In this document: piece by piece, positions 1 to 64,000 of the stretch | Layout of the letters: every line of letters begins with the position of its first letter | How positions within the stretch are numbered: position 1 is the stretch's first letter | NCBI GenBank assembly: GCA_964415175.1 | Contig: CAYPYG010000003.1 | Coordinates: forward strand, 65,586 to 129,585 | Direction of reading: 5' to 3' | Length of the DNA stretch: 64,000 nucleotides | From: an uncultured Elusimicrobiaceae bacterium | GTDB lineage: Bacteria; Elusimicrobiota; Elusimicrobia; Elusimicrobiales; UBA9959 | The notes under the pieces: generated by a model | What the model was told of the DNA's origin: nothing | The model's input: the letters and a program-made list of their open reading frames with translations, nothing else | The model's database searches: none | Program-made: the position numbers and the translations under genes

Positions 1-2
1 TG

Positions 3-791
3 CTGCCGGACCTGCCCAAGATAATAAAGCTGGCCGCGAAGATCGGCTATCCCTGGATACAGGTGATGAGCAACGGCCTGAGGCTGGCCGATAAGGCCTA
101 TACGCGCTCCCTGATAGGGGCCGGGGCCAACCTGTTCCGCCTTTCGCTGCACGGCCCCGGGCCGGAGATACACGACCGGCTCGTCGGGGTGGACGGCGCC
201 TTCGCGAAGCTGACGGCCGCTTTCGGCAATATCAGGGAAGGCGGCGCCGAGCTCTGCGTCAACATGGCGCTCAACGCCCCCAATTACAGGTCGCTGCCGG
301 AGATGCTCGGACTGATAACCGGGCGTTTCGGCGTGCGCGACTTCAACATCATCTTCCCTCATTACAGCGGCATGATGGCCAGGAACGCGGACCTGCTCAA
401 GGTCAGCGTCACCAGGGCCGTGCCGTACCTGAGGAAGGCATTGGCGCTTCTGAAGGAGACCGGCGTACGCCCGGAGAGCCGGATACTCATAAATTTCTGC
501 CCCTGCAATATACCCGAGGCGGCCCACCTGATGGCGGAATGGGACCGCCCGGAGCGGGCGGAGGACGACGAGCCGCTCTACTACGTGGAGGGGAAGACCG
601 ACGCCGTTTACTCGGTCAAGGAACGCATACGGGTAAAGAACAAGTCCTGTTCCCGCTGCGTCTACGACAAGGTCTGCATGGGTTTCGAGAAATGGTACGC
701 CGACGTTTTCGGCCGCCGCGAGTTCCGCCCCGTACTCCGCAAGCCGGCCCCTTTCCCGCTGCGGCCGCTGCCCCGCCGGAAAGTCGCCTGA
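3..791 (+). CDS. Radical SAM protein, C-terminal portion (5' end outside window)
   Basis: The frame is open from base 3 (LPDLPKIIKLAAKIGYPWIQVMSNGLRL), so the GTG at 63 is internal. It has barrel-like strands (VMSNG, RLSLHG). The C-terminal NFCPCN...CSRCVYDKVCMG (Cx2Cx5C) tail is shared with 6508-7434 and with the tail of 50095-51885. Confidence 0.6.
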   Translation: MPDLPKIIKLAAKIGYPWIQVMSNGLRLADKAYTRSLIGAGANLFRLSLHGPGPEIHDRLVGVDGAFAKLTAAFGNIREGGAELCVNMALNAPNYRSLPEMLGLITGRFGVRDFNIIFPHYSGMMARNADLLKVSVTRAVPYLRKALALLKETGVRPESRILINFCPCNIPEAAHLMAEWDRPERAEDDEPLYYVEGKTDAVYSVKERIRVKNKSCSRCVYDKVCMGFEKWYADVFGRREFRPVLRKPAPFPLRPLPRRKVA

Positions 792-835
792 CCTGTCCCG
801 GACCCCCCTTCCGGCCGGACGGCCGTTCCGGGGGT

Positions 836-853
836 TTATTATATAATTGTAGC
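836..853 (+). promoter_or_regulatory. AT-rich promoter-like element upstream of Nif-like pair 1
   Basis: Sequence tttattatataattgtagc has TATAAT at 842-847 overlapping ATTGTA at 846-851. It is an AT island in GC-rich DNA about 25 nt upstream of GAGGAGAG + GTG 877. This is sequence pattern only. Confidence 0.3.
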
Positions 854-876
854 GATAGCGGCCCGAGAGGAGAGAA

Positions 877-3378
877 GTGGAGAACATAGTATTTTTCGGC
901 AAAGGCGGCATCGGTAAAAGCACCATCGCCGCCAATGTTTCCGTCCTGCTGGCCGCCGCCGGCCGGAAGGTCCTGCATATCGGCTGCGACCCTAAGCGCG
1001 ATTCGACGCTCGCGCTGACCGGCCGCCGCATAAAGCCTTTCAGCGACGGCGGTTTCGCCGGCGCGGCCGCCCTGGCCGGCGCCGTTCACAAGGGCGCGAA
1101 GGGAATAGACTGCATAGAGGCCGGCGGTCCCCAGGCCGGCGTGGGGTGCGCGGGCGCAGGGATCGGGGCCATGCTCGACGCCGTGCGGGATTCCGGGCTG
1201 ATGGAGCGCAACGCCTACGATACCGTGATCTTCGACGTGCTGGGGGACGTGGTCTGCGGCGGTTTCGCCGCGCCGTTGCGGCGCGGTTTCACCAGCAAGG
1301 CCGTCATCGTAGTCTCCGAGGAGATCCTTTCCCTTTACGCCGCCAACAACCTGGTGGCGATGATAAACAACTACGCCAGGAACGGCGTGTACCTGGCCGG
1401 CCTGGCCGTCAACGCCAAGGATATTTCCGCCGTCCGCCGGACCGAGGAATTCGCAAGGGCCGTCGATACGCGGGTGCTGGGCGTGATACCGCGGGACCCG
1501 GCCGTCGGCAGGGCGGAGAAGGCCCGCAAGCCGGTCGTGCTGCTGGACCCGCGCAGCCCCGCCGCCGGCGCCCTGGCCGGGCTGACGAGGGGGATAATTT
1601 CCTCCGGGAAGCCGGCTTCACCGCCCCGCATGATGAGCGAGCGCGAATTCGAATCCTTTATAGGCGGCGCGGCGGCGGACGAGTCCCGGACCGGTCCCGC
1701 CCCGTCGGGGCGGCCGGCGCCGGTCCCGCCGCCGGCCCTGCTGGCCGCCGCCGGTTTCTCCGTGACGGGTCTCCTGGGCGGCCAGGTCGTATGCGCCTGG
1801 AAGAAGGGGGACGACGCCTGCAAGGTCTTCGTGGCCCCGCTCTCGGAGATCAGGCCCGGCATGACATCCGTCTCCGACTGGGCCTTCTGCTTCGCGCCGG
1901 GCGAAGAGCCGCGCGGCGACAGGGCTGCGTTCGAGTCCGCCGTGCGGGGGATCTCGGCGCTCCGCTTCGATGATTTCGTGGCGGCTTTCAGCGGAGGTCC
2001 GGATTTTTACGGCGACGCCGATTCCTTCGGCCGCACCGGTTACCATCCCCGCCTGCCGGAAGGCGACCGTCCCATAGACCAGCATACCGGCTTCGGCCAG
2101 TGGCACAGGTTCGTGTTCTCCGATAATTCAGGGGTCTGCGTCCCCCCGGGCACGGTCATAGTGGAGCACGGCGATATCGAGTGCCGCTTCAGCAGCTGTT
2201 CCAGCACCCTGCTCAATACTTTCCAGAAAATGGGGGGGCTCGCCAACGATCAGGCCCCGTCGATGGCGCCGTTCCTGCCCAAGGAAGGCTCGACCGTGAT
2301 GAACACGGATTTCGGTTACGGCGACGCCATACGGGGGGACGAGCGCAAGATGGCCGGGAGACTGGCCGCCGTCAAGACCAGGGGCAGCGCCGGGGGCCTG
2401 CTGGAGTTCTACAACGGCTGTTCGCCGCTGCTGCTCTCCAGCGACGTGAACAGTTTCCTGGAAAAGGCCTCGCGCGACCTCGGGATGGAAGTGCTGCGCG
2501 ACAATTTCAATAATTTCGAGGACGCCACTCCCGAGAAGGTCCGCGCGCGCGCGGCGCTGGTAGTCCGCCGGCTGGCCGCCCTGCGGAGGACGAAGCCGTC
2601 CTGCGATCTCAACCTCGTCAATTTCGCGTCATCCAAGGCGCTGCCGCTGGCGGACCTGCTCGCCGGGCGCGGTCTGTCGGCTGCCCCTCCCGAACGGGAC
2701 TTTTACGGTGATATCGCCGCCTCCCGCCTGCAGGTGCTGGCCTATCCGGACCCGGTGCTGACCACCGCCTTCGACGAGCTGAAGATAAAATGGACGGCGC
2801 CGCCGGCCCCCTACGGCTTCGCCGCCACCGAGGCCTGGCTGAGGGAACTCTTCGCCAGGCTCGGGCGCAAGGCGCCGCGCGGCGGCCTGGGGCCTTCCGC
2901 CGCGGAGGCCGCGGGCCGCTCCGCTCTTAAGAAGCGGCTTTCCCGCTTCGCGGCCGGATTCATCGCCTCTCCCGACGAGATCCCCACTCTGGAGGGGACC
3001 TGGGCGGTATCGGGAGTGCCGATGTTCTCGCTGCTGCGGGAAGCGGGCATGCCGGTGCGCCTTTTCGCCTATGCGCGGGACCGGGCGGCCCGGACGCTGG
3101 CCGTGAAAGAAGCGGGACTGCTCGGCAAGAGGACCGGCGCGAGGCCGAGGCTGCTCTTTTTCGATTCTCCCGCCGGTCTTCGCCGCGCGCTGTCGGCCGA
3201 CCGGACCATGCGCATAGTCTACTCCGACATCCCCGGCGACGCGCGGCTGGCCGAGGCGGGGAAGAACGATTTTTCGGCCGCCATGTGCGAACCGGGTTAC
3301 GAAGGGACCATAGAGACGATGCGCCGCCTGGCGAACCTTTGCGAATGGGAGTTCAATGAGCGATACGGCCGCCGATAA
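877..3378 (+). CDS. NifH-like Fe-protein/ATPase domain fused to NifD/NifE/BchN-like component-1 domain (copy 1)
   Basis: N-terminal ~255 aa carry P-loop GKGGIGKST, switch I CDPKRDST, and both Fe-protein cluster-Cys contexts (GGPQAGVGCAGAGIG and FDVLGDVVCGGFAAPLR). A P/A-rich linker follows. The C-terminal ~560 aa have component-1-like motifs VEHGDIECRF and FYNGCSPLLLSSD. GTG start with GAGGAGAG RBS. The same architecture recurs at 17215 and 21023. Confidence 0.85.
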   Translation: MENIVFFGKGGIGKSTIAANVSVLLAAAGRKVLHIGCDPKRDSTLALTGRRIKPFSDGGFAGAAALAGAVHKGAKGIDCIEAGGPQAGVGCAGAGIGAMLDAVRDSGLMERNAYDTVIFDVLGDVVCGGFAAPLRRGFTSKAVIVVSEEILSLYAANNLVAMINNYARNGVYLAGLAVNAKDISAVRRTEEFARAVDTRVLGVIPRDPAVGRAEKARKPVVLLDPRSPAAGALAGLTRGIISSGKPASPPRMMSEREFESFIGGAAADESRTGPAPSGRPAPVPPPALLAAAGFSVTGLLGGQVVCAWKKGDDACKVFVAPLSEIRPGMTSVSDWAFCFAPGEEPRGDRAAFESAVRGISALRFDDFVAAFSGGPDFYGDADSFGRTGYHPRLPEGDRPIDQHTGFGQWHRFVFSDNSGVCVPPGTVIVEHGDIECRFSSCSSTLLNTFQKMGGLANDQAPSMAPFLPKEGSTVMNTDFGYGDAIRGDERKMAGRLAAVKTRGSAGGLLEFYNGCSPLLLSSDVNSFLEKASRDLGMEVLRDNFNNFEDATPEKVRARAALVVRRLAALRRTKPSCDLNLVNFASSKALPLADLLAGRGLSAAPPERDFYGDIAASRLQVLAYPDPVLTTAFDELKIKWTAPPAPYGFAATEAWLRELFARLGRKAPRGGLGPSAAEAAGRSALKKRLSRFAAGFIASPDEIPTLEGTWAVSGVPMFSLLREAGMPVRLFAYARDRAARTLAVKEAGLLGKRTGARPRLLFFDSPAGLRRALSADRTMRIVYSDIPGDARLAEAGKNDFSAAMCEPGYEGTIETMRRLANLCEWEFNERYGRR

Positions 3379-4669
3379 AGTTTTCGAAAGGACTTACCAG
3401 CTGCCTTACCTGCTGGGGGTTTTCATGGCCGTCAACGCCGTGCGGGACGCCTGCCTGGTCGTGGACTCTCCCAACTGCGCTATGGTCAAGGCCGACCTGA
3501 TAGCCGGCAACCACGACCTCTTTTCCACGCTCCTCTCCCCCTCGGGCCGCCACCGCGTGGCCTGTACCATGGTGACCCCTTTCACCCCGCAGAAGAACCC
3601 GGAGAAAAGGGTGGCCGCCATACTGAACAGCATCGCCGGCTCCGGTGAATTCGGCGCCGTCCTGCTCACCGGCCTTCCTTTCGGCTGGCTGGCCGGGATG
3701 GATTACGACGGGATCGCGGCGGCCGTGCCGCCCGGTGTCCCGGCCGCCGCCGTTCCCGCAAAATCGATGGACCTGGACTGGTTGGAAGGCTACGACCTTT
3801 CGCTGGAGGCGCTGGCGCGCTCCCTGCGGTTCCCCGCCAGGCCCCGGCGCGCCGCCGGCAAGGTCGCCCTCGCGGGCTATATGCTGGACCGCAACGAGTT
3901 CGACCACGCGGCCAATCTGAAGGAACTTGAGAGGCTGCTGGCGCTCGCCGGCCTGGAACTCGTCTCCGTCTGGCCCTCCGGCGGCGGCGTGGCGGAACTC
4001 GCGAGGGCCGCCGAAGCTTCGCTGATCGTCTCGCTCCCCTACGGCCGACGGGCCGCCAGGACGCTGGCGGGGAGGACCGGGGCAAAGCTCCTGGAGACCG
4101 GGCTCCCCATGGGCCTGGGCGGCACTTCCGCCTGGCTGGCCGCCGTGAGAAAGGCCGCCGGGCTGAAAGGCGGACCTCCTCCCGCGCTGGCGGAGGCCGA
4201 ACGGGCCGCGGCGGCCGCGCTGGCCCCGGCGCTGCGGGTGCTCCGCAACCGGAACGTCCTCTTTGCCGGCGACCCCCATCTCTACTCCGCGTTCTCCTCG
4301 TTCGCGGCGGAACTCTGCGTCGGCGTGCCGGCGGCCCTGCTGGGCTCCTCCTCCAGAACGCTCGGCCCTTCCGCCGGACGGGCTGAGACCGTTCTCTTCG
4401 CCCCCTCCGCGTCCGAGGCGAGGTCCGCCCTGGCCGCCCTGCCGCGCTACCGCAAACCGGACCTGGCCGTGGCCAATTCTTTCGCCGTTACGGAGGGCTT
4501 CGCCGAAGGGCTGCCTTTCGTCGAGCTGGGTTTCCCGTCCTACGGGCATCACTGTCTTCTCGACGAACCTTATTTCGGCTATGCCGGCGCGCGCGTCCTG
4601 GCGGCGCGCATGCTGAACGCTCTGCAGGCGGGCCTGGCGGCGCCGTCTTTCAGGGAAAGAGGATTCTGA
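3356..4669 (+). CDS. NifK/NifN/BchB-like component-1 type subunit (copy 1)
   Basis: 437 aa with VVDSPNCAMVKADLIAGNHDLFSTLL, RVACTMV, LTGLPF and ELGFPSYGHHCL. It is clearly paralogous to 19661-20959 and 23644-24945. The ATG lies 23 nt inside the upstream gene. Confidence 0.7.
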   Translation: MSDTAADKVFERTYQLPYLLGVFMAVNAVRDACLVVDSPNCAMVKADLIAGNHDLFSTLLSPSGRHRVACTMVTPFTPQKNPEKRVAAILNSIAGSGEFGAVLLTGLPFGWLAGMDYDGIAAAVPPGVPAAAVPAKSMDLDWLEGYDLSLEALARSLRFPARPRRAAGKVALAGYMLDRNEFDHAANLKELERLLALAGLELVSVWPSGGGVAELARAAEASLIVSLPYGRRAARTLAGRTGAKLLETGLPMGLGGTSAWLAAVRKAAGLKGGPPPALAEAERAAAAALAPALRVLRNRNVLFAGDPHLYSAFSSFAAELCVGVPAALLGSSSRTLGPSAGRAETVLFAPSASEARSALAALPRYRKPDLAVANSFAVTEGFAEGLPFVELGFPSYGHHCLLDEPYFGYAGARVLAARMLNALQAGLAAPSFRERGF

Positions 4670-4724
4670 AATTTCTACGGTAAGCGGGGGGCTTCCCCGT
4701 TCTCCGCGGCGGTCCGGGGTCCGG

Positions 4725-5549
4725 TCAGGGGAAGGGCGAGTAGACCAGCCTGTCTATGTTCAGCGCGGCCAGCTGCCTTTCCGAAGAATAGAACCTCTCC
4801 GGGAATTCCAGGAACACGGCGTTCCCTCTTATCAGCAGCTTTTCCTTTATCATCGGATGCCTGAGCTCGAAATGGCCTATCAGGCACTCGCGCGAGCAGC
4901 CCGGAGCGCGCCGCGCGCCGCCGGGAGGGTCGTCGCGCAGGCCGACGGGGCAGGCCCGCGTCGCCGTCAGGTCCAGGTACGGGTAGTGGAGAGTGACGCG
5001 GAAAGAGCGCCGGTCGAAGCCGTAACGCCGGCCTTCGCGGAAATTGGAAAGAGGCAGGGTCCCTATGGCGGGTATCTCGAAGCGGGTTATCCCTATCGAG
5101 CGGAAGAACTCCAGCGCCGCGCCGTTGTGGACTTTCAGCGGCTTGCCGGTGGTGTCGAAAACGTTGTCGCGCAGCAGGCGCCCCGCGTTAAGCCGGAACG
5201 GCAGCCGGCGCTTCGCCGCGAGTTCGACGGCACCGAAATCATTGACCGTGATCTCGAGCCCGGCCGGGCGCAGGCGGCCTTTCGCGGCCAGGGCCGCCAA
5301 TTCCGCGAAGACGCGGTCCAGCTTCGCCGCCCCGCGCTCCCCCAGCATGGGCGTGAGCAGGCAGACCTTCTTGCCCAGTCCGGACAGCCGGACGGCCTCG
5401 CGGCAGAGCGACTCGTCCAGCAGTTCCTCGCAGAATTCCGGTCCGATGTAGACGCGGGAGAAGCCGCGCAGCGCGTCCTCCGGCGCCCCGGTCCCGAGAA
5501 GGGAGTCCAGGGAGACGGGGCCGAGCCTGATCCCCTTTTCGACGGCCAT
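4725..5549 (-). CDS. U32-family-like protein, putative small partner subunit (UbiV-like)
   Basis: Start chosen at ATG 5549 (MAVEKGIRLG), 3 nt after the upstream stop. Contains RVYIGPEFCEELL and a Cys group TRACP...GCSRECL. About 274 aa, directly downstream of a clearer U32 gene. The longer track ORF to 5900 is read-through in another frame. Confidence 0.5.
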   Translation of the reverse strand: MAVEKGIRLGPVSLDSLLGTGAPEDALRGFSRVYIGPEFCEELLDESLCREAVRLSGLGKKVCLLTPMLGERGAAKLDRVFAELAALAAKGRLRPAGLEITVNDFGAVELAAKRRLPFRLNAGRLLRDNVFDTTGKPLKVHNGAALEFFRSIGITRFEIPAIGTLPLSNFREGRRYGFDRRSFRVTLHYPYLDLTATRACPVGLRDDPPGGARRAPGCSRECLIGHFELRHPMIKEKLLIRGNAVFLEFPERFYSSERQLAALNIDRLVYSPFP

Positions 5550-5551
5550 CG

Positions 5552-6499
5552 TCAAAGCCCTCCCCCGTTCCAGCGGGACATCTCCGCTATGAATTCCCGC
5601 CTGGCCGCGGCCGCGGGAAGGCGCGCGCGCAGGCCTTCCGCCAGGGAGATCATCGCGCGCATGGCCCTCACCTTGGAGACCTTCGCCGCGGGCGCGTCGC
5701 GCCGCGTGCCGTATTTGAGGTAACCGACGCCCGCCGAGAGGAGATCGAAGAAGGCGGCGGCGTCCGAGAATCGCGGCGCTCCGCACGGCGTCAGCCGGCG
5801 CTCGAGGCGCGCGAGGAGGGCGGGGAGTTCCGCCGCCCGGCGGGGCAGCTCCGGGGGGAGCGGGCGCACGAGCCCGCCGGCGCCGGCCGAGACCCGGCAC
5901 ATGGCCCCTTCCGGCAGGCCGCGCCGGGTCGTGTAATGTCCCGGCTTGTGCAGCTGGCAGCGGCCGTTCACGTAGACGCAGCCGAAGAAACGGTAGTCGA
6001 AGATCTCGGTCTCTATCCCGCGCTCCCGGCAGAAAGCGAGCAGCGGCCCGGCTTCGCGGGGGTCCAGCTGGTTGGGCAGTATGAACCGGGAGACGCCGAA
6101 CCGGGAGAAGAAGGCCGCGGCGCGGCTGTTGAAGACCGGCTGCACGGAGCTCAGGTGCAGGGCGGCGCGCAGTTTCCGCCCCGGGGCCGAGAACATCCGC
6201 AGCAGGTAAGGACTGGCGAATATGAACGAGTCGGCCCCGGCCTCGTCGAGACGGCGCACGCTCTTTTCCACGGCGGCCAGCCGCCGTACCGTGGCGGTGG
6301 CCAGCAGGGCGTTGACGGCGACGGAGATCTTCCTGCCCAGGGAGTGCGCCAGCCTGATGGCCCCGGGCAGGCGGGCGAGCGGCAGCTCTCCGGAGTGGAA
6401 AGCCGGGAGCTCCCGGGCGGCCGTATAGAATTCGTCGGCACCCGCTTCGGCGAGCGGCCCGAGTTCCTTTATGTCCGAAAAACAGGAGACTATCTTCAT
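5552..6499 (-). CDS. Peptidase-U32-family protein (UbiU/RlhA/TrhP-like putative Fe-S enzyme)
   Basis: Start at ATG 6499 (MKIVSCFSDIKELGPLAEAGADEFYTA). Contains GRKISVAVNAL. EIFDYRFFGCVYVNGRCQLH is a near match to the U32 signature (C-x4-G-x-C-x-L). About 315 aa. The track ORF to 6925 overlaps the upstream gene out of frame. Confidence 0.75.
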   Translation of the reverse strand: MKIVSCFSDIKELGPLAEAGADEFYTAARELPAFHSGELPLARLPGAIRLAHSLGRKISVAVNALLATATVRRLAAVEKSVRRLDEAGADSFIFASPYLLRMFSAPGRKLRAALHLSSVQPVFNSRAAAFFSRFGVSRFILPNQLDPREAGPLLAFCRERGIETEIFDYRFFGCVYVNGRCQLHKPGHYTTRRGLPEGAMCRVSAGAGGLVRPLPPELPRRAAELPALLARLERRLTPCGAPRFSDAAAFFDLLSAGVGYLKYGTRRDAPAAKVSKVRAMRAMISLAEGLRARLPAAAARREFIAEMSRWNGGGL

Positions 6500-6507
6500 G
6501 CCGGGGC

Positions 6508-7434
6508 TCACTGGAAAGGCTCGGGTCTTATCGCCGCCGGGTCGAGGGAGGAAGCGGAGAGTTCCGACCTGCCGTGCACGCGCAGGTAATCCTTTCTGGC
6601 GCCGCAGCAGGCCGGCTCCAGGCGGCAGCGGGAGCAGGCGGCGCACGCGGCCTTGCCGGCCACCCCCGCCTCCAGGACCCGGTCGCCGCGTCTCCAGCGG
6701 TGGAACTCGAAGGAGAACCCTTCGAAGTTCCCGAGGCGGCAGAGCGGGAAGTTCTGGACCACGGCCCTGATCCCGGCGAGTTTCAGCCGGCCGAGCGCCA
6801 GTTTGAGGTACGGTTCGACCTCGGAGTAGCGGGGCACGAGTTCCGCGCTGTCCGCGACCCGTCCCGCGTTGCGCACGAAAGTGAAATTCACGAAGGCCAG
6901 GTCCGGCAGCGCGCCGGCCGTCCACTCCGCGAAGGCCGGCAGGCGGCGGTAATTGCCGCGGTAGATGATATGGAAGAGCCTGATCCTGTCCGCGGCCCCC
7001 ATGGCTTTAAGATTTTCGAGGCCTTTCATGGCCAGGGGGAACTTCACGCTCCGGGTGGCGTGCGCGTAGGTCCTCTCGTCGGCCCCGGGCAGGTTCACCG
7101 TGAAATAGTCTATCTCCTTAACTGCCTTCCGGCAGAATGCCGGGTCGGACAGCGCCACGCCGTTCGTCGAGAGCATGAAACGCCGCACCCCGGCCTTTTT
7201 CAGCGCGGCCACCCAGTCGAAGAAATCGTTCCCGGCGGTCGGCTCGCCTCCGCCCTCCAGGCTGACCGCTTCTATCCGCCGCCGCCGCACTTCGGCCAGG
7301 ACCTTGTTCAGCGGCGCCGCCGGTTCGCCCCTGGGCGGGCTCTGGCAGCAGCGGCAATAGAGGTTGCAGGTGCGGGCCATCGGCACGCACAACTGCTCGC
7401 TGATCCAGCTTTTGTCCCCGGTCTTCCGCTTCAC
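6508..7434 (-). CDS. Radical SAM protein (small, MoaA/PqqE-like core with Cx2Cx5C tail)
   Basis: CNLYCRCC (CxxxCxxC) near the N-terminus, plus SLEGGGEPT and LSTNG. The C-terminal NFPLCRLG...CAACSRCRLEPACCG resembles the tail of the 3-791 product. Its stop lies 9 nt upstream of the U32 start. Confidence 0.8.
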   Translation of the reverse strand: MKRKTGDKSWISEQLCVPMARTCNLYCRCCQSPPRGEPAAPLNKVLAEVRRRRIEAVSLEGGGEPTAGNDFFDWVAALKKAGVRRFMLSTNGVALSDPAFCRKAVKEIDYFTVNLPGADERTYAHATRSVKFPLAMKGLENLKAMGAADRIRLFHIIYRGNYRRLPAFAEWTAGALPDLAFVNFTFVRNAGRVADSAELVPRYSEVEPYLKLALGRLKLAGIRAVVQNFPLCRLGNFEGFSFEFHRWRRGDRVLEAGVAGKAACAACSRCRLEPACCGARKDYLRVHGRSELSASSLDPAAIRPEPFQ

Positions 7435-7474
7435 GAGCGTATTCTATCATTTCAGGCCGGCCCGGCAGGGGAGT

Positions 7475-7506
7475 AAAAAAAAGCCCCCGGGGAGCCGGGG
7501 GCTTTC
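7475..7506 (-). terminator. Rho-independent terminator (bidirectional hairpin) after ygeW-like gene
   Basis: GCCCCCGG (7483-7490) / loop GGAG / CCGGGGGC (7495-7502). On the minus strand it is followed by an 8-T run (A-run 7475-7482 on plus). It lies 25-55 nt downstream of the stop at 7530. Confidence 0.75.
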
Positions 7507-7529
7507 GCGGGGCGCGGCCGCCGTTCCGT

Positions 7530-8741
7530 TCAGCGCGCGCGCCTGCCGCCGGCCTTGAGGAGTTCCGCCAGCAGTTTCGCCGGGTCCTTCTTTGTGCAGG
7601 CGGTTATCATCGCGGCGATGATGAAAGGCTTGTAGCCGGCTTCCTTGTAGGTGCCGATGCGGGCCTTTTCGAAGACGCTCGCGCTCACCTCGCCCGCCTT
7701 GCAGCTGACGCCGGTGATATCGGCCGGCAGGCAGTGCATGTACACGGCCTTGCCTCCCTTCGTGAGCTTCATCTTCGCCTCGTCGCATTCCCAGCTCTTG
7801 AACTTCGCGTTGTTCTCCAGGCACTCCTTCTCCAGCGCCTTGAGACCGGCCTGGTCGCCATTCTCGAGCAGCTGCGTGCGGCGCTCCATCACCTTGAACG
7901 GGGCCCAGCTCTTTGGATAGACGATGTCGGCGTCCTTGAAGGCGCTCTCCATGCTGTTCGATACCTTGAAGCTGCCGCCGGACTTTTTAGCGTGCTTCTT
8001 CGCGACCTCGATGGTGTCGGGCAGCAGGTCGTAGCCCTCGGGGTAGGCCAGCTCCACCTCCATGCCGAAGCGGCTCATCAGCGTGATGACGCCCTGCGGC
8101 ACCGAGAGCGGCTTGCCGTAACTGGGCGAGTAGGCCCAGGTCATGGCTATTTTTTTGCCCTTGAGCTTGTCGAAGCCGCCGAAATGGTTCTTGATGAACA
8201 GCAGGTCGGACATGCTCTGCGTCGGGTGGTCGAGGTCGCACTGGAGGTTGACCACGGCCGGGCGCTGGTTGAGCACGCCCTGCTTATGGCCGTCGTCGAG
8301 GGCTTCGGCGACTTCCTTCATGTAGGTGTGGCCCTTGCCGATGAACATGTCGTCGCGGATGCCGACGGCCTCGGTCAGGAAGGAGATCATGTTGGCGGTC
8401 TCGCGCACGGTCTCGCCGTGGGCTATCTGCGACTTGCCCTCGTCGAGGTCCTGCACGGCCAGTCCGAGCAGGTTGCAAGCGCTGGCGAAGGAGAAGCGGG
8501 TGCGGGTGGAGTTGTCGCGGAAGTTGGAGACGGCCAGGCCGGTCTCGAACATGCGCGCGCTGATATTGCGGGCGTGCATCTCTTTCAGTATCTCGGCGAT
8601 CTTGAGCACCGAGTGTATCTCGGCGTCGTTCTTCTGCCAGGTCAGCAGGAAGTCCTTGTGGTAGAGGTCGGCGTCGAGTTTTTTCAGCTCGGCGATGGCC
8701 TTCTCGAGGTCGAATTTCTGCGTCTTGGTGGCGGTGGGCAT
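7530..8741 (-). CDS. ygeW: YgeW-type (knotted) carbamoyltransferase
   Basis: 403 aa. There is strong recognisable similarity to E. coli YgeW along the whole length: KDFLLTW, FRDNSTRTRFSFASA, LDEGKSQIAHGETVRETANMISF, NLQCDLDHPTQSM, KKIAMTWAYSPSYGKPLSVPQG, YMHCLPADI. Confidence 0.9.
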   Translation of the reverse strand: MPTATKTQKFDLEKAIAELKKLDADLYHKDFLLTWQKNDAEIHSVLKIAEILKEMHARNISARMFETGLAVSNFRDNSTRTRFSFASACNLLGLAVQDLDEGKSQIAHGETVRETANMISFLTEAVGIRDDMFIGKGHTYMKEVAEALDDGHKQGVLNQRPAVVNLQCDLDHPTQSMSDLLFIKNHFGGFDKLKGKKIAMTWAYSPSYGKPLSVPQGVITLMSRFGMEVELAYPEGYDLLPDTIEVAKKHAKKSGGSFKVSNSMESAFKDADIVYPKSWAPFKVMERRTQLLENGDQAGLKALEKECLENNAKFKSWECDEAKMKLTKGGKAVYMHCLPADITGVSCKAGEVSASVFEKARIGTYKEAGYKPFIIAAMITACTKKDPAKLLAELLKAGGRRAR

Positions 8742-8783
8742 GTTTTTTCTCCTGAATGATATCCTTAAAAAGGCTCCTCCGTC

Positions 8784-8797
8784 GGCGCCCGGGCGCC
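8784..8797. repeat. 14-bp perfect palindrome GGCGCCCGGGCGCC in divergent intergenic region
   Basis: Self-complementary by inspection. It lies between the divergent starts at 8741 (-) and 8845 (+). Its function (operator or 5'-UTR hairpin) is unknown. Confidence 0.3.
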
Positions 8798-8810
8798 CGG
8801 ATGCTTAATG

Positions 8811-8842
8811 GATTAAATATATTGTATCGTTTTATTGTCAAG
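8811..8842 (+). promoter_or_regulatory. AT-rich promoter-like element upstream of 8845
   Basis: Sequence gattaaatatattgtatcgttttattgtcaagg has ATTGTA at 8821-8826 and ATTGTC at 8834-8839, immediately upstream of ATG 8845. It is the same motif class as 846-851, 13004-13009 and 30705-30710. Confidence 0.3.
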
Positions 8843-8844
8843 GT

Positions 8845-9516
8845 ATGCGCTTTTTAATTCTCGCGTCCATAACCATTTTCTCCTTTTACGGCTGCTCCCC
8901 CGCGACCTACCGGCTGGGACCGGACGCCCACGCGGATTTCGCCGCCCTGACCTCTCCTCTCACGGAGGGGCGGGACTATTCCGTGGAGGTCTATGACCGC
9001 GGCGCGGAGGTGACTGTCCTGGCGCCTCACGGCGGCGACCTGGAGCGCGGCACCTCGCGCCTGGCCCGGTCCGTGGCCGGCGCCGACTGGAACCTCTATA
9101 TCTTCAACGCCTGGCTGGGGCGGGGCAGCGGCCGGCTGCACCTGACCTCGGCCAATTTCGACGACCCCCGGGCCCTGGACCTGGCGGGCCGCTCCCGGCT
9201 CGCCGTCTCGCTGCACGGCCAGGCCGAGAAGGGCAGATGGGTCTGCGTCGGCGGCGCCAACGCGGAGGCCGGCCGGCTGGTGTCGGAGGCGCTGGAAAAG
9301 GCCGGTTTCAGGACGCAGTTCCCCTGCCGGCGCCTGCCCGGCCGCTCGCCCCGGAACCTGACCAACCGGGCCGCCGCCGGCGGCGTACAGCTGGAAGTCA
9401 GCCTCTCCCTCCTGCGGGAACTTGATAAAGGGGGGGAGGATTTACCAGAATTTACGCTCGCCGTCAGGAAAGGCCTGTCGGCCGCTTTAAAGAGCATCAA
9501 GGAGACTCCCAGATGA
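8845..9516 (+). CDS. Lipoprotein, poly-gamma-glutamate hydrolase-like (DUF867/PghP-like) family
   Basis: Lipobox-like signal MRFLILASITIFSFYGCS. Contains VLAPHGGDLERGTS, LAVSLHG and GGVQLEVS, motifs typical of the DUF867/PghP zinc hydrolase fold. Confidence 0.65.
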   Translation: MRFLILASITIFSFYGCSPATYRLGPDAHADFAALTSPLTEGRDYSVEVYDRGAEVTVLAPHGGDLERGTSRLARSVAGADWNLYIFNAWLGRGSGRLHLTSANFDDPRALDLAGRSRLAVSLHGQAEKGRWVCVGGANAEAGRLVSEALEKAGFRTQFPCRRLPGRSPRNLTNRAAAGGVQLEVSLSLLRELDKGGEDLPEFTLAVRKGLSAALKSIKETPR

Positions 9517-10613
9517 AAAAGATAAGGATATTCGCTTTCGGCGGCAACGAGGTGGCCCCGGTCGGCCTCAAGGACAAGGACGGCAGGACCATCAATCCCG
9601 ATATCGCCATGCAGTGGCAGCGCACCGCCGAGACCGGCAAGCTGGTGGCCGACATCTTCGAGAAACACCCCGAAGACAGGTACGTCATCACTCACGGCAA
9701 CGGCCCGCAGGTCGGCAATATCCTGCAGCGCGCCGAGATGTGCCGCCCGACGCTCTTCCCGCTGCCGCTCGACGTCTGCGTGGCCGATACGCAGGGAGCC
9801 ATGTCCTTCATGATGGCCCAGCTCAACAATGAGCTCAATATCCGCGGCATCGACAATATCCTGGCCGGCGTCGTGACGCAGGTCGTGGTCAACAAGGACG
9901 ACCCGGATTTCAAGAACCCCTCCAAGTACGTCGGCCAGTCCTATACCGCCGAGGAGGCGAAGCGGCGCCAGGCCGAGGGCTGGGTCATGAAGATGTACAA
10001 GAAGGACGCCGCCGGCAACGAGATCTGGCGCCGCGTCGTGCCCTCCCCGGCCCCGGTGGACATCGTCGAGATAGACGCCATCGAGGCCCTGCTGGAGAAG
10101 GGCATAGTGCCGATAACCGTCGGCGGCGGCGGCATCCCCGTGCGCGAGGTGCCGGTCGAGATACAGGACGGCAAAGAGGTTTACTCCACCAATTACGGCG
10201 TGAAGTTCTCCCGCCCCCACAAGGGCGGCAAGCCGCTCAAGATGTACACCGGCGTGGAGGCCGTCATCGACAAGGACCTGGCCAGCGCCCTGCTGGGCTG
10301 CATGCTGATGAAGCGCGCCAAAGCCCGCGGCGAAAAGGTCGAGGTAAGCCTGACCATCTTCACCGGCGAGGACGGCGCCAAGCTCAATTACCAGAAACCC
10401 GACGAGAAGGCGCTGCGCGTCATAAAGGTCTCGGAGCTGGAGGAGATCTACAACCGGAAGCCGGCCCCGTTCCCGCCTGGCTCGATGGGCCCCAAGATCA
10501 AGGCCGTGATAGAGTTCATCAAGAACGGCGGTTCGGTGGCCTATATCTCCAAGACCGAGCTGTTCGAGGAGACGCTCGCGGGCAAGGCCGGCACCACCGT
10601 CCTGCCGGGCTGA
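9513..10613 (+). CDS. Carbamate kinase family protein (ArcC/YqeA-like)
   Basis: Contains IFAFGGNEV, VITHGNGPQVGNIL, ITVGGGGIPV and AVIDKDLASALL. The ATG overlaps the upstream stop (ATGA at 9513-9516). It neighbours ygeW as in the E. coli ygeW-yqeA region. Confidence 0.8.
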   Translation: MKKIRIFAFGGNEVAPVGLKDKDGRTINPDIAMQWQRTAETGKLVADIFEKHPEDRYVITHGNGPQVGNILQRAEMCRPTLFPLPLDVCVADTQGAMSFMMAQLNNELNIRGIDNILAGVVTQVVVNKDDPDFKNPSKYVGQSYTAEEAKRRQAEGWVMKMYKKDAAGNEIWRRVVPSPAPVDIVEIDAIEALLEKGIVPITVGGGGIPVREVPVEIQDGKEVYSTNYGVKFSRPHKGGKPLKMYTGVEAVIDKDLASALLGCMLMKRAKARGEKVEVSLTIFTGEDGAKLNYQKPDEKALRVIKVSELEEIYNRKPAPFPPGSMGPKIKAVIEFIKNGGSVAYISKTELFEETLAGKAGTTVLPG

Positions 10614-10623
10614 GGCGCGAACG

Positions 10624-11865
10624 ATGAAAAAAATAAAAACCCTGCAGTGCATACACTGCGGCAAGGACCATAAGCTTTCGGAGACCAGGTACAACTGCGT
10701 CGCCTGCGGCGGCAACCTGCAGGTGCTCTACGATTACAACCTGGTGAAGAAGCGGCTCAACTACGAGGTCCTCAAGGAGAACTGGGACCGCAGCATCTGG
10801 CGCTACGCGGAGCTGCTGCCGCTGCCCAACCTCAAGCATATCCCGCCGGTGCAGATAGGCTGGACGCCCCTCTACAGGGCCGAGAAGCTGGGCCAGACGA
10901 TAAACGTGCCCAACCTTTTCGTGAAGGACGACGGCCGCAACCCGTCGGCCTCGTTCAAGGACCGCGCCAACGCGGTGGTGGTGGCGCGCGCGATGGACCA
11001 GAAAGAGAAGGTCATTACGACCGCTTCCACCGGCAACGCCGCCTCCTCGCTGGCCTGCCTGACAGGGAGCCTGGACATCTCTACCGTCATTTTCATGCCC
11101 GAGAACGCGCCGCCGGCCAAGATCGCGCAGGTGCTGGTCTTCGGCGCGACGGTCATCCTGGTCAGGGGCAATTACGACGACGCCTTCGACCTCTGCCTCA
11201 AGGCCAGCCGCGAGTACGGCTGGTATAACCGCAGCACCGGCTACAACCCCTTCACGCGCGAGGGCAAGAAGACCTGCGCCTTCGAGATCTGCGAACAGCT
11301 CAAGTGGGAGGTGCCGGACAAGGTCGTAGTGCCCGTCGGGGACGGCAACATCATAAGCGGCGTCTGGAAGGGCTTCGTGGAGTTCCAGAACCTGGACATC
11401 ATCGAGAAGCTGCCGCAGCTGATAGCCGTGCAGGCCGAGGGCAGCGACGCCGTCAAGCGCGCCTTCGAGTCCGGCGCCGACATACAGGCCGTGAGCGGGA
11501 AAACGCTGGCCGACAGCATCTCCGTCTGCGTGCCGCGCGACGGGCAGGCCGCCGTAGGCGCGATAAAGGATTCCGGCGGCTTCGCGGTCTCGGTCACCGA
11601 CGACGAGATCCTGGCCGCCATACCCGAGCTGGCCCGCGGCTCCAACGTTTTCGCCGAGCCCGCCGGGGCCGCCTCCTGGGCGGGCCTCAAGAAGGCCGCC
11701 GCGCAGGGCCTGGTCAAAGAGAACGAGAGCGTGGTCCTGCTGGTCACGGGCAGCGGGCTCAAGGACGTCGGCGCCGCCATGAAGTCCGTCGGCAAGCCGC
11801 ACGTGATAAAGCCCGACCTCGGCGAGCTGAAGAAGCTGGTCTCCGGGCTGAAACTGCCGGCCTGA
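10624..11865 (+). CDS. Threonine-synthase-like PLP-dependent enzyme with N-terminal zinc ribbon
   Basis: CIHCG...CVACGG zinc ribbon followed by LQVLYDY. PLP-lysine motif NPSASFKDRA and glycine loop TASTGNAASSLA. The short ThrC-type layout. Confidence 0.75.
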   Translation: MKKIKTLQCIHCGKDHKLSETRYNCVACGGNLQVLYDYNLVKKRLNYEVLKENWDRSIWRYAELLPLPNLKHIPPVQIGWTPLYRAEKLGQTINVPNLFVKDDGRNPSASFKDRANAVVVARAMDQKEKVITTASTGNAASSLACLTGSLDISTVIFMPENAPPAKIAQVLVFGATVILVRGNYDDAFDLCLKASREYGWYNRSTGYNPFTREGKKTCAFEICEQLKWEVPDKVVVPVGDGNIISGVWKGFVEFQNLDIIEKLPQLIAVQAEGSDAVKRAFESGADIQAVSGKTLADSISVCVPRDGQAAVGAIKDSGGFAVSVTDDEILAAIPELARGSNVFAEPAGAASWAGLKKAAAQGLVKENESVVLLVTGSGLKDVGAAMKSVGKPHVIKPDLGELKKLVSGLKLPA

Positions 11866-11894
11866 GGGCCGGCCGCGCGGCGGCCGGACGGAGC

Positions 11895-12968
11895 ATGACG
11901 GGAAAGAAAGAGATCTCCAAGCTCAAGATCGCGGTCACCTCGGACTGCTGTCTCTCCTGCACGCACTGTTTCATAGATAAATCGGCCGGGCTGACCGTGA
12001 AGGAGCCCGACGCGCGGCGCGCCGTGGACGCGCTTCTGGGGTCCCCCGGGAACGCCAAGAAACTGGAACTCTACGGCGGGGAAGCCCTGCTGAAACTGCC
12101 GCTGCTGGAGCGTATAACGGACTATGCCCGCGCCGCGGCCGCGCGCCGCCGCAAGAAGCTCTCGGTCTGGCTGGCCTCCAACGGTCTCACCCTCGGCCCC
12201 GGAGAACTCGGGTTCGTCCGGTCCAGGGATATCGTGCTTTCGATAAGCCTCTACGGCTCCGCCGCCTCGCACGACCGGGTCCGCCGCTTTCCCGGCGGCC
12301 GGGGAAGTTTCGAAGCGCTGGAACGGCGGCTGCCGGCGGTGTTCGCCGCGCTCGACCCCATGCGCGTGACGGCGCTGCTCTGCGTTCATCCCTCGCGCGC
12401 GGGCCTGGCCGACAGGGACCTCGCCGGCATCCTGTCCCTCGGTTTCCGGATCGTCAACATAGAGTGCGTGCACGGCGCGCCGTGGGGGACCGCGCGGCTG
12501 GCGGCTTTTTCGCGCGCCCTGGCGCGGGCGCGCTCCTCCTTCCTCGGGACCGTGCGGGCCGGCGGTTTCTATGCCTTCGAGCCCTTCATGGAGAGGGCGT
12601 CGCCGGCGCGTGCGAAGGGACCGGATTCCTGCCCTTTCCTGCGCGACCTGGAGCTTTTCCCCGACGGGCATTACTCGCTTTACCCTTTCGGTTTCGTCGA
12701 TTATCCGCGTTACGCCGCCCAGGTCAGGATCGGGACGCCGGCGGAAGGGTTCCTGGGCCGCTTCAGAGACTGCCGCCCCGGCGGGCCGGACTGTCCCTCG
12801 TGCGTGAGCCGTTACTACCGGGTGCCCGGGCTTTCCGGCGGTTCCGAGGCATATTCCCTGCGCACGGCTTTCCTGGACGCCCTGCTGCGGGAGGTGCTCG
12901 CCTCCAAAGACCCCTCCCTCCGGCGCTATTCCGGCCGGCTCGTTTCCCTGGCCGCCTCGGTCTGGTAA
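11895..12968 (+). CDS. Radical SAM protein (distant relative of the paralog family, Cys-rich tail retained)
   Basis: Start at ATG 11895 (MTGKKEISKLKIAVTSDCCLSCTHC = CxxxCxxC). Contains YGGEALL, SISLYGSAASHDRVRRF and CRPGGPDCPSC. The track ORF from 11304 is out-of-frame overlap with the ThrC-like gene. Confidence 0.75.
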   Translation: MTGKKEISKLKIAVTSDCCLSCTHCFIDKSAGLTVKEPDARRAVDALLGSPGNAKKLELYGGEALLKLPLLERITDYARAAAARRRKKLSVWLASNGLTLGPGELGFVRSRDIVLSISLYGSAASHDRVRRFPGGRGSFEALERRLPAVFAALDPMRVTALLCVHPSRAGLADRDLAGILSLGFRIVNIECVHGAPWGTARLAAFSRALARARSSFLGTVRAGGFYAFEPFMERASPARAKGPDSCPFLRDLELFPDGHYSLYPFGFVDYPRYAAQVRIGTPAEGFLGRFRDCRPGGPDCPSCVSRYYRVPGLSGGSEAYSLRTAFLDALLREVLASKDPSLRRYSGRLVSLAASVW

Positions 12969-12993
12969 AGGCGGGGCGGCGGATTGTCGCCGC

Positions 12994-13010
12994 TTATAAT
13001 TTAATTGTAT
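12994..13010 (+). promoter_or_regulatory. AT-rich promoter-like element upstream of 13072
   Basis: Sequence ttataatttaattgtat has TATAAT at 12995-13000 and ATTGTA at 13004-13009, inside a 103-nt intergenic gap. Confidence 0.25.
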
Positions 13011-13071
13011 ACTGGGGGCCGGCGGAGCGTCCGCGCGGACCGCCGCCTGAGAGCGAGGACGGGGGACGATT

Positions 13072-14106
13072 ATGAGGAACTGGATAATCCTGCTGATAAT
13101 AGCGCTGATGGCGCTCATCCTGGGTCTTCAGTACGCGGAAAAGAAGAGAACGGCCGCCACGGCCGTCCCGGGCCCGACGCAGCAAGGCGGGCCCGAGGGC
13201 GTACCCCTGCCCTCCGACACCGGCCCGGACGGCACCTTCGTCAATACCGGCGCGTACGATCCGGATAAGTCCGCCTGCGTGGGCGGCTCGGTCGGGGAGA
13301 TCCTCGGGGCCTACAATATGACCTGGGGGCCGAAATCGGGCAACCAGCCCTATTCGCTGAAAACGGCCGCCACGGAAAAACTGCAGAAAGGCCTGGCCGA
13401 TTATTTTTACTGCCGGGCTTTCGCCGCGAGGGACTCCGCGTCCTGCGAGAACCTGAACAATCTGCCGAGCGACCGGCGGAGGGACTGCCGTCTCGACCTG
13501 GCCGAGATGTTCTCCATGGCCTATTCCGCCGGTGTGTACAGCGACAATTCGTTCTGTGTCGCGAGGCTCAAGGAATCCGAGGCGGATTTCCCCTTCCTCG
13601 CCGGCAAGGACCACGCCGCGTTATGCGCGGCGGCCGCCAGGGGCTGCGAGGGGCTGCCGGCGGACGAGAAGAAGCAGTGCCTGACGCTGTTCCCCAGGTC
13701 CAAGGAGGACTGCGCCGGCGCCCGCGCTTCCTGCCTCGAATATTACGCTCTTTACCGGGCGATAAAGTCCGGCGATCCCGCCGACTGCCCCTCCAGCCAC
13801 AGCGACTCCTGCCGGCCCTTCGTGGCCAAGGCGGAGGCCGAGTGCTCCCCCCTGGCCCTCAACGTAAGCCGGTACTACTGCGCGGAACTGGAAAAGGCCC
13901 GCGACGCCTCCCCGGCTGCCATGCTGATCAGGCAGGAGGAGGCCCGGCAGAAGGACGCCGAGCGGGAGAAGGCCAAGCAGGAGGCGGCCGCGCGGCTGGC
14001 GGCCGAGCACGAAGCGGCCAAACAGGCCGAACGGGAGCGGCTCGAGCGGGAGAAACTGCTCGAGGAGATAAACAAAGAGATCCGGAAGTCGATGGGGAAA
14101 AAATAG
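13072..14106 (+). CDS. Membrane-anchored Cys-rich protein with charged coiled-coil tail (hypothetical)
   Basis: N-terminal TM or signal anchor WIILLIIALMALILGL. The ectodomain has about 16 Cys. The tail is EEARQKDAEREKAKQEAAARLAAEHEAAKQAERERLEREKLLEE. No family was recognised. Confidence 0.6.
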   Translation: MRNWIILLIIALMALILGLQYAEKKRTAATAVPGPTQQGGPEGVPLPSDTGPDGTFVNTGAYDPDKSACVGGSVGEILGAYNMTWGPKSGNQPYSLKTAATEKLQKGLADYFYCRAFAARDSASCENLNNLPSDRRRDCRLDLAEMFSMAYSAGVYSDNSFCVARLKESEADFPFLAGKDHAALCAAAARGCEGLPADEKKQCLTLFPRSKEDCAGARASCLEYYALYRAIKSGDPADCPSSHSDSCRPFVAKAEAECSPLALNVSRYYCAELEKARDASPAAMLIRQEEARQKDAEREKAKQEAAARLAAEHEAAKQAERERLEREKLLEEINKEIRKSMGKK

Positions 14107-14111
14107 TCCGC

Positions 14112-14136
14112 CGGCCCGGCGGGCGGGGCCGGGCCG
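14112..14136 (+). other. GC-rich stem-loop between 13072-14106 and P1
   Basis: CGGCCCGGC (14112-14120) / 7-nt loop / GCCGGGCCG (14128-14136) forms a 9-bp perfect stem. It is followed by TCCTTCC, with no clear U tract, so the terminator call is weak. Confidence 0.35.
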
Positions 14137-14148
14137 TCCTTCCACCCT

Positions 14149-15666
14149 ATGAAACACCCGCGAACGATACCGGAACCTTTCCTGCTTGAGGTCTTCCTGA
14201 CCAACCGGTGCAATATGGACTGCTCCTATTGCGCCTCCCGGCACATGATAACGCAGAAGACCGGCCGCGCCCTGAGCTTCGGGCAGCTCAAGGCCGCGGT
14301 GGACGTTTACGCCGCCTACGGCCGCGACGGCGGCGGGCCCCGCCGCGTTTCCGTGACGGGCGGGGAGCCTCTGCTGGAATTCGATACTCTTAAGCGCTTC
14401 GTCCGCTACGTCAGGCGCCGGTATCCCGGTTTCGAGATCAAGGTCGTGACCAATGCCACGCTGCTGGACAGGGAGAAAGCGGAGTTCTTCTTCGAGAACG
14501 ATGTCTTCCTCGTGATAAGCCTCGACGGCTGCCGGGAGGAGCACGACAGGCACCGCGTCTTCGGGGACGGCGCCGGACGCTCCGCCTTCGACGCCGTCCT
14601 GCGCAATCTCCGGCGCCTGCCGGCCGGGATGCGCCGCTCCGGCAACTTCTGCGTCTCCACGGTCATAACCTCCGAGACCGTCGCCTCTCTGCCCAGGACG
14701 CTGCGCTTCTTCGAGGAACTGGGGTTCCGCCAGGTCGCGCTCGGCTTCGACGAGTACGAGATGTGGAAGCCGGACGGGATACGCCGCCTGGAGAGAGCGC
14801 TAGCGGAGATAAAGGAGCGCCATTTCCGCGGGATAGTCGAGAGCGGCGACCTCGACGACCTCATCTGCTTCTCTTTCGTCGCCAGCTACCGGCTGGAAAG
14901 CCAGCGCCTGCTCTCGGATTATTTCGACGTTTTCTGCCGCGAGGTCACGCTGATGTTCGACGGGTACTTCTATCCCGGCGAGGCGGTCTTCGGCATGTCG
15001 GGGGAGGAGAAGTACAGGATAGGGACCCCGCGGACCGGGATAGACTTCGGCCGGGTCCGGGAGATCTATTCCGAGGCTTTCCCGGTCATACGGCGCTACG
15101 GGGAGAACGTGGGCGTGATCTGGCCGGTCAGCAGGTACTTCCACGCCGCCAACCGCGGCGTCGATCCGGACGCGATGATCGGGAACGCCGTGAGCGTCAA
15201 CGCCGCTTTCGACCGGGTCTTCGGCCCCTATTGGCGCATACAGAAGGTGCTGCTGCTGCTTAAGTCCGACGCGGCTTTCGGCGATTTCGCGCATCGCCCG
15301 AAGTATCTGGCGGGCAGGGAGACCGGCAGGCTGCGGCTCGCCGTATCCGGGATATCCGGACTCGCGGGCCTGCGGGCCGCGACCGACTATTTCCTGTATT
15401 CGCCCGGGAAGAAAAAGTCGCTGGTCCTGGAGGCCGTTGATCCCTCCGCCAGGACCCTGGACGCGGCGGAGGGGATGATTCTCTATTCGGTCATGAAGGC
15501 CCGTTCCCTTGGAAAAAAACTGGAACTGACGCTGGAGGCCGATGCGTCCTGCCTCGATGCCGGACGTTGGCGTTACCTGACCGAGCACGGCGTCAGGATC
15601 GGTATCAAGACTTCGGTAAAGAGCGCGCCCCGGAGATCACAGAACCCGCGGTGCCGCGTCTTATGA
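14149..15666 (+). CDS. Radical SAM paralog P1 (anSME/SPASM-type core, novel C-terminal domain)
   Basis: LLEVFLTNRCNMDCSYCAS; TGGEPLLEF; SLDGCREEHDRHRVF; FGDFAHRPKY; FLYSPGKKKSLVL; MKARSLGKKLEL. Confidence 0.85.
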   Translation: MKHPRTIPEPFLLEVFLTNRCNMDCSYCASRHMITQKTGRALSFGQLKAAVDVYAAYGRDGGGPRRVSVTGGEPLLEFDTLKRFVRYVRRRYPGFEIKVVTNATLLDREKAEFFFENDVFLVISLDGCREEHDRHRVFGDGAGRSAFDAVLRNLRRLPAGMRRSGNFCVSTVITSETVASLPRTLRFFEELGFRQVALGFDEYEMWKPDGIRRLERALAEIKERHFRGIVESGDLDDLICFSFVASYRLESQRLLSDYFDVFCREVTLMFDGYFYPGEAVFGMSGEEKYRIGTPRTGIDFGRVREIYSEAFPVIRRYGENVGVIWPVSRYFHAANRGVDPDAMIGNAVSVNAAFDRVFGPYWRIQKVLLLLKSDAAFGDFAHRPKYLAGRETGRLRLAVSGISGLAGLRAATDYFLYSPGKKKSLVLEAVDPSARTLDAAEGMILYSVMKARSLGKKLELTLEADASCLDAGRWRYLTEHGVRIGIKTSVKSAPRRSQNPRCRVL

Positions 15667-17210
15667 TGAAACGCTTCGCCGCCGGCGCTGACCCTCTACA
15701 GTCGGCCATTCATTTAGCCCAGGATTTTCTGCGCTCTGGAGACGACGAAAAGGCCATTCCGCTGATCGATTGGGTCCTCGCGGCGAATCCGGGTTTGGCG
15801 CATGTCCATTATCTTAAAGCCATGGTCCACGCCCGCCGGGGGGAGCGCGGACGCGCGCTCTGCCGGCTCAGGAAATCCTTGTCCCTCGACCCCGGAAACG
15901 TGCCGGCAGAAAATCTTTTTTTCTTTCTCTCGAAACACGCGGATTGGCGGCCGTCCGAAGGCGACTCATTACATCTTTTTAAAGAGGCCGCCTCGGCCAG
16001 AGAGAGTCGGGACTGGCGGAAACTGCGCACGCGCCTTATCGATATTGCTTTCGCGCAGTCCCATAATAAAGCACCGGATCTTTTGACCGTGCAGATATTA
16101 TGCACGCTTTCTCACTATGAGAAGGCCTGTGAGGCCCTTTCGCTGATGACTTCATCCGTCGGCGGGAGAAGGATGTTCAACCCGGATCATCCCTGGGACC
16201 CGGTCGTCAAATGTGAACTGCCGGCGGGCTATTATGCCCGACATCTCCGGGCGCTTAAAAGAACCAGGGTGCGGCGGGAGCTCTCCGGGTTCCTTACATA
16301 TCTCCGGTGTTCTTTGGAGAGGAGTATCCCTTCGTTGGGAAGCCGGAGATGGATGCGCGCGCTGAATGGGCTGCTGCGCAGAGGCAAAGGGCGCTATGAT
16401 TTCGCGCGGTATATACCCGGCGAGATAATGCTCTTTTCCGGCTCATATGCCGGGGCTGTCCGGGAATTCCGGCGGATGCTTTCTTCCGGATACACCCACC
16501 CCCACGTGCATTGCTATATCGGCGAAGCGCTTTTATGTGAAGGCGACGTGGAGGGAGGGCTGAAAAAGTTCGAGGACGCTTGCGGGGTGGCGTTACCGGA
16601 AGAGAAAGAGGACGTGGTCGTCTGGGAGGGCGAGATGCGGCTGTTCCTGAAACAGTACAGGCGCGTCATCGCCCTTCTAAAGGACAGCGGCCACCGCTAT
16701 GCGGCCGGGTGGCTGGGGGCGGCCTATCTGGAGTTGGGTGATACGAAAAATGCTCTTGCCAGTCTCAGGAAAGCCGTGGTCAGCTCTCCTGAGGACGCGG
16801 AGGTGCGCACCTGGCTTGGGGAAGCTTACAGGCGTGTCGGCCGCAGCAGGGAAGCCTTCAAGGAACTGGAGACGGCCGGCCGTCTTTGGACCGATGATGT
16901 ATCCGTTTCCGGAGAGAGTGGCGGGGCCTGGGTTCGGTTGAATAAAGTGCTTCTGTTCTCTAAAACCGGGGCGGACGCGGCCATGGAGCGCGAGTTCTTC
17001 CTGGCCGAGCGGGAATGGCCTGAGCTTTTTTCCATCGCCCGCAAGGACCTCGGCATGTGCCTCCCGGCGCCGGCGGACCCGGCCGGCCGGCGCCGGATAA
17101 CGGAATACATTCTTGACATCTGCGGAGGCTACAGGCGGATGGAGAGACACTTTCTGCCCATGATAATGCGAAATCGCGGCGCGGCCGGGCCGCGGCCGAA
17201 GGGACGCTGA
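15663..17210 (+). CDS. TPR-repeat protein
   Basis: Start at ATG 15663 (MMKRFAAG) overlaps the P1 stop (ATGA). It has TPR-like helices throughout (AIHLAQDFLRSGDDEKAIPLIDWVL, YLELGDTKNALASLRKAVVSSPEDAEVRTWLGEAYRRVGRSREA). It is visibly less GC-rich than its neighbours. Confidence 0.75.
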   Translation: MMKRFAAGADPLQSAIHLAQDFLRSGDDEKAIPLIDWVLAANPGLAHVHYLKAMVHARRGERGRALCRLRKSLSLDPGNVPAENLFFFLSKHADWRPSEGDSLHLFKEAASARESRDWRKLRTRLIDIAFAQSHNKAPDLLTVQILCTLSHYEKACEALSLMTSSVGGRRMFNPDHPWDPVVKCELPAGYYARHLRALKRTRVRRELSGFLTYLRCSLERSIPSLGSRRWMRALNGLLRRGKGRYDFARYIPGEIMLFSGSYAGAVREFRRMLSSGYTHPHVHCYIGEALLCEGDVEGGLKKFEDACGVALPEEKEDVVVWEGEMRLFLKQYRRVIALLKDSGHRYAAGWLGAAYLELGDTKNALASLRKAVVSSPEDAEVRTWLGEAYRRVGRSREAFKELETAGRLWTDDVSVSGESGGAWVRLNKVLLFSKTGADAAMEREFFLAEREWPELFSIARKDLGMCLPAPADPAGRRRITEYILDICGGYRRMERHFLPMIMRNRGAAGPRPKGR

Positions 17211-17214
17211 ATAA

Positions 17215-19683
17215 ATGGAAAGCATAGTCTTCTTCGGAAAAGGAGGGGTGGGAAAGAGCACCATCGCCTCGAACGTGACGGTCGTCCTGGCCCGCGGCGG
17301 CCGGAAGGTCCTCCATGTGGGCTGCGACCCCAAAATGGATTCGACGCTGGCGCTGATGGGCCGGCATATCCCGCCGTACGCGGGGAAGGCGGGCGACGGA
17401 GACCGGCTGGTCGAGAGCGTCTTCGAATCGCCAGTCCCCGGCGTCCATTGCGTGGAGGCCGGCGGGCCCGAGCCCGGGGTCGGCTGCGCCGGGCTGGGGA
17501 TAGGCATAATGCTGGACGCGATGAAGGACGGCGGGCTCCTGGAGGACGCCGGCTACGGGGCCGCCGTCTTCGACGTTCTGGGCGACGTGGTCTGCGGCGG
17601 TTTCGCCGCCCCTCTGCGCCGCGGTTTCGCCAGGAAGGTCGTGATAGTCACCTCGGAGACGCCGCTCTCGCTTTACGCCGCCAACCGGCTGATAATGATG
17701 ACGGGGAATTATTCGCGCAACGGCGTCTACCTGGCCGGCCTGGCCGTCAACGCGCTGAGGCCGGAGGGTGTCGGTACCGCGGAGGCCTTCGCCGCCGCGG
17801 TCAATACGCGCGTTCTCGGGGTGACGCTCCGGGACCCCGCGGTGTCGGAGGCGGAGAACGCGCGGCTTCCGGCCGTGCTGTCGAGCCCGAAAAGCGACTT
17901 CGCCCGCCGCCTGGTGAAACTCTGTTCCGCCATACAGGCGGCCGGCAGGCCGTCCTCCCCTCCGCGCGCCCTGACCGAGGCCGAGTTCCGCTCTTTTATC
18001 GGGGGGGGCGCCGGCCCCGCCGCCCGCCCTTCCGGCGCGCGCCGGGGCGGCCGTTCCGCTCCCGCGGCGCCGGAGAAACTGATCGTCTCGGCGGGATTCC
18101 GTTTCGCGGGCATCGAGGGGGGGCAGCTCCTTTTCGACTGGACCTCCTCGCGCGGCGTCTTCAGGACCGTCATCGCCCCCGCGTCGGCTTCGAAGGGTGG
18201 CGCGACCGTGTTCTCCGACTGGACGGTCTGCTTCCATCCCTCCGCCGGCCGCGCCTCGGAGGCCTTCGGCGTGGAACTGATGGAGGCGGCGGGACGTCTC
18301 GCTTCGCTGCGTTTCGAGGAGCTGTCCGGGGCCCAGGCCGGACCCGGAGGGGAACCCGTTCCGGCGCTCCGCCACGCGGGCGCCCCGGCGGGGGAACGGC
18401 ATCACCTGGGTTTCGGCCGCTGGCCGCGGTTCATCTTCGCCGGTAGCGAGGTCGACGCCCTGGCGCCGCCGGACTCGGTCATGGCGATGCACGGGGACGA
18501 CGAGTGCCGTTTCTGCATCTGCGAGGGCGGCGCGCTGGGCGCTTTCAGCGAGAACGCCTGCGTCAGGCCGGGCGGCGCGGACATGCCGGGCCCGGTGCTG
18601 CCCAGGTCCGACGAACGGGAGCCTTCCACCGGTCTGCGCTCCATCGAGGCGGTCATGGGCGACGACGATAAGATGCTCGCGGCCATGCGCGCCGCCGCCG
18701 CCCAGGCCGGGCCGGGCGGGCTGGCCGAGTTCTACGTGGGCTGTTCCCCGCTGCTGCTGGCCAGCGACGCCGGGGCCGCGGCCCGTCGCGTCCGCGCTGA
18801 AACCGGCGTCGAGGTCTCCCTGGAGCGCTACTGTTCGCTGGGCAGACATTCCCCGGAGAAGGCGGAGCGCCGCGCCGCCTTCATGGCCGACAAACTTCGC
18901 CGCGCGGCCCGCTCCCCGTCGCGGGACGTGAACCTGGTCTATTACGGCGAATGCCCGCCCGGACTGCGCGCGCTGCTCAACGACAGGGGGATATCCGCGG
19001 AGGAGCCGGGCGAGGATTTTTACGCCGGTTCGGCGGCCGCCAGGCTGCAGGTCCTCTCCGCGCCCGACCCGGTGCTGCAGAACGCCCTCGACCGGGCGGG
19101 TCTGCGCTGGCTGCTGCCGCCGGCGCCCTACGGCCTCGCCGGCACCTCCGCCTGGCTGGAGGCCATAGCCGGCGCCCTGGGCCGCCGGGGTTTCGACGCC
19201 GCTCCTCCGCCCGCGACGCTCGCCGTCCACGCCCGACTGCGCCGCCGCGCCGCCGGAGTTTCCGCCGCTTTCGTACTGCCCGCCGGGGACGCGGCGCTGC
19301 TCTCCGGCGGCGGGGCTTTCAGGCGCGTCCCCGTCCCGGCCGTGCTGGCCGAGGGAGGCTTCGGCCTGCGCTTTTTCGTGCTGGCGCGCCCGGCCGACGG
19401 ACGGAAGGCCGCCGCCGGGCTGAAGGCCGCGCTGCCGGGGTTCAGGTTCCCGGCGCCGGTCCTTTTCTCCTCCCCGCAGGGCCTGGCCCGCCCGCTGAAA
19501 GCCGACCGGTCCGTGCGCCTGGTCTACTCCGACGTGCGTTCGGACGGGCGGGTGACGGCGGCCGGGAAGACCCCTTTCTCCTCCGGTATATTCGAGCCCG
19601 GCTTCGACGGCGCGGCGGAGACGCTGCGCCGCCTGCTGGAACTGTGCGACTGGGATTTCAATGAACGCTACTTCGCGCGCTGA
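17215..19683 (+). CDS. NifH-like domain fused to NifD/E/BchN-like domain (copy 2)
   Basis: GKGGVGKST, CDPKMDST, GGPEPGVGCAGLGIG and FDVLGDVVCGGFAAPLR, then MAMHGDDECRF and FYVGCSPLLLASD. 822 aa. Starts 4 nt after the TPR gene stop. Confidence 0.85.
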   Translation: MESIVFFGKGGVGKSTIASNVTVVLARGGRKVLHVGCDPKMDSTLALMGRHIPPYAGKAGDGDRLVESVFESPVPGVHCVEAGGPEPGVGCAGLGIGIMLDAMKDGGLLEDAGYGAAVFDVLGDVVCGGFAAPLRRGFARKVVIVTSETPLSLYAANRLIMMTGNYSRNGVYLAGLAVNALRPEGVGTAEAFAAAVNTRVLGVTLRDPAVSEAENARLPAVLSSPKSDFARRLVKLCSAIQAAGRPSSPPRALTEAEFRSFIGGGAGPAARPSGARRGGRSAPAAPEKLIVSAGFRFAGIEGGQLLFDWTSSRGVFRTVIAPASASKGGATVFSDWTVCFHPSAGRASEAFGVELMEAAGRLASLRFEELSGAQAGPGGEPVPALRHAGAPAGERHHLGFGRWPRFIFAGSEVDALAPPDSVMAMHGDDECRFCICEGGALGAFSENACVRPGGADMPGPVLPRSDEREPSTGLRSIEAVMGDDDKMLAAMRAAAAQAGPGGLAEFYVGCSPLLLASDAGAAARRVRAETGVEVSLERYCSLGRHSPEKAERRAAFMADKLRRAARSPSRDVNLVYYGECPPGLRALLNDRGISAEEPGEDFYAGSAAARLQVLSAPDPVLQNALDRAGLRWLLPPAPYGLAGTSAWLEAIAGALGRRGFDAAPPPATLAVHARLRRRAAGVSAAFVLPAGDAALLSGGGAFRRVPVPAVLAEGGFGLRFFVLARPADGRKAAAGLKAALPGFRFPAPVLFSSPQGLARPLKADRSVRLVYSDVRSDGRVTAAGKTPFSSGIFEPGFDGAAETLRRLLELCDWDFNERYFAR

Positions 19684-20959
19684 GCGCTTCCCTAAACTTT
19701 TCAGCCTGCCCTACCAGCTGGGGGTCTACCTCGCGGTGAACGCCGTGAGCGACGCCGGGCTGGTAGTGGACGGCGGGGATTGCGTCATGCCCAAGGCCGA
19801 TTTCATCGCCGGGAACCACGATCTCCGGTCCACGCTGCTTTCCCCCGACGGAAAGCACCGTATCGTCTGCACCATGACCGCCCCCCTGCCCCAGGACTCC
19901 AACCACGAGAGGAAGATCTCTTCGCTGCTGGCCGAGGTCGCCTCGGACGGGGGTTTTTCCGCGGTGCTGGTCACCGGCCTGCCTTTCTTCAAGCTGGCCG
20001 GGGTGGATTACGAGGGCGTCGCCGCGGGGATCACGAAAGGGGCGCCGGTCGCCGATGTGCCGGCCCTTTCGCTGGAGGCCGGCTGGCTGGAGGGCTACGA
20101 CCTGGCGCTGGAAGCGCTGGTCCGGCTGCTGCCGGCCCCGCGCCGCCGCGTCCGCCGTCCCGGTAAGCGGCCCCGCGTGGCCGTCGCCGGTTACCTTTTC
20201 GACCGCGGGGAACGCGATCATGCCGCCAATCTCGCGGAACTGGGCCGCCTGCTGCAACTGAGCGGCCTGGAGCTCGTCTCGGTGCTGCCGTCGGGCGTTC
20301 CCTTCCTGGAACTGGCCCGGGGTCTGGAGGCGGACCTCGTAGTCTCCCTTCCCTACGGCCGCCGTGCCGCCGCGCGGCTGGCCGCCCGCTCCGGCGCCGT
20401 CCTGCTGGAGACGGGGCTGCCGATGGGCCTGAAAGGCACTTCGGCCTGGCTGGCCGCGCTGCGCCGCGCCGCCGGACTCCGGGGAGGGCCGCCGGCCGCC
20501 GTCGCCGCGGAGGAAGTCCTGGCCGCCGGGGAGATGGCCCCGCTGCTGGACGTGCTGGCCCACCGCGGCGCCGTATTCGCCGGAGACCCGCATCTGTTCG
20601 GGGCTTTCGCCTCCTTCGCCGGGGAATTGAAGCTCCGCGTGCCGGCCGCGGTGCTGGATTCCGGCACGCGGGAGAAACTGCCGGTCCGTCCGCCTGAACT
20701 CCTGCTCCTGTGCCCGGACATGGCCGGGGCCGCCGGAGCGGTCGCAGCGCTGGCGGGCTATGACAGGCCTCATCTGCTGGTGGGCAATTCTTTCGCGGCG
20801 ACCGAAGGGCTGGCCCCCGGGCTGCCGTTCGTCGAGCTCGGGTTCCCTTCCTACGGACATCACTGCCTCAACGACGAGCCCTTCCTCGGCTTCGCCGGGG
20901 CCAGGACGCTCGCCGGCAGGATGGCGAACGCCTTAAGGGGCGGCAACGGGCCCCGCTGA
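19661..20959 (+). CDS. NifK/N/BchB-like subunit (copy 2)
   Basis: 432 aa with LVVDGGDCVMPKADFIAGNHDLRSTLL, IVCTMT and ELGFPSYGHHCL. It has the same 23-nt overlap with its upstream fusion gene as copy 1. Confidence 0.7.
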   Translation: MNATSRAERFPKLFSLPYQLGVYLAVNAVSDAGLVVDGGDCVMPKADFIAGNHDLRSTLLSPDGKHRIVCTMTAPLPQDSNHERKISSLLAEVASDGGFSAVLVTGLPFFKLAGVDYEGVAAGITKGAPVADVPALSLEAGWLEGYDLALEALVRLLPAPRRRVRRPGKRPRVAVAGYLFDRGERDHAANLAELGRLLQLSGLELVSVLPSGVPFLELARGLEADLVVSLPYGRRAAARLAARSGAVLLETGLPMGLKGTSAWLAALRRAAGLRGGPPAAVAAEEVLAAGEMAPLLDVLAHRGAVFAGDPHLFGAFASFAGELKLRVPAAVLDSGTREKLPVRPPELLLLCPDMAGAAGAVAALAGYDRPHLLVGNSFAATEGLAPGLPFVELGFPSYGHHCLNDEPFLGFAGARTLAGRMANALRGGNGPR

Positions 20960-21022
20960 GCTTTCGCCGGAAACGCCTCCCGTTTTTAGGTAAAATAAAG
21001 CGCGCGCGGAACGGCGTATAAT

Positions 21023-23644
21023 ATGGAAAGCATCGTATTCTTCGGGAAAGGCGGGATAGGCAAGAGCACGCTGGCCTCCAACGTGTCGGCGCTGCTGGCG
21101 GCCGGCGGCGGCCGCGTCCTGCACATCGGCTGCGACCCCAAGATGGATTCCACGCTGGCGCTGATGGGCCGCCATATCCAGCCTTTTTCCGATTCCCCCG
21201 GCCCCGACCCGGAGGCGCGCCTGCGCGAGTTCATCTTCGACGCTCCGGTGAAGGGCGTGCGCTGTATAGAGGTCGGCGGCCCCCGGCCCGGCCTGGGCTG
21301 CGCCGGCACCGGGATAGGCGTCATGCTGGACGCCGTAAGGGATTCGGGACTCCTCGAGAAGGACGGCTACACGGCGGCGGTCTTCGACGTGCTGGGCGAC
21401 GTGGTCTGCGGAGGTTTCGCCGCGCCGCTCCGGCGGGGCTTCGCGAAAAAGGTCGTTATCGTGGTGTCGGAAGAGCTCCTTTCGCTCTATTCCGCCAACA
21501 AACTGATAAAGATGGTCGAGAACTACGCCCGCAACGGCGTCTACCTGGCCGGGCTGGCGGTCAACGCCAAGAACGCGGCCGGCGCGAGAACGGCGGCGGA
21601 TTTCGCTGCCGCCGTGAATACGCGCGTACTGGCCGTCATCCCGCGCGACCCGGCCGTGGCGGCCGCGGAGCGCGGACGGGTGCCGGCGGTACTGGCCTCG
21701 CCGAAGAGCCCTTTCGCCGGGGCTCTGCGCGGTCTTTGCGCCGCCATACGCGCGGCGCGGCCGGGTTCTTCGCCGCCCAGGGCCATGAGCGACCAGGAGT
21801 TCTCGGATTTTATAGAGGGCCGCCCCCCCGCCGCCCGGCCGCCCGCCCCGCGGAGCGTTCTTCCGGCCGGCCGTTCCGGGGCTTCCCGCGGCCTGGCCGC
21901 GGCCTTTACGCGGGCCCGCATGAAACCCATAGGCCTGGAGGGCGGCCAGATCGTCTGCGAGTGGACCGTGCCGTCCTCCTTTGACTGGGGAGAGAGGGGG
22001 CAGGGTCCGGCGAACGGGCGGACCTCGCCGCGCGGGACGCTGAAGATCCTCATCGCCCCCGCCGCCGGCTCCCGGGACGGGCCGATAAGGCTCTCCGACT
22101 GGGCGGTCTGTTTCTACCCCGGCCGGGCGGAGCCCCAGGTACGCGGTCTGGGCGAGGAACTCGCGGCGGCCGCCGCCGGCCTCGCCGGTTTTAAATACGC
22201 GGAGTTGACGGATTATTTCGGCCGCGGCGGGGATCATTACGCCAGGATAAGTTCGTTTTCCGAACACGGGGAACAAACCGGGCCTTTCGGCACGCTCATC
22301 CTCCCGCACATGAGACTGGGGCAGTGGCAGCGGTTTATCTTTCCGCCGGGCACTGTGGACCTGCATATACCGCAGGGCGCGGTCATGGTGGAGCACGGCG
22401 ACATCGAGTGCCGTTTCAGCTGCTGCGACAACGGGGCGTTGAACCTGTTCCGCGAACAAGCCGGTCTCGCCGGTTCCAGCGGCCCCTCGCGCTGCCCGCT
22501 GCTGCCGAAGGAAGAAGCGCACGTGATGAACACCGATTTCGGGGCGCTGGACGCCGCCCGCGGCGACGAAGCGCTGATAAAAGATTCGCTCGACCGCGCC
22601 GCGCGCCTGGCCGGGCCGGGAGGATTGGTGGAATTCTACCTCAGCTGCGCGCCGATGCTGCTGGCCGGCGACACCGCCAGGCTGCTGGAGGGGGTCGAAG
22701 AAGAGCGCGCTGTGACGGCGGTGCAGCTGGGCAGCGACAGCGCCGGGCTGTCGGAGAGGGTCGAGGAAAAGCGCGGCGCGACGGTGGTGGTGGAGAACTG
22801 CAACGGTATTCTTTCCGGCTACGCGTCGGCCAAAACCAAAGCGCGCGCCGCTTTCATGGCCCGCAGGCTGGCGGCGTTCAGGGGCGTGAAACCCTCCGTG
22901 GACGTCAACCTCATCGGTTTCGGGGCTTGCCGGGAAGAGCTCGCCGCCCTGCTGGAGCGGACGGGGCTCACGAGCGCTTCGCCCTCGGAGGATTTTTACG
23001 CGTCGGTCTCGCGCGGCAGGCTGGCCGTGCTGCCCGCCCCCGACGCCGCGCTGTGCGCCGCTTTCGACGAGGCCGGGCTCAAATGGCTCGTCCCGCCCGC
23101 GCCTTACGGCTTCGCCGGAGTCCGCGCCTGGCTGGAAGGCATCCGCGCGGCCCTCGGCCGCCGGACCCCGGCCGCCGGGCCGGCTCCAGGAGCGGAAAAA
23201 GAGCGGCGCGCGCTGGCGCTGGCCGCCGGGCGCTACCGCGCCTGTTTCGTCGCCGCGCCGGAGGAGCTGGAGCCGCTCGCCGGCGGCATCCTCACGGGCG
23301 GCGTGCCGGTGCTGCCGGTAGTGCTCGAGGGCGGCTTCAGGGCGGACCTGCTGGTATACGCGCCGGACCCCGCGGCCAGAACCAGGGCGGCCGCGGCGGC
23401 GCTCGCTCTCGGGCGGAAGCTCGGGGCGCCGCTGCGGCCGCGCTTCTTCTCCACGCCCGCGCGGCTCGACGCGCTGCTCAGGCGGCCCCGCGCCATGAAG
23501 CTCGTCTATTCCGACGCCAGGCTGGACCCCCGCGTGACCGGCGCCGGCCGGAGACCTTTTTCCGCGGCGCTGTTCGAGCCGGGTTATGACGGGGCGCTGG
23601 AGACGGTCCGCCGGCTGCTGGAACTCTGCGAGTGTGACTTTTAA
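21023..23644 (+). CDS. NifH-like domain fused to NifD/E/BchN-like domain (copy 3)
   Basis: GKGGIGKST, CDPKMDST, GGPRPGLGCAGTGIG and FDVLGDVVCGGFAAPLR, then MVEHGDIECRF and FYLSCAPMLLAGD. 873 aa, with an insertion relative to copies 1 and 2. Confidence 0.85.
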   Translation: MESIVFFGKGGIGKSTLASNVSALLAAGGGRVLHIGCDPKMDSTLALMGRHIQPFSDSPGPDPEARLREFIFDAPVKGVRCIEVGGPRPGLGCAGTGIGVMLDAVRDSGLLEKDGYTAAVFDVLGDVVCGGFAAPLRRGFAKKVVIVVSEELLSLYSANKLIKMVENYARNGVYLAGLAVNAKNAAGARTAADFAAAVNTRVLAVIPRDPAVAAAERGRVPAVLASPKSPFAGALRGLCAAIRAARPGSSPPRAMSDQEFSDFIEGRPPAARPPAPRSVLPAGRSGASRGLAAAFTRARMKPIGLEGGQIVCEWTVPSSFDWGERGQGPANGRTSPRGTLKILIAPAAGSRDGPIRLSDWAVCFYPGRAEPQVRGLGEELAAAAAGLAGFKYAELTDYFGRGGDHYARISSFSEHGEQTGPFGTLILPHMRLGQWQRFIFPPGTVDLHIPQGAVMVEHGDIECRFSCCDNGALNLFREQAGLAGSSGPSRCPLLPKEEAHVMNTDFGALDAARGDEALIKDSLDRAARLAGPGGLVEFYLSCAPMLLAGDTARLLEGVEEERAVTAVQLGSDSAGLSERVEEKRGATVVVENCNGILSGYASAKTKARAAFMARRLAAFRGVKPSVDVNLIGFGACREELAALLERTGLTSASPSEDFYASVSRGRLAVLPAPDAALCAAFDEAGLKWLVPPAPYGFAGVRAWLEGIRAALGRRTPAAGPAPGAEKERRALALAAGRYRACFVAAPEELEPLAGGILTGGVPVLPVVLEGGFRADLLVYAPDPAARTRAAAAALALGRKLGAPLRPRFFSTPARLDALLRRPRAMKLVYSDARLDPRVTGAGRRPFSAALFEPGYDGALETVRRLLELCECDF

Positions 23645-24945
23645 TGAAGAACGCCGCGGCTCCCGAAAAATTCCGGAAGACCTACGACCCGCCCTACCTG
23701 CTGGGAGTCTATCTCGCGGTCAACGCCGTTCCCGACGCGGCCGTCATGGTGGACGGGCCCAGCTGCGTCATAACGAAAGCGGATTATATCGCCGGCAACC
23801 ACGATCTTCATTCCACGCTTCTCTCCTGCGACGGGCGGCACAGGGTGATGTGCACCGTGACCAGCACGATGCCGCAGCCGCCCAACCCCGAGGATAAACT
23901 GTCCGCGCTGCTGGAAAGCGCGGCCGGTTCCGGCCTCTACGGCGTGGTGCTGCTTACCGGGCTGCCTTTCATGAGGCTTATCGGCATGGATTACGAGGGG
24001 ATAGCCTCCCGCGTCCGTTCCGGCGCGCCGGTAGCCGTCGTGCCCCCGCTTTCCCTGGAGGGCGACTGGCTGGACGGTTACGCGAAGGCGCTGGACGCGC
24101 TGGTCTCCGCGCTGCCCGTCCGCCGGGTACGCAAGAGGCGCCGTTCGGCGGTGATAGCGGGTTATCTTTTCGACAGGAACGAGCGCGACCACTCCGCCAA
24201 CATTTCCGGTCTGAAGCGCCTGCTCGCGGCCGCGGGCGTGGACCTGCTGGCCGTGCTGCCCGGGGGGAAGGAATTCAAAAGCTGGGAGCGCGCCCGGGAG
24301 GCGGAACTGGTCATTTCGATGCCGTACGGCAGGCAGGCCGCCGCGCGGCTGGCCGCCATGACAGGCGCGCGCCTCGTGGAAACTGGTCTTCCCGTCGGGA
24401 TCGGGGGAACGTCCGCCTGGCTGGCCTCCGTAAGGGCCGCCGCGGGACTCAAAGGTCCTCTGCCTCCGGTCCTCGCGGAACTGGAACGGGCGACCAGGCG
24501 TGAACTCGCTCCGGCGCAGGCCGCGCTCGCGCATCATAACATCGTTTTCGCGGGGGACCCTTACCTTTATTCCGCGCTCCGCGGCTTCGCGCTCGAGCTG
24601 TGCATGCGGGTGCCTGCCGCTTTTATCGGCTCTTTAAGCCGCCCGTTGTCCGCACCGGGTCCCGCCGCCAAGCTCGTTATGTTCGCCCCGGAGGTCGCGG
24701 AGGCGGCGGAGGCGCTGGCCGCGCTGGGCCGTTACGACAGGCCGCACCTGGGCGTATGCGATTCGCTGGCCATCACCGCGGGGCTGACCGGCGGTGTTCC
24801 CGCGGTGGAGCTGGGGTTCCCGTCCTACGCCCATCATTGTCTGAGCGACGAGCCTTTTATGGGTTATGAAGGCGCCAGGTCCCTGGCAGGCCGGCTGCTG
24901 AACGCCCTTCAGTCCGCGGAGCCGGCGGCCGACCGCGGGCGATGA
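23644..24945 (+). CDS. NifK/N/BchB-like subunit (copy 3)
   Basis: 433 aa with VMVDGPSCVITKADYIAGNHDLHSTLL, VMCTVT and ELGFPSYAHHCL. The ATG shares one base with the upstream TAA (TAATG). Confidence 0.7.
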   Translation: MKNAAAPEKFRKTYDPPYLLGVYLAVNAVPDAAVMVDGPSCVITKADYIAGNHDLHSTLLSCDGRHRVMCTVTSTMPQPPNPEDKLSALLESAAGSGLYGVVLLTGLPFMRLIGMDYEGIASRVRSGAPVAVVPPLSLEGDWLDGYAKALDALVSALPVRRVRKRRRSAVIAGYLFDRNERDHSANISGLKRLLAAAGVDLLAVLPGGKEFKSWERAREAELVISMPYGRQAAARLAAMTGARLVETGLPVGIGGTSAWLASVRAAAGLKGPLPPVLAELERATRRELAPAQAALAHHNIVFAGDPYLYSALRGFALELCMRVPAAFIGSLSRPLSAPGPAAKLVMFAPEVAEAAEALAALGRYDRPHLGVCDSLAITAGLTGGVPAVELGFPSYAHHCLSDEPFMGYEGARSLAGRLLNALQSAEPAADRGR

Positions 24946-26403
24946 CTATCCCTGGTCCGGGAGCGGCCCAGGCCGGGATGTCCCCGCGAGCCTGAGTTTC
25001 TTGCCAAGGTAGCGCGCCTTCATGGCGGCGTAGAGCGCCATCCCGTCCGCCAGTTCCCGGCAGGACGCGGGTTCCCCGGCGCATTCCAGCGCCAGTTCCT
25101 TGCGCTCGCCCGGAGAGTAAAGGAAGGGGTCGAGCCTCTCCCGCAGTTTTACCGTCGAACAATCTGGACGGACCGCGAGGCGGAGGGAGCGTATCTCCTT
25201 GTCCCCCCGGTGGCGCGGCAGGTGAGTGAAGTCCCCGAAACCGGGGGTCATGTAGAGGCTTTTGTAGATGGCGAAGATGGAGAGATAATAGCGGGACTCC
25301 TCCTGGAAGGCCCGGTTCAGCTCGGAGGTGCTTTCCAGGATACGGTCTATTTTTTTCTCCGGGTAGCCGTTCACGAGCCCCCAGTAGTAGCCTTCCACCG
25401 GATTGCGCGGACCGGAGCGGTAGCGGCATTTCCTGGAAACCTCGTCGAGCATGGGGGCGAGTATGTCCCTGAGCCGCCCGAGGTCTATGCCGCTCTCCAG
25501 GTCCCCTATGCGGTATTTCGGGTCGATGGGCGGCGGCGCGGTCACGAAATCCGGCGAAGGGTAGAAGAAGCCGTCGTAGTGCAGGGCGAGCGTGCCCGAA
25601 GTGCATTCCCTGCCGTCGTCCTCCGATTTCAGCTCCCGCCTCAGCGGGAATTCCGCGAACGCGGCCTCGGTGCGTTTCACGTCCGAGCCCGGGTTCAGCG
25701 CTCCGAGGAACCCGTCTATCATGCGTCGTAAAGCCAGCCGGAAGCGTTCGATATCGGCCCTCTCCCATATTCCGTAAGCCTCCAGGCCTACCGGGATGGT
25801 CCTCGCCCCGAGGTCGTGCCTGAAAAAATCGACTATCTCCGGCAGCGCGTCCACGGTCCCGGGCGTCAGCGTGGGGGTGATGCAGCAGCGGTCCATGCGC
25901 TCCGGCGTCGGGTAGCCCTTCCTGAGATTTGCCGTCACGGCCTCGAAGACCGAGCCGCGCCCGCCGTCCGCGAATTTCCTGTGCAGATCGTTGACCGGTT
26001 TTATCCCGTCGAGGCTTACGCGCGCGAGAACCCCGTTCCGGAAGAAATAATCCGCCCGGTCCTTCGTCAGGAGGGTCCCGTTGGTGGCCACGGCCAGCTC
26101 GAAGTCCAGCCCCTCGGAGCGTATGTAATCGATGGTCCTTTTGACCAGGTCGAACTCCAGCAGGGGCTCCCCGCCGGAGAACTCCAGCTTGACGGACCCG
26201 GTGAACGTGCGGCGCATCCTGGGGCCCCTGGACACCAGGTCCACGAAGCGCTTCAACTGGGCGAAGGTCAGCGTCCTGTTCTCCGCGCCCCCCCGGAGAT
26301 GCCTGGTGTAGCAGTAGGAGCAGGCCTGGTTGCAGCGGTTCGTCATGATGATCTCGAGGTCGAGCATGGGCGGCTTGGCCGGTTTTGACGGTCCTGTCTT
26401 CAT
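24946..26403 (-). CDS. Radical SAM paralog P2
   Basis: Start at ATG 26403 (MKTGPSKPAKPPMLDLEIIMTNRCNQACSYCYT). SGGEPLLEF; SLDGIKPVNDLHRKF; GFGDFTHLPRH; FLYSPGERKEL; MKARYLGKKLRL. The track ORF to 26871 is read-through of P3. Confidence 0.85.
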   Translation of the reverse strand: MKTGPSKPAKPPMLDLEIIMTNRCNQACSYCYTRHLRGGAENRTLTFAQLKRFVDLVSRGPRMRRTFTGSVKLEFSGGEPLLEFDLVKRTIDYIRSEGLDFELAVATNGTLLTKDRADYFFRNGVLARVSLDGIKPVNDLHRKFADGGRGSVFEAVTANLRKGYPTPERMDRCCITPTLTPGTVDALPEIVDFFRHDLGARTIPVGLEAYGIWERADIERFRLALRRMIDGFLGALNPGSDVKRTEAAFAEFPLRRELKSEDDGRECTSGTLALHYDGFFYPSPDFVTAPPPIDPKYRIGDLESGIDLGRLRDILAPMLDEVSRKCRYRSGPRNPVEGYYWGLVNGYPEKKIDRILESTSELNRAFQEESRYYLSIFAIYKSLYMTPGFGDFTHLPRHRGDKEIRSLRLAVRPDCSTVKLRERLDPFLYSPGERKELALECAGEPASCRELADGMALYAAMKARYLGKKLRLAGTSRPGPLPDQG

Positions 26404-26405
26404 CG

Positions 26406-27905
26406 TCACCTCGTTCTCCCCGGAAAGTGCTCCAGTTCCACGCGCAGCTTTTTCCCCAGCCAGGCGGCCTTCATGGCCGAATACATGAGGACGGCTTCGG
26501 TCTTTTCTTCCGCCGCCCCGGCGGACCCCAGCACAAGGGTCTTCCGCCCGCCGGGAGAATAAAGGAAGTGGTCCACCTCGCCGCGCAGCCGGGCAAGGGA
26601 GGACTCTTCGCCGGCCTCCAGCCGCAGGCGGCGGACCTCCGCGCCCGCCGCGTGTTTCGGCGCGTGGGGGAAATCCCCGAAACCGGCTTCGCGGGAGAGC
26701 CCGCCGTAAAGCCGGTGCAGTCTGAGGAACCCTCCGGCCTCTTCGCGGAAGACCCTGTTGACCTCGGAGGTGCTCTCCAGGATCCGCTCTATCCGCGCGC
26801 GGGAGTAGCGGTTCACCAGGCCCCAGTAATAGCCCTCCACGGGAGAGCGCGGCCCGGACCGGAACCGGCACTTGCGGTCTATGGCGCGCAGCATCGGCGC
26901 GAAAGCGCGGCGCACCGCCGCGAAGTCTATCCCGCTTTCCAGGTCCCCGACGCGGTACTTTTCCTCCGGCGGGGGCGGGGCGACCACGAAGTCCGGCGAG
27001 GGATAAAAGTGTCCGTCGTAGAGAAGGGCGAGCGTCACGGTGGCCTGTTCCGGCCCCTCGCGGTAGCAGCGGATGTCCTGGCGTACGGGGAAATCGGCGA
27101 AAGCGGCCTCTATCTCCTTAGGGTCGCCCCCGGGAGCGAGGGGGGACAGGAAACCGCGGACGGAGCGCCGCAGGGCCAGGCGCAGACGCCGCAGGCCGGC
27201 GGCGTCCCATTCGCCGAAGGCCTCCAGTCCTATCCTGAGCTTGCGCACCCCCATTTCCCCGCGGAAAAAACGGATCGTGTCCGGCAGGGTAGGGATGGTC
27301 TCCGGGTCCAGGGTCGGGGATATGTTGCAATAGGCCCTGTGGCGCTCCGTGGGGAAGCAGGCGGAGATGTTCTTCATGACGGCGTCGAAGACGGATTTGT
27401 CCCTGTCGTGGGCGAAGACCCGGTGCCTGTCGTTGACCGCCTTCAGTCCGTCCAGGCTTATCCTTATGTCGACTCCGTTGGCGACCAGCCAGTCCGCGCG
27501 CTCCGGGGTCAGCAGCGTGCCGTTCGTGGCGATGGCGAGCTCGAAATCCAGACCGCGCCCGCGGATATACTCCACCGCGCGTTTGAGCGACGAATACTCC
27601 ATGAGCGGCTCGCCCCCGGCGAACTCCAGGCGCACCGGGCCGGCGAACTCCGTCCTTATCGCGCGGTCGGAGGCCAGGAGGTCCACGAAGCGTTCGAGCT
27701 GTTCCGGTGTCAGCTTTCTGGCGGAGCTGTCGTCGCGGAGATGGCGCGAGGAGCAGTAGGAACAGGCCAGGTTGCAGCGGTTGGTCAGGAATACTTCGAC
27801 CTCGAAGGCCGGCCGCGGGACCGGTGAGGCCGCCTTTTTCATTCCGGCGGCCGCCCCGCGGCGGGCGGGAACGGGGCTGTTTGCGCGTGACGTCGTTCTG
27901 CTCAT
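26406..27905 (-). CDS. Radical SAM paralog P3
   Basis: FEVEVFLTNRCNLACSYCSS; GGEPLMEY; SLDGLKAVNDRHRVF; GFGDFPHAPKH; FLYSPGGRKTL; MKAAWLGKKLRV. The start could alternatively be the internal MKKAAS, 21 codons downstream. Confidence 0.8.
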   Translation of the reverse strand: MSRTTSRANSPVPARRGAAAGMKKAASPVPRPAFEVEVFLTNRCNLACSYCSSRHLRDDSSARKLTPEQLERFVDLLASDRAIRTEFAGPVRLEFAGGEPLMEYSSLKRAVEYIRGRGLDFELAIATNGTLLTPERADWLVANGVDIRISLDGLKAVNDRHRVFAHDRDKSVFDAVMKNISACFPTERHRAYCNISPTLDPETIPTLPDTIRFFRGEMGVRKLRIGLEAFGEWDAAGLRRLRLALRRSVRGFLSPLAPGGDPKEIEAAFADFPVRQDIRCYREGPEQATVTLALLYDGHFYPSPDFVVAPPPPEEKYRVGDLESGIDFAAVRRAFAPMLRAIDRKCRFRSGPRSPVEGYYWGLVNRYSRARIERILESTSEVNRVFREEAGGFLRLHRLYGGLSREAGFGDFPHAPKHAAGAEVRRLRLEAGEESSLARLRGEVDHFLYSPGGRKTLVLGSAGAAEEKTEAVLMYSAMKAAWLGKKLRVELEHFPGRTR

Positions 27906-27977
27906 CTTCGGGCCGGGCGCGGGCGGCCGCGGCGCCTTATGATTTTAACACTTTTCCGCGCCGGGTAAGGCCCGCCT

Positions 27978-27990
27978 ATTTAATATAATC
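27978..27990. promoter_or_regulatory. AT-rich element in divergent intergenic region between P3 (-) and P4 (+)
   Basis: Sequence atttaatataatc has TATAAT at 27984-27989, about 50 nt upstream of ATG 28039, which has a GGAGGAAGGAG RBS. It is the only AT island in the 133-nt gap. Confidence 0.3.
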
Positions 27991-28038
27991 TACGCCAGGA
28001 GCGCCGCGCCGCGCGCGGGGAGGAAGGAGCCGCCGGGA

Positions 28039-29427
28039 ATGAAAAAAAAGAGCGTGAAGCCGCAGCACCCCCGTTCGCCTTTCCTGCTGGAACTGGTGCT
28101 CTCCAACCGCTGCAACCTGGCCTGCGACTATTGTTCCTCCTCTTTCCTTCTGAAAGATAAGACCAGGAAGGTCCTTCCGTTCGGAACTCTCCGGCGCGCC
28201 GTCGACCTTTACGCGGTCTGTCTGCAGAAGAACGGCCTCGCCGGTGAGGGGCTCGTCTCCTTCACGGGCAACGAGCCGCTCCTGGATTTCCCGCTGCTGC
28301 GCCGGGTCGTCCGCTATATACGCCGCGCGTACCCCCGGATGAGGATGCGGCTGGATACGAACGGCACACTGCTGGACGCGGGGAAGGCCTCCTTCCTTTC
28401 CCGCAACGGCGTGCGTATCTTCGTCAGCCTGGACGGCTGCCGCGCGGCCCACGACAGGCACCGGACCTTTCCCGGCGGACGCGGGTCCTTCGACGCCGTC
28501 GTCGGGGCGCTCCGCGCTCTGCCGGAAGAGCTGCGCTCGGGCGGGGGACTCTGCGTCTGGTCGGTCGTCACGCCGGAGACCATCGGCCTGCTGCCGGAGT
28601 CCCTGGACCTCTTCCGCGGGCTCGGGGTCGGCACGGTGGTGCTCGGCCTCGAGACCTACGCCAGGTGGGACGCCGCGGCCCTTCGCCGGCTGAAGGCCGC
28701 TTTCCGGCTGTTCAGATCGCGGCCGCTCGAAGCGCTCGGCGGCTCCCCCCCGCCCCGCTTCCTCTTCGGCCTTTCGGGCGCCTCCGATTTCCGCGGGATG
28801 ATCGGGCAGGCCGTCTCGCTGGCGCTGGACGGCCGGTTCTATCCCTGCGATTTCGCCCTCATACCTCCGGGCGGGCGGGACCTCAGCGTGGGGGACCTGG
28901 AGAGCGGCATAGACATGCGGAAGCTGGACCGGATGATCTCGTCGCCCATGTTCCGCCGCATCGAACGCGGCTGCGAGCGCATGTCGGGCCTGCGCGCGCC
29001 GGTGGAGAGATATTACCGCGGGCTTTCCCTGGGGCTTTCCGGGCGGGAACTCTCCCGCGACCTGCGGGACACTTCCAGGGTCAACCTGCTTTTCGCGCGG
29101 GAGATGTCCGGTTATCTCGGACTGCTGGAGACCGGCGAGCGGCTGGCGACCGCTCCCGGTTTCGGCGACCTGGCCCACTCTCCCAAGTATTCCGCGGACA
29201 AGACCGCGGCCGCGTTCAGGCTGCGTCCGGGCGGCGCGCCGCTTTCCGCGCAGCGCGCCGGCCTGGACCTTTTCCTGTACGCGCCCGGCCGGAGAAAATC
29301 CCTGACCCTCGGGTTCGCGGCCGGGGACGACGCGGCCCGCGGGCCGGCCGCCGACCTCTGCGCTTATTCACTGGCCAAGGCCGGCCTGCTGGGCCTGAAA
29401 CTCGCCGTCAGCCTGGAGCCGGAGTGA
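28039..29427 (+). CDS. Radical SAM paralog P4
   Basis: LLELVLSNRCNLACDYCSS; TGNEPLLDF; SLDGCRAAHDRHRTF; GFGDLAHSPKY; FLYAPGRRKSL. Confidence 0.85.
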   Translation: MKKKSVKPQHPRSPFLLELVLSNRCNLACDYCSSSFLLKDKTRKVLPFGTLRRAVDLYAVCLQKNGLAGEGLVSFTGNEPLLDFPLLRRVVRYIRRAYPRMRMRLDTNGTLLDAGKASFLSRNGVRIFVSLDGCRAAHDRHRTFPGGRGSFDAVVGALRALPEELRSGGGLCVWSVVTPETIGLLPESLDLFRGLGVGTVVLGLETYARWDAAALRRLKAAFRLFRSRPLEALGGSPPPRFLFGLSGASDFRGMIGQAVSLALDGRFYPCDFALIPPGGRDLSVGDLESGIDMRKLDRMISSPMFRRIERGCERMSGLRAPVERYYRGLSLGLSGRELSRDLRDTSRVNLLFAREMSGYLGLLETGERLATAPGFGDLAHSPKYSADKTAAAFRLRPGGAPLSAQRAGLDLFLYAPGRRKSLTLGFAAGDDAARGPAADLCAYSLAKAGLLGLKLAVSLEPE

Positions 29428-30692
29428 GAGGGGATTTCCTGCTGGAGGTCTTCATCGGATGGCCCGGCTGCGGGAACGGGACCTCCGGGATCGCGCCGGA
29501 ACTCCTGCGCCGGGCGCTGGTCCGCGCGCGGCGCTTCGCCGGCCGGGGCGGGCGTTTCAAGATCGTTTTCACCGGCGGAGAGCCGCTCGGGGACCCCGGC
29601 CCGCTGTTCCGGCTGCTCCGGGCGGCGCGCCGCGCGGTCCCTTCGGCGGAACTGGAGGTCGTCTCCTCCGCGGAACTGCTGACCCCGCGGACCGTCCGGG
29701 ACCTGGTCTCCGCCGGCGCGGAGATAAGCGCCCGTTTCGACCTGCGCGGCGGCCGCCGCGCCCGCGCGGTCGTCCCCGCCCCTCTGGCCGCGACGATGTC
29801 CGACGGACGTCTCGCCGCGAGGGTGCACGCCGCCGCCGTTCTCGATTCGCGTTCGATAGGACGCCTGCCGGAGATCGCCCGCCTCCTCGGAGCACGCTCC
29901 GGGTTCAAGCAGCTGGAGATAGCGCTGGACGCCGGGGTAACATGGACCCCCGCCGCTCTGGACCGGCTGCGCCTGGAGCTGAAAGGCCTGAAAAGGTCCG
30001 CGGCCGCGGCGCTCGCCGCCGGCGGCCCGCCCGCCGGTTTTATTTTCAGCGGTTTCTCCGGGGCGCCCGCCGAGGAGGACCCGGGCCGGGCCCTCACGCT
30101 GTTCCCCGACGGGAGTTTCTTCCCGTCCGACCTGGCGACCCTGCCGCCGCTGCGGCGCTTCGCGGCCGGGGACGCCGCGGGGGGCATAGACGCTTCCCGG
30201 CTGCGCCGCCTGGCGGCCTTTCAGTCCGGGCTGGCCCGGAAGTACGGTGCGGGGCCCGTTTCGCCGGCCGAGAGTTACGCCCTGGGCGCCGCGCGCGGGC
30301 TTTCAGGGCGCGCGCTCGAGGGTTTCCTGGAGGGCGCCGCCCGCGTCAACCGGGTCTTCGCGGAGGAGGCCGGACCGCTGTTCTTCCTGGCCGGTATTTT
30401 CGCCCGCCTGCGCCGCGAACCCGGTTTCGGCGACCTGGTCCATCCGCCCAAATACGCCGCCCCGGTGCTCATGAGGGAGATGGCCATCGCCTGCGACGGT
30501 CCCGCGCCGGCCTCCCTGCGGGCCTGCGCCGACCTTTTCCTGCGGTCCCCCGGCGCGGCCAAGAGACTCTCGCTGGGAGGCCGGCCGGGTTCCCCGGCGG
30601 TCCCCCTCGCGGCCTACCTGCTGGCCGCCTCGCTGCTGCTCGGAAGGAAGTCCGCTCTTTCGATGATCCCTCCCGCCGGCCGTTCTCGCTAG
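29424..30692 (+). CDS. Degenerate paralog P5 lacking the CxxxCxxC radical-SAM cluster motif
   Basis: GTG start overlaps the P4 stop (GTGA 29424-29427). FLLEVFIGWPGCGNGTSG replaces TNRCNxxCxYC. It keeps TGGEPLG, GFGDLVHPPKY and FLRSPGAAKRL. The track ORF from 28665 is out-of-frame overlap with P4. Confidence 0.7.
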   Translation: MRGDFLLEVFIGWPGCGNGTSGIAPELLRRALVRARRFAGRGGRFKIVFTGGEPLGDPGPLFRLLRAARRAVPSAELEVVSSAELLTPRTVRDLVSAGAEISARFDLRGGRRARAVVPAPLAATMSDGRLAARVHAAAVLDSRSIGRLPEIARLLGARSGFKQLEIALDAGVTWTPAALDRLRLELKGLKRSAAAALAAGGPPAGFIFSGFSGAPAEEDPGRALTLFPDGSFFPSDLATLPPLRRFAAGDAAGGIDASRLRRLAAFQSGLARKYGAGPVSPAESYALGAARGLSGRALEGFLEGAARVNRVFAEEAGPLFFLAGIFARLRREPGFGDLVHPPKYAAPVLMREMAIACDGPAPASLRACADLFLRSPGAAKRLSLGGRPGSPAVPLAAYLLAASLLLGRKSALSMIPPAGRSR

Positions 30693-30697
30693 CTTTC

Positions 30698-30712
30698 TTA
30701 TTTTATTGTATC
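30698..30712 (+). promoter_or_regulatory. AT-rich promoter-like element upstream of AKR gene
   Basis: Sequence cttattttattgtatca has ATTGTA at 30705-30710, within the 102-nt gap after P5. Confidence 0.25.
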
Positions 30713-30723
30713 ATTGGCATAAG

Positions 30724-30766
30724 AGCCGCTGTGATGCATTCCGTAACCGCATTCGGCGGCTTTTTT
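30724..30766 (+). terminator. Terminator-like hairpin plus T-run (terminator or leader attenuator)
   Basis: AGCCGC (30724-30729) pairs with GCGGCT (30756-30761), with partial inner pairing (GATGC/GCATT). It is followed by TTTTTT (30761-30766). It lies downstream of the AT-rich element and 29 nt upstream of ATG 30795. Confidence 0.45.
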
Positions 30767-30794
30767 CAAGCCCCGGCGGCGGGGAGCTCCGGTC

Positions 30795-32090
30795 ATGAAA
30801 AAAAGGAAACTGGGAAATACAGGGCTCCGCGTCTCCGTGCTGGGTTACGGTTCGGGGGTGCTGAGTTCCGTTCCTCCGGGGGAGCCTTCGGCGGCGCGTC
30901 TCCTCAACCGGCTTCTCGACTCCGGCGTCAACTATATCGACACCTCGCCCGACTACGGCAGCAGCGAAGAGCTCATCGGCCGGGCCCTGTCCGGGAGGAG
31001 GAGCGAGTTCTTCCTGGCCACCAAGTGCGGCTGCCCGGACAGGGGCTGGAGCCGCGGACATGTCTGGACCGCCGCCAGACTGCTGCACAATATCGAGAAC
31101 AGTCTGCGCCGCCTGAAGACCTCCTGCGTCGACGTGTGGCAGCTCCATAATCCGCCCCCGGAACTGGTCCGGCGCGGCGGCCTGCTGGAGGTCATGGAGA
31201 AGGTGCGGCGGCAGGGGAAGGCCCGTTTCGTTTCCGTCAGCACTTTTCTGCCCGACGCGGAGGAGTACATCGGCTGGGGGGCTTTCGACGTGTTCCAGCT
31301 GCCCTACGGCGCGCTGGACCGGCGCAACGAGTCCGCGGTCGCCGCGGCCTCCTGTTCAGGGGCCGGCGTGGTGGTCCGAGGGAGCATAGCGGAGGGCGAG
31401 CCGAAAGGCGCGCTTTCGCGCGACAGGCTCTGGAAGTTCTGGGCGGCGGCCGGCCTCGACGGCCTGCGCCCGGAGGACGAGAGCCGGACGGCTTTCCTGC
31501 TGCGCTTCGCTCTTTCCAACCCGGACGTGGACACCGCCGTCCTCGGTACCCGTTCTTCCGCGCATCTGGACGAGGCCGTGCGGGCGGCCGAAGCCGGTCC
31601 TCTGCCCGCGGAACTGGTCCGGGAGGTCCGCCGCAGGCTGGACGCCGCGGGCTGCCCGTCCGCGCCTCCCCGCGGGCGCAGGAAAGCCGGCGGCGGGCCG
31701 GGCAGCGTCGAAGTCGAGGTGAAGCCGGCGGAGGCCGCCTGCCTGCCGGCGCTCGTCGAGTCCGCCGCCGCGGGCGGCGCGCGGATCAGGCTGCGCCCAG
31801 GGACCGGCCCCTGGGACAGGTCGTCCCTGGCGGCCCTAAGGCGCGGTCTGGCCGGCCTCGGCAAGACCATTATCTCGGGCGTCGCCAGGGGGCGCCGCCT
31901 GCACCTGGACGGCGCCGGCGGCCGCGCGGCTTCGGGGACGGGCCCGGCGGCGGAGGAACTTCGCCGGGGGCTGGACAGGATAGCGGAAGGAGTGGAGTCG
32001 CTGGCGGACAGAAGCAAGGCGTTCAGGGAGTACCTCGACGAAGCCGCGGGCGGCCGCGGCGTGCGGGGGCGCGGACGCGGCAAGAGGTAA
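30795..32090 (+). CDS. Aldo/keto reductase with ~140-aa C-terminal extension related to the locus-specific module
   Basis: AKR N-terminus KLGNTGLRVSVLGYG, then NYIDTSPDYG and VDVWQLHN. The extension (~31665-32090) has LRRGLAGLGKTII and KAFREYLDEA, matching LRAGLAGLGQLLL / PAFKAYLAAL of 42353-43135. Confidence 0.8.
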   Translation: MKKRKLGNTGLRVSVLGYGSGVLSSVPPGEPSAARLLNRLLDSGVNYIDTSPDYGSSEELIGRALSGRRSEFFLATKCGCPDRGWSRGHVWTAARLLHNIENSLRRLKTSCVDVWQLHNPPPELVRRGGLLEVMEKVRRQGKARFVSVSTFLPDAEEYIGWGAFDVFQLPYGALDRRNESAVAAASCSGAGVVVRGSIAEGEPKGALSRDRLWKFWAAAGLDGLRPEDESRTAFLLRFALSNPDVDTAVLGTRSSAHLDEAVRAAEAGPLPAELVREVRRRLDAAGCPSAPPRGRRKAGGGPGSVEVEVKPAEAACLPALVESAAAGGARIRLRPGTGPWDRSSLAALRRGLAGLGKTIISGVARGRRLHLDGAGGRAASGTGPAAEELRRGLDRIAEGVESLADRSKAFREYLDEAAGGRGVRGRGRGKR

Positions 32091-32099
32091 GGAGAGGCC

Positions 32100-34283
32100 A
32101 TGAAAAGCACTTATACCGAACAGGTCGGCATGACCAACGCTCTTTCGATAGAGATCTTCATCACCAACCGCTGCAGCATGGACTGTTCCTACTGCTCGTC
32201 GCGGTACATGATACACGAGAAGGACGCCAGGCGCCTGAGCTTCGAGCAGCTCAAGGTCGCCTTCGACGCGCTGGACCGCGATCCCTACATCAAAAAGCAT
32301 TTCGGCGGCAAGGTGCACGTGGACCTGACCGGCGGCGAGCCGCTGATAGAGTACGAGACCATAAAACAGATCGTGGCCTACGTGCGGGCCAACCTGAAGC
32401 TCGAATACGAGTTCGAGCTGGAGACCAACGGCACGCTGCTCACCGAGGAGCGGATAAAGTACCTCATCGACAACAAGATAGAGATACGGCTCAGCCTCGA
32501 CGGCTACAAGGCCCAGAACGACAAGCACCGCCGGTTCCGCAACGCCAGCGACGCCTCCGCCTACGAGGCCATCATCCGCAAGATGAAAATGGGCCTTATC
32601 GGGACCAGGCACATGGACCTGGTCTATGTCGGGGCCATACTGGACGCGGAGGACTTCCAGAACCTGCCCAAGGTGATGGACTATTTCAAGAACGAACTGG
32701 GCTTCAGGCGCATGGAGATAGGTCCGTCGGCCTACGAGCTCTGGGACGAGGCGGCCATCGCCCGTCTCCGCAAGGCCCTGCGCAGCATGACGCCCGAGCT
32801 GATGGCCACGCTGGAGCACCAGATGGGCATCAATAAGCGCGAGTCCGTCTTCCACGAATTCCTCTTCACCCAGTCGAAGACCATCGGCACGGCCTACGAG
32901 GACCTGGCCAAGAAGACCATAACCCTGTTCTACGACGGCTGCTGGTACATGTGCGACTTCGTGGTCAAGCCGCCGCTCGACCCGAAGTTCCGCGTCGGGG
33001 AGCTGAAGAAAGGGATAGATTTCGGCCGCATCCGGACGATAAGCCGCTACCCGATGTTCAAGGAGATCTACTCCAAGTGCGAGCACCGCTCCGGGTTCTT
33101 CTCCCCCGTAGAGGGTTATTACTGGGGAGTGGTCCATAAGTTCACGCCGAAACAGCTCGACGACATGATGTGGAACACCTCCAACATGAACAAGGTCCTG
33201 GGCGAGGAGGTCGGCTGGTACACCAAGCTGCAGAAGACCTATTACGACCTTTACATGAAGCCCGGCTTCGGCGACTTCGGCCACGACCCCAAGCATAAGG
33301 CCGGCAAGGAGATGCGCACGCTCCGCCTGTCGGTCAGCGACTCGTCCGATATCGTCAGGCTGAGGGCCGCGGTGGACTTCTTCCTCTACTCGCCCGGCGA
33401 CCGCAAGCGCCTGGTCATGGACGCCACCGACAACGGCGCGGAGACCGCGCGGATAGTCGAAGGCATGGTCCTCTACTCGCTGGTCAAGACCGGCAAGGGC
33501 TACCTGGACAAGAAGCTCCGCCTGATGCTGGAGACCGACGCGAAGGGTTTCGACGACGACAACTGGCGCTTCCTCGACGACCACGGCGTGCAGGTCGGCA
33601 TCAAGGCGGCCTCCCGCTACAGCGCCGCCACGGCCTACCGCCGCAGCTACCAGATGGACGCCGCCCTGAACACGGTCGACAGCACCTACGCCGTGCCCGG
33701 CGTCACGCGGCGCAACGCGCGGAACCTGCCGACCCTGGTGGAGGCGGCCGTGCGCAACGGCTGCCGCTGGGTGCGGCTGGAACTGTCGGGCCGCGAGGAC
33801 TGGCGCGACGCCGACATCGCGGGGCTGCGCTCCGGGATGGAGAAGCTCGGCCAGGCGCTCGTGGCCGGCATCGCCAAAGGAGAGCCGGTTTACCTGCTTA
33901 ACTTCGAGGAGGCCGAAACCCCCGCCGGCTGCCCCGTCTTCGCCGATTCCTTCCTGGCCGACGGCGGCGGCGACTACAGGCTTGTCCCGCCGCAATGGCG
34001 CTATGACGGCCGCGGCGTGAAGGTCGGCGATTTCGACCGCGGCGTCGGGGAGCTCGCCGGCTGCGCCTGGTCCGCCGCTTCGGGGACCTGCGCGGCCTGC
34101 GCGCGCCGGCCGGCCGCCGCCGGTTACGACGCCTGGGCGGAGCGGGAATTCTCCGCGGGGCTGCGCAGGGCGCTGGAAGGCATCAGATACCTGGCCGCCA
34201 AAAAGAAGCCCTTCGCCGCCTACCTGGAGGCCCTGCGCTCCGACAGGGAGAGGGTCTCGGGGCTGCTCATAAACAAGAAATGA
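32100..34283 (+). CDS. Radical SAM paralog P6 fused to C-terminal Cys4 module
   Basis: SIEIFITNRCSMDCSYCSS; TGGEPLIEY; SLDGYKAQNDKHRRF; GFGDFGHDPKH; FLYSPGDRKRL. Then a ~220-aa extension carries AGCPVF...YRLVPPQWRYDGRGVKVG...GCAWSAASGTCAAC...FAAYLEAL. AAGGAGAGG RBS. Confidence 0.85.
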   Translation: MKSTYTEQVGMTNALSIEIFITNRCSMDCSYCSSRYMIHEKDARRLSFEQLKVAFDALDRDPYIKKHFGGKVHVDLTGGEPLIEYETIKQIVAYVRANLKLEYEFELETNGTLLTEERIKYLIDNKIEIRLSLDGYKAQNDKHRRFRNASDASAYEAIIRKMKMGLIGTRHMDLVYVGAILDAEDFQNLPKVMDYFKNELGFRRMEIGPSAYELWDEAAIARLRKALRSMTPELMATLEHQMGINKRESVFHEFLFTQSKTIGTAYEDLAKKTITLFYDGCWYMCDFVVKPPLDPKFRVGELKKGIDFGRIRTISRYPMFKEIYSKCEHRSGFFSPVEGYYWGVVHKFTPKQLDDMMWNTSNMNKVLGEEVGWYTKLQKTYYDLYMKPGFGDFGHDPKHKAGKEMRTLRLSVSDSSDIVRLRAAVDFFLYSPGDRKRLVMDATDNGAETARIVEGMVLYSLVKTGKGYLDKKLRLMLETDAKGFDDDNWRFLDDHGVQVGIKAASRYSAATAYRRSYQMDAALNTVDSTYAVPGVTRRNARNLPTLVEAAVRNGCRWVRLELSGREDWRDADIAGLRSGMEKLGQALVAGIAKGEPVYLLNFEEAETPAGCPVFADSFLADGGGDYRLVPPQWRYDGRGVKVGDFDRGVGELAGCAWSAASGTCAACARRPAAAGYDAWAEREFSAGLRRALEGIRYLAAKKKPFAAYLEALRSDRERVSGLLINKK

Positions 34284-35845
34284 CGGCCAGGACCCTGTCT
34301 CGCGGCAAAGGCGGCGGGCCCGCCGGCGGAAGCGCCGGCCGGGCCATCGCCCCGACGCTGCTCGAGGTGGAGGTCTATCTTACCAACCGCTGCAACCTCG
34401 CCTGCTCCTACTGTTCCGCCAGGCACATCATACGCGAGCGCGACGTCTCGCGGCTCACCGGCGCGCAGCTCGTGCGGGCGGTCGACCTGCTGGCCGGCGA
34501 CCCCGGGGTGCGCCGGCGCTACGGCGGGCGCGTCAGGCTGACCTTCAAGGGAGGGGAGCCTCTCCTGGAGTACGGCGCGATGAAGGCGGCGATAGACCGC
34601 GTCAGGGAGCGCCGCCTCGGCTTCGAGCTGGCGCTGACCACCAACGGCACGCTGCTGACCCCGGAGCGGATGGACTACCTGGCGGCGAACGGCGTGGAGG
34701 TCTGCGTCAGCATAGACGGCTACAAGGAGGTCAACGACCTCCACCGCAAGTTCAAAGGGGCGGGCGGGCGTTCCGTCTACGACGCGGTGATGGGGAACCT
34801 GCGGCGGCTGATGGGGGACGAACGCTACCGCCGGCGCATACACATAGGGACCACTTTCACCGCCGACACCATCGCCAGCGCGCCGGAAGTGGCCGAGTTC
34901 TTCAGCCGCCGCCTCGGCTTCCGCCAGCTCAAGATAGGCATAGAGGTCTACGGGATCTGGGGACGGGCCGGCATCGCCGCGCTCCGCCGGGCTTTGCGGG
35001 CTTTCAAGTCGAGGTTCCTCGCTTCCCTGCCCGCGGCGGCGGCCGCCGGCCGCGTGGAGGAGCTCCTCTCCGAGATACAGTTCTCCCAGTACATGCGCAA
35101 CCTGCCCAATGTGTGGGACGGGGAGGCCCCGCTCAACGAGCTGGCCGCCAATCCCCTCGCCCTTTTCTACGACGGCGCCTTCTATCCCTGCGACCTGGCC
35201 CTGAAACCGCCCCTGGAGGCCGGGTACCGCGTGGGCGACCTCCGCAGCGGCCTCGATCTCCGGCGCTTCGACGAGATATGCGCCCTGCCGCGCTTCGCCG
35301 GGCTGTCCCGGAAATGCGCCCATCCTTCCGGCCTGCTCTCCCCCGTCGAGCGCTGCTGCTGGGGGATAGTCAACGGCTACGGCCCCGCCAGGCTGGCGCG
35401 CCTGCTGGAGAACACCTCCGAGGTCAACGAGGTATTCGGGCGGGAGATGGGCCCGTATGCCAGGATGCAGAGGGTCTGCGAACAGCTTTTCATGACGCCG
35501 GGCTTCGGCGATTTCGCGCATGAGCCGAAGTACCGCGCCCCGCGCGAAGTCCGCTCGCTGCGGGTCCGGGCCGCGCCGGGCGGGGATATCGTGCGGCTCC
35601 GGGCGGCCGCCGACTACGCGCTCTGCTCCCCGGGTCCGCGCAAGAAGCTCGTTATAGAGACGCCCCGCGGCGGCGGGGCGCTGGACCTCGCCGAGGCCCT
35701 CTCGCTGTACGCCGCGGTGAAGGCCCGGTGCCTCGGCAAGAGGCTGCTGCTCGCGGTGCGCTCCCCGGCGGGCGCCGCCGACGCCGCGAGAAAAAGGTCC
35801 TTCGCGGAGCTGGGCGTGCGGCTGGAGGAAACATGGGGGGAGTGA
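34280..35845 (+). CDS. Radical SAM paralog P7
   Basis: LLEVEVYLTNRCNLACSYCSA; KGGEPLLEY; SIDGYKEVNDLHRKF; GFGDFAHEPKY; VKARCLGKRLLL. ATGA overlap at 34280-34283. Confidence 0.85.
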   Translation: MTARTLSRGKGGGPAGGSAGRAIAPTLLEVEVYLTNRCNLACSYCSARHIIRERDVSRLTGAQLVRAVDLLAGDPGVRRRYGGRVRLTFKGGEPLLEYGAMKAAIDRVRERRLGFELALTTNGTLLTPERMDYLAANGVEVCVSIDGYKEVNDLHRKFKGAGGRSVYDAVMGNLRRLMGDERYRRRIHIGTTFTADTIASAPEVAEFFSRRLGFRQLKIGIEVYGIWGRAGIAALRRALRAFKSRFLASLPAAAAAGRVEELLSEIQFSQYMRNLPNVWDGEAPLNELAANPLALFYDGAFYPCDLALKPPLEAGYRVGDLRSGLDLRRFDEICALPRFAGLSRKCAHPSGLLSPVERCCWGIVNGYGPARLARLLENTSEVNEVFGREMGPYARMQRVCEQLFMTPGFGDFAHEPKYRAPREVRSLRVRAAPGGDIVRLRAAADYALCSPGPRKKLVIETPRGGGALDLAEALSLYAAVKARCLGKRLLLAVRSPAGAADAARKRSFAELGVRLEETWGE

Positions 35846-37251
35846 AGCGCCCCGCCGGGCCGGAGCCGTTCCTGGTCGAAATATTCCTGACCGGCCGCTG
35901 CAACATGGACTGTACCTACTGCGCGGCGCGTTACATGATCCATGCGAAGGAGCCCGGCCTGCTGACTTTCGAACAGCTGAAGCGGGCGGCGGAAGTGATA
36001 GCCGCCGACCGCGTGGTGAGGCGGAAGCACGGGGGGAGGGTCAGGATCTCCTTCACCGGCGGCGAGCCGATGCTCGAGTTCGCTCTTATCGAGAAGGCGG
36101 TGCGCCATATGCGGGCGCGGTACCCGGACTGGGAATTCGACGTCTCCACCAACGGCACGCTCCTGACACCGGAGAGGCTCGAGTTCTTCCTGCGCAACGA
36201 CGTGGGGCTCAGCGTCAGCCTGGACGGTTTCGGCCGCGTCAACGATTCCCACCGCCGCTTCGTCTCGGGAAAGGCTTCCGCTTTCGGCGTGGTCGAGCGG
36301 AGCCTGCGCGCCGGCCTGGACGATCCGCGCTACCGCGACCTGTTCCACGTCGCCGCGACGCTGACCTCCCGCACCATCGGGGACCTGCCCGGCGTCGTGA
36401 GTTTCTTCAGGGAACGGACGGGGCTCAGGGAGCTCGAGATAGCGCTGGAGGCCTACGAGGACTGGGGACCGCCGGCGCGCGCCGGGCTGCGCCGCGTCCT
36501 GCGCGGGCTGGGGAGGAGATGCGCGGCGGCCCTGGAGCGCGGCGAAGGGGCCGAGGAGGCTTTCAGGGAATTCATCTTCACGCAGGCGAAGGGGGCCGAG
36601 GGACGGGAACTGACCCAAAAAGCGCTGACGCTCTTTTACGACGGCCGTTTCTACCCGTGCGACTTCGTGGTCAAGCCGCCGCTGGAGGAGGAATACTGCG
36701 TGGGGGACCTGGAGCGGGGACTGGACCACGGCCGCCTGGAAGCCCTGGAGCGGCTGCCTCTTTTCAGGGAGATAGAGAGGAAATGCGAGTTCAAGTCCGG
36801 CCTGCTCTCCCCCGTCGAGCGCTACTACTGGGGGATGGTGCACGGCTATTCGAGGGCCGGACTGGACGCCGTCCTTCTCAATACTTCCGAGGTCAACAGA
36901 ATCTTCCACGAGGAACTGGGACCTTACCTGCGCCTCCAGCGCGCCTACGCCAGGCTGTTCATGTCCCCCGGCTTCGGCGATTTCGTCCACGCCCCTAAAT
37001 TCGCCGGGAGCTCCGCCGCCGGCCTGCTCCGGCTGGCCGTTCCGGCCGGAGCCCCGCCCGCGCGGCTGCGGGCCGCGGCCGACTGGCAGCTCCACTCTCC
37101 CGGCGCCGGCGCGCTCAGGCTGGCCGCGGCGGACGGCCGTCCGGCGCGGGCCGCCGCCGGGGACATCGCTTTCTACGCCATGGTCAAATCGCGCATGCTG
37201 GGGAAGAGGTCGCGCGTGGAGCTGGAAGCGGACGGCGGGGGGCGGGCATGA
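35833..37251 (+). CDS. Radical SAM paralog P8
   Basis: Start at ATG 35833 (MGGVKRPAGPEPFLVEIFLTGRCNMDCTYCAA), a 13-nt overlap with P7. TGGEPMLEF; SLDGFGRVNDSHRRF; GFGDFVHAPKF; VKSRMLGKRSRV. Confidence 0.85.
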   Translation: MGGVKRPAGPEPFLVEIFLTGRCNMDCTYCAARYMIHAKEPGLLTFEQLKRAAEVIAADRVVRRKHGGRVRISFTGGEPMLEFALIEKAVRHMRARYPDWEFDVSTNGTLLTPERLEFFLRNDVGLSVSLDGFGRVNDSHRRFVSGKASAFGVVERSLRAGLDDPRYRDLFHVAATLTSRTIGDLPGVVSFFRERTGLRELEIALEAYEDWGPPARAGLRRVLRGLGRRCAAALERGEGAEEAFREFIFTQAKGAEGRELTQKALTLFYDGRFYPCDFVVKPPLEEEYCVGDLERGLDHGRLEALERLPLFREIERKCEFKSGLLSPVERYYWGMVHGYSRAGLDAVLLNTSEVNRIFHEELGPYLRLQRAYARLFMSPGFGDFVHAPKFAGSSAAGLLRLAVPAGAPPARLRAAADWQLHSPGAGALRLAAADGRPARAAAGDIAFYAMVKSRMLGKRSRVELEADGGGRA

Positions 37252-38648
37252 TAGTCAACCCTCTGCGCGCCGACCACCGCCCGCGGGAGGAGTTCCTGCT
37301 CGAGGTCTTCCTTACCAACCGCTGCAACCTGGACTGCTCGTACTGCTCCTCGCGGCGGATGATAGACGAGCCGGCGCGGCGCGCCCTTTCTTTCGGGCAG
37401 GTGCGGCGCGCGGTGGACGTCTTCGCCGCCTACGGGCGCCGCCGCGGCGCGCGCCAGGAGCGCACCGTCTTTTTCACCGGCGGCGAGCCTTTCCTGGAAT
37501 ACGACGTTCTCCGGCGCTCCGTGGAGTACATCGACTCCCTGCCGGGCGGGTTCCGCGTCAGGATAGCCACCAACGCGACGATGCTGGACCCGGCGAGGGT
37601 GAAGTTCCTGCTGGACCATGACGTCCGGATATTCGTCAGTCTCGACGGCTGCCGGAAAGCGCACGACCGCCACCGGGTCTCCCGCGGCGGCCGCGGCTCC
37701 TTCACGGAGATAGACCGGGCGTTGCGCCGGCTGCCGCGCTCCGTGCGCGGCGGGCCCAATTTCTGCGTTTCCGCCACCTTCACCTCCGAGACCGCGAAGT
37801 GGCTTCCCGAGAGCCTGGATTACTTCCGGGACCTGGGCATAAGAGTGGTCGAGATCTGCCCCGAGGCCTACGAGGTCTGGCGGCCGGCGGACATAGCCCG
37901 CGCGGCCGCGGTGCTGGCCCGCGTGGCGAGGGAGCGCCTCTACCGCCGCTTCGAAGGGGAGGCCGGCGGGCCGCAGTTCGTGTTCTCCAATAGTTCGGCC
38001 CCCGACAACTCGAAATGGGCCGTCGCCGACTACAGGGATACCCTGCTGCACAGCGTCAGTTTCATGTACGACGGCTTTTTCTATCCCTGCGAGGCGGTCT
38101 TCGGCGGCGGGACGGAGGCCGCCTACCGCATCGGCGACGCGGAGCGCGGCATAGACCGGCGGCGGGCGGAGAAAGTGTACGCGGCCGCGCTCGCGCGCAT
38201 ACGCCGCTGCGCCCCCTCGGTCGGCACGCTGCTGACGGCAGGGCGCTATTATTACGCCGTGAACGCCGGGCTCGACCCGGCGGAATATTTCGACAACGCC
38301 CGCCGGGTTAACGAGGCCTTCGACTCGGCGTTGGGAGGCTGCCTGCGCGCCCAGCTGCTGCATGACCGCGTCACGGCGCTGCCCGATTTCGGCGATTTCG
38401 CTCACGCTCCCCGCCTCGCCTCCCGGCGGGAGCTCCCCGCCCTAAGGCTGGAAGCTGCGCCCGGCTCCGACCCGGCCCGCCTGCGGGCCTGCGTCGACCA
38501 TTTCCTGTACTCTCCCGGCGCGCGAAAGGCGCTGGCCATCCGCCGCGCCGCCGGCGCGGAGGAAGTATCCTCGGCCCTGGCGCTGTACGCCCTTTCCAAG
38601 GCGGGCCGCCTGCGCAAAAGACTTTCCGTCAGGACGGAGGCGGCGTGA
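37248..38648 (+). CDS. Radical SAM paralog P9
   Basis: FLLEVFLTNRCNLDCSYCSS; TGGEPFLEY; SLDGCRKAHDRHRVS; DFGDFAHAPRL; FLYSPGARKAL. ATGA overlap at 37248-37251. Confidence 0.85.
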   Translation: MIVNPLRADHRPREEFLLEVFLTNRCNLDCSYCSSRRMIDEPARRALSFGQVRRAVDVFAAYGRRRGARQERTVFFTGGEPFLEYDVLRRSVEYIDSLPGGFRVRIATNATMLDPARVKFLLDHDVRIFVSLDGCRKAHDRHRVSRGGRGSFTEIDRALRRLPRSVRGGPNFCVSATFTSETAKWLPESLDYFRDLGIRVVEICPEAYEVWRPADIARAAAVLARVARERLYRRFEGEAGGPQFVFSNSSAPDNSKWAVADYRDTLLHSVSFMYDGFFYPCEAVFGGGTEAAYRIGDAERGIDRRRAEKVYAAALARIRRCAPSVGTLLTAGRYYYAVNAGLDPAEYFDNARRVNEAFDSALGGCLRAQLLHDRVTALPDFGDFAHAPRLASRRELPALRLEAAPGSDPARLRACVDHFLYSPGARKALAIRRAAGAEEVSSALALYALSKAGRLRKRLSVRTEAA

Positions 38649-40942
38649 AGGATGCCGCCGTCAGACCGCCGGAGCGGGAGGTCGAGGTCCACGGGCCTTC
38701 GCTGACCCCGGCGAAGGCCGCCCCGCTGCTGCGTACGGGCGCCGAGGTCTGGGCCGTTTTCGAAGGCGCGGCCGGCGCGCGCGCTACGGCGGCCGCGCTC
38801 GCCGCCCTTCCCCCGGACCTGCTCCGGCGGGTATGCGTGTCCGGCGTTTTCGGCCCCGCCGACGCCGGCTCGCTGCTGCGCTCCGCCCGGCTCTTCCGCA
38901 AGACGGACATAAAAGAACTGGTCTTCGAACTGGACGCGCGCGCCGCGTGGAGGGGAAAGGGGCTGGCGCGGCTGCGCGCGGAGCTGAAGCGGATAGCCCT
39001 GGACTTCGCCCGCGAACTGCGGTCGGGTTCGTTCCCGTGGCCGCAGCCGAGCCGCCTCTACGGCATCGACCTGGCCGGAGGTTCCTTCGCCCCGCCCGGC
39101 GCAGCCGCCGCGGTAAGGAAGGAGATCGGGCCTTTCGCCGCCATAGAGAGGAAGCTCCGCCGCCTGGCCGCCGGGGACGCGGCCGGGGCCCTGGAATTCT
39201 TCCAGCCCCTCACGGCCCGCGGCTTCCGCGGCCGTATCGGGCGCAAGGCGGAGACTCTCAGGCGGCTGGCCGCGTCCGGCAGGGCCGTGCCGCCGTCCTA
39301 CGTGCTTTCGGCGGGAACGCTGCGGCGCCTGTCGCCGGCGCTCGGCGCGGACCGGCGGGGGCCGTCCCCGCGCGGCGCCGGCCTCCGGTTCCTGGCCGAA
39401 CTGCGCGGGCTTTTCCCGGCGGGCCGCCGCTTCATCGTCAGGAGTTCCTCCGCCGAAGAGGACGGGCCGGGCGCTTCCTTCGCCGGGGTCTTCCGCTCGG
39501 AAGTGGTCGCTTCGCCGGGCGCCGCTCCCGCCGCGATACGGCGCTGCCTGGTCTCCGGGCGGGACGCGGGAGCGGCCGCCTACAGGCGTCTCGCCGGCCG
39601 CGGCCGGCGGCCCGCCGGAGGCATGGCGCTGCTGTTCCAGCCTTTCGTAGAGACCGGGCTCGGGGGCGTCGCCGTCTTCGACGGGCAGGGCCGGGCCGTC
39701 ATGGAACTTTCCCGCGGCGGCAACGACGGCATAACGGGCGGCCGTTCCGCCGACTGGCGTTATACTCTCGACGCGCGCGCCCGCCGCCTGGACTGCCCGC
39801 CGCGCTCCCCGCTGTCCCGTTCCGCGGCCGCGCGGCTGCTCTCGGCGCTGGCCTCCGCGAAGAGCGCTCTGTTCCCGTCGGGCGCCGCCTCGTTCGAATT
39901 CCTGGCCGGGGAAGGAGAACCCCTTTTCCTGCAGGCGCGCCCCCTGCCGCGCGCGCCCGAAGAGCCGCGCGCGGACATGCCGGCCGTCTACGCGCGCATA
40001 GCGGCGGCCATGGCCGGCCTCGGCCTCGGGCCGCGCGGCTGGAGCCTGGCCGAGACGGCGGACGTGGCGGCCTTCAATTTCCTCGGCCTCGCGCGGCCGG
40101 CGGGAGAACGCCTGGAACATTTCCGCGTCAGGATAAGCCGCGCGGCCAGGGAGAAGATCTCCCCGCGCGGCTGGGTCAGCGTCAAGTACGACGACGACGA
40201 CGACACTCTTTTTCCCTCCGGGCTCCCGCCGCTCCGCCGCGCCGCGCTGGAACGCCTGGCCGAAGAGGGGATATTCGTCATTTTCGTGCTGCCGAAAGAA
40301 GGCGAGACGGTCCTGCGGAGGACGCTCTCTTTCCCCGCGCCGGGCGGCCGGCTGCGCGTCCCGTTCTCCTATTCCCCCGAAGGGCTGGAGAAGGAGGAGG
40401 AACGCGACCTGCTCCGGCGCGGCCCGGCGGAGGCGGCCGCCTGGCTGAGGCGCCTGGCCCGCGAACGGGAGATCTGGCTGGGCGTGCGCCGCGTCGTCCG
40501 GGCCGGAAAGACCGGGGCCTACGGCCGGGCGCTGGCCCGCTTCCTCCCGGGGGAACTGGCGCTCATAGCGCGCAAGGAGCGGCTGGCGCGCCGCGCGGCC
40601 GCGCGCGCTCCCGGGGACGGCGCCGCGGTAAAAGGGCTGCCTTTCCGCCCGTCCGACGCGGTAGTCTCCGGCGTGGCCGTGACGGCCGCCCGGGCCGCCG
40701 CCTGGAAAGGCGGACCCTTCGTCTATTTCGGCCACGACCTGGAGCCCTGTTTCCTGCCGCTGATGGGCCGCATAAAGGCGGTCGTCGTCTCGCGGGGGGC
40801 CTTCGGTTCCCACGCGGCGCAGATCTGCTCGGAACTCGGCGTCCCGCTGATACTCGAAACGTCCAACCTGGGCCTGGTCAGGGACGGCGACCGGGTCGCG
40901 CTGGACCTGCGCACCGGGGAAGTGAGGAGGAAGCCGGAATGA
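38645..40942 (+). CDS. PEP-utilising-enzyme-like phosphotransferase (ATP-grasp PPDK_N-type domain + C-terminal swivel-His domain, no TIM-barrel domain)
   Basis: GTG start with GTGA overlap at 38645-38648. The central region has RIGRKAETLRRLAASGRAVPPSYVL and FIVRSSSAEEDGPGASFAGVF (PpsA/PPDK nucleotide-binding domain). The C-terminal end has VVVSRGAFGSHAAQICSELGVPLIL (phospho-His mobile domain). The N-terminal ~190 aa are unassigned. Confidence 0.75.
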   Translation: MKDAAVRPPEREVEVHGPSLTPAKAAPLLRTGAEVWAVFEGAAGARATAAALAALPPDLLRRVCVSGVFGPADAGSLLRSARLFRKTDIKELVFELDARAAWRGKGLARLRAELKRIALDFARELRSGSFPWPQPSRLYGIDLAGGSFAPPGAAAAVRKEIGPFAAIERKLRRLAAGDAAGALEFFQPLTARGFRGRIGRKAETLRRLAASGRAVPPSYVLSAGTLRRLSPALGADRRGPSPRGAGLRFLAELRGLFPAGRRFIVRSSSAEEDGPGASFAGVFRSEVVASPGAAPAAIRRCLVSGRDAGAAAYRRLAGRGRRPAGGMALLFQPFVETGLGGVAVFDGQGRAVMELSRGGNDGITGGRSADWRYTLDARARRLDCPPRSPLSRSAAARLLSALASAKSALFPSGAASFEFLAGEGEPLFLQARPLPRAPEEPRADMPAVYARIAAAMAGLGLGPRGWSLAETADVAAFNFLGLARPAGERLEHFRVRISRAAREKISPRGWVSVKYDDDDDTLFPSGLPPLRRAALERLAEEGIFVIFVLPKEGETVLRRTLSFPAPGGRLRVPFSYSPEGLEKEEERDLLRRGPAEAAAWLRRLAREREIWLGVRRVVRAGKTGAYGRALARFLPGELALIARKERLARRAAARAPGDGAAVKGLPFRPSDAVVSGVAVTAARAAAWKGGPFVYFGHDLEPCFLPLMGRIKAVVVSRGAFGSHAAQICSELGVPLILETSNLGLVRDGDRVALDLRTGEVRRKPE

Positions 40943-42315
40943 AGTCCGTCCTCCCGCCGCCCACGCTGGAACTTTATTTCACCAACCGGTGCAACCTGGA
41001 CTGCGCGTATTGTTCCAGCCGCGCCGTCAAAGCGGGCGGGACCAGGACGATGAGCCTGGAGGAGATAGTCCGCGGAACGGACCTGGCCCTGGACTATGTC
41101 CGCCGGGCCGGCGGCGGCCCGCTTACCGTGGGACTTACCGGCGGAGAGCCGCTCACGGAATTCCCGCTGCTGCGGCGCGCGGTGGAGACGCTGCGCCGCA
41201 GGCGCGGCCTGAACCTGCACGTCTGCACCAACGGGACCCTGCTGGACCGGGAGAAGGCCGGCTTCCTGCTCGACAGCGGCGTGGAACTGGACATAAGTCT
41301 CGACGGGCCGGCGGCGCTGCACGACCGCAACAGGCGGGCGGGGCCGGGCGGGCCGCGCTCCGTCTTCGCCGCGGTACTGCGGAACCTGGAGCGTCTGCCG
41401 CCCTCCTGGACGGGGCGGATGCGCGCCGTCTCCACCTTCGATTCCCGCACCATCGGCGGCGCCGCCGGCGCGCTGGAATTCCTGCGGGACCTGGGTTTCC
41501 GGCAGGCCGGCTTCGGCATCGACATATACGAGAACTGGTCCCGGCGGGACCTCGTACGGCTGGCCGGGACGCTCGCCCTGTTCCGGCGCCGGTATACCGG
41601 CGCCTGGCTCTCGGCGCTGCGGTCCCGGCGGCCCGACCCGCCCCCCTTCCCGTTCGAGGACGGCCTGGTCGGAAGCCTGCGGCCGGAGGACTCCCGCGAG
41701 CTCTCGCTTTCGGTGGACGGCTATTTCTTCCCCTCGGACACGGTCCGCCGCGGTCCCGGCCGGCCGGGCTGGACGGTGGGCGACCTGCGGACGGGTATCG
41801 ACGCCTCCCTGCTGTCGAAAGCCCGGGCCAGGGTCTCGCGCGCCGCGTCCGGTCTCGGTTTCTCCAACTGGATAATACCTCCCGCCGACCGCTACTGGCA
41901 CGCGGTGTTCCGCGGCGCCGACCCCGTCCCTTCGCTGGCCAACGCGGCGGAGGTCTCGGCCGTGTTCGGACGGGAACTGGGCGGCCTGCTGGAGGCCCGG
42001 CGGGCGCTGGACGCGCTGGCGGTCGAGCCCGGTTTCGGGGACCTCGTCCACCGTCCCAGGCACGCCGCCCCGCGCGGCGTGGGCTCTTTCGCCTCCGCCG
42101 CGGGACGGCTGGCGGCGGCCAGGAGGGGAGTGGACTATTTCCTGCATTCCCCGGCGCGCGGCGGCCGGCTGACCCTGGAAGGCGCGGACGGGGAACGCTC
42201 CCGGCGCCTGGCGTTCTACGCGCTGCTGAAGGCGGCGCGGCTGGGGGGCTCGCTGAAGATCGCGCTCCGCCGGCAGGGCCCCGGCGGCCCCCGTTATGGT
42301 AAAATTGGAAGATAA
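40939..42315 (+). CDS. Radical SAM paralog P10
   Basis: TLELYFTNRCNLDCAYCSS; TGGEPLTEF; SLDGPAALHDRNRRA; GFGDLVHRPRH; FLHSPARGGRL; LKAARLGGSLKI. ATGA overlap at 40939-40942. The track ORF 38833-42315 is a composite. Confidence 0.85.
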   Translation: MKSVLPPPTLELYFTNRCNLDCAYCSSRAVKAGGTRTMSLEEIVRGTDLALDYVRRAGGGPLTVGLTGGEPLTEFPLLRRAVETLRRRRGLNLHVCTNGTLLDREKAGFLLDSGVELDISLDGPAALHDRNRRAGPGGPRSVFAAVLRNLERLPPSWTGRMRAVSTFDSRTIGGAAGALEFLRDLGFRQAGFGIDIYENWSRRDLVRLAGTLALFRRRYTGAWLSALRSRRPDPPPFPFEDGLVGSLRPEDSRELSLSVDGYFFPSDTVRRGPGRPGWTVGDLRTGIDASLLSKARARVSRAASGLGFSNWIIPPADRYWHAVFRGADPVPSLANAAEVSAVFGRELGGLLEARRALDALAVEPGFGDLVHRPRHAAPRGVGSFASAAGRLAAARRGVDYFLHSPARGGRLTLEGADGERSRRLAFYALLKAARLGGSLKIALRRQGPGGPRYGKIGR

Positions 42316-42352
42316 ATACTCGGAGGCGGGGCGACCGCCACGGAGGCGGACA

Positions 42353-43135
42353 ATGAAAGGTTTCGATCAGGACGAGATAAGGTTCATCAAGGAACACGGT
42401 ATTTTCCTCGGCTTGCGCGACACGGGCGGCGGGAAGCCTTCGCCCGACCTGGCCGGCTATGACAGGCTCTACGGCATAATCGGGCTCGACCGCCGCAACG
42501 CTTCGAGGGCCGCGGCCCTGGCCGGGACCGCGCTGAAGAACGGGTACACGCGGCTGCGTTTCGAACTCTGCGGCAAGGGCCGCTGGACCGCCAGGGAGCT
42601 CGACGGCCTGCGCGCCGGCCTGGCCGGGCTGGGCCAGCTGCTGCTCAAAAGCGTCATCGCGAAAAAACCTTTCATCCTCCTGAACCTGGAGGACCTGCTG
42701 GACCCCGAAGAGGGCTGCCGCATCTTCTCCGATATGCTGATGGCCGACGCTAAAGGGAACTACGTGCTGGTGCCCCCGCAGTGGCGCTACGACGGCCGCG
42801 GGGTCAAGGTCGGCCACGCCGACACCGGCATAAAGGAGTACCAGGGCTGCGTCCACGACGCCAAGTCGGCCCGCTGCGTCGAATGCGAGAAGAAGAATTT
42901 CGCGCTGCTGGCCAAGATCTACGACGGCAACGCCACCGCCGGTTTCCGCGCCGGCATAGGGAAGATCTTCGAGAGCGTCCGCTACCTGGCCGGCGCCAAG
43001 CCCGCCTTCAAGGCCTACCTGGCCGCCCTCCGGGAGGACAGGGACCTGGAGTCGGGCCTGTTCATAAACGAGGCCGGCAAGAAGGCGGAGAAGACGAAGA
43101 GGGCGAAAACGGCGGCCAGGGCGAAGACGCGTTAA
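42353..43135 (+). CDS. Free-standing Cys4 module protein (cluster-motif-less relative of the paralog C-terminal half)
   Basis: Start at ATG 42353 (MKGFDQDEIRF), preceded by GGAGGCGG. EGCRIF...YVLVPPQWRYDGRGVKVG...GCVHDAKSARCVEC...PAFKAYLAAL is collinear with the C-terminal extension of P6. It has a Lys-rich tail. Confidence 0.7.
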   Translation: MKGFDQDEIRFIKEHGIFLGLRDTGGGKPSPDLAGYDRLYGIIGLDRRNASRAAALAGTALKNGYTRLRFELCGKGRWTARELDGLRAGLAGLGQLLLKSVIAKKPFILLNLEDLLDPEEGCRIFSDMLMADAKGNYVLVPPQWRYDGRGVKVGHADTGIKEYQGCVHDAKSARCVECEKKNFALLAKIYDGNATAGFRAGIGKIFESVRYLAGAKPAFKAYLAALREDRDLESGLFINEAGKKAEKTKRAKTAARAKTR

Positions 43136-43187
43136 CGGTCCGCCCGCCGCCGGCTTCCCGCTCCCGTTCCCAGCGGTCCGCCACATT

Positions 43188-44546
43188 ATGTCCGTTTTCC
43201 GACCCACGAGGCTGGAGATCTTCCTCACCAACAAGTGCAACCTCAGGTGCACCTACTGCTCCTCCAGGCATCTCCTGGCCGGCGCGGCCAGGACGCTGTC
43301 CGCCCCCGCGCTTAAAAGAGCCGTCTCCGTCTTCGCCGCCTACGGCCCGGGGCCCGGCGGCCCGCGCACCATCTGCTTCACCGGCGGCGAGCCGCTGCTG
43401 GAGTTCCCCCTGCTGAAGGAGGCCGTGCTCCACATCCGCTCTCTGCGCGAGCGCTTCGATATCACCGTCAACACCAACGCCACCCTGCTCGACCGGAGCA
43501 AGGCCGCCTTCCTGGCCCGCAGCGGCGTCTACCTGGCCGTCAGCCTGGACGGGGGGAAGGAAGTCCACGACGCCCACCGCGTCTTCGCGGGAGGGGGGAA
43601 GGCCTCGGTCTACGACGCGCTGCTGCGCAACCTGCGCGCGCTGCCGCCGGATTCCCTGTCCGGCGTGCGGGCCTCCGTGACCGTCACCTCGCGCACGATG
43701 CCGTCGCTGCCGGACACCATAGAGACCCTGCAGGACATGGGTTTCCGTTTCGTCGAACTGGGGCTGGACGCCTACGAGCGCTGGACGCCGGCCGGGCTCC
43801 GCGCCCTGGGGCGGACGCTGGACGCCCTGCGGGGCCGCTACGCCGCCGCGCTGGCCTCGGGCGACCCCGCCAGGATCGCCCGCGTCTTTTCCTTCTCTCT
43901 CGAGAACAAGCGGCAGAAGGCCGGCTTCTACACCCCGCTGGGGGATGTTTCGCTTTCGCCGGAGGGGATCTTCTACCCGTCGGATACGCTGGCCACGGCC
44001 GCCGAGGGCGGCGCGGATTTCGCCGTGGGGGACCTGGAGAAGGGGATAGACGAGTCGAAGCTGCGCGCCGTCTACCGCCGGGCGGCCGCGATCATACCGC
44101 CCGGCGCGCGCGCGGAAGGAGCCTTCTCCCCCGTGGACAGGTGCCTCTACTGCCTCGTCCACGGCCTGGACCCGCGCGCCCTGCTCGCCGACGCCGCGGC
44201 CGCCAACCGCCTTTTCTCGGAGAAGATAGGCGGCCTGCTGGAAGTGCAGCGGGTCTGGCGCGAGCTGGCCAGGGACAGGGAGTTCGGCGACCTCGCCCAC
44301 GCGCCGAGGCAGGCCGCCTCCAAACCCGTGCGGCGGCTGGCCGTCGCGGCCGGAGGACTTTCGCCGGCCGCCCTGCGCGCCGCCGCCGACTTCGCCCTTT
44401 ATTCGCCCTCCCCGTCGGTGCGGCTGCGGCTGGCCGCCGGCCGCGGCGGCGGGCCCGCCCTGGGGACGGCGGCGGTCTACTCCTCGCTCAAGGCCAGGCT
44501 GCTGGGCAAAAAGCTGCGCCTGGCGGCGGAGGCGGACCTCTTATGA
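43188..44546 (+). CDS. Radical SAM paralog P11
   Basis: RLEIFLTNKCNLRCTYCSS; TGGEPLLEF; SLDGGKEVHDAHRVF; EFGDLAHAPRQ; LKARLLGKKLRL. Confidence 0.85.
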   Translation: MSVFRPTRLEIFLTNKCNLRCTYCSSRHLLAGAARTLSAPALKRAVSVFAAYGPGPGGPRTICFTGGEPLLEFPLLKEAVLHIRSLRERFDITVNTNATLLDRSKAAFLARSGVYLAVSLDGGKEVHDAHRVFAGGGKASVYDALLRNLRALPPDSLSGVRASVTVTSRTMPSLPDTIETLQDMGFRFVELGLDAYERWTPAGLRALGRTLDALRGRYAAALASGDPARIARVFSFSLENKRQKAGFYTPLGDVSLSPEGIFYPSDTLATAAEGGADFAVGDLEKGIDESKLRAVYRRAAAIIPPGARAEGAFSPVDRCLYCLVHGLDPRALLADAAAANRLFSEKIGGLLEVQRVWRELARDREFGDLAHAPRQAASKPVRRLAVAAGGLSPAALRAAADFALYSPSPSVRLRLAAGRGGGPALGTAAVYSSLKARLLGKKLRLAAEADLL

Positions 44547-45865
44547 GCGCGGGACTTTTCTCGAGGCGGCTGGACATCTTCGTCACCAACAGGTGCAACC
44601 TGGACTGCGACTACTGTTCCTCCAGGGGGATGCTCGGCCCCTCCGCCGCCCGCTCCCTGTCCGCCGCGGAACTGCGCCGGGCCGTGGACCTTTTCGCGGC
44701 TTGCGGGCCGGGGGGCGGGGAGCCGCGCACCATCGCTTTCAGCGGCGGGGAGCCTTTCCTCGAGTTCGACGCGGTCGCCGCCGCGGCGCGCTATATCCGT
44801 TCCCGCCGGGAGAAGTTCCTCGTCAGCGTGACCACCAACGGCACGCTGCTGACCCGCGACAGGGCCCTGCGCCTGCTGGACGAAGGGGTCTGCCTGGTGC
44901 TGAGCGTGGACGGCGGCCGCGCCGCCACCGACCGCCACCGCCGGTTCCGCTCCGGCGGCGCTTCCGTCTTCGGCGCCGTGAAGAGGAACCTCGGGCGGCT
45001 GCCGGCCAGCGCGCTGAACCGGCTGCACGTGACGCTGACGCTCACCTCCCGCACGATAGCGTCCGTGGCGGAGAGCGCGCGCCTGCTGGAGGAGATGGGC
45101 TTCGCTTCCGTCGAGATAGGCCTGGACGTCTACGAGACCTGGACCCCGGAGAAGCTGGCCCTGCTCGGCCGGGCCCTGGCGTCCTTCCGGGACCGCGCGC
45201 TGCGCTCCGCCGACGCCGGCGTCCTGCGGCGCGGCGGCGGACTGGTCTTCCGCTCCTTCTTCCAGGACTACGACGCCGGCGAGAAAGTGCTGCCTTTCGA
45301 TACGCTCTGCCTTTCCCCCGAAGGCGTCTTCTTCCCCTGCGACGCGCTCTGCGCCGCCTGGCCGCGGCAGGACCGCTACTCGGTCGGCGACCTGCGCCGC
45401 GGAGTGGACCTGCGCCGCCTCCGGCGGATATACGCCGGCGCCCTGTCCTTCATCCGCCGCCGCGGCCGGGCCGACGGCGTGCTCTCGCCCGTCGACAGGT
45501 ACTTCTTCGCCCTGGCCAGGGGGACCGACCCGGCCGCGCTGCTGCGCAACGGGGCCGAGGTGGACCGGATCTTCGACAGGGAACTGGGAGGCCTGGCCGG
45601 GGTGGAGAAATGCGCCGCCTCGGCGCGCTTCGCCCCGGCCGCGCCCGCGCCCTTCCGCTCGGCCCGGGCGGCCCTTCCCGGCGGGCCGGCGGCCTGCGGC
45701 GCCGTCCGCTCGCTTCTCTCCGGCGCCGGCGACAAAACCCTTTCGCTGCGGTTGCCCGGCGGCAGCGGCCGGCCGGCGGCCTCCGGCCCGCTCGCGCTCT
45801 ATTCGCTGCTGGCCGCCCGCGGCCGCCGCGGCAGGTTCGCCCTTTCGCTGGAGGCCGGCGCATGA
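44543..45865 (+). CDS. Radical SAM paralog P12 (C-terminal motifs degenerate)
   Basis: RLDIFVTNRCNLDCDYCSS; SGGEPFLEF; SVDGGRAATDRHRRF. The GFGDF and LYSPG motifs are not recognisable. ATGA overlap at 44543-44546. Confidence 0.8.
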   Translation: MSAGLFSRRLDIFVTNRCNLDCDYCSSRGMLGPSAARSLSAAELRRAVDLFAACGPGGGEPRTIAFSGGEPFLEFDAVAAAARYIRSRREKFLVSVTTNGTLLTRDRALRLLDEGVCLVLSVDGGRAATDRHRRFRSGGASVFGAVKRNLGRLPASALNRLHVTLTLTSRTIASVAESARLLEEMGFASVEIGLDVYETWTPEKLALLGRALASFRDRALRSADAGVLRRGGGLVFRSFFQDYDAGEKVLPFDTLCLSPEGVFFPCDALCAAWPRQDRYSVGDLRRGVDLRRLRRIYAGALSFIRRRGRADGVLSPVDRYFFALARGTDPAALLRNGAEVDRIFDRELGGLAGVEKCAASARFAPAAPAPFRSARAALPGGPAACGAVRSLLSGAGDKTLSLRLPGGSGRPAASGPLALYSLLAARGRRGRFALSLEAGA

Positions 45866-47283
45866 ACCGCTCCTCCGCCCTCCGCGCGCTTCAGCTGCTG
45901 CCGGCCAGCCTTGAGATCTACCTGACCTCCGCCTGCAATATGCGCTGCGGCTATTGCTCCAGTTCCGCCATCGTGAACGGCCCGGCCCGGCGCCTGACGG
46001 CGGGGCAGGTGAAGCGCGGCATAGATATTTTCGCCGCCCTCTGTTCGCCCCGGACCGCGGCGGCCGCCGGCGGGGACCCCAAGTTCCGGGTCGTCGGCCT
46101 GACCGGCGGGGAGCCGCTGCTCGAGTTCGGCGCCGTCGCAGCCGCCGTCGAGCACGTGCGCAAGAACCACAAGCGGCTCTCGGTGACGGTCTCGACCAAC
46201 GGCCTGCTGCTGGACCGGGAGAAGGCGCGGTTCCTGCTGGACCGGGACGTGGACCTCACGGTCAGCCTGGACGGGCCGCGCCGGGCCACGGATTCCCAGC
46301 GGCGCTTCGCGGCCGGCGGGGGCTCCGTATCCGCCGCGGTGCTGCGCCGCCTCGCGCGGCTGCCCGCCTCCTATCTCCGCCGCATGCGCGTGATGGCCAC
46401 CTTCACCCCGGATACCGCGCCGGACATCGCCGGCAGCGTGCGCTTCCTGCGGAGGCTCGGTTTCGCCGCCGTGGAGGCCGACCTCGACATGTACGCCGAC
46501 TGGACCGCCCGCGACCTGGCCCGCCTGCGCGCCGGCCTGGCCCGCCTGCGCGGCCTCTACATGCGGGGTTTCCGCGACGGGGACTGGACCTCCGACTGGG
46601 GGGATATCTTCGGCGGCGCGCTGCAGAACAAAGTGCGCGGCGCCGGCCCCTACGAGGCCTTCCACGAATTCTCCCTCTCCTGCGACGGCTGGTTCTACCC
46701 GGCCGACGTGCCCGCCCTGTTCGGGCCCGGGCCGGGTCCCGGCGCTTTCGCCGTGGGCGGCCTGGAAAAAGGCGTCGACCTCCGGCGGCTTAAAGGATAT
46801 TTCGACGGGGCCGCCGCCTTCCTGGGGCGCCGCTCCGGTACCGGCGAGGCGGTGCCGCCCGCCTGCCGCTATTTCAACGCCCTGGCCAGGGGGCTCGACC
46901 CCGCCGCCGCGATGGCGGGTTTCGGCCGCCTCTGCGCCGCGTTCGACGAAGAGCTCGGCGGCCTGCTGCGCCTGGAGCGCGTCTTCCGCCGGCTGGCCCG
47001 CGCCCGCGATTTCGGGGACTTCTCCCATCGGCCGAGAACCCTGCCCCGCCACCGGGCGGCTTCGCTCGCCGTGCATCCGTCCGCAGGACTCGGCGCGGCG
47101 CGCCGCGCCGCCGACGGGGCGCTCTATGCCCCCGGCCGCCGCAAGGTCCTGCGCTTCGCCGATCCGGGACCGGCCGGGCGCGGCGACGCGCTGGGGCTGG
47201 CCCTCTATTCCGCCCTCAAGGGCGCCTGGCTGGGCGGGAAGCCGCGCGTCGCCCTGGAATCCGGCGGCGGGAGGTCCTCGTGA
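45862..47283 (+). CDS. Radical SAM paralog P13
   Basis: SLEIYLTSACNMRCGYCSS; TGGEPLLEF; SLDGPRRATDSQRRF; DFGDFSHRPRT; ALYAPGRRKVL; LKGAWLGGKPRV. ATGA overlap at 45862-45865. Confidence 0.85.
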   Translation: MNRSSALRALQLLPASLEIYLTSACNMRCGYCSSSAIVNGPARRLTAGQVKRGIDIFAALCSPRTAAAAGGDPKFRVVGLTGGEPLLEFGAVAAAVEHVRKNHKRLSVTVSTNGLLLDREKARFLLDRDVDLTVSLDGPRRATDSQRRFAAGGGSVSAAVLRRLARLPASYLRRMRVMATFTPDTAPDIAGSVRFLRRLGFAAVEADLDMYADWTARDLARLRAGLARLRGLYMRGFRDGDWTSDWGDIFGGALQNKVRGAGPYEAFHEFSLSCDGWFYPADVPALFGPGPGPGAFAVGGLEKGVDLRRLKGYFDGAAAFLGRRSGTGEAVPPACRYFNALARGLDPAAAMAGFGRLCAAFDEELGGLLRLERVFRRLARARDFGDFSHRPRTLPRHRAASLAVHPSAGLGAARRAADGALYAPGRRKVLRFADPGPAGRGDALGLALYSALKGAWLGGKPRVALESGGGRSS

Positions 47284-48689
47284 GCCGCGCTGTCCCTCTC
47301 CCGGCCGCGCGCCGGCTGCGCGCCGTCCCCTCTTCCCTGGACATATACATGACGGACGCCTGCAATATGCGCTGCGGCTACTGCGCCAGCGCCAGGTTCA
47401 TAGAGGGCGGCGGGGCCAGGACGCTGCCGCCGCGGCTCCTGCTGAGGGGAGTGGACGCCTTCGCGGCGCTGGTCGCCCCCCGCCGCGGCGCGGCCGATCC
47501 TGCCGCGGTGAGGGAGATCTCCTTCACCGGCGGCGAGCCGCTGCTCCGCTGGGACCTGCTGAGGGATTCGGTCCGGGCGATAAAGCGCGAATACCCCTGG
47601 CTCAAGCAGACCGTCTTCACCAACGGCACTCTGCTCACGCCGGAAAAGGCGGACACGCTGCTGCGCGCGGGCGTCAGGATAGTGGTGAGCCTCGACGGCG
47701 GCCGCGCCGTCAACGACCGGCACCGCCGGCTGGCCGACGGCCGCCCCGGCTTCGCGGCCGTGGCCGCGAACCTGCGCCGCCTCGGCGCCGCCCGCCGCGC
47801 GGAGCTGCACCTGATGGCCACCTTTACCTCCGCTACCGCCGGGAAACTGGTCGATACCGTGCGGCTGTTCAGGACCTTCGGCTGCCGCGACATACATCTC
47901 GGCCTGGACCTTTACGAGGACTGGTCCCCCGCGGCCCTGGCCCGCCTGCGGGCCGCCCTGGCGGAACTGCGCGGCTACTGCCTGCGCGGCGGCGCCGCCG
48001 TCCGGGGGCCGGGCGGGGACTGGGATTTCAACTTCTATTTCAAGGACCGCGTGTCCGCCTGCCTCGACCTGACGCCGTCGAACTCCTTCACCCTCTCGCC
48101 CGACGGCTTCTTCTATCCCTGCGACGAGCTCTGCATCTCGGCCGCGGACCCGGCGAAGTACGCCGTCGGGTCGGCGGAGAGCGGCCTGGACCTGCGCCGG
48201 CTGGAACGGGTCTACTCCGCCGTGGAGCGGCGCGTGAGGGGGCTGGACCTGGTCAACGGCGTGCTTTCGCCCATAGACAGGTATTTCCGCGCGGTACTGG
48301 ACGGGCGCGACCCGTCCGCCTCCCTGCGGGCCGGCGGGCGGGTGACGCGCGTCTTCCTGGAGGAGCTCGGCGGGCTGGTGGAAGTGGAGCGGCTTTTCAA
48401 ACTGCTGGTGCGCGCGCCCGGTTTCGGCGATCTCATGCACCGGCCCCGCCACGCCCTGCGCGCCGGGGCCCGCCGCGCGCGGCTGTCCGCGCCGGCTTCG
48501 CCCGCCGCGCTGGCGGCTTCGCGGGCCGCCGCGGACCTGCTGCTTTACTCCCCGGGGAAGCGCAAGGAACTGGTCCTGCGGAGCGAAGGGGCTTTCGGCG
48601 AGGCGGCCCGCGGCCTCGCCCTCTACGCGGCGCTCAAGGGCGCGCGGCTCGGCGGGCGGACCCGGGTGGGCCTGGAGGCGGGCCGGTGA
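47280..48689 (+). CDS. Radical SAM paralog P14
   Basis: SLDIYMTDACNMRCGYCAS; TGGEPLLRW; SLDGGRAVNDRHRRL; GFGDLMHRPRH; LLYSPGKRKEL; LKGARLGGRTRV. GTGA overlap at 47280-47283. Confidence 0.85.
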   Translation: MSRAVPLPAARRLRAVPSSLDIYMTDACNMRCGYCASARFIEGGGARTLPPRLLLRGVDAFAALVAPRRGAADPAAVREISFTGGEPLLRWDLLRDSVRAIKREYPWLKQTVFTNGTLLTPEKADTLLRAGVRIVVSLDGGRAVNDRHRRLADGRPGFAAVAANLRRLGAARRAELHLMATFTSATAGKLVDTVRLFRTFGCRDIHLGLDLYEDWSPAALARLRAALAELRGYCLRGGAAVRGPGGDWDFNFYFKDRVSACLDLTPSNSFTLSPDGFFYPCDELCISAADPAKYAVGSAESGLDLRRLERVYSAVERRVRGLDLVNGVLSPIDRYFRAVLDGRDPSASLRAGGRVTRVFLEELGGLVEVERLFKLLVRAPGFGDLMHRPRHALRAGARRARLSAPASPAALAASRAAADLLLYSPGKRKELVLRSEGAFGEAARGLALYAALKGARLGGRTRVGLEAGR

Positions 48690-50077
48690 AAAAGAACCCC
48701 GCCCTTCCGCTCTATCCGCGGGCCGAATTCCCCCGGGAGCTGGACGTCTGCCTGACCGACGCCTGCAACCTCGACTGCCGCTACTGCTATTTCACCGCCA
48801 AGGCCAGGACCGCGCCGTCCTCCCTCTCGCCGGCGCAGGTTGAGCGGGCGCTGGACCTTTACCTCGAGCGCCTGCCGGCCCGGCGCGTGCAGAAGTTCAG
48901 CTTTTCCGGCGGCGAGCCGCTGCTGCGCTGGGACTCGCTCATAAGCGGCGTGGCCTCCGCCCGCCGCCGGCTGGGCCCGCGGCCCAATATCGAAGTTTTC
49001 ACCAACGGCACCCTGCTCGACCGGCGTAAGGCGGAGGCCCTGCTGGCGCACGACCCCGAGCTGGTCATAAGCCTGGACGGGCCGCGCGCGGTCTGCGACG
49101 CGGGCCGCCGCTTCTACGGCCGCGGCGGCTCGGTATTCGACGCCGTCGACCGCAATCTCCGCGCGCTCGGGCGGGGACTGGTCTCGCGCTGCTTCGCCGG
49201 CTCCACTTTCAGCGCCGCGACGGTCTCCAGGATGCGCGAGAGCGTGGAGTACCTGCTGGAGCGCGGCTTTAAATGCGTGATAGTGGACCTGGACGTCCTG
49301 GCGCGCTGGGACCGGCGCGCGCTGGACGTCCTGCGCCGGCAGGCGGAGGGCCTCAAGAAACTTTACTCCTCTTCCATGAACCTGGGTTTCGGCGAGGTGC
49401 AGCAGCGGCTGCGCTTCGACTTCCTGATCTCGCGGGAGGAGCTGCGGCAGGTGGCGCGCCCCGCGGGGCTCAGGGAACTTTCCCTGGCGCCCGACGGGAA
49501 GTTCTACCCCAGCGGGCTGGTCTCCGGGCGCGGCGCGGAGAAGGCGCGCTACGCCGTCGGCAGCCTCGCGGAAGGTTTCGACACGGACAGGATGAACGCC
49601 GTGCTGGGCGAGCTGCGCGGCTATTTCGGCCGGCACGCCAGGAGCGGCTACAACGGCTGCCCCACCCACGTCTATTTCGCCTGCCGCCTGGAGGGGCGCT
49701 CCGCGGAGGAGGTCTTCGATTCGGGCGAACGCCTGTTCGGGGCGCTGGACCCGGTAGTGGGCCCCGTCATAGATTTCGAGCTGCTGCAGAACTCCCTGGC
49801 CTCGGCGAAGGACCTCGGGGATTTCGATCACCCGCCGCGGCTGGCGCCCGCCGCGGGCCCGGCGGAGCTGAGGCTCTCCCTTTCTCCCGGGGCGGGCCGG
49901 GCCAGGGACGCCGCGGACGCGGCGCTTTATTCGCCCGGCCCCTGCAAGCGCCTGGAACTGGCGGCCGCGGAGAACGACCCGCCCGACGCGCTGCGCCGCC
50001 TCGCGGCCTATTCCCTGATGAAGGCGCGGCTGCTGGGGAAGAAAGTCAGGCTCGCGGTCGCGGCGGGGGCCGATTAA
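48686..50077 (+). CDS. Radical SAM paralog P15
   Basis: GTG start with GTGA overlap at 48686-48689. ELDVCLTDACNLDCRYCYF; SGGEPLLRW; SLDGPRAVCDAGRRF; DLGDFDHPPRL; ALYSPGPCKRL; MKARLLGKKVRL. Confidence 0.85.
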   Translation: MKKNPALPLYPRAEFPRELDVCLTDACNLDCRYCYFTAKARTAPSSLSPAQVERALDLYLERLPARRVQKFSFSGGEPLLRWDSLISGVASARRRLGPRPNIEVFTNGTLLDRRKAEALLAHDPELVISLDGPRAVCDAGRRFYGRGGSVFDAVDRNLRALGRGLVSRCFAGSTFSAATVSRMRESVEYLLERGFKCVIVDLDVLARWDRRALDVLRRQAEGLKKLYSSSMNLGFGEVQQRLRFDFLISREELRQVARPAGLRELSLAPDGKFYPSGLVSGRGAEKARYAVGSLAEGFDTDRMNAVLGELRGYFGRHARSGYNGCPTHVYFACRLEGRSAEEVFDSGERLFGALDPVVGPVIDFELLQNSLASAKDLGDFDHPPRLAPAAGPAELRLSLSPGAGRARDAADAALYSPGPCKRLELAAAENDPPDALRRLAAYSLMKARLLGKKVRLAVAAGAD

Positions 50078-50094
50078 AGTATCATATTCACGGC

Positions 50095-51885
50095 ATGGCC
50101 ATGGACGATACGCAACTCAGGGCGCTTTTCGGGCTGATGGACGCGGAGAACCCGCCCGAATACCCGCCCCATTACCCGCCGCCCGCGCTCTGGAAAAAGA
50201 CCTTCTCCGGCGCGGACGCCGCCGCCGCCTGGCGGCGCGCGCTGGCTCGCCGCGGCGACCTGGTCCTCTACGTCCACCTGCCTTTCTGCCGAGAGGTCTG
50301 CGCTTTCTGCGGCTTCTACGCCCGCCCCTGCCCCGGTCCCGGCGCCGTCGACGATTATCTCTCCGCGCTGGAGAGGGAGGCGGCCCTGCTCTCGCCCCTT
50401 TTCGCGGGCCGCCGCTTCAAATGGCTCTGTTTCGGCGGCGGCACGCCGTCGCTGCTCTCCGGCCCGCAGCTGGAGCGCCTCTTCGACGCGGTGAAAGGGA
50501 ACTTCCGGCCCGCGCGGGGGGCCCGCACCGCCTTCGAATCGCACCCGGACAGCCTGGACCCGGCCAAGCTGCGGCTGCTCAAGAAGCTCGGCGTGGACTG
50601 GCTTTCCATCGGCGTGCAGACCTTCGACGACGGGGTGCTGAAAAAGAACGGCCGCCGGCAGGACAATTCCAGGGTGCCGGGCCTGGTGCGCGCCGCCCGG
50701 GCCGCGGGCATAAAGAACGTCCAGCTCGACCTCATCGCCGGCCTGCCCTTCCAGTCCCGGGAGGCTTTCGAGGCCGACGTGGAGAAGGCCGCGCGGCTGG
50801 ACCCCGAGCGCATCTACCTCTTCCCGTTCCAGGCCAAGGAACGCGTGCGGCTGAAGGCGCGGCAGGCGCCCTGGCTGTGGGAGGCCTACCGCCGCGCGGT
50901 GGAGTCGCTCTCCCGGCGGGGCTACGAGCTCAGCTGCGGCCGCTGGCTTTATAAAAGGAGCGGCGGCGACTGGCCTTACAGCTACGACCAGGGCGAGCGC
51001 ATGTCCCGCGATTTCTACTCGGTGCTGGGTCTCGGCGCCGGCGCCATCTCCTACGCCAGGTACGGCGCGCGTTACCAGAACCTGGCGGACCCCGCCGACT
51101 ACGCGCGGGCGCTGTCCGGCGGCCGCCTGCCCGCGGCCAGGGGCTGCCGGCTGGGCGAAAAGGAGGAGGCGCTCAATTTCCTCCTGCTCAATTTCCTCCA
51201 GCGCGGCGCGCTGGACCGGCGGGAATTCCGCTCCGTCTTCGGCCGCGGCCCGCGCGGCGCCTTCGGCCGGGTCCTGGACTCGCTGGCCGCCGACGGTACG
51301 CTGGTCGCCTCCCGGGACGGCTGGCTCCTGGACGACAGGGAGAACGGCCTGTTCCGTCTCAGGAAGGCCTTTTACCCGGCGCGGCCGCTGACCGCCGCCG
51401 CGCGCGGCTGCGGCCGGCGCCTGGTCTCCGCGGCGCGCGCCGCGCGCCGGCCTTCCGCCGCGACGGCAGGGAGCGGCCGCGACGGCGCCCCCGGCACGCT
51501 CGTTTTCGAAGCGGGGCGCGCCCCTTTCGCCGCGCTCGCGCCCGCGCTGCTGCGGGAGATAAAAGCGCGCCGTCCCGTGACGGTCCTTCTCTACTGCGCC
51601 GGGCCCGGGCCGGGCCCCGCGCTGCCGCGCCTGGCGGAGCTGGTCGGCCGCGCGGGGCTGAAGGCGGCCGTCAACCTGCCGCCCTGCCTGCTGCCCGGCC
51701 TGCCGCGGCTGCCACAGGCCGCGCCGGCCGGGAGCGGCGATCCCGGCGTCTTCCGGCCGGAAGGCTGGGTCAAGCCGGCGCGCTGCGCCGACTGCGCGCT
51801 GCAGCTGGAATGCCCGGGCCTGGACGCCGCCTACGCCGCGCGCCACGGCGCGCGGGCGGTGAAGCCGCTGAGGAGGCGCCCGTGA
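50095..51885 (+). CDS. HemN/HemW-family radical SAM protein with ~130-aa Cys-containing C-terminal extension
   Basis: Start at ATG 50095 (MAMDDTQ). LYVHLPFCREVCAFCGFY matches the HemN-type cluster motif. Also GGGTPSLL and SIGVQTFDD. The tail (~51493-51882) has NLPPCLLPG...CADCALQLECPG (Cx2Cx5C), as in 3-791 and 6508-7434. Confidence 0.85.
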   Translation: MAMDDTQLRALFGLMDAENPPEYPPHYPPPALWKKTFSGADAAAAWRRALARRGDLVLYVHLPFCREVCAFCGFYARPCPGPGAVDDYLSALEREAALLSPLFAGRRFKWLCFGGGTPSLLSGPQLERLFDAVKGNFRPARGARTAFESHPDSLDPAKLRLLKKLGVDWLSIGVQTFDDGVLKKNGRRQDNSRVPGLVRAARAAGIKNVQLDLIAGLPFQSREAFEADVEKAARLDPERIYLFPFQAKERVRLKARQAPWLWEAYRRAVESLSRRGYELSCGRWLYKRSGGDWPYSYDQGERMSRDFYSVLGLGAGAISYARYGARYQNLADPADYARALSGGRLPAARGCRLGEKEEALNFLLLNFLQRGALDRREFRSVFGRGPRGAFGRVLDSLAADGTLVASRDGWLLDDRENGLFRLRKAFYPARPLTAAARGCGRRLVSAARAARRPSAATAGSGRDGAPGTLVFEAGRAPFAALAPALLREIKARRPVTVLLYCAGPGPGPALPRLAELVGRAGLKAAVNLPPCLLPGLPRLPQAAPAGSGDPGVFRPEGWVKPARCADCALQLECPGLDAAYAARHGARAVKPLRRRP

Positions 51886-53351
51886 AGAAAAAGGAGACGC
51901 TGCCGATAGGCTCCTTCGACATCTGCCTGTCCAACCGCTGCAACCTGGCGTGCCGGTACTGCTATTTCGATTCCATAAACCGGGGCGCGCCGCGGTTCCT
52001 GGACTTCGCGGCCGTGAAGAAGGCCGTCGACGCCTATGTCTCCCTCGTTTCCGTCAGGGGCATAGACAAGATCAGCGTCGCGGGCGGCGAGCCGTTCCTG
52101 GATTTCCCGCTGCTGCTGAAGATAGCGAAGTACATACGGCGTTCCTGCGGGCCGCGGACGGAGATAGAGGTCTTCACCAACGGCACGCTGGCGACGCCGG
52201 AGAAAGTGCGGCGCCTGCTTCCCTACACCGGCAAGATAGTGGTGAGCCTGGACGGCGGAAAGGGGAGCAACGATCTCAACCGGGTCTTCCTGAAAGGCGG
52301 AGGTTCGGTCTTCGAGGCCGTGATGAACAATCTCCGCGGCCTCACCGCGGCGGAGCGGCTGAAGGTGTGCGCCAGCATGACGGTGACGGCCGCCACCGCC
52401 GGCGGCCTCTGTTCCAATGTGCGGTTCCTGCGCGGGCTGGGCCTGGGCGAGGTGCAGATAAACCTGAACCTGCTCGAGCGGTGGTCCGCCCCGTCGCTGG
52501 AGCGTCTGCGCGCCTCGGTCCGGGAACTGAAGTCCTATTACGGCGCGCTGGCGGCCGCGCGGCTGCGCTCCTTCGAGGGTTTCCGCTTCGGCCTGGAGTA
52601 CATCCTGCTCAAATGGGACGAGACTCTCAGCGAGAGCGGGGTCTTCAAGGAGATCTCCGTCGCGCCGGACGGTCGTTTCTATCCCTGCGGCATAGTCTCC
52701 ACTTACGGCCCGCAGAAAGAGGTTTTCGCCGTCGGTTCGCTGGAAAAGGGGTTCGACCGCCGCCGTCTTCGTTCGCTGCGCGGCAAGGCCGTCCGCGCCA
52801 TGCTGCCCGCGGACCGCGGGATAGGGCTGCTGGAATACATCCCCAACCCGATGCTGCTCTATTTCGAGACCCGGCTCAAAGGCGAGGACCTGCGGGAGGT
52901 CTTCGCCAACGCGCGCCGCGTCTTCAAGGTCTTCTACGACGAGCTTTCCGTCTTCCTGCGGCTGGAGAGGTTCTTCGACATCCTCTCCAGCGACCCGCTG
53001 GTGGGCGACTTCTCCCACGAGCCGCCCTTCAGGTCCGGAAAGGGACTGCGGTCCCTGGCCGTCGCCATGGGCGAGCCCGGCCGACCGGCCGCCAAGGCCT
53101 GCGCCTGCGGCAAGGGCTGGGTCGGTTTCCCGGGCCTGGCGCAGCGGCGGCGCGCGGCCGACCTGCTGCTCTATTCCCCCGGCGGGAACAAGGAGCTGCG
53201 GCTGCGCTCGGAGCGTCCGTCGGAGGAGTTCGAACTGACCGGCTCCGCGGCCGTCTACGCGGCCCTCAAGGCCCGCGCGCTGGGAGGAAAGCTGAAGGTG
53301 AAAGTGGAACTCCCGCCGGGCGGCGTCACTTCTTCTTCTTCACGTACTTGA
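51882..53351 (+). CDS. Radical SAM paralog P16
   Basis: GTG start with GTGA overlap at 51882-51885. SFDICLSNRCNLACRYCYF; AGGEPFLDF; SLDGGKGSNDLNRVF; LVGDFSHEPPF; LLYSPGGNKEL; LKARALGGKLKV. Confidence 0.85.
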   Translation: MKKKETLPIGSFDICLSNRCNLACRYCYFDSINRGAPRFLDFAAVKKAVDAYVSLVSVRGIDKISVAGGEPFLDFPLLLKIAKYIRRSCGPRTEIEVFTNGTLATPEKVRRLLPYTGKIVVSLDGGKGSNDLNRVFLKGGGSVFEAVMNNLRGLTAAERLKVCASMTVTAATAGGLCSNVRFLRGLGLGEVQINLNLLERWSAPSLERLRASVRELKSYYGALAAARLRSFEGFRFGLEYILLKWDETLSESGVFKEISVAPDGRFYPCGIVSTYGPQKEVFAVGSLEKGFDRRRLRSLRGKAVRAMLPADRGIGLLEYIPNPMLLYFETRLKGEDLREVFANARRVFKVFYDELSVFLRLERFFDILSSDPLVGDFSHEPPFRSGKGLRSLAVAMGEPGRPAAKACACGKGWVGFPGLAQRRRAADLLLYSPGGNKELRLRSERPSEEFELTGSAAVYAALKARALGGKLKVKVELPPGGVTSSSSRT

Positions 53352-55395
53352 GCCGGCTTATGCCGGTGCCGGGGAAGTAGAAGTCCAGTATCTCCCTGTA
53401 TTTCTTCCCGTGCCTGCCCGCCATGCCCGCCGCCCCCGACTGGCACAGCCCTATGCCGTGCCCCCAGCCGCCGCCGTAGAGCCAGTAGTTGCGCACTCTG
53501 CCGTCGGGGAACCTGTTGGTCTCCATGAAGAAAAGCGTGCTCTTGAGCGAGCCGAACCCCAGGATATTGCGTATCAGGTGCTCGCGGTCCACGTCCACGG
53601 TCTTCCTGGAGCCGACGAAGCGTATGGAGTTGACGTTGCCGGAGACGGCCCGGCGCAGCGGGACCACTTCTTTCAGCGAGCCGGTGCCGTAACTCCTGTT
53701 CACCCTGAACTCGATGTCCTTGTGCTTGAGTATGCGCAGCCAGCGGTATTCGGAAGGGCGCACGGCTTCCGGGTAATTGCAGCTGGCCGGCGGGTTCCCG
53801 GTCATCCAGAGATGGAAATCCCAGGGCCCGCGCGGCGCCGCGGGCGCTTCCTCTTCGGGCATGTCCGGGCGCCCCTTAAGATAGGCCAGCGGGCTCCAGC
53901 CGGTGACCTCGCCCGAGGACTGGGTGTGGCCGCCGCAGTTGGAGTGGTAGAAGGTCCAGGCGGGCTTGCCCTTGTAGGTCAGTATCTCGGACTCCGTCTC
54001 CAGCACGGCTTTATTGGTGGAGTTCGCCTCGTGGCCCACGCCGCGGTAGACCTGGCAGTGCTGGCTGTCGCAGATGTGGTAGCCGTCGGCTTTGTGCGGT
54101 CCGCCGCGGGAACGCAGCACGGCCTGCGTGCGGGCTATGACGGCCTGCGCCTTGAGCGATTCGTAGGGCCATTGCGGGGAGACCTCGGCCGGCACTACCC
54201 CGAGCAGGTAGAGCTCCATGTCGATGTGATTGCGCACGCCGATGCCGCGGCCGGGCAGGGGGTAGAGTTCCAGCGCGCCGCGGTACTGGCGGTCGGAATA
54301 CCTGAAGTACGGGTTGCCGCAGTTCCTGACGGCCTCTATTATCACGGAGCCGGTCCTCTTGTCGAGCGATTCGAGCATTATGGCCCCCTGGAAACGGCCG
54401 TAGACCGCGCCCTCCGCGTTCTTCAGCACTATCCTGCCGTTCTCGAAAAGGGCGGTCCAGCTCTCGCCCGCCGGGACCGTCGCGTAGAGTTTGCCGCTGG
54501 ACCGGCCCGTTATCGTGAAGCCCTCGAAGGAGCGCAGCCGCAGTATATTGTTGCGGCCCTGTTTGCCGGTATTATCGGTGCCGACGCCCACTTTCAGCCT
54601 CACCGACTTCTCCAGAGCCTGCACGGCGTCGACGTGCTCCACGCGCGTGGGAGAGGTGATGCGGAAAGGCGGCCTGATGTCCTCGGGCTGCTTCGTCAGC
54701 TTCCCTTCGAGGACCTTTATGTTCTCCGCGGCTATCGGGTGCTCCGGCGCGTAGTCCAGGACCCTGTAGTACTGGTTCCAGGCCTCGTCGAACTTCTTCT
54801 GCCGCGCGTAGATGCCGGCCAGCGGCAGCCGGGCCTCCACGAAGGAAGGGTCCTGCCGGAGCACTTCGATGAGCTTTTCCTCGGCCTCGGCGTACATGCG
54901 GAAGTTCACGTAGTTCCAGGCGATGATATAATCCACGCCGGAGAAATCGGGCCGCAGTTCCTTGTAGCGCGACAGCAGGCGCATCGTGCCCGCCCTGTCC
55001 CCCAGATGGGAGCGCACGCTGGCCATGCCGAGCACCGATCTCGAATGGCCCGGCCTCAGCTTCAGCGCCCTTTCGAAGAAATAGACGGCCTTGTCGTAGG
55101 AAGCCTCGTGGAAATATAGCCAGCCAGCCTCGCACAGGATGTCCGGGTCCCCGGGCTTCTCCGCCGCGGCTTTTTCCAGCAGTTCCGCCGCGCGGCGGCC
55201 CCTGCCCAGCTGTTTCAGGACCATCGCGGCGTCCAGCAGCGGCTTCACCGAAGAAGGGTCGGCCTCGAAAGCGTCCTGGTAGGCCCTGGCCGAGTCGGTC
55301 AGGCGGCCGGACAGGTAGAGGTTGTAAGCATCGGCCGAGGCGCCGGCCGGGGCGGCCGTGAAAAGGAGCAACAGGGGGAAAAAATAAATATTCAT
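53326..55395 (-). CDS. Secreted TPR-repeat protein with C-terminal SpoIID/LytB domain
   Basis: Signal peptide MNIYFFPLLLLFTAAPAGASA, then N-terminal TPR helices. SpoIID-type motifs are YLLGVVPAEV, LKAQAVIARTQ, HICDSQHCQVYRG and TFYHSNCGGHTQS. The 3' end overlaps P16 by 26 nt (convergent). Confidence 0.85.
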   Translation of the reverse strand: MNIYFFPLLLLFTAAPAGASADAYNLYLSGRLTDSARAYQDAFEADPSSVKPLLDAAMVLKQLGRGRRAAELLEKAAAEKPGDPDILCEAGWLYFHEASYDKAVYFFERALKLRPGHSRSVLGMASVRSHLGDRAGTMRLLSRYKELRPDFSGVDYIIAWNYVNFRMYAEAEEKLIEVLRQDPSFVEARLPLAGIYARQKKFDEAWNQYYRVLDYAPEHPIAAENIKVLEGKLTKQPEDIRPPFRITSPTRVEHVDAVQALEKSVRLKVGVGTDNTGKQGRNNILRLRSFEGFTITGRSSGKLYATVPAGESWTALFENGRIVLKNAEGAVYGRFQGAIMLESLDKRTGSVIIEAVRNCGNPYFRYSDRQYRGALELYPLPGRGIGVRNHIDMELYLLGVVPAEVSPQWPYESLKAQAVIARTQAVLRSRGGPHKADGYHICDSQHCQVYRGVGHEANSTNKAVLETESEILTYKGKPAWTFYHSNCGGHTQSSGEVTGWSPLAYLKGRPDMPEEEAPAAPRGPWDFHLWMTGNPPASCNYPEAVRPSEYRWLRILKHKDIEFRVNRSYGTGSLKEVVPLRRAVSGNVNSIRFVGSRKTVDVDREHLIRNILGFGSLKSTLFFMETNRFPDGRVRNYWLYGGGWGHGIGLCQSGAAGMAGRHGKKYREILDFYFPGTGISRLKYVKKKK

Positions 55396-55518
55396 CGCCA
55401 GCGCAGCGCCAAATCCTATAATATCTTATGAAATTAGGGGGAACCCTCAAAAAAGCCGGACTTGCGGCGCAATAAAAAATGGACCTGGAACGTTATATAT
55501 GCGAGGAGGCCGGGCGAC

Positions 55519-56112
55519 ATGCTGAGCGACGCTGAACTGGTCCGGTCCTTCAGGGGCGGCGACGAGGCCGCTCTGGGAGAGCTGATAGAGCGGCACAGGA
55601 ACGGGCTTTACGCCTACCTGCGCCGGCTGGCCGGGGACGCGGCGAGGGCGGAGGATATGTTCCAGGACACCTGGGTCAAGGTCGCGCGCAACATAGGCGC
55701 CTACAGGGAGGAAAGCAAATTCTCCGCCTGGCTTTTTTCGGTCGCCCACAACACCGCCATGGACGCGCTCAGGCGACGCCGGCCCGATAACGTATCTCTG
55801 GACGCGGCATCGGCGGGGGACACCATGCGGCATGGCGTCCCGGTTCCGTTCGGCCGCCCGCTGTCCGAGGTCATAGCCTCCGCCGAGCCCGGCCCCGAGG
55901 CTTCTTACGCGGCTTCGGAGTCCCGCCGGACCATAGACGCGGCGCTGGCGGCGCTTTCGCCGGAGCAGAGGGAAGTCTTCCTGCTCAGGCATTATTCGGG
56001 GATGTCGTTCAGGGAGATCGCGGAGGCGCTGGGCGTGCCGATCGGCACCGTTCTCGCGCGGGCTTCCAGGGCGGCGGCGAAACTCAGGGAGAAACTGGCG
56101 GGGGAAATATGA
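55519..56112 (+). CDS. ECF-type RNA polymerase sigma factor (sigma-70 family, group 4)
   Basis: Start at ATG 55519, with GAGGAGG 9 nt upstream. Region 2 is DMFQDTWVKVARNIGAY...FSAWLFSVAHNTAMDALRRR. Region 4 is LSPEQREVFLLRHYSGMSFREIAEALGVPIGTVLARASRA. Confidence 0.85.
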   Translation: MLSDAELVRSFRGGDEAALGELIERHRNGLYAYLRRLAGDAARAEDMFQDTWVKVARNIGAYREESKFSAWLFSVAHNTAMDALRRRRPDNVSLDAASAGDTMRHGVPVPFGRPLSEVIASAEPGPEASYAASESRRTIDAALAALSPEQREVFLLRHYSGMSFREIAEALGVPIGTVLARASRAAAKLREKLAGEI

Positions 56113-56582
56113 GCTGTGATAAAGAAGGAAAGACTTTGCTGCTGTATTACGGCGAACTGCCGCCTGGCGAGGCGGCCGCCGCGCGCGCCCACGCCGACTC
56201 CTGCGCGGATTGCCGCCGCCTGCTGGCCGGTCTGGGGAAGGCCGCAGCCATGCTGGCCGCCTCCGACCCCGCCGCGCCCGCCGGCCTGTCCGCCCTGACG
56301 CTGGAGCGCGCCGTGGCCGGAGGCCAGGGCCTGCTTTCCTGGATTTTCCTCGACTGGCGGCGGGCGGCCGTTTCGGCCGCGGCCGCGGTCATGATGGTCG
56401 CCGTTTTCCGCGGCGCCGCGCCCGAGCCCGTTCCGCAGGCGGTCTCGCTGGCGACGATAGAGGAGGGGCTCGAGGACCTGGAATATTCCATCTACCAGGC
56501 GCGGGTGGACTTCTCCTCGCGCGACACGCAGGATTTCGACTATAAGTACGCGGACATGGAGTCGAGAAAAGAAAGCGTTTAA
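56109..56582 (+). CDS. Anti-sigma factor (zf-HC2-like) with one TM segment
   Basis: ATGA overlap with the sigma gene. Contains HADSCADCRRLL (H-x3-C-x2-C) and a hydrophobic segment AAVSAAAAVMMVAVF. Confidence 0.7.
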   Translation: MSCDKEGKTLLLYYGELPPGEAAAARAHADSCADCRRLLAGLGKAAAMLAASDPAAPAGLSALTLERAVAGGQGLLSWIFLDWRRAAVSAAAAVMMVAVFRGAAPEPVPQAVSLATIEEGLEDLEYSIYQARVDFSSRDTQDFDYKYADMESRKESV

Positions 56583-56598
56583 GATGACCGGAGGGTAT

Positions 56599-57315
56599 AT
56601 GAAAAGGACTGTGGCGGTGTTATTCGGTTCGATGCTGGCTTTCGCGGCGTCGGCGCCTTTCGCGGCGGCCCTGGACGACGGGCCGGACGGGGAGGAGATC
56701 GAGATAGAGGAGGTTTTCGAGGGAGGCCCGGGTATGGGAATGGGCCCCGGCGGCCGGCAGGGCGGCGGTCCCGGCATGATGCAGCGCGGCCCGCAGGAGC
56801 GGCAGATGAACGTCAAGTTCCGCAAGACCATGCGCCAGGGGGAGGGCCGCTTCGGCTGGGAGGAGGAGGGAGGCGAGGACAGGGTGCTGGAGATCGTGAA
56901 GAAGCACGATCCCGCCTTCCACGGCAAGTTGCTCGGACTGCGCGAGTCCGCCCCGGCCAAGTACAAGATGGCGACCCGGATGGCCGGCAAGGCCTTCATG
57001 ATGTCCAGGATGGAACAGGACCCGTCGCTGGAGAAGGACGCGGTGCGCATGATGGCGCTGGAGTACGAGACCCGCGAACTCGGCCTCTCCTATGAGAAGG
57101 CCAAGGACTCCGAGAAGGCGAAGCTAAAGGCCGAGCTGAAGAAAGGCCTCTCCGAACTGTTCGACCTGCGCCTCAAGGGGCAGGAACTGCGCGTGAAGCG
57201 CATGGAGAAGGACCTCGCCAAGCTCAAGGGCCAGCTCGAGAAGCGAAAGGGCTCCAAGGCCAGGCTCGTGGAGAGCCGCCTGGAGCAGATGACCGGCGAA
57301 GCCGAGACCTGGTAA
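56599..57315 (+). CDS. Secreted Gly/Met-rich, coiled-coil protein (hypothetical periplasmic)
   Basis: Start at ATG 56599 (MKRTVAVLFGSMLAFAASAPFAAA signal). GGPGMGMGPGGRQGGGPGMMQRGP is followed by a K/E-rich helical region. It is third in the sigma/anti-sigma operon. Confidence 0.6.
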   Translation: MKRTVAVLFGSMLAFAASAPFAAALDDGPDGEEIEIEEVFEGGPGMGMGPGGRQGGGPGMMQRGPQERQMNVKFRKTMRQGEGRFGWEEEGGEDRVLEIVKKHDPAFHGKLLGLRESAPAKYKMATRMAGKAFMMSRMEQDPSLEKDAVRMMALEYETRELGLSYEKAKDSEKAKLKAELKKGLSELFDLRLKGQELRVKRMEKDLAKLKGQLEKRKGSKARLVESRLEQMTGEAETW

Positions 57316-57335
57316 GCCGCCGTCGCCGGGAAATA

Positions 57336-57369
57336 AAGAACCCCCGCGGGCCCGCCCGCGGGGGTTCTT
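57336..57369. terminator. Bidirectional rho-independent terminator between convergent genes
   Basis: AAGAACCCCCGCGGG (57336-57350) / loop CCCG / CCCGCGGGGGTTCTT (57355-57369) forms a perfect 15-bp stem. It is flanked by A/T runs on both sides (gaaataa ... atttgg). Confidence 0.85.
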
Positions 57370-57385
57370 ATTTGGACCGCGGCCC

Positions 57386-58588
57386 TTACTTCACCAGCTT
57401 GGCCGCGTCGACCATGCCGGCGCCCTGGTGGCCGGGATCGACGGCCGGGAGCAGCGTCGCCGCGCCCTTGAGCGCCGCGCGCACGGCTTCCGCGCCCTTA
57501 TGGCCGGCTTCCACCGCCAGCGCCGCCAGGCCCGCCGCGTGGGGGCTGGCCATCGAGGTGCCGGACATCGTGGTGTAGCCGCCGCCCTTCTTGGTCGAGT
57601 AGACGCTGACGCCGGGGGCTATAACGGAGAGTTCCGGGCCCTTGGACGAGAAGTAGGCCAGCTTGTCGGAGGAGTCCGACGCCGAGACCGCGATGGCCTC
57701 CGGGTACTTGGCGGGGTAGTTGACCGCGCCGGAGTCGTTGCCCGCGGCGCAGACTATCGCTATGCCGGCCTTGTGCGCCTCGGTCATCGCCTCCGCGAGG
57801 GCCGCGGTGCCGCTGCGGCCGCCCAGGCTCATATTGATGACCTGCATCCCGTTCTCGACGGCCCACTGTATGCCGGCGACGATCCAGGAATACTGGCCGG
57901 AGCCGTTCTTATCGAGGACCTTCACGCCGTAGAGACTGGCGCGGGGGGCCACGCCGGCCACGCCGGCGCCGTCGCGCACCGCGGCGACCGTGCCGGACAC
58001 GTGGGTGCCGTGGCCCTGGTCGTCCATCGGGTCGGGGCCCTGGGTCACCGCGTTCCAGCCGCCCTTATAATTGGGGGCCAGCTCGGGGTGGGTATAGTCT
58101 ATGCCGGTGTCTATCACGGCGACCTTGACGCCGTCGCCGGTCACATCGGTCCAGGCTCCGGCGGCGTTGACGCGCTTTATGCCCCAGGGCAGCTCGGCGT
58201 CCTCTTCCTTAGTGAAGGAGACGGAGGGCGCGGCGGCCGGGGTAGCCAGTTCGCCGGCGGAGGTCAGCGCGGACTCCATGGTCGGCAGCGGGCTGGTCCT
58301 CAGCGAGGCTTCGTTGAGCCAGGGCAGGTAGAGGTCGTCCTCCACGTTGGTCACGCCTTTGAGCGACCAGATCTTGAAATCCTTGACGTCCTCGGGGAAG
58401 ACGGCCGCGACCGCGCCGATGAGCCGCAGGTCGCGCTCCACGGTGCCGCCGATGCTGTTTATCTGGACGAACCTCTCCGACGACTTCATGTGCCTGTCGA
58501 ACGTCACTATCTTGCTCCCGCCGGCGAAGGCCGAGGCCGCGAAGGACGCGGTCAGCGCCAGGGACAACATTATTTTGAGCTGCTTCAT
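57386..58588 (-). CDS. Secreted subtilisin-like serine protease (peptidase S8) with N-terminal propeptide
   Basis: Signal MKQLKIMLSLALTASFAASAFA. The catalytic triad contexts are VAVIDTGIDYTHPEL, HGTHVSGTVAA and GTSMASPHAAGLAAL. Confidence 0.9.
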   Translation of the reverse strand: MKQLKIMLSLALTASFAASAFAGGSKIVTFDRHMKSSERFVQINSIGGTVERDLRLIGAVAAVFPEDVKDFKIWSLKGVTNVEDDLYLPWLNEASLRTSPLPTMESALTSAGELATPAAAPSVSFTKEEDAELPWGIKRVNAAGAWTDVTGDGVKVAVIDTGIDYTHPELAPNYKGGWNAVTQGPDPMDDQGHGTHVSGTVAAVRDGAGVAGVAPRASLYGVKVLDKNGSGQYSWIVAGIQWAVENGMQVINMSLGGRSGTAALAEAMTEAHKAGIAIVCAAGNDSGAVNYPAKYPEAIAVSASDSSDKLAYFSSKGPELSVIAPGVSVYSTKKGGGYTTMSGTSMASPHAAGLAALAVEAGHKGAEAVRAALKGAATLLPAVDPGHQGAGMVDAAKLVK

Positions 58589-58638
58589 GAAGAACCTCCG
58601 TTGGGTCAGGCCGGAGCCTACCCTTTGTACCTACAGCA

Positions 58639-58668
58639 TTTATAGGACTTTTGATTGACAGGTGTCAA
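58639..58668 (-). promoter_or_regulatory. Sigma-70-like promoter for the S8 protease gene
   Basis: On the minus strand, TTGACA (58663-58668), an 18-nt spacer, then TATAAA (58639-58644). GGAGG RBS at ~58596-58600 before ATG 58588. TTGACA is also part of the inverted repeat TTGACAggTGTCAA (58655-58668). Confidence 0.5.
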
Positions 58669-58710
58669 GCGCCGTATTGACCGGGGACAAGGCGGCGGGC
58701 GGAGGACGGG

Positions 58711-59634
58711 TCAGAAAGGGGTCTTGACCTTGCTGGTATCGAACTTGTCCACGACGCCGCTCACTTCCGGGTTGGACATGAGCATGGCGAGGGTCTGCGG
58801 GTTCTGCATGGCCAGCTGCACCAGCTGGGGGTTCTCCTGCACCAGGGCGGCGATCGCGTTCGGATCGTTCATCAGCGCCTTGGCCGCCGGCGTCTCCAGC
58901 ATGGCCGCGACCATGCCGCTGGAGGCCACGGCGCTTACCACGGCCGGATTGTTCATGGCCGCCTTGACCACGGGGTTGTTGAGGAAACTGACCGGGCCGG
59001 AGCCCTTGAGGTACTGTTTGAGCGCTTCGGGGCTCGAAGTCGCCTGCTTGACCGTGCCGCGGGCCATGAAGCCTTCGACCACGTACTTGTTGTTGAGCAG
59101 CGCCCTCACCGCCTTGGGGTTCTTCATCGCGGCGCCGACGGCCTTGGTCAGATAGCCTTTCTGGTGCCCGACGCTCATCTGCTCCCGCTTGTTCACGTCG
59201 GCCATGTCCGGCTTCTTTATCCCGGCGGCCAGCGCTTTGGACGCGGACATGCGCTCGTCGCCGCCGCCGGTCCCGCCGTCCCGGCCCTCCGCCGGCTTGG
59301 CGCCCCGCTTTTTCTCCCCGTCGGAAGAGGCGGAGCCGGACCTCACCAGGGGCTGTTCCGGCTCCTCGCCTCCCGTCCGGTACCTGACGCGCAGGACGCC
59401 GTCCACGAATTCAGGCTCCTCCAGCTCTCCCCAATCCTTGAGCTCCCCTTCGTCGGAAGCGAAGGCGCTGTAATCCTCCTTCGAGAGGCTGATCTCGCTG
59501 GAGTCTATCTTCATGCTCCAGCGGACCAGCGGCCAGAGCAGCAGCAGGTAGACCGGCGTCAGGTAGAGCCAGATGCGCCAGCCGGATCGTTTTTCGCCTG
59601 TCTCCATAAAGGGGTAAATATGATATAACACCAA
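58711..59634 (-). CDS. Membrane-anchored protein with C-terminal STI1/ubiquilin-like NP-repeat helices (hypothetical)
   Basis: TM segment WRIWLYLTPVYLLLLWPLV. The C-terminal repeats are NNPVVKAAMNNPAVVSAV...LMNDPNAIAALVQENPQLVQLAMQNPQTLAMLMSNPEV. The start may be the internal METGEK (59607). Confidence 0.6.
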   Translation of the reverse strand: MVLYHIYPFMETGEKRSGWRIWLYLTPVYLLLLWPLVRWSMKIDSSEISLSKEDYSAFASDEGELKDWGELEEPEFVDGVLRVRYRTGGEEPEQPLVRSGSASSDGEKKRGAKPAEGRDGGTGGGDERMSASKALAAGIKKPDMADVNKREQMSVGHQKGYLTKAVGAAMKNPKAVRALLNNKYVVEGFMARGTVKQATSSPEALKQYLKGSGPVSFLNNPVVKAAMNNPAVVSAVASSGMVAAMLETPAAKALMNDPNAIAALVQENPQLVQLAMQNPQTLAMLMSNPEVSGVVDKFDTSKVKTPF

Positions 59635-59669
59635 ATATAGCCCGCTGTCAATGATATCTTTCTGAATAC

Positions 59670-60929
59670 ATGACCAAATACCTGTTATACTACCCCGCGC
59701 TGTTCGCGGCCAACCTGCTGCAGGCCTTCCTTTTTTTTACCGGGCTCTACTACCTTTTTCTCAGTTTCAGGGGCCTGGCCCGTCCGCCCGCGGCGCCGCG
59801 CGACCCGGGAACGAGGGCCGTCTTCGCCGTCATGCTGCCGGCCTATAACGAGGAGAAGGTCGTGAAGTATTCCCTCGAAAGCCTACTGGGTATGGATTAC
59901 CCGCGCGAGGCTTTCGACGTCTGGCTGGTGGCCGACCACTGCACCGACGCGACGGCGGAGATAGGCGAGGCGGCCGGCGCGCGGGTGCTGCGCTACGGCC
60001 CCGCCGACGGTCCCGCCGGCAAGGCGCGGGCGCTGAACTGGGGCACGGACCGCGCGCTGGCGCACCGGCGCTACGACGCCTTCTGTTATTTCGACGCCGA
60101 TTCCCTGGCCCATCCCGGCTTCCTGAAGGCGATGAACGCGAGACTGGCCGCGGGGGAGACGGCGATACAGGGGCGGCAGCTCGCCAAGAACAAGCGCGAA
60201 GGGCTCATCCCGCGGATCCTGGCGGCCGGCCACTGCATCACGAACCGCTTCTTCCAGCAGCCCAAGGAGGCCTGGGGACTTTCCGCCACGTTCCACGGCA
60301 AAGGGATCTGCCTGACGGCTTCCGTCGCCGCCGCCTTCCGCTGGGACCAGCACTGCCTGACCGAGGACCTGGAACTCCAGATGCGCCTGGCCCGGCACGG
60401 GGTGCGCATCGCCTGGGCGGCCGACGCCGTAGTGTACGACGAGGAGCCGGTGACGCTGGCGCAGTACGTCAAACGCTCCATACGCTGGACGCGCGGTTCA
60501 CTGGACACGGCGCGCAGGCATCTGCGGGGGCTGTGGGCGCGCGCCGTCCTGAAGGGCGATTTGCGCGCGCTGGAGGCCGGCGTCTACTGCGCCCAGGCCT
60601 ACAAGTTCGCGGTCGTTTTGCTTGCGGCCGCCCTTATTTATTACACTAGGGACGGCTTCAACCTCGTGCTGTGGTTCTACGAGGTGCTGCCGGGTTCGCG
60701 GGCGGCCCTGAAAGCGCTGTCCCTCGCGCCCCTGTTGCTCTACCCCTCGACCGCGATACTGCTGGCGGGGGAAGGAGCGGACGTTTTCGCGGCTTACTTC
60801 CTGCATCCCGTGCTGCTCTCGCTGAGGATGCCGGTCTTCGTTGCGGGGCTTTTCCGCAGCCGGGACTACTGGGGCAGGACGGAACACGCCAGCCGGGTCG
60901 CCATTTCCGAACTGGCCGACCAGGAATAG
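59670..60929 (+). CDS. Membrane glycosyltransferase family 2 (processive-type)
   Basis: N- and C-terminal TM segments. Contains AVMLPAYNEEKVV, YFDADS and a QxxRW-like KRSIRWTRG. Confidence 0.8.
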   Translation: MTKYLLYYPALFAANLLQAFLFFTGLYYLFLSFRGLARPPAAPRDPGTRAVFAVMLPAYNEEKVVKYSLESLLGMDYPREAFDVWLVADHCTDATAEIGEAAGARVLRYGPADGPAGKARALNWGTDRALAHRRYDAFCYFDADSLAHPGFLKAMNARLAAGETAIQGRQLAKNKREGLIPRILAAGHCITNRFFQQPKEAWGLSATFHGKGICLTASVAAAFRWDQHCLTEDLELQMRLARHGVRIAWAADAVVYDEEPVTLAQYVKRSIRWTRGSLDTARRHLRGLWARAVLKGDLRALEAGVYCAQAYKFAVVLLAAALIYYTRDGFNLVLWFYEVLPGSRAALKALSLAPLLLYPSTAILLAGEGADVFAAYFLHPVLLSLRMPVFVAGLFRSRDYWGRTEHASRVAISELADQE

Positions 60930-60950
60930 GCCGCCGCACGGAGGATGAAA

Positions 60951-61556
60951 ATGAACAGGATGATCCTACTGCCGGCCTGCCTGGCCGCGGCCGCGCTGCT
61001 GGCCCCGGTCTCGTTCGCCGCCGACCTCGAAGTGCCCCCGGAACCGGGCGCCCTCAGCGTCTCCAGGCCGGAGGCCGGGGCCGTGATCACCGATCTGGGC
61101 GGGCGGCTGAAGCTGAGCGCCCGCCAGGAAGAGCGCATCTCGGGCGCGATACAGAAGCAGACGCGCGACTTCGACACGATCTTCAAGGAATACGAGGCGG
61201 CGGCCGCCGAGGAGAAGAAATGGCGGTACCGCATGAACGAGACCCGGTACCGGCTTTCCCTGATAAGCAGGGGGATACCCGACCTCGTCAGGGAATACCT
61301 GGACGAGGAGCAGCGGGAGGCCTTCGACGAACTCCTGGAGGAGCGGCGCAGGACCCTGGCCGAGATGAAGCAGTCCGCCCAGCCGCCGGAGAAACCGGCC
61401 GAGGCGAAGCCCAGGCCCAAGAAGAAGGTCCTGGTGCGGAAAAAGAAGGCCCCGTCCAAGGCCAAACCCGCCCCGGCCGCGCCGGCCGCCCCGGCTCCGG
61501 CCGAAGAGCCGCCGGCCCCCGAAGAAGAGTACGACGACCTGGGTTCTTATCCCTGA
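60951..61556 (+). CDS. Secreted protein with K/P/A-rich tail (hypothetical)
   Basis: Signal MNRMILLPACLAAAALLAPVSFA. ATG 60951 is preferred (GGAGG at 60940-60944), and ATG 60945 is an alternative. The tail is PEKPAEAKPRPKKKVLVRKKKAPSKAKPAPAAPAAPAPAEEPPAPEEE. Confidence 0.6.
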   Translation: MNRMILLPACLAAAALLAPVSFAADLEVPPEPGALSVSRPEAGAVITDLGGRLKLSARQEERISGAIQKQTRDFDTIFKEYEAAAAEEKKWRYRMNETRYRLSLISRGIPDLVREYLDEEQREAFDELLEERRRTLAEMKQSAQPPEKPAEAKPRPKKKVLVRKKKAPSKAKPAPAAPAAPAPAEEPPAPEEEYDDLGSYP

Positions 61557-61630
61557 ACTCCCGGTCCGGGACCGGCGCGGGGCCGCGCCCGTCCCGCGGG
61601 GCGGGGGGACGGGCTGAAGGCCCCGCCGAT

Positions 61631-64000
61631 ATGCTGAGAAGGAGATTTTCCGGGGGGGAGCCTCCCGCGGGTATTGCGATGCCGGAATTCATCCCACCAC
61701 GCGCTCCGGGCCGACGCCGGGGCGTAACCCTTACCGAACTGATGATAGCGATGTCCGTCATCACCATAGGCGTGGTGGGAGGGATGGGCGCTTTCAAGTA
61801 CATCAACGTCGCCCTGGCGCAGTCGAGGCTGAAGACCATCGCCACCAACCTCGCGCAGGAGCGGATGGAAGTGCTCAAGAACATGTCGTACTTCCAGATC
61901 AAGGTCACCACCGCCCCGGCCGTCAGTTCCGGCTATTCGCCTGATTTCATCTACGACACCGGCAGTTACCCCCCGGAACTGATAACCCTCTGGGGCATGC
62001 CGCCTTTCACCCGTTCCGTGAACGTGGACTACGCCTACGTGTCCGGCAACACGGTCTCCACCGTCACGTATACGGCCAGCGATACCGGGATGAAAAGGAT
62101 CACGGTCTACGTCACCTGGACCGACCGCGGCGAAGGCCGGAAGGTCCAGATCGACAGCTATTACCAGAACCCGGACGCCGCCACGCTGAGCGCCGGTTTC
62201 AGCGGCACGGTGAGCGAAGCGGGAGTGCCGGCGCAGGGCGTCCTGGTCCAGGTGGTAGGCACCCCGAAGTGGAGAGGTTACACCGACGCGGCCGGGGAAT
62301 ACCGGTTCCAGGTGGCGCCGGGGACCTATACGCTCAGCTGTTCGTCGGCCGGGTTCTTCTCCCAGACGACCCCCCAGAGCCTCAGCGTGCCGCAGGGCTC
62401 CTATGTGCCGAAGGATTTCTCCATCGTCCGCATCGGGACCGGCACCATCGCCTCCGACAGCGTCTACGCGGTCAATCCGGGCCTGGTCATAAGCCAGGTC
62501 GTGGCCTCGACGGTGCAGGCCGGGGGTTTCGACGCGCAGTACGTGGAACTTTTCAATCCGACGTCCGCCCCGGTAGATATCGGCCTGAACGCTTTCAGCC
62601 ATTCCATAAGGCTCAATTACGGCAGCAAGTACATGAACCAGCTCTGCTCCGACATCCCGCTGGTCTATGTCTCCACTTTCGTCCCCGCCGGAAGCTATTA
62701 CCTGATCGCCAACGCGCCCTCCCTTACCGTCGGGGGGGTCGCGCTGACGGCCGACGCGTATTACACCGATTCGGCCAACTCGGCCTGTTCCGTCGGCAGC
62801 CCGCCGGGTTTCGCCTGGGCGCCGCCGGGCGCGAAACCGATCCTGATGTACGACCACAGCGGCGCGGTCTGGCTCACGGACGCTTCGGGTCCCGTCATCG
62901 ACTCCGTCGGTTGGCGGCATACGGCCAGCGTGCCGGCCGAATGCGAAACTTCCTGCATCCCCCTGCCGGCCGGCCTCAAGCGGGATGACCAGCTCGTCCG
63001 GTTCTCCCTGCCCTGCGCGCCGGGGACGGTCTACGGCCGCGCCTACGACAGCGGGAACAACGCGAACGATTTTTATTACAACCCCGGCGGCGCGGCCGCC
63101 GGCCTGCCCTACCGCCCCTTCAACAAGGCCGCCGGCGCGCAGACCGTGCTTTCGGGCGTCCCGGCGACCGGGGCTTACGTGCTTTCCGACGACGGCAATT
63201 CCCCGGCCGTCCGCTCGTCGGTCAGTTCCGTCTCCGGCGCGCAGGGGCAGACCTGCCCGGTCTCCTCCTTCACGCTGGTCGGGGTGGCCACCGGCACCTG
63301 GAGCCTGACGGCGGCGTACGGCTCCTATATGGCGGTGATCGCGGGCGTGACGGTCTCGCAGAACGCGACGACCATGGTCCCCGGCGCCTCCACCTCTCCG
63401 CCCTGGCCCGTCGCCGGCCTCAATTATTCGGTCCTGACCTCCACTTATACTGGCGGGCTGGTCTCCGGCCACGTTTACGGCGCGGGGCCGGATCACTGGA
63501 CGCCGCTCCAGGGCAAGGCGGTCTGCTCCTCCGACGGCAATTCCATAACGACCGACGCCCAGGGCTGGTACTTCCTCGCCGTTTCGACGGGCACGGCCGT
63601 GATCACGGCCAACTGCGGTTCCGACGACGGCAATTACGGGACGGAGAACGCGGTGGTGAGCGTGAACCAGGGCGAGGTGACCACGGCGCCGGACCTGCAC
63701 CTCTCCCGCGGCGGCTATATCCGGGGTTACGTCACTTCCGGGACGGGGGCCCTGCCCAATATCCCGGTGCGGGCCTCCAACGGAGGGCCCGTCTACGAGG
63801 ATGTCAGCGACATCACGGGCTATTTCTACATCTTCGCCGCCACTTCCTCCGCCACCTACCAGATAGAACCCGACCTGGACCCGCTGCAGACCTATACCTC
63901 GGTGCCCGACATGCCGCTGGCCGCCGACGTGACCGTCGCGGGGGCCGTCGTCTTCGCCGGCACCATCACGGTGGTGGGGGCCATGGGGACCATCAACGGC
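61631..64000 (+). CDS. Large prepilin-type N-terminal-motif protein with CarboxypepD_reg-like and lamin-tail-like (LTD) regions; 3' end outside window
   Basis: It is not in the ORF track because no stop occurs. I translated 61631-64000 and found it open throughout. Contains RRGVTLTELMIAMSVITIGVVGG (pilin-like cleavage/methylation segment), GYTDAAGEYRFQVAPGTYTL and VISQVV...AQYVELFNPTSAPVDI (LTD-like). An alternative start is ATG 61679 (MPEFIPP). Confidence 0.7.
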   Translation, partial: MLRRRFSGGEPPAGIAMPEFIPPRAPGRRRGVTLTELMIAMSVITIGVVGGMGAFKYINVALAQSRLKTIATNLAQERMEVLKNMSYFQIKVTTAPAVSSGYSPDFIYDTGSYPPELITLWGMPPFTRSVNVDYAYVSGNTVSTVTYTASDTGMKRITVYVTWTDRGEGRKVQIDSYYQNPDAATLSAGFSGTVSEAGVPAQGVLVQVVGTPKWRGYTDAAGEYRFQVAPGTYTLSCSSAGFFSQTTPQSLSVPQGSYVPKDFSIVRIGTGTIASDSVYAVNPGLVISQVVASTVQAGGFDAQYVELFNPTSAPVDIGLNAFSHSIRLNYGSKYMNQLCSDIPLVYVSTFVPAGSYYLIANAPSLTVGGVALTADAYYTDSANSACSVGSPPGFAWAPPGAKPILMYDHSGAVWLTDASGPVIDSVGWRHTASVPAECETSCIPLPAGLKRDDQLVRFSLPCAPGTVYGRAYDSGNNANDFYYNPGGAAAGLPYRPFNKAAGAQTVLSGVPATGAYVLSDDGNSPAVRSSVSSVSGAQGQTCPVSSFTLVGVATGTWSLTAAYGSYMAVIAGVTVSQNATTMVPGASTSPPWPVAGLNYSVLTSTYTGGLVSGHVYGAGPDHWTPLQGKAVCSSDGNSITTDAQGWYFLAVSTGTAVITANCGSDDGNYGTENAVVSVNQGEVTTAPDLHLSRGGYIRGYVTSGTGALPNIPVRASNGGPVYEDVSDITGYFYIFAATSSATYQIEPDLDPLQTYTSVPDMPLAADVTVAGAVVFAGTITVVGAMGTING

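What the first reader, a model, noticed from the sequence alone, without database searches (positions are those of the whole stretch)
17215..24945. Triplication of the Nif-like pair, two copies in direct tandem
Copies 2 and 3 (17215-20959 and 21023-24945) are adjacent, and copy 1 (877-4669) lies 12.5 kb away. The copies are clearly diverged. They have different linkers, copy 3 carries an insertion (EGVEEERAVTAVQLGSDSAGLSERVEEKRGATVVVENCNG), and the partner N-termini differ. They therefore look like functional paralogs rather than a recent duplication. Three distinct ATP-dependent reductases in one locus suggest several sequential reductions, or several substrates, in parallel with the many rSAM paralogs.
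Basis: seen in the sequence. Interest (0 to 1): 0.7.

Follow-up and report, generated by a model that had tools for sequence, protein, structure and literature searches.

The report
Three old nitrogenase-like reductase gene pairs
An uncultured Elusimicrobia genome carries three long-diverged, intact copies of a two-gene nitrogenase-like reductase ("Group VI") next to about 18 radical-SAM genes. This multi-copy layout was published in 2020, and what the enzymes do is still unknown.

Summary
Three intact gene pairs sit at the stated coordinates. Each pair is a NifH-domain fused to a NifD-like domain (F, 822-873 aa), followed by a NifK-like partner (P, 432-437 aa).

- **Divergence:** the copies are 46-52% (F) and 56-60% (P) identical in protein, and no DNA stretch is nearly identical.
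- **Age:** each copy has closer orthologues in other Elusimicrobia MAGs than in its own genome. The window copies grouped together in 0 of 200 bootstraps, and adjacent copies 2 and 3 were never sisters. The paralogy therefore predates speciation, and the tandem did not arise by local duplication.
- **Function retained:** all six genes are under purifying selection against a 91-96% identical genome (dN/dS 0.10-0.25). All keep the ATPase motifs and Fe-S cysteines.
- **Identity:** the family is the published "Group VI" nitrogenase-like system of Elusimicrobia (Méheust 2020; Chem Rev 2026). Those papers already note several copies per lineage-IV genome and many radical-SAM neighbours. No member has been characterised.

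Points absent from the texts I could search:
- The H-D fusion is present in all 87 top homologues.
- There are at least three orthologue subfamilies.
- The copy-3 cassette is missing at the same site in a related MAG.
- The D-like domain matches MarD/NifD better than BchN.
- His-Xaa-Ser repeat peptide modules occur in related loci.

The verdict is a real but already described phenomenon.

The parts
877..3378 (+). F1: fusion of a NifH-like ATPase/[4Fe-4S] domain (aa 1-262), a Pro/Ala-rich linker, an N-terminal extension and a NifD-like domain (833 aa). It belongs to the 'F1' orthologue subfamily.
   Evidence: Orthologues are 92/84/71/~65% identical in other MAGs. The F1 clade has 100% bootstrap support. 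dN/dS is 0.13 against WAS_Bin_5.
3356..4669 (+). P1: NifK-like partner of F1 (437 aa). Its start overlaps the end of F1 by 23 nt.
   Evidence: Orthologues are 96/86/~69% identical. dN/dS is 0.10.
17215..19683 (+). F2: NifH-NifD-like fusion (822 aa). The family-invariant Cys431 (codon 18505-18507) and Cys510 (codon 18742-18744) align with NifD Cys88 and Cys154.
   Evidence: The AF2 model of the D-like part has pLDDT 88, and Foldseek matches NifE/MarD/NifD/ChlN. dN/dS is 0.18.
19661..20959 (+). P2: NifK-like partner of F2 (432 aa), with a 23-nt overlap. Cys41 is near-invariant in the family (115 of 116; invariant in the 63-sequence alignment A4), Cys70 is present in 69% and Cys402 in 90%.
   Evidence: The AF2 model has pLDDT 91.6, and Foldseek matches AnfK/NifK/NifN/BchB at TM 0.75-0.80.
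20960..21022 (.). A 63-bp AT-rich spacer between P2 and F3, with TATAAT directly before the F3 start codon. No scored promoter or terminator lies here.
   Evidence: Sequence read. The consensus scan was not above chance.
21023..23644 (+). F3: NifH-NifD-like fusion (873 aa), in the 'F3' subfamily. It is 7 aa shorter at the C-terminus than F1 and F2, with a TAATG stop/start overlap with P3.
   Evidence: Orthologues P0022/P0023 are 68-69% identical. The F3 clade has 100% bootstrap support. dN/dS is 0.25.
21965..22021 (+). F3-specific 19-aa insertion in the N-terminal extension of the D-like part.
22667..22798 (+). Internal tandem duplication in F3: two diverged 66-nt units (22667-22732 and 22733-22798). 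It lies just after the invariant cluster cysteine, in the motif C-A-P-M-L-L-A | insert | S-D.
   Evidence: 48/66 nt and 11/22 aa identical. Absent from all other family members.
23644..24945 (+). P3: NifK-like partner of F3 (433 aa).
   Evidence: Orthologues are 79-82% identical. dN/dS is 0.18.
4725..7434 (-). A three-gene module downstream of pair 1: an unknown ~275-aa protein, a Peptidase_U32-family protein and a 308-aa radical-SAM protein (HxsC/NirJ-like). The same trio sits beside F-P pairs in other genomes.
   Evidence: It recurs in L004, L011 (twice), L014, L022 and L024.
14149..15666 (+). Radical-SAM/SPASM-like paralogue g13. It is conserved directly upstream of F2 orthologues.
   Evidence: It is 92/81/72% identical upstream of F2 in L001, L002 and L003.
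24946..27905 (-). Two radical-SAM/SPASM-like paralogues (g19, g20) that abut P3. In MAG TamC13-45 their orthologues abut P2 directly.

Best explanation
**What it is.** The three pairs are three anciently separated paralogous sets of the Group VI nitrogenase-like (NFL) reductase of Elusimicrobia. Each set is an NflH-NflD fusion protein plus an NflK-like partner.

**How each set most likely works (inferred, not shown).** Each set is probably a self-contained ATP-driven low-potential reductase.
- The NifH-like domains dimerise around a [4Fe-4S] cluster. The ligands are the Cys97- and Cys132-equivalents, which are F2 Cys91 and Cys127.
- ATP hydrolysis drives an electron to a simple [4Fe-4S] cluster at the D-like/K-like interface. 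The likely ligands are F2 Cys431 and Cys510 plus P2 Cys41, and probably P2 Cys70.
- From there the electron goes to an organic substrate bound mainly by the D-like domain.
- There is no FeMo-cofactor site and no NifB/NifEN, so this is not nitrogen fixation.

**Origin of the three copies.** The sets belong to different orthologue subfamilies that split before the sampled Elusimicrobia diverged. Copies 2 and 3 are neighbours by gene-cassette arrangement, not by tandem duplication.

**Division of labour.** The electron-donor domain is conserved, the substrate-side domain has diverged most, and all copies are under purifying selection. I therefore think it most likely (about 0.6) that the three enzymes reduce different substrates, or different positions or intermediates of one product made with the ~18 radical-SAM enzymes of the island. 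DPOR and COR act in this sequential way on one chlorin. The substrate itself is unknown.
For: **Shown**
- Intact ORFs and domain content.
- Divergence.
- Each copy has closer orthologues elsewhere.
- NJ tree with 200 bootstraps: F1 clade 100%, F3 clade 100%, F2+P0002 100%, window copies monophyletic 0%, F2+F3 sisters 0%.
- Ortholog dN/dS is 0.10-0.25 for all six genes at dS 0.20-0.33.
- The P-loop and both NifH cysteines are invariant in 87 of 87 sequences. D-like Cys431 and Cys510 are invariant in 87 of 87. P Cys41 is present in 115 of 116.
- Profile alignment puts the two D-like cysteines on NifD Cys88 and Cys154, a non-Cys on NifD Cys275, and an invariant Pro on NifK Cys153.
- AF2 models (pLDDT 88 and 92) match alpha-type and beta-type nitrogenase component-1 folds.
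- Domain identities: H 62-70% against D-like 38-44%.
- Cassette variability: TamC13-45 has g13-F2-P2-g19 with no F3P3.

**Literature**
- Group VI NFL is defined in Elusimicrobia, with several copies in lineage IV, many rSAM neighbours and no characterised member.

**Inferred**
- The electron path, the cluster type and the different-substrate reading.
Against: - There are no expression or biochemical data for any Group VI member.
- F3 carries a 22-aa internal duplication immediately after a cluster-ligand cysteine, a shortened C-terminus and the highest dN/dS (0.25). It could be functionally compromised or altered.
- The tree is neighbour-joining on p-type distances, not ML. The wider F2 clade has only 30% support.
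- Paralogue dS is saturated, so paralogue dN/dS values (0.33-0.56) are uninformative.
- Few sites are fixed differently between subfamilies, 13 in all, so there is no clear signature of changed specificity.
- With H fused only to D, the H:D:K ratio is 1:1:1. It is unclear how an H dimer would serve each D/K unit.
- All sequences are MAG or metagenome contigs.
Confidence: 0.85

Rival explanations
1. The copies are a recent duplication, or an assembly or binning artefact.
For: Copies 2 and 3 are adjacent and in the same orientation. The source is a metagenome assembly.
Against: DNA identity is 57-64% with no long identical stretch. The same three pairs, in the same order, occur in an independent MAG at 91-96% protein identity. 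The copies fall in different, well-supported clades.
Confidence: 0.01
2. Only one or two pairs are working enzymes. F3P3 is a decaying or neofunctionalised passenger cassette.
For: F3 has two lineage-specific insertions, one next to a cluster ligand, and a truncated C-terminus. It has the highest dN/dS, 0.25. The cassette is absent between P2 and g19 in TamC13-45.
Against: There are no frameshifts or stop codons. All conserved motifs and cysteines are present. A dN/dS of 0.18-0.25 is still clear purifying selection. The insertions are retained in frame in the WAS_Bin_5 orthologue. The F3 subfamily is conserved in 13 sequences from other metagenomes.
Confidence: 0.1
3. The three pairs are isozymes for the same reaction. 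They would be kept for dosage, for different conditions or for different electron donors, not for different substrates.
For: Very few residues are fixed differently between subfamilies (13 positions). All catalytic-looking invariant residues are shared. Some genomes manage with a single pair (L023, L026).
Against: D-like domains are only 38-44% identical while H domains are 62-70%. The subfamilies persist side by side across genomes. Each has its own conserved neighbours in close relatives: g01 and the U32 trio with F1, g13 and g19-g21 with F2.
Confidence: 0.2
4. Substrate rival A (published proposal): the pairs reduce C=C bonds of a tetrapyrrole to make a novel cofactor, as DPOR/COR and CfbCD do.
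For: This is the proposal of Méheust et al. and of the 2026 review. A HemN/HutW-like rSAM lies in the window at ~50.1-51.9 kb. Five tandem HemN-like rSAM genes sit directly upstream of F in L009 and L015. The H domain's best NCBIfam match is CfbC.
Against: No tetrapyrrole-pathway gene other than the HemN-like one was found in 64 kb. The D-like profile matches MarD (E 1e-21) and NifD/NifE far better than BchN/ChlN (E 2e-5 or weaker). The 15 large rSAM paralogues resemble peptide maturases (PapB, CcpM, HxsB at E 1e-26 to 1e-33) more than AhbC/AhbD/NirJ (E ~1e-11). HemN-like enzymes also act on non-tetrapyrroles (my own knowledge).
Confidence: 0.3
5. Substrate rival B: the pairs cleave or reduce small sulfur or other heteroatom compounds for nutrient acquisition, as MAR and isethionate reductase do.
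For: The closest solved relative of the D-like domain by profile is MarD. Isethionate reductase works with a radical-SAM enzyme (abstract listed). A PALP enzyme and other amino-acid-type genes lie between the pairs.
Against: MAR uses a P-cluster and a NifB-type (MarB) cofactor. Here the P-cluster ligand set is incomplete and there is no NifB homologue in the window. The OTCase/kinase/PALP block is ~90% conserved even where the Nif-like genes differ, so it is probably unrelated housekeeping. Eighteen rSAM genes are hard to explain by a simple cleavage pathway.
Confidence: 0.12

Closest known systems
Group VI nitrogenase-like (NFL) system NflH/NflD/NflK of Elusimicrobia (Méheust et al. 2020, ISME J / bioRxiv 10.1101/765248; Chem Rev 2026, PMC13474568)
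   Same: This is that family. The named homologues are Elusimicrobia MAGs, plus one Polyangiaceae cluster found by the profile search. GWF2_62_30, a genome named in the paper, carries a 52%-identical F and a 59%-identical P. The NifH motifs are kept, the P-cluster cysteine set is incomplete, there are no FeMo-co ligands, many radical-SAM neighbours are present, and there are several copies per genome.
   Different: The searchable text and supplementary legends of both papers do not mention that NflH and NflD form one polypeptide, although every one of the 87 top homologues is fused. The papers also do not mention the subfamily structure, the U32 module or the His-Xaa-Ser modules.
DPOR (BchLNB/ChlLNB) and COR (BchXYZ)
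   Same: These are two paralogous nitrogenase-like ATP-dependent reductases encoded together that act one after the other on one scaffold. Each has a simple [4Fe-4S] cluster at the N/B interface. P2 folds like BchB (TM 0.75-0.80).
   Different: Their subunits are separate proteins. NCBIfam scores here are far below the DPOR and COR cut-offs (168 vs 345 bits for BchL, 47 vs 420 for BchN). The D-like profile matches BchN only weakly. There is no photosynthesis context.
CfbCD (Ni-sirohydrochlorin a,c-diamide reductive cyclase, F430 synthesis)
   Same: It is the best NCBIfam match of the H domain (216 bits). It uses simple Fe-S clusters. CfbC forms a persistent complex with CfbD, which a covalent H-D fusion would mimic.
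   Different: CfbD is a homodimer with no K-like partner. The score here is well below the cut-off (402 bits). The organism is bacterial and non-methanogenic.
Methylthio-alkane reductase MarBHDK (R. rubrum; PDB 9d9u, 9fmg)
   Same: It is the best solved-structure relative of the D-like domain by profile search (E 1e-21), and it is in the top five by Foldseek.
   Different: MAR carries a P-cluster and a NifB-type cofactor made by MarB. Here two P-cluster positions are lost, the Cys275 position is not Cys, and no NifB-like gene is present.
HXS antiphage system HxsABCD (Nat Commun 2026, PMC13128918)
   Same: The small and large rSAM paralogues have HxsC and HxsB among their best NCBIfam matches. 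Related Elusimicrobia loci carry (Ser-His-Gly)n repeat peptides and HxsD proteins within 10 kb of F-P pairs.
   Different: The window itself has no HxS-repeat ORF and no HxsD. All scores are far below the cut-offs. HXS is reported as 99.7% Pseudomonadota and has no nitrogenase-like component.

Membership tests
Group VI NFL (NflHDK) | A NifH-like component with a nucleotide-binding P-loop and the two [4Fe-4S] cysteines (Av Cys97, Cys132) | tested here: met
   GKGGxGKST, C-A-G and V-C-G-G-F-A are present in all three copies and invariant in 87 of 87 family sequences.
Group VI NFL (NflHDK) | D- and K-like subunits highly divergent from NifDK, with an incomplete P-cluster cysteine set (at most four of six) | tested here: met
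   Identity to solved NifD/E/K/N, MarD and BchN/B chains is 12-20% in structural alignments. The D-like domain keeps the Cys88 and Cys154 equivalents. No Cys lies ~26 residues upstream of the Cys88 equivalent, where the Cys62 equivalent would be expected (sequence inspection, not alignment-tested). The K-like subunit keeps Cys41 and Cys70, and the Cys153 position is an invariant Pro. The mapping of P Cys41 and Cys70 to NifK Cys70 and Cys95 is by spacing only.
Group VI NFL (NflHDK) | No FeMo-co ligands (NifD Cys275, His442) and no NifB/NifEN | tested here: met
   The Cys275 position aligns to the non-Cys L-S-x-P-D motif. The His442 position was not covered by an alignment. No NifB/E/N-type hit was found on any ORF of the window. 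The rest of the genome was not seen.
Group VI NFL (NflHDK) | Found in groundwater-type Elusimicrobia (lineages IV/V), with radical-SAM genes alongside | tested here: met
   The named homologues are Elusimicrobia/Elusimicrobiales MAGs, apart from one Polyangiaceae cluster among the distant profile hits. The window has 18 Pfam-supported rSAM genes plus g11, which has only a weak rSAM match but carries a CxxxCxxC motif.
Group VI NFL (NflHDK) | The NifH sequence falls in the Group VI clade of a reference NifH tree | tested here: inconclusive
   No reference tree was built. The indirect support is clear homology to the locus of GWF2_62_30, a genome the paper names. HMM scores of the H domain rank CfbC≈NifH>BchL>BchX, which neither confirms nor contradicts the published placement.
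Canonical nitrogenase (Nif/Vnf/Anf) | Equivalog-level NifH/D/K, a full P-cluster and FeMo-co ligand set, and nifB/E/N | tested here: not met
   The nifH score is 189-209 bits against a 394 cut-off, and nifK is 16-25 against 427. Ligands are missing. No nifB/E/N is present in the window.
DPOR / COR | Equivalog-level BchL/N/B or BchX/Y/Z | tested here: not met
   BchL scores 141-169 bits against 345, BchN 34-47 against 420, BchB 27-35 against 490 and BchX 128-145 against 331.
CfbCD | Equivalog-level CfbC with a homodimeric CfbD and no K subunit | tested here: not met
   CfbC scores 186-216 bits against 402. A K-like partner is present with every copy.
HXS (HxsABCD) | An HxsA effector with His-Xaa-Ser repeats, HxsD, and equivalog-level HxsB and HxsC | tested here: not met
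   No (H-x-S)x3 run occurs in any frame of the window. No HxsD homologue is present. HxsB scores at most 91 bits against 370, and HxsC 63 against 268. These components are met only in related loci L005, L011, L024 and L025.

The most novel reading that the evidence does not exclude
Group VI nitrogenase-like pairs may not be tetrapyrrole enzymes at all. They could be ATP-driven reductases that act on ribosomal peptide or protein substrates, or on a peptide-derived cofactor. Those substrates would be processed by SPASM/Hxs-like radical-SAM enzymes in a fast-changing genomic island. The different F/P subfamilies would be matched to different rSAM products. Fusing H to D (and in some genomes also H to K) would create a self-contained one-complex nitrogenase-like machine.
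Probability: 0.15. Interest if true: 0.85.

Novelty: new member of a known kind. Interest (0 to 1): 0.42.

Why it matters
Group VI is the one major branch of the nitrogenase superfamily with no characterised member. A locus with three selected, diverged enzyme sets and ~18 radical-SAM paralogues points to an elaborate, unknown anaerobic chemistry.

The triplication itself adds nothing new in kind, because it was reported in 2020. The comparative details gathered here do give concrete handles for experiments:
- orthologue subfamilies;
- a naturally occurring genome with and a genome without the F3P3 cassette;
- minimal loci with no rSAM gene;
- H-D and H-K fusions;
- a D-like domain closer to MarD/NifD than to BchN;
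- peptide-type rSAM and His-Xaa-Ser neighbours.

They also caution against taking the tetrapyrrole hypothesis for granted.

Tried and rejected
- **Promoter and terminator scan (13-28.2 kb).** Counts were not above shuffled expectation, and nothing scored in the P2-F3 spacer. Independent transcription of F3P3 is therefore not shown.
- **PADLOC defence models on 10 proteins.** Only generic rSAM-core similarity to viperins was found, so there is no defence-system assignment.
- **Search for His-Xaa-Ser repeat ORFs and HxsD in the window.** None were found.
- **Subfamily-specific fixed residues.** The aim was to detect changed specificity. Only 13 such sites were found, and they were not concentrated in the D-like domain, so the result is uninformative.
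- **Paralogue dN/dS.** dS is saturated at about 1. I replaced this with ortholog dN/dS.
- **Single-sequence PDB search with the D-like domain.** It gave only marginal hits (E ~0.01). A family profile was needed.
- **ISME J version.** PMC7785019 is not held, so I used the bioRxiv text and supplements.
- **OTCase / gamma-PGA-hydrolase-like / amino-acid-kinase / PALP block.** I considered it as part of the pathway and rejected it. It stays 81-96% identical where the Nif-like genes differ or are rearranged, and in L015 it abuts SpoIID directly. It is probably conserved housekeeping that the island is built around.

Full report
**Observation**

The window is about 68% GC with strong third-position GC bias, which allows confident frame assignment. 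At the stated coordinates there are three intact gene pairs on the + strand:
- F1 877-3378 and P1 3356-4669
- F2 17215-19683 and P2 19661-20959
- F3 21023-23644 and P3 23644-24945

Each F protein (822-873 aa) has a full NifH-family domain at residues 1-260 (Pfam Fer4_NifH, E 1e-56 to 1e-65). This is followed by a Pro/Ala-rich linker and a region with a weak Oxidored_nitro match. Each P protein (432-437 aa) is an Oxidored_nitro protein (E 1e-31 to 1e-35). No NCBIfam model reaches its curated cut-off. The best matches for the H domain are CfbC and NifH, and for P they are BchN/BchB/NifK at low scores. tblastn finds exactly three F and three P in the window and no free-standing NifH.

**Divergence and integrity**

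- F copies are 45.8-51.7% identical in protein (57-61% in DNA). P copies are 55.8-59.7% identical (61-64% in DNA). Synonymous divergence between paralogues is saturated at about 1.
- The longest well-matching DNA stretch between any two pairs is 51 nt at 90%. This rules out a recent duplication, gene conversion and assembly collapse.
- Divergence is uneven along F: H domain 62-70%, linker 20-38%, N-terminal extension of the D-like part 27-41%, and D-like domain 38-44%.
Only 22 residues (nt 22667-22732) are extra. They are a diverged tandem duplicate of the following 22 codons (48/66 nt identical). A second 19-residue insertion lies at nt 21965-22021.
- Both insertions are unique to F3 among 87 aligned family members and are retained in its 91%-identical orthologue.
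- F1/P1 and F2/P2 overlap by 23 nt. F3 stops 7 codons earlier, giving a TAATG stop/start overlap.

**What the family is**

A search with F2 returned about 87 full-length homologues. Every one has the same NifH plus Oxidored_nitro fusion architecture, and all the named ones come from Elusimicrobia MAGs. F1 and F3 are 100% identical to proteins on a 148,669-bp contig of an NCBI "MAG TPA Elusimicrobiales bacterium".

This matches the "group VI" nitrogenase paralogue of Méheust et al. (bioRxiv 10.1101/765248). [quoted passage not shown] It predicts reduction of a tetrapyrrole. [quoted passage not shown] The multi-copy state is therefore published.

Neither main text, nor the supplementary legends I could search, mentions that H and D are one polypeptide.

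**Age of the triplication**

- Each window copy has closer relatives in other genomes than in its own. F1 has orthologues at 92, 84, 71 and ~65%. F2 has them at 79% and 52-58%. F3 has them at 68-69%. P1, P2 and P3 reach 91, 93 and 82% respectively.
- I built a neighbour-joining tree of 87 F proteins with 200 bootstraps. It gives 100% support for a 14-member F1 clade, a 13-member F3 clade and F2+P0002. The wider F2 clade gets only 30%.
- The three window copies were monophyletic in 0 of 200 replicates, and F2 and F3 were never sisters.
- In every locus, F type and P type agree, so the pairs duplicated as units.
- A scan of one genome per species found 22 loci, all in Elusimicrobia MAGs, with F immediately followed by P.

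**Are all three maintained?**

Against MAG WAS_Bin_5, which has the same three pairs in the same order (91-96% protein identity; the F1P1 and F2P2 flanks are also syntenic with TamC13-45), dN/dS values are as follows (dS 0.20-0.33):

| Gene | dN/dS |
|---|---|
| F1 | 0.13 |
| P1 | 0.10 |
| F2 | 0.18 |
| P2 | 0.16 |
| F3 | 0.25 |
| P3 | 0.18 |

Values against TamC13-45 are similar for pairs 1 and 2. The P-loop, the two NifH cluster cysteines, two D-like cysteines (F2 Cys431 and Cys510, invariant in 87 of 87) and P Cys41 (115 of 116) are present in all three copies. So are the less conserved F2 Cys339 and P2 Cys70 and Cys402. I found no inactivating lesion.

**Structure and cofactor sites**

- An AF2 model of the F2 D-like part (pLDDT 88, pTM 0.82) matches NifE, MarD, NifD and ChlN (Foldseek E 1e-14 to 1e-12, TM ~0.45-0.55). 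It has an extra N-terminal beta/alpha module.
- The P2 model (pLDDT 91.6) matches AnfK, NifK, VnfK, NifN and BchB at TM 0.75-0.80.
- A profile of the D-like domain finds MarD of methylthio-alkane reductase best (E 1e-21), then NifD and NifE (1e-11 to 1e-10), and ChlN/BchN only at 2e-5 or weaker.
- In those alignments, "HGDxECRF" lies on the NifD Cys88 motif and "GCSPLL(A/S)SD" lies on the "C154-P-x-G-L-I-G-D-D" motif. The NifD Cys275 position is a non-Cys.
- In P, the NifK Cys153 position is an invariant proline.

This fits the review's statement that at most four of the six P-cluster cysteines remain. It suggests a simple [4Fe-4S] cluster at the D/K interface. That conclusion is an inference.

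**Surroundings**

The pairs sit in an island with 18 Pfam-supported radical-SAM genes. There is also g11, which has a weak match and a CxxxCxxC motif, and g22, a degenerate paralogue lacking that motif.
- Fifteen of the rSAM genes are large paralogues, 24-52% identical to each other. Their best NCBIfam matches are peptide-maturase SPASM families (PapB, CcpM, HxsB; E 1e-26 to 1e-33). All are far below cut-off, and they lack the N-terminal leader-recognition region.
- One rSAM gene is HemN/HutW-like.

A three-gene module recurs next to F-P pairs in several genomes: an unknown ~275-aa protein, a Peptidase_U32 protein and a small rSAM protein.

The OTCase/kinase/PALP block between pair 1 and pair 2 is 81-96% conserved even where the Nif-like genes differ. 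In L015 it abuts SpoIID directly. The 13-53 kb stretch of the window therefore behaves as a variable insertion.

In TamC13-45 the order is g13-F2-P2-g19, with no TPR gene and no F3P3. The nearest F3 orthologue sits in a different context (L025). Some genomes have an F-P pair with no rSAM gene within 10 kb (L023), or have the order P-F (L026).

**Leads beyond the finding**

- Related loci L005, L011 and L024 encode (Ser-His-Gly)n repeat peptides. L024 and L025 encode HxsD proteins beside a large rSAM gene.
- HxsABCD was shown in 2026 to be an antiphage system in Proteobacteria.
- The window lacks HxsA and HxsD. It does have a homologue of the Cys-rich exported protein (g12, 13072-14106) that accompanies them.
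- An exhaustive profile search with the P family finds 409 clusters at E ≤ 1e-30, including Polyangiaceae.
- That search also uncovers NifH-K-like fusions. In L027 a partial H-D fusion, an rSAM gene and an H-K fusion lie in a row.

**Mechanism and comparison**

I commit to each pair being an ATP-driven reductase. The electron path would be H-domain [4Fe-4S], then the D/K-interface [4Fe-4S], then an organic substrate. The three pairs would serve different substrates or steps, by analogy with DPOR and COR acting in sequence. The conserved motifs, folds, selection and phylogeny are shown. The electron path, the cluster type and the division of labour are inferred.

The tetrapyrrole proposal is weakly supported by the HemN-like genes. 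It is weakened by the MarD/NifD-like affinity of the D-like domain and by the peptide-maturase-like rSAM paralogues.

With H fused only to D, the H:D:K ratio is 1:1:1. How an H dimer forms on each D/K unit is an open structural question.

**Verdict**

The locus is another member of a published, still uncharacterised system, so the triplication itself is not new.

Noticed in passing
window 3-53351 (e.g. 14149-15666, 24946-29427, 32100-38648, 40945-42315, 43188-53351): There are 18 Pfam-supported radical-SAM genes plus g11 (11862-12968), which has a weak match and a CxxxCxxC motif. Fifteen are large paralogues, 24-52% identical to each other, with a shared ~100-aa C-terminal region (F-G-D-F-x-H-x-P ... 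L-Y-x-x-L-K-A). Their best matches are peptide-maturase SPASM families, and they lack an N-terminal leader-recognition region.
   Followed up: partly
window 29427-30692: g22 is a paralogue of the large radical-SAM family that has lost the CxxxCxxC cluster motif, so it may be a pseudo-enzyme. An orthologue is conserved in WAS_Bin_5 (84%) and TamC13-45 (57%).
   Followed up: partly
window 4725-7434 (-); also L004, L011 (twice), L014, L022, L024: A three-gene module recurs beside F-P pairs: an unknown ~275-aa Cys-containing protein, a Peptidase_U32 protein with a CX6CX19C-type motif, and a small HxsC/NirJ-like rSAM protein. From my own knowledge, U32 proteins include the O2-independent hydroxylases UbiU/UbiV. 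This module was not tested further.
   Followed up: partly
L005 670-813 (-), L011 16014-16256 (-), L024 18966-19307 (+); HxsD in L024 15577-16053 and 17517-17837, and in L025 1343-1828 and 3302-3640: His-Xaa-Ser type repeat peptides ((S-H-G)n tails after a hydrophobic leader) and HxsD proteins lie within 10 kb of Group VI F-P pairs in several Elusimicrobia MAGs. HXS was described in 2026 as an antiphage system found almost only in Proteobacteria.
   Followed up: partly
window 13072-14106: g12 is a Cys-rich protein with an N-terminal membrane anchor or signal and a Lys/Glu-rich coiled-coil tail. Its homologues sit next to the HxsA/HxsD genes in L024 and L005, and upstream of g13-F2 in L003.
   Followed up: partly
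window 15567-17210: The TPR gene directly upstream of F2 has atypical composition (GC3 about 0.67, against ~0.85 for its neighbours). It is absent between g13 and F2 in TamC13-45, so it may be a recent acquisition.
   Followed up: no
window 7530-11865; L015 13988-19871: A block of OTCase-like, gamma-PGA-hydrolase-like, amino-acid-kinase-like and PALP genes stays 72-96% identical across genomes whose Nif-like genes differ. In L015 it abuts SpoIID directly. This shows the rSAM/Nif block of the window is a variable insertion. The block resembles the E. coli ygeW-ygeX-yqeA group (from memory, not tested).
   Followed up: partly
L027 1-5759; proteins P0116 and P0118: Some relatives have a NifH domain fused to the K-like subunit (839 aa). 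In L027 a partial H-D fusion, an rSAM gene and an H-K fusion lie in a row. Each D/K unit would then carry its own two H domains.
   Followed up: partly
L009 7-7400 and L015 46-7500: Five tandem HemN-like radical-SAM genes lie directly upstream of an F-P pair of a further subfamily (F 45% identical to F2).
   Followed up: no
L023 10001-13712; L026 8718-12481: Minimal loci exist. One has an F-P pair with no radical-SAM gene within 10 kb. Another has the reversed order P-F with a single rSAM gene and a response regulator.
   Followed up: no
window 38645-40942 and 30795-32090: A PEP-utilising/PPDK-like phosphotransferase (765 aa) and a 431-aa aldo/keto reductase are embedded among the rSAM paralogues. 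Their roles are unknown.
   Followed up: no

What the first reader, a model, noticed from the sequence alone, without database searches (positions are those of the whole stretch)
29424..30692. Paralog P5 has lost the radical-SAM cysteine triad but keeps an intact, translationally coupled ORF
P5 aligns with its neighbours (FLLEVF..., TGGEPLG, GFGDLVHPPKY, FLRSPGAAKRL). However, TNRCNxxCxYC is replaced by IGWPGCGNGTSG, so it cannot bind the SAM-cleaving [4Fe-4S] cluster in the usual way. It still has a 422-codon open frame, and its GTG start overlaps the P4 stop. This pattern suggests a non-catalytic scaffold or chaperone partner (pseudo-enzyme) rather than a decaying pseudogene.
Basis: partly seen in the sequence, partly recalled or inferred. 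Interest (0 to 1): 0.6.

Follow-up and report, generated by a model that had tools for sequence, protein, structure and literature searches.

The report
Conserved cysteine-less radical-SAM paralogue (pseudoenzyme)
One of sixteen neighbouring radical-SAM enzyme genes in an Elusimicrobia nitrogenase-like gene cluster has lost the residues needed for radical chemistry, yet related genomes have kept it intact under selection, so it is most likely a non-catalytic helper protein and not a dead gene.

Summary
P5 (29424-30692, +) is a 422-codon ORF. Its GTG start overlaps the TGA stop of P4 (GTGA). Of 16 tandem paralogues of a rare ~450-aa radical-SAM family, it is the only one without CxxxCxxC. It has also lost the TNGTLL and SLDG..HDxHR core motifs.

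All six orthologous loci, down to ~30% identity, lack the triad, share the same in-frame deletions and sit directly after a P4 orthologue. dN/dS is 0.36-0.52 with bootstrap upper bounds of 0.76 or less. This is roughly 1.2-1.9 times the P4 value for the same genome pairs. The window's own terminal branch also shows purifying selection (p~1e-4).

Loss is selective. P5 keeps 8 of 26 family-conserved core positions but 29 of 32 in the rest of the protein, including GFGDxxHxP. AlphaFold gives a confident radical-SAM/SPASM-like fold. A conserved hairpin plus T-run follows P5, so P4-P5 looks like a two-gene operon.

P5 is therefore a maintained pseudoenzyme. Its role as a P4 partner or scaffold is inferred, not shown. 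The N-terminal relic drifts neutrally and erodes further in distant lineages. Cysteine-less radical-SAM homologues are already a curated category (TIGR04347), so this is a new member of a known kind.

The parts
29424..30692 (+). P5 coding sequence: 422 codons, GTG start, TAG stop. A radical-SAM-family paralogue without the CxxxCxxC triad.
   Evidence: coding GC3 pattern; dN/dS
28039..29427 (+). P4: the upstream 462-aa radical-SAM paralogue with an intact triad (CNLACDYC). It has GNE in place of GGE. It is the presumed partner of P5.
   Evidence: orthologues always directly precede P5 orthologues
29424..29427 (+). GTGA overlap of the P5 start and the P4 stop (translational coupling).
   Evidence: identical junction in L001 and L006; 4-nt overlaps in L001, L003-L007 by gene coordinates; 23-nt and 8-nt gaps in L002 and L013
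29414..29417 (+). GGAG Shine-Dalgarno-like element 6 nt upstream of the GTG, inside the end of P4.
29424..29558 (+). N-terminal relic, residues 1-45: the beta1 strand FLLEVF is kept, the cluster loop is replaced by IGWPGCGNGTSG with a 13-14-aa deletion, followed by helix 1. This segment evolves near-neutrally.
   Evidence: omega 0.87 and 1.7 with CI 0.39-5.6; pLDDT below 50 at residues 14-20; partly lost in L002 and L013
29574..29585 (+). Retained GGEP (GGE) motif, residues 51-54.
   Evidence: becomes GGEH in L002 and TGEP in L013
29664..29681 (+). SSAELL in place of the family-invariant TNGTLL (beta3).
29733..29741 (+). RFD in place of SLDG (beta4), followed by an 11-aa deletion that removes the invariant D..HR.
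30264..30689 (+). Family-specific C-terminal module, residues 281-422: two long helices, the GFGDLVHPPKY loop at 30423-30455, and a beta-alpha-beta-alpha-beta unit with DLFLRSPG and Y398. The family-conserved residues are almost all retained.
   Evidence: no PDB fold match
30725..30766 (+). Hairpin (GCCGC...GCGGC) followed by T6. This is a likely intrinsic terminator closing the P4-P5 unit.
   Evidence: conserved in all six loci, with a different stem sequence in L013. The generic scan did not call it and the single-sequence fold is not significant.
27906..28038 (.). A 133-nt divergent intergenic region between the minus-strand paralogue (26406-27905) and P4. It is the presumed promoter region of P4-P5.
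   Evidence: no sigma-70-type match found there
38645..39190 (+). Relic of a second, independent cysteine-less paralogue (P0027 clade), about 182 codons, fused in frame to the PPDK_N/PEP-utilizers gene (38645-40942).
   Evidence: full-length cysteine-less orthologues at L014 2615-3955 and L013 15391-16731

Best explanation
P5 is a catalytically dead descendant of the locus's radical-SAM enzyme family, kept as a working protein. Shown: it lacks all three cluster cysteines and most SAM-pocket residues. It keeps the family's non-catalytic residues and predicted fold. This cysteine-less state is old and is conserved under purifying selection. Its gene is always placed directly behind P4, with overlapping or nearly abutting stop and start codons. 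Inferred: P4 and P5 are made together from a two-gene operon, and P5 acts without radical chemistry as a partner subunit of P4 or of the pathway. In that role it would use the retained half-barrel, the SPASM-like bridge and the GFGDxxHxP C-terminal module. It might hold the unknown substrate or intermediate, or it might dock P4 to other enzymes of the Group VI nitrogenase-like / radical-SAM pathway.
For: All orthologues are cysteine-less and share the same two deletions. The P5 clade is monophyletic, 99.5% bootstrap. No triad-bearing close relative appears among 1.84e9 representative proteins. Pairwise dN/dS is 0.36-0.52 with bootstrap CIs excluding 1. For residues 46-422 omega is 0.41, CI 0.32-0.52. 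On the window's own terminal branch, nonsynonymous:synonymous changes are 20:26 or 12:20 against a neutral 2.39:1, p~1e-4. All indels are in frame. Loss is selective: 8 of 26 conserved core columns are kept against 29 of 32 elsewhere, Fisher p=4e-6. The AlphaFold model has pLDDT 83 and pTM 0.81, with a (beta/alpha)6 core. Its best Foldseek matches are CteB, anSME, TigE and ChlB. The synteny P4-P5-spacer is conserved. The GTGA junction is identical in L001 and L006, and gene coordinates show the same 4-nt overlap in L003-L007. A hairpin plus T-run after P5 is conserved in six loci. Other cysteine-less fragments of the same barrel are fused to non-radical-SAM enzymes of the locus: the PPDK-like N-terminus, and the AKR and 727-aa C-terminal extensions. 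This is consistent with a docking or structural use of the fold.
Against: There is no expression, protein or interaction data. The partner role rests on gene order alone. By tree, P5 is not a sister of P4: bootstrap for a P5+P4 grouping is 0.5%. Constraint is weaker than on the neighbours: omega is about 0.4, against 0.2-0.3 for P4 and the AKR and 0.15 for the 727-aa gene. Composition drifts toward GC-rich codons, with Ala at 18% and raised GC1/GC2. The protein keeps shrinking in distant lineages: beta1 is lost in L002 and about 100 aa are lost in L013. The second cysteine-less paralogue is truncated in this very window, so such paralogues can be dispensable. The function of the whole family and locus is unknown.
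Confidence: 0.55

Rival explanations
1. P5 is functional but neofunctionalised. On this reading the old barrel now binds a different ligand or catalyses non-radical chemistry, independently of P4.
For: Purifying selection acts across residues 46-422 including the former barrel; omega is 0.29 for residues 111-200. Clade-specific conserved charged residues replace pocket residues: the T of TNGT becomes E/D, and the S of SLDG becomes R. P5 is not phylogenetically close to P4.
Against: P5 matches no known catalytic or binding family in Pfam, NCBIfam or PDB sequence searches. It has no conserved Cys or His cluster; only C357 is conserved among close orthologues and it is absent in L013. The pocket-region motifs continue to decay in L002 and L013. 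The strict P4-P5 linkage is unexplained by this reading.
Confidence: 0.25
2. P5 is a pseudogene in slow decay, and the open frame is an accident of 70% GC.
For: Long spurious ORFs are common in this window; for example, alternative frames of 563 and 675 aa overlap P5. The catalytic motifs are gone. The N-terminal segment is neutral, composition has drifted and distant orthologues are shortened. A 1-nt deletion occurred at the 5' end in L002.
Against: dN/dS is significantly below 1 in every pair and on the window's own branch. The frame is intact in seven loci spanning dS of 1 or more, with only in-frame indels. Non-catalytic family residues are retained at 91%. The L002 lesion is repaired by a new ATG with a perfect GGAGG Shine-Dalgarno element. 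The start-stop coupling and the terminator are conserved.
Confidence: 0.07
3. P5 is still a radical-SAM enzyme that binds a cluster through non-canonical ligands or shares one across a dimer interface.
For: GGEP is retained in the closest orthologues. Precedents exist for non-CX3CX2C cluster binding in the superfamily (own knowledge, not tested here).
Against: The window copy has only 3 Cys. The one in the old loop (C15) is Gly in every orthologue that retains this segment. Only C357 is conserved among close orthologues and it is absent in L013. The ribose and adenine motif positions are replaced or deleted. GGE itself degrades in L002 and L013.
Confidence: 0.03

Closest known systems
TIGR04347 family 'pseudo-SAM/SPASM protein' (NCBIfam; name seen)
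   Same: It is a curated family of radical-SAM/SPASM homologues named as pseudo-enzymes. It belongs to the same general kind: a radical-SAM fold kept without radical-SAM function.
   Different: P5 does not match that model; its only NCBIfam hit is HxsC at E 0.059. P4, not P5, is not listed as hitting it; the paralogue at 37248 hits it only weakly (45 bits against a 525 cutoff). P5 arose independently inside a different, rare family. What TIGR04347 proteins do and how they are paired is recalled from memory, not tested here.
SPASM/twitch peptide-modifying radical-SAM enzymes (anSME 4K37, CteB 5WGG, ChlB 9GM3, TigE 8VPO)
   Same: They are the best structural matches of the P5 model, Foldseek E 5e-8 to 3e-6, TM about 0.5. 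They are also the best sequence matches of the active neighbour P4. They share the partial TIM barrel followed by a bridging domain with the G-x4-C-like element (DGxFYPC/S).
   Different: P5 has no radical-SAM cluster site. The whole window family lacks the 7-Cys SPASM auxiliary-cluster motif. The family carries an extra C-terminal GFGDxxHxP module with no PDB match.
HemW, the HemN-like radical-SAM-fold haem chaperone (PMC10114771, PMC10114718)
   Same: It is a radical-SAM-fold paralogue of a tetrapyrrole enzyme that is described as a chaperone or carrier and not as the parent oxidase. This is a functional precedent if the locus makes a tetrapyrrole cofactor, as proposed in bioRxiv 10.1101/765248.
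   Different: HemW keeps the radical-SAM cluster motif and belongs to the HemN subfamily. P5 has no cluster site and is unrelated beyond the superfamily. The analogy is by function only.
NifEN relative to NifDK (scaffold paralogue of a catalytic complex; established knowledge)
   Same: It is a duplicated enzyme paralogue that lost catalytic ligands and serves as an assembly scaffold in a nitrogenase-type pathway.
   Different: It has a different fold and different chemistry. There is no evidence here that P5 carries an intermediate.

Membership tests
Catalytic radical SAM enzymes (PF04055) | CxxxCxxC (or a variant three-Cys) site for the SAM-cleaving [4Fe-4S] cluster after beta1 | tested here: not met
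   Absent in P5 and in all orthologues. The single Cys in the old loop is not conserved.
Catalytic radical SAM enzymes (PF04055) | Pfam Radical_SAM score above the gathering threshold | tested here: not met
   17.1 bits against a 29.5 cutoff. There is no hit at all for the L002 and L013 orthologues.
Catalytic radical SAM enzymes (PF04055) | SAM-binding motifs: GGE, the beta4 ribose motif, and the beta3/beta5/beta6 contacts | tested here: not met
   GGEP is kept in close orthologues only. TNGTLL, SLDG and D..HR are replaced or deleted.
Catalytic radical SAM enzymes (PF04055) | Partial (beta/alpha)6 TIM-barrel fold | tested here: met
   The AlphaFold model shows six beta-alpha units, pLDDT 83. 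Foldseek finds radical-SAM/SPASM structures at E down to 5e-8.
SPASM / twitch domain proteins | Cys-rich motif binding one or two auxiliary [4Fe-4S] clusters | tested here: not met
   P5 has FFPS where some paralogues have FYPC, and YG where some have RKC. Even the active paralogues keep at most 1-2 of these Cys.
The window's NFL-associated radical-SAM paralogue family (unnamed; 62 representatives in 1.84e9 proteins) | Family-specific residues outside the SAM pocket: W174, DGxFxP, GFGDxxHxP, R366, DxxLxSPG, Y398 | tested here: met
   29 of 32 conserved columns are retained. The profile search returns only this family.
TIGR04347 pseudo-SAM/SPASM | Match to the NCBIfam model | tested here: not met
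   No hit at E of 0.1 or less.
Pseudogene | dN/dS near 1, frameshifts or stops, loss in related genomes | tested here: not met
   Omega is 0.36-0.52 with CIs below 1. The frame is intact in seven loci. The only out-of-frame lesion, at the 5' end in L002, is bypassed by a new start.
Obligate partner subunit of P4 | Physical association or co-dependence with P4 | not testable with these tools
   Only adjacency, coupling and a shared operon are shown.

The most novel reading that the evidence does not exclude
Cysteine-less pieces of this radical-SAM barrel are a deliberate building block of the locus. There are four of them: P5 at full length, the relic fused to the PPDK-like enzyme, and the beta5-alpha6-like C-terminal extensions on the aldo-keto reductase and on the 727-aa radical-SAM protein. 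They could serve as homotypic docking or scaffold modules. Such modules would assemble the 16 radical-SAM paralogues and the Group VI nitrogenase-like proteins into one assembly line. P5 would be a NifEN-like carrier on which the unknown cofactor or peptide is built.
Probability: 0.12. Interest if true: 0.7.

Novelty: new member of a known kind. Interest (0 to 1): 0.45.

Why it matters
The Group VI nitrogenase-like / radical-SAM clusters of Elusimicrobia are an unsolved pathway, proposed to make an unknown tetrapyrrole-type cofactor (bioRxiv 10.1101/765248; PMC13474568). Knowing that one of the radical-SAM genes is a conserved non-enzyme has three consequences. It changes how the pathway should be reconstituted: P4 may need P5. 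It corrects the count of catalytic steps. It also offers a natural handle for pulling down the complex or the substrate, because a cluster-free, oxygen-insensitive family member may still bind them. More generally, it is a clean case, quantified by sequence, of a radical-SAM pseudoenzyme in which catalytic motifs were lost selectively and the rest of the protein is retained.

Tried and rejected
1. P4-P5 heterodimer model. With window paralogues as extra rows, MAFFT placed them all on the P5 half, leaving P4 without depth. I abandoned this and used the second structure job for the C-terminal module instead.

3. The C-terminal module gave no significant PDB match, best E 0.23, so no function can be read from it.

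4. The generic terminator scan did not call the post-P5 hairpin, and the single-sequence fold is not better than shuffles, z -1.46. The terminator reading rests on cross-locus conservation.

5. Scans of genome contigs and metagenome contigs added only one new locus, L012.

6. Literature searches for radical-SAM pseudoenzymes found nothing directly relevant.

7. I tested the idea that P5 is a recent duplicate of P4 and rejected it; bootstrap for a P5+P4 grouping is 0.5%.

8. I tested the idea that the two cysteine-less clades share one loss event. The tree does not support it, with 5.5% bootstrap. The shared SLDG-to-RF(D/N/T) change keeps it open.

9. YN00 failed on the most divergent pairs because of saturation, so only NG86 values are quoted for L002.
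Full report
**1. The observation**

The window is about 68% GC. Reading 29340-30800 shows ...CCGGAGTGAGAGGGGATTTCC.... The P4 stop TGA is at 29425-29427. A GTG at 29424-29426 opens a frame that runs to the TAG at 30690-30692, giving 422 codons. A GGAG lies 6 nt upstream of the GTG.

BLASTP of P4 against all long ORFs of the window finds 16 paralogues of one family, and P5 matches P4 at 33% identity over 372 aa, E 1e-28. A motif scan and alignment show CxxxCxxC in 15 of the 16 and none in P5.

The damage to the core is wider than reported:
- There is a 13-14-residue deletion at the cluster loop.
- TNGTLL is replaced by SSAELL.
- SLDG is replaced by RFD.
- An 11-residue deletion removes the invariant D..HR.

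Pfam Radical_SAM scores only 17.1 bits against a cutoff of 29.5, while the neighbours score 54-71 bits. Codon-position GC in the P5 frame (0.76/0.60/0.86) is that of a real gene, and the overlapping alternative ORFs lack this pattern.

**2. Where it sits**

The window is a Group VI nitrogenase-like (NFL) locus of an Elusimicrobia genome. It holds three NifH-fused NflD-like genes, each with an NflK-like partner (877-4669, 17215-20959, 21023-24945). Beside them lie the 16 radical-SAM paralogues, an aldo-keto reductase (30795-32090) and a PPDK_N/PEP-utilizers protein (38645-40942).

This is the arrangement described by Meheust et al. (bioRxiv 10.1101/765248) and reviewed in PMC13474568. The product is unknown, and a tetrapyrrole-type cofactor has been proposed.

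The radical-SAM family itself is rare. A profile search of 1.84 billion representative proteins returned only 62 hits. The nearest solved relatives of the active member P4 are SPASM-type peptide-modifying enzymes: ChlB, CteB and anSME. However, the family lacks the SPASM cysteines and carries its own C-terminal module.

**3.

A homologue search found P5 orthologues at 87, 86, 80, 74 (a partial sequence) and 57% identity. The exhaustive profile search added a form at about 30% identity (P0012, L013).

All of them lack the triad and share the same two deletions. In every locus the gene lies directly after a P4 orthologue. Where the contig extends far enough, a spacer of about 100-120 nt follows, and then the AKR and/or the 727-aa radical-SAM gene.

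The GTGA junction is identical in L001 and L006, and gene coordinates show the same 4-nt overlap in L003-L007. L013 has an 8-nt gap.

In L002 a 1-nt deletion plus further small deletions have pushed the old beta1 codons into a 23-nt spacer. There the relic ...CTGGAGGT... supplies a perfect GGAGG in front of a new ATG.

In an NJ tree the P5 clade, including L013, is monophyletic with 99.5% bootstrap and sits on a long branch. It is not sister to P4; bootstrap for that grouping is 0.5%. No triad-bearing close relative exists in the database: the next hit scores 202 bits against 720 for the clade representative. The loss is therefore old, not a strain-specific lesion.

**4. Selection**

Pairwise NG86 dN/dS values (bootstrap CIs):

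| Gene | dN/dS |
|---|---|
| P5 | 0.36-0.52 among the four close lineages (bootstrap 95% upper bounds of 0.76 or less; no replicate reached 1); 0.31-0.38 in comparisons with L002 |
| P4 | 0.20-0.31 |
| AKR | 0.19-0.26 |
| 727-aa paralogue | 0.15 |

P5 exceeds P4 in 88-98.5% of paired bootstraps. P5 is thus constrained, but less so than its neighbours: omega is about 1.2-1.9 times that of P4 and dN about 1.5-2.4 times.

Constraint is uneven along the protein. Residues 2-45, the old cluster loop and its flanks, give omega 0.87, or 1.7 with CI 0.39-5.6, which is indistinguishable from neutral. Residues 46-422 give 0.41, CI 0.32-0.52.

On the window's own terminal branch there are 20 nonsynonymous and 26 synonymous codon changes, or 12 and 20 with a different outgroup. 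The neutral expectation is 2.39:1, giving binomial p~1e-4. The copy in this window is therefore itself still under selection.

Signs of relaxation are also clear. Ala makes up 18% of the protein, and GC1 and GC2 are raised relative to the neighbours.

**5. What was lost and what was kept**

There are 58 alignment columns that are at least 85% conserved in 31 active family members. P5 keeps 8 of the 26 in the cluster/SAM core and 29 of the 32 in the rest of the protein. The retained residues include W174, DGxFxP, GFGDxxHxP, R366, DxxLxSPG and Y398. Fisher's exact test gives p=4e-6.

The window copy has only three Cys. The one in the old loop is Gly in every orthologue that retains this segment. 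Only C357 is conserved among close orthologues, and it is absent in L013. GGEP survives in close orthologues but becomes GGEH in L002 and TGEP in L013. Cluster binding and SAM cleavage by P5 are therefore very unlikely. This conclusion is an inference from sequence.

**6. Fold**

AlphaFold2 with a 20-sequence alignment gives pLDDT 83 and pTM 0.81. The model has six beta-alpha units, a bridging region with short strands, two long helices and a terminal beta-alpha-beta-alpha-beta unit. The old cluster loop, residues 14-20, is disordered.

Foldseek against the PDB returns CteB, anSME, TigE, ChlB and EpeE, with E 5e-8 to 5e-5 and TM about 0.5. By sequence the P5 profile has no significant PDB relative. 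The C-terminal module modelled alone (pLDDT 87) has no significant PDB match. It is a family-specific domain of unknown role that P5 retains.

**7. Operon structure**

P4 is preceded by a 133-nt divergent intergenic region. P5 is followed by a spacer of about 100 nt that contains a GC-rich hairpin and T6 (30725-30766).

The hairpin plus T-run is present after P5 in all six loci. In L013 the stem sequence differs (ACCGCC...GGCGGT) but the structure and T-run remain. The generic scan missed it, and the single-sequence fold is not significant, so the terminator reading rests on conservation. Most other genes of the cluster abut or overlap one another, which makes P4-P5 look like a discrete two-gene unit.

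**8. Related oddities that bear on mechanism**

A second cysteine-less clade exists, represented by P0027 at L014 2615-3955 and by L013 15391-16731. In it LEIKLNSKDNLAGPADG replaces TNRCNLxCxYC. It always lies just upstream of the PPDK-like gene. The tree does not unite it with P5, with 5.5% bootstrap.

In this window that paralogue survives only as a relic of about 182 residues fused in frame to the PPDK-like protein.

The C-terminal extensions of the AKR and of the 727-aa paralogue share a module (E 5e-9). That module aligns to the beta5-alpha6 part of the family barrel, with hhalign probability 76% and E 2e-5.

Non-catalytic pieces of this barrel therefore recur in the locus and are fused to other enzymes. 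This fits a structural or docking use. It also shows that such paralogues can be truncated.

**9. Verdict**

P5 is best described as a conserved radical-SAM pseudoenzyme co-expressed with P4. Its actual role (partner subunit, substrate holder or scaffold) is inferred from linkage and from the pattern of retained residues, and it remains to be tested.

Cysteine-less radical-SAM/SPASM homologues are already a curated category (TIGR04347, name seen). HemW is a precedent for a radical-SAM-fold chaperone. This is therefore a new, independently arisen member of a known kind. Its interest is moderate, and comes mainly from its place in an unsolved pathway.

Noticed in passing
window 38645-40942 (relic = 38645-39190): The 765-aa PPDK_N/PEP-utilizers ORF begins with about 182 residues that are a truncated relic of a second cysteine-less radical-SAM paralogue. 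The relic is 36% identical to P0027 residues 91-237, E 6e-19. In L013 and L014 that paralogue is a separate 446-aa gene overlapping the PPDK-like start. From residue 183 onward the window protein is 53% identical to the 558-aa L014 PPDK-like protein, and there is no Met at that point.
   Followed up: partly
L014 2615-3955; L013 15391-16731: This is a second clade of triad-less paralogues. LEIKLNSKDNLAGPADG replaces TNRCNLxCxYC, and GFGDxxH is changed to GFGNFMR. Like P5 it has SLDG changed to RF(N/T). The NJ tree does not group it with P5 (5.5% bootstrap), so the shared change could be convergence or unresolved shared ancestry.
   Followed up: partly
window 31695-32087 and 33540-34280: The C-terminal extension of the aldo-keto reductase and that of the 727-aa radical-SAM paralogue share a module (E 5e-9). 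The module aligns to the beta5-alpha6 segment of the family barrel (hhalign probability 76%, E 2e-5). It appears to be another cluster-free fragment of the fold, reused as an appended domain.
   Followed up: partly
window 44552-45865: This paralogue keeps CxxxCxxC but has a deletion that removes the GFGDFxHxP motif, which is otherwise conserved in 0.90-0.97 of active family members. A 441-aa representative (P0025) shows the same state.
   Followed up: no
window 28039-29427 (P4), residues 76-80: P4 and its orthologues carry TGNEP or TANEP in place of the GGEP motif found in all other window paralogues. The active partner of P5 therefore has an unusual SAM-amino-binding motif.
   Followed up: no
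window 877-4669, 17215-20959, 21023-24945: There are three sets of a NifH-like domain fused to an Oxidored_nitro (NflD-like) domain, each of 822-873 aa. Each is followed by a 432-437-aa NflK/BchN-like protein whose gene overlaps or abuts the fusion gene's stop. These are the Group VI nitrogenase-like systems.
   Followed up: partly
window 8845-11865 and 15567-17210: Upstream of the first paralogue lie a poly-gamma-glutamate-hydrolase-like protein, an amino-acid-kinase-like protein and a PLP-dependent (PALP) enzyme. A TPR protein sits between paralogue 14149-15666 and the second NflH fusion. These are possible accessory genes of the pathway.
   Followed up: no
P0007 (964 aa): In another genome, two complete copies of the family are fused in a single polypeptide. 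Both have CxxxCxxC and GFGDFxHEP. This suggests that family members can function as covalently or non-covalently paired units.
   Followed up: no
L002 5990-6487 and L013 3922-4413, 5813-6385: Small ORFs of 163-190 aa with no Pfam hit lie between the minus-strand radical-SAM paralogues in related loci. The window lacks the third minus-strand paralogue and its small companion.
   Followed up: no
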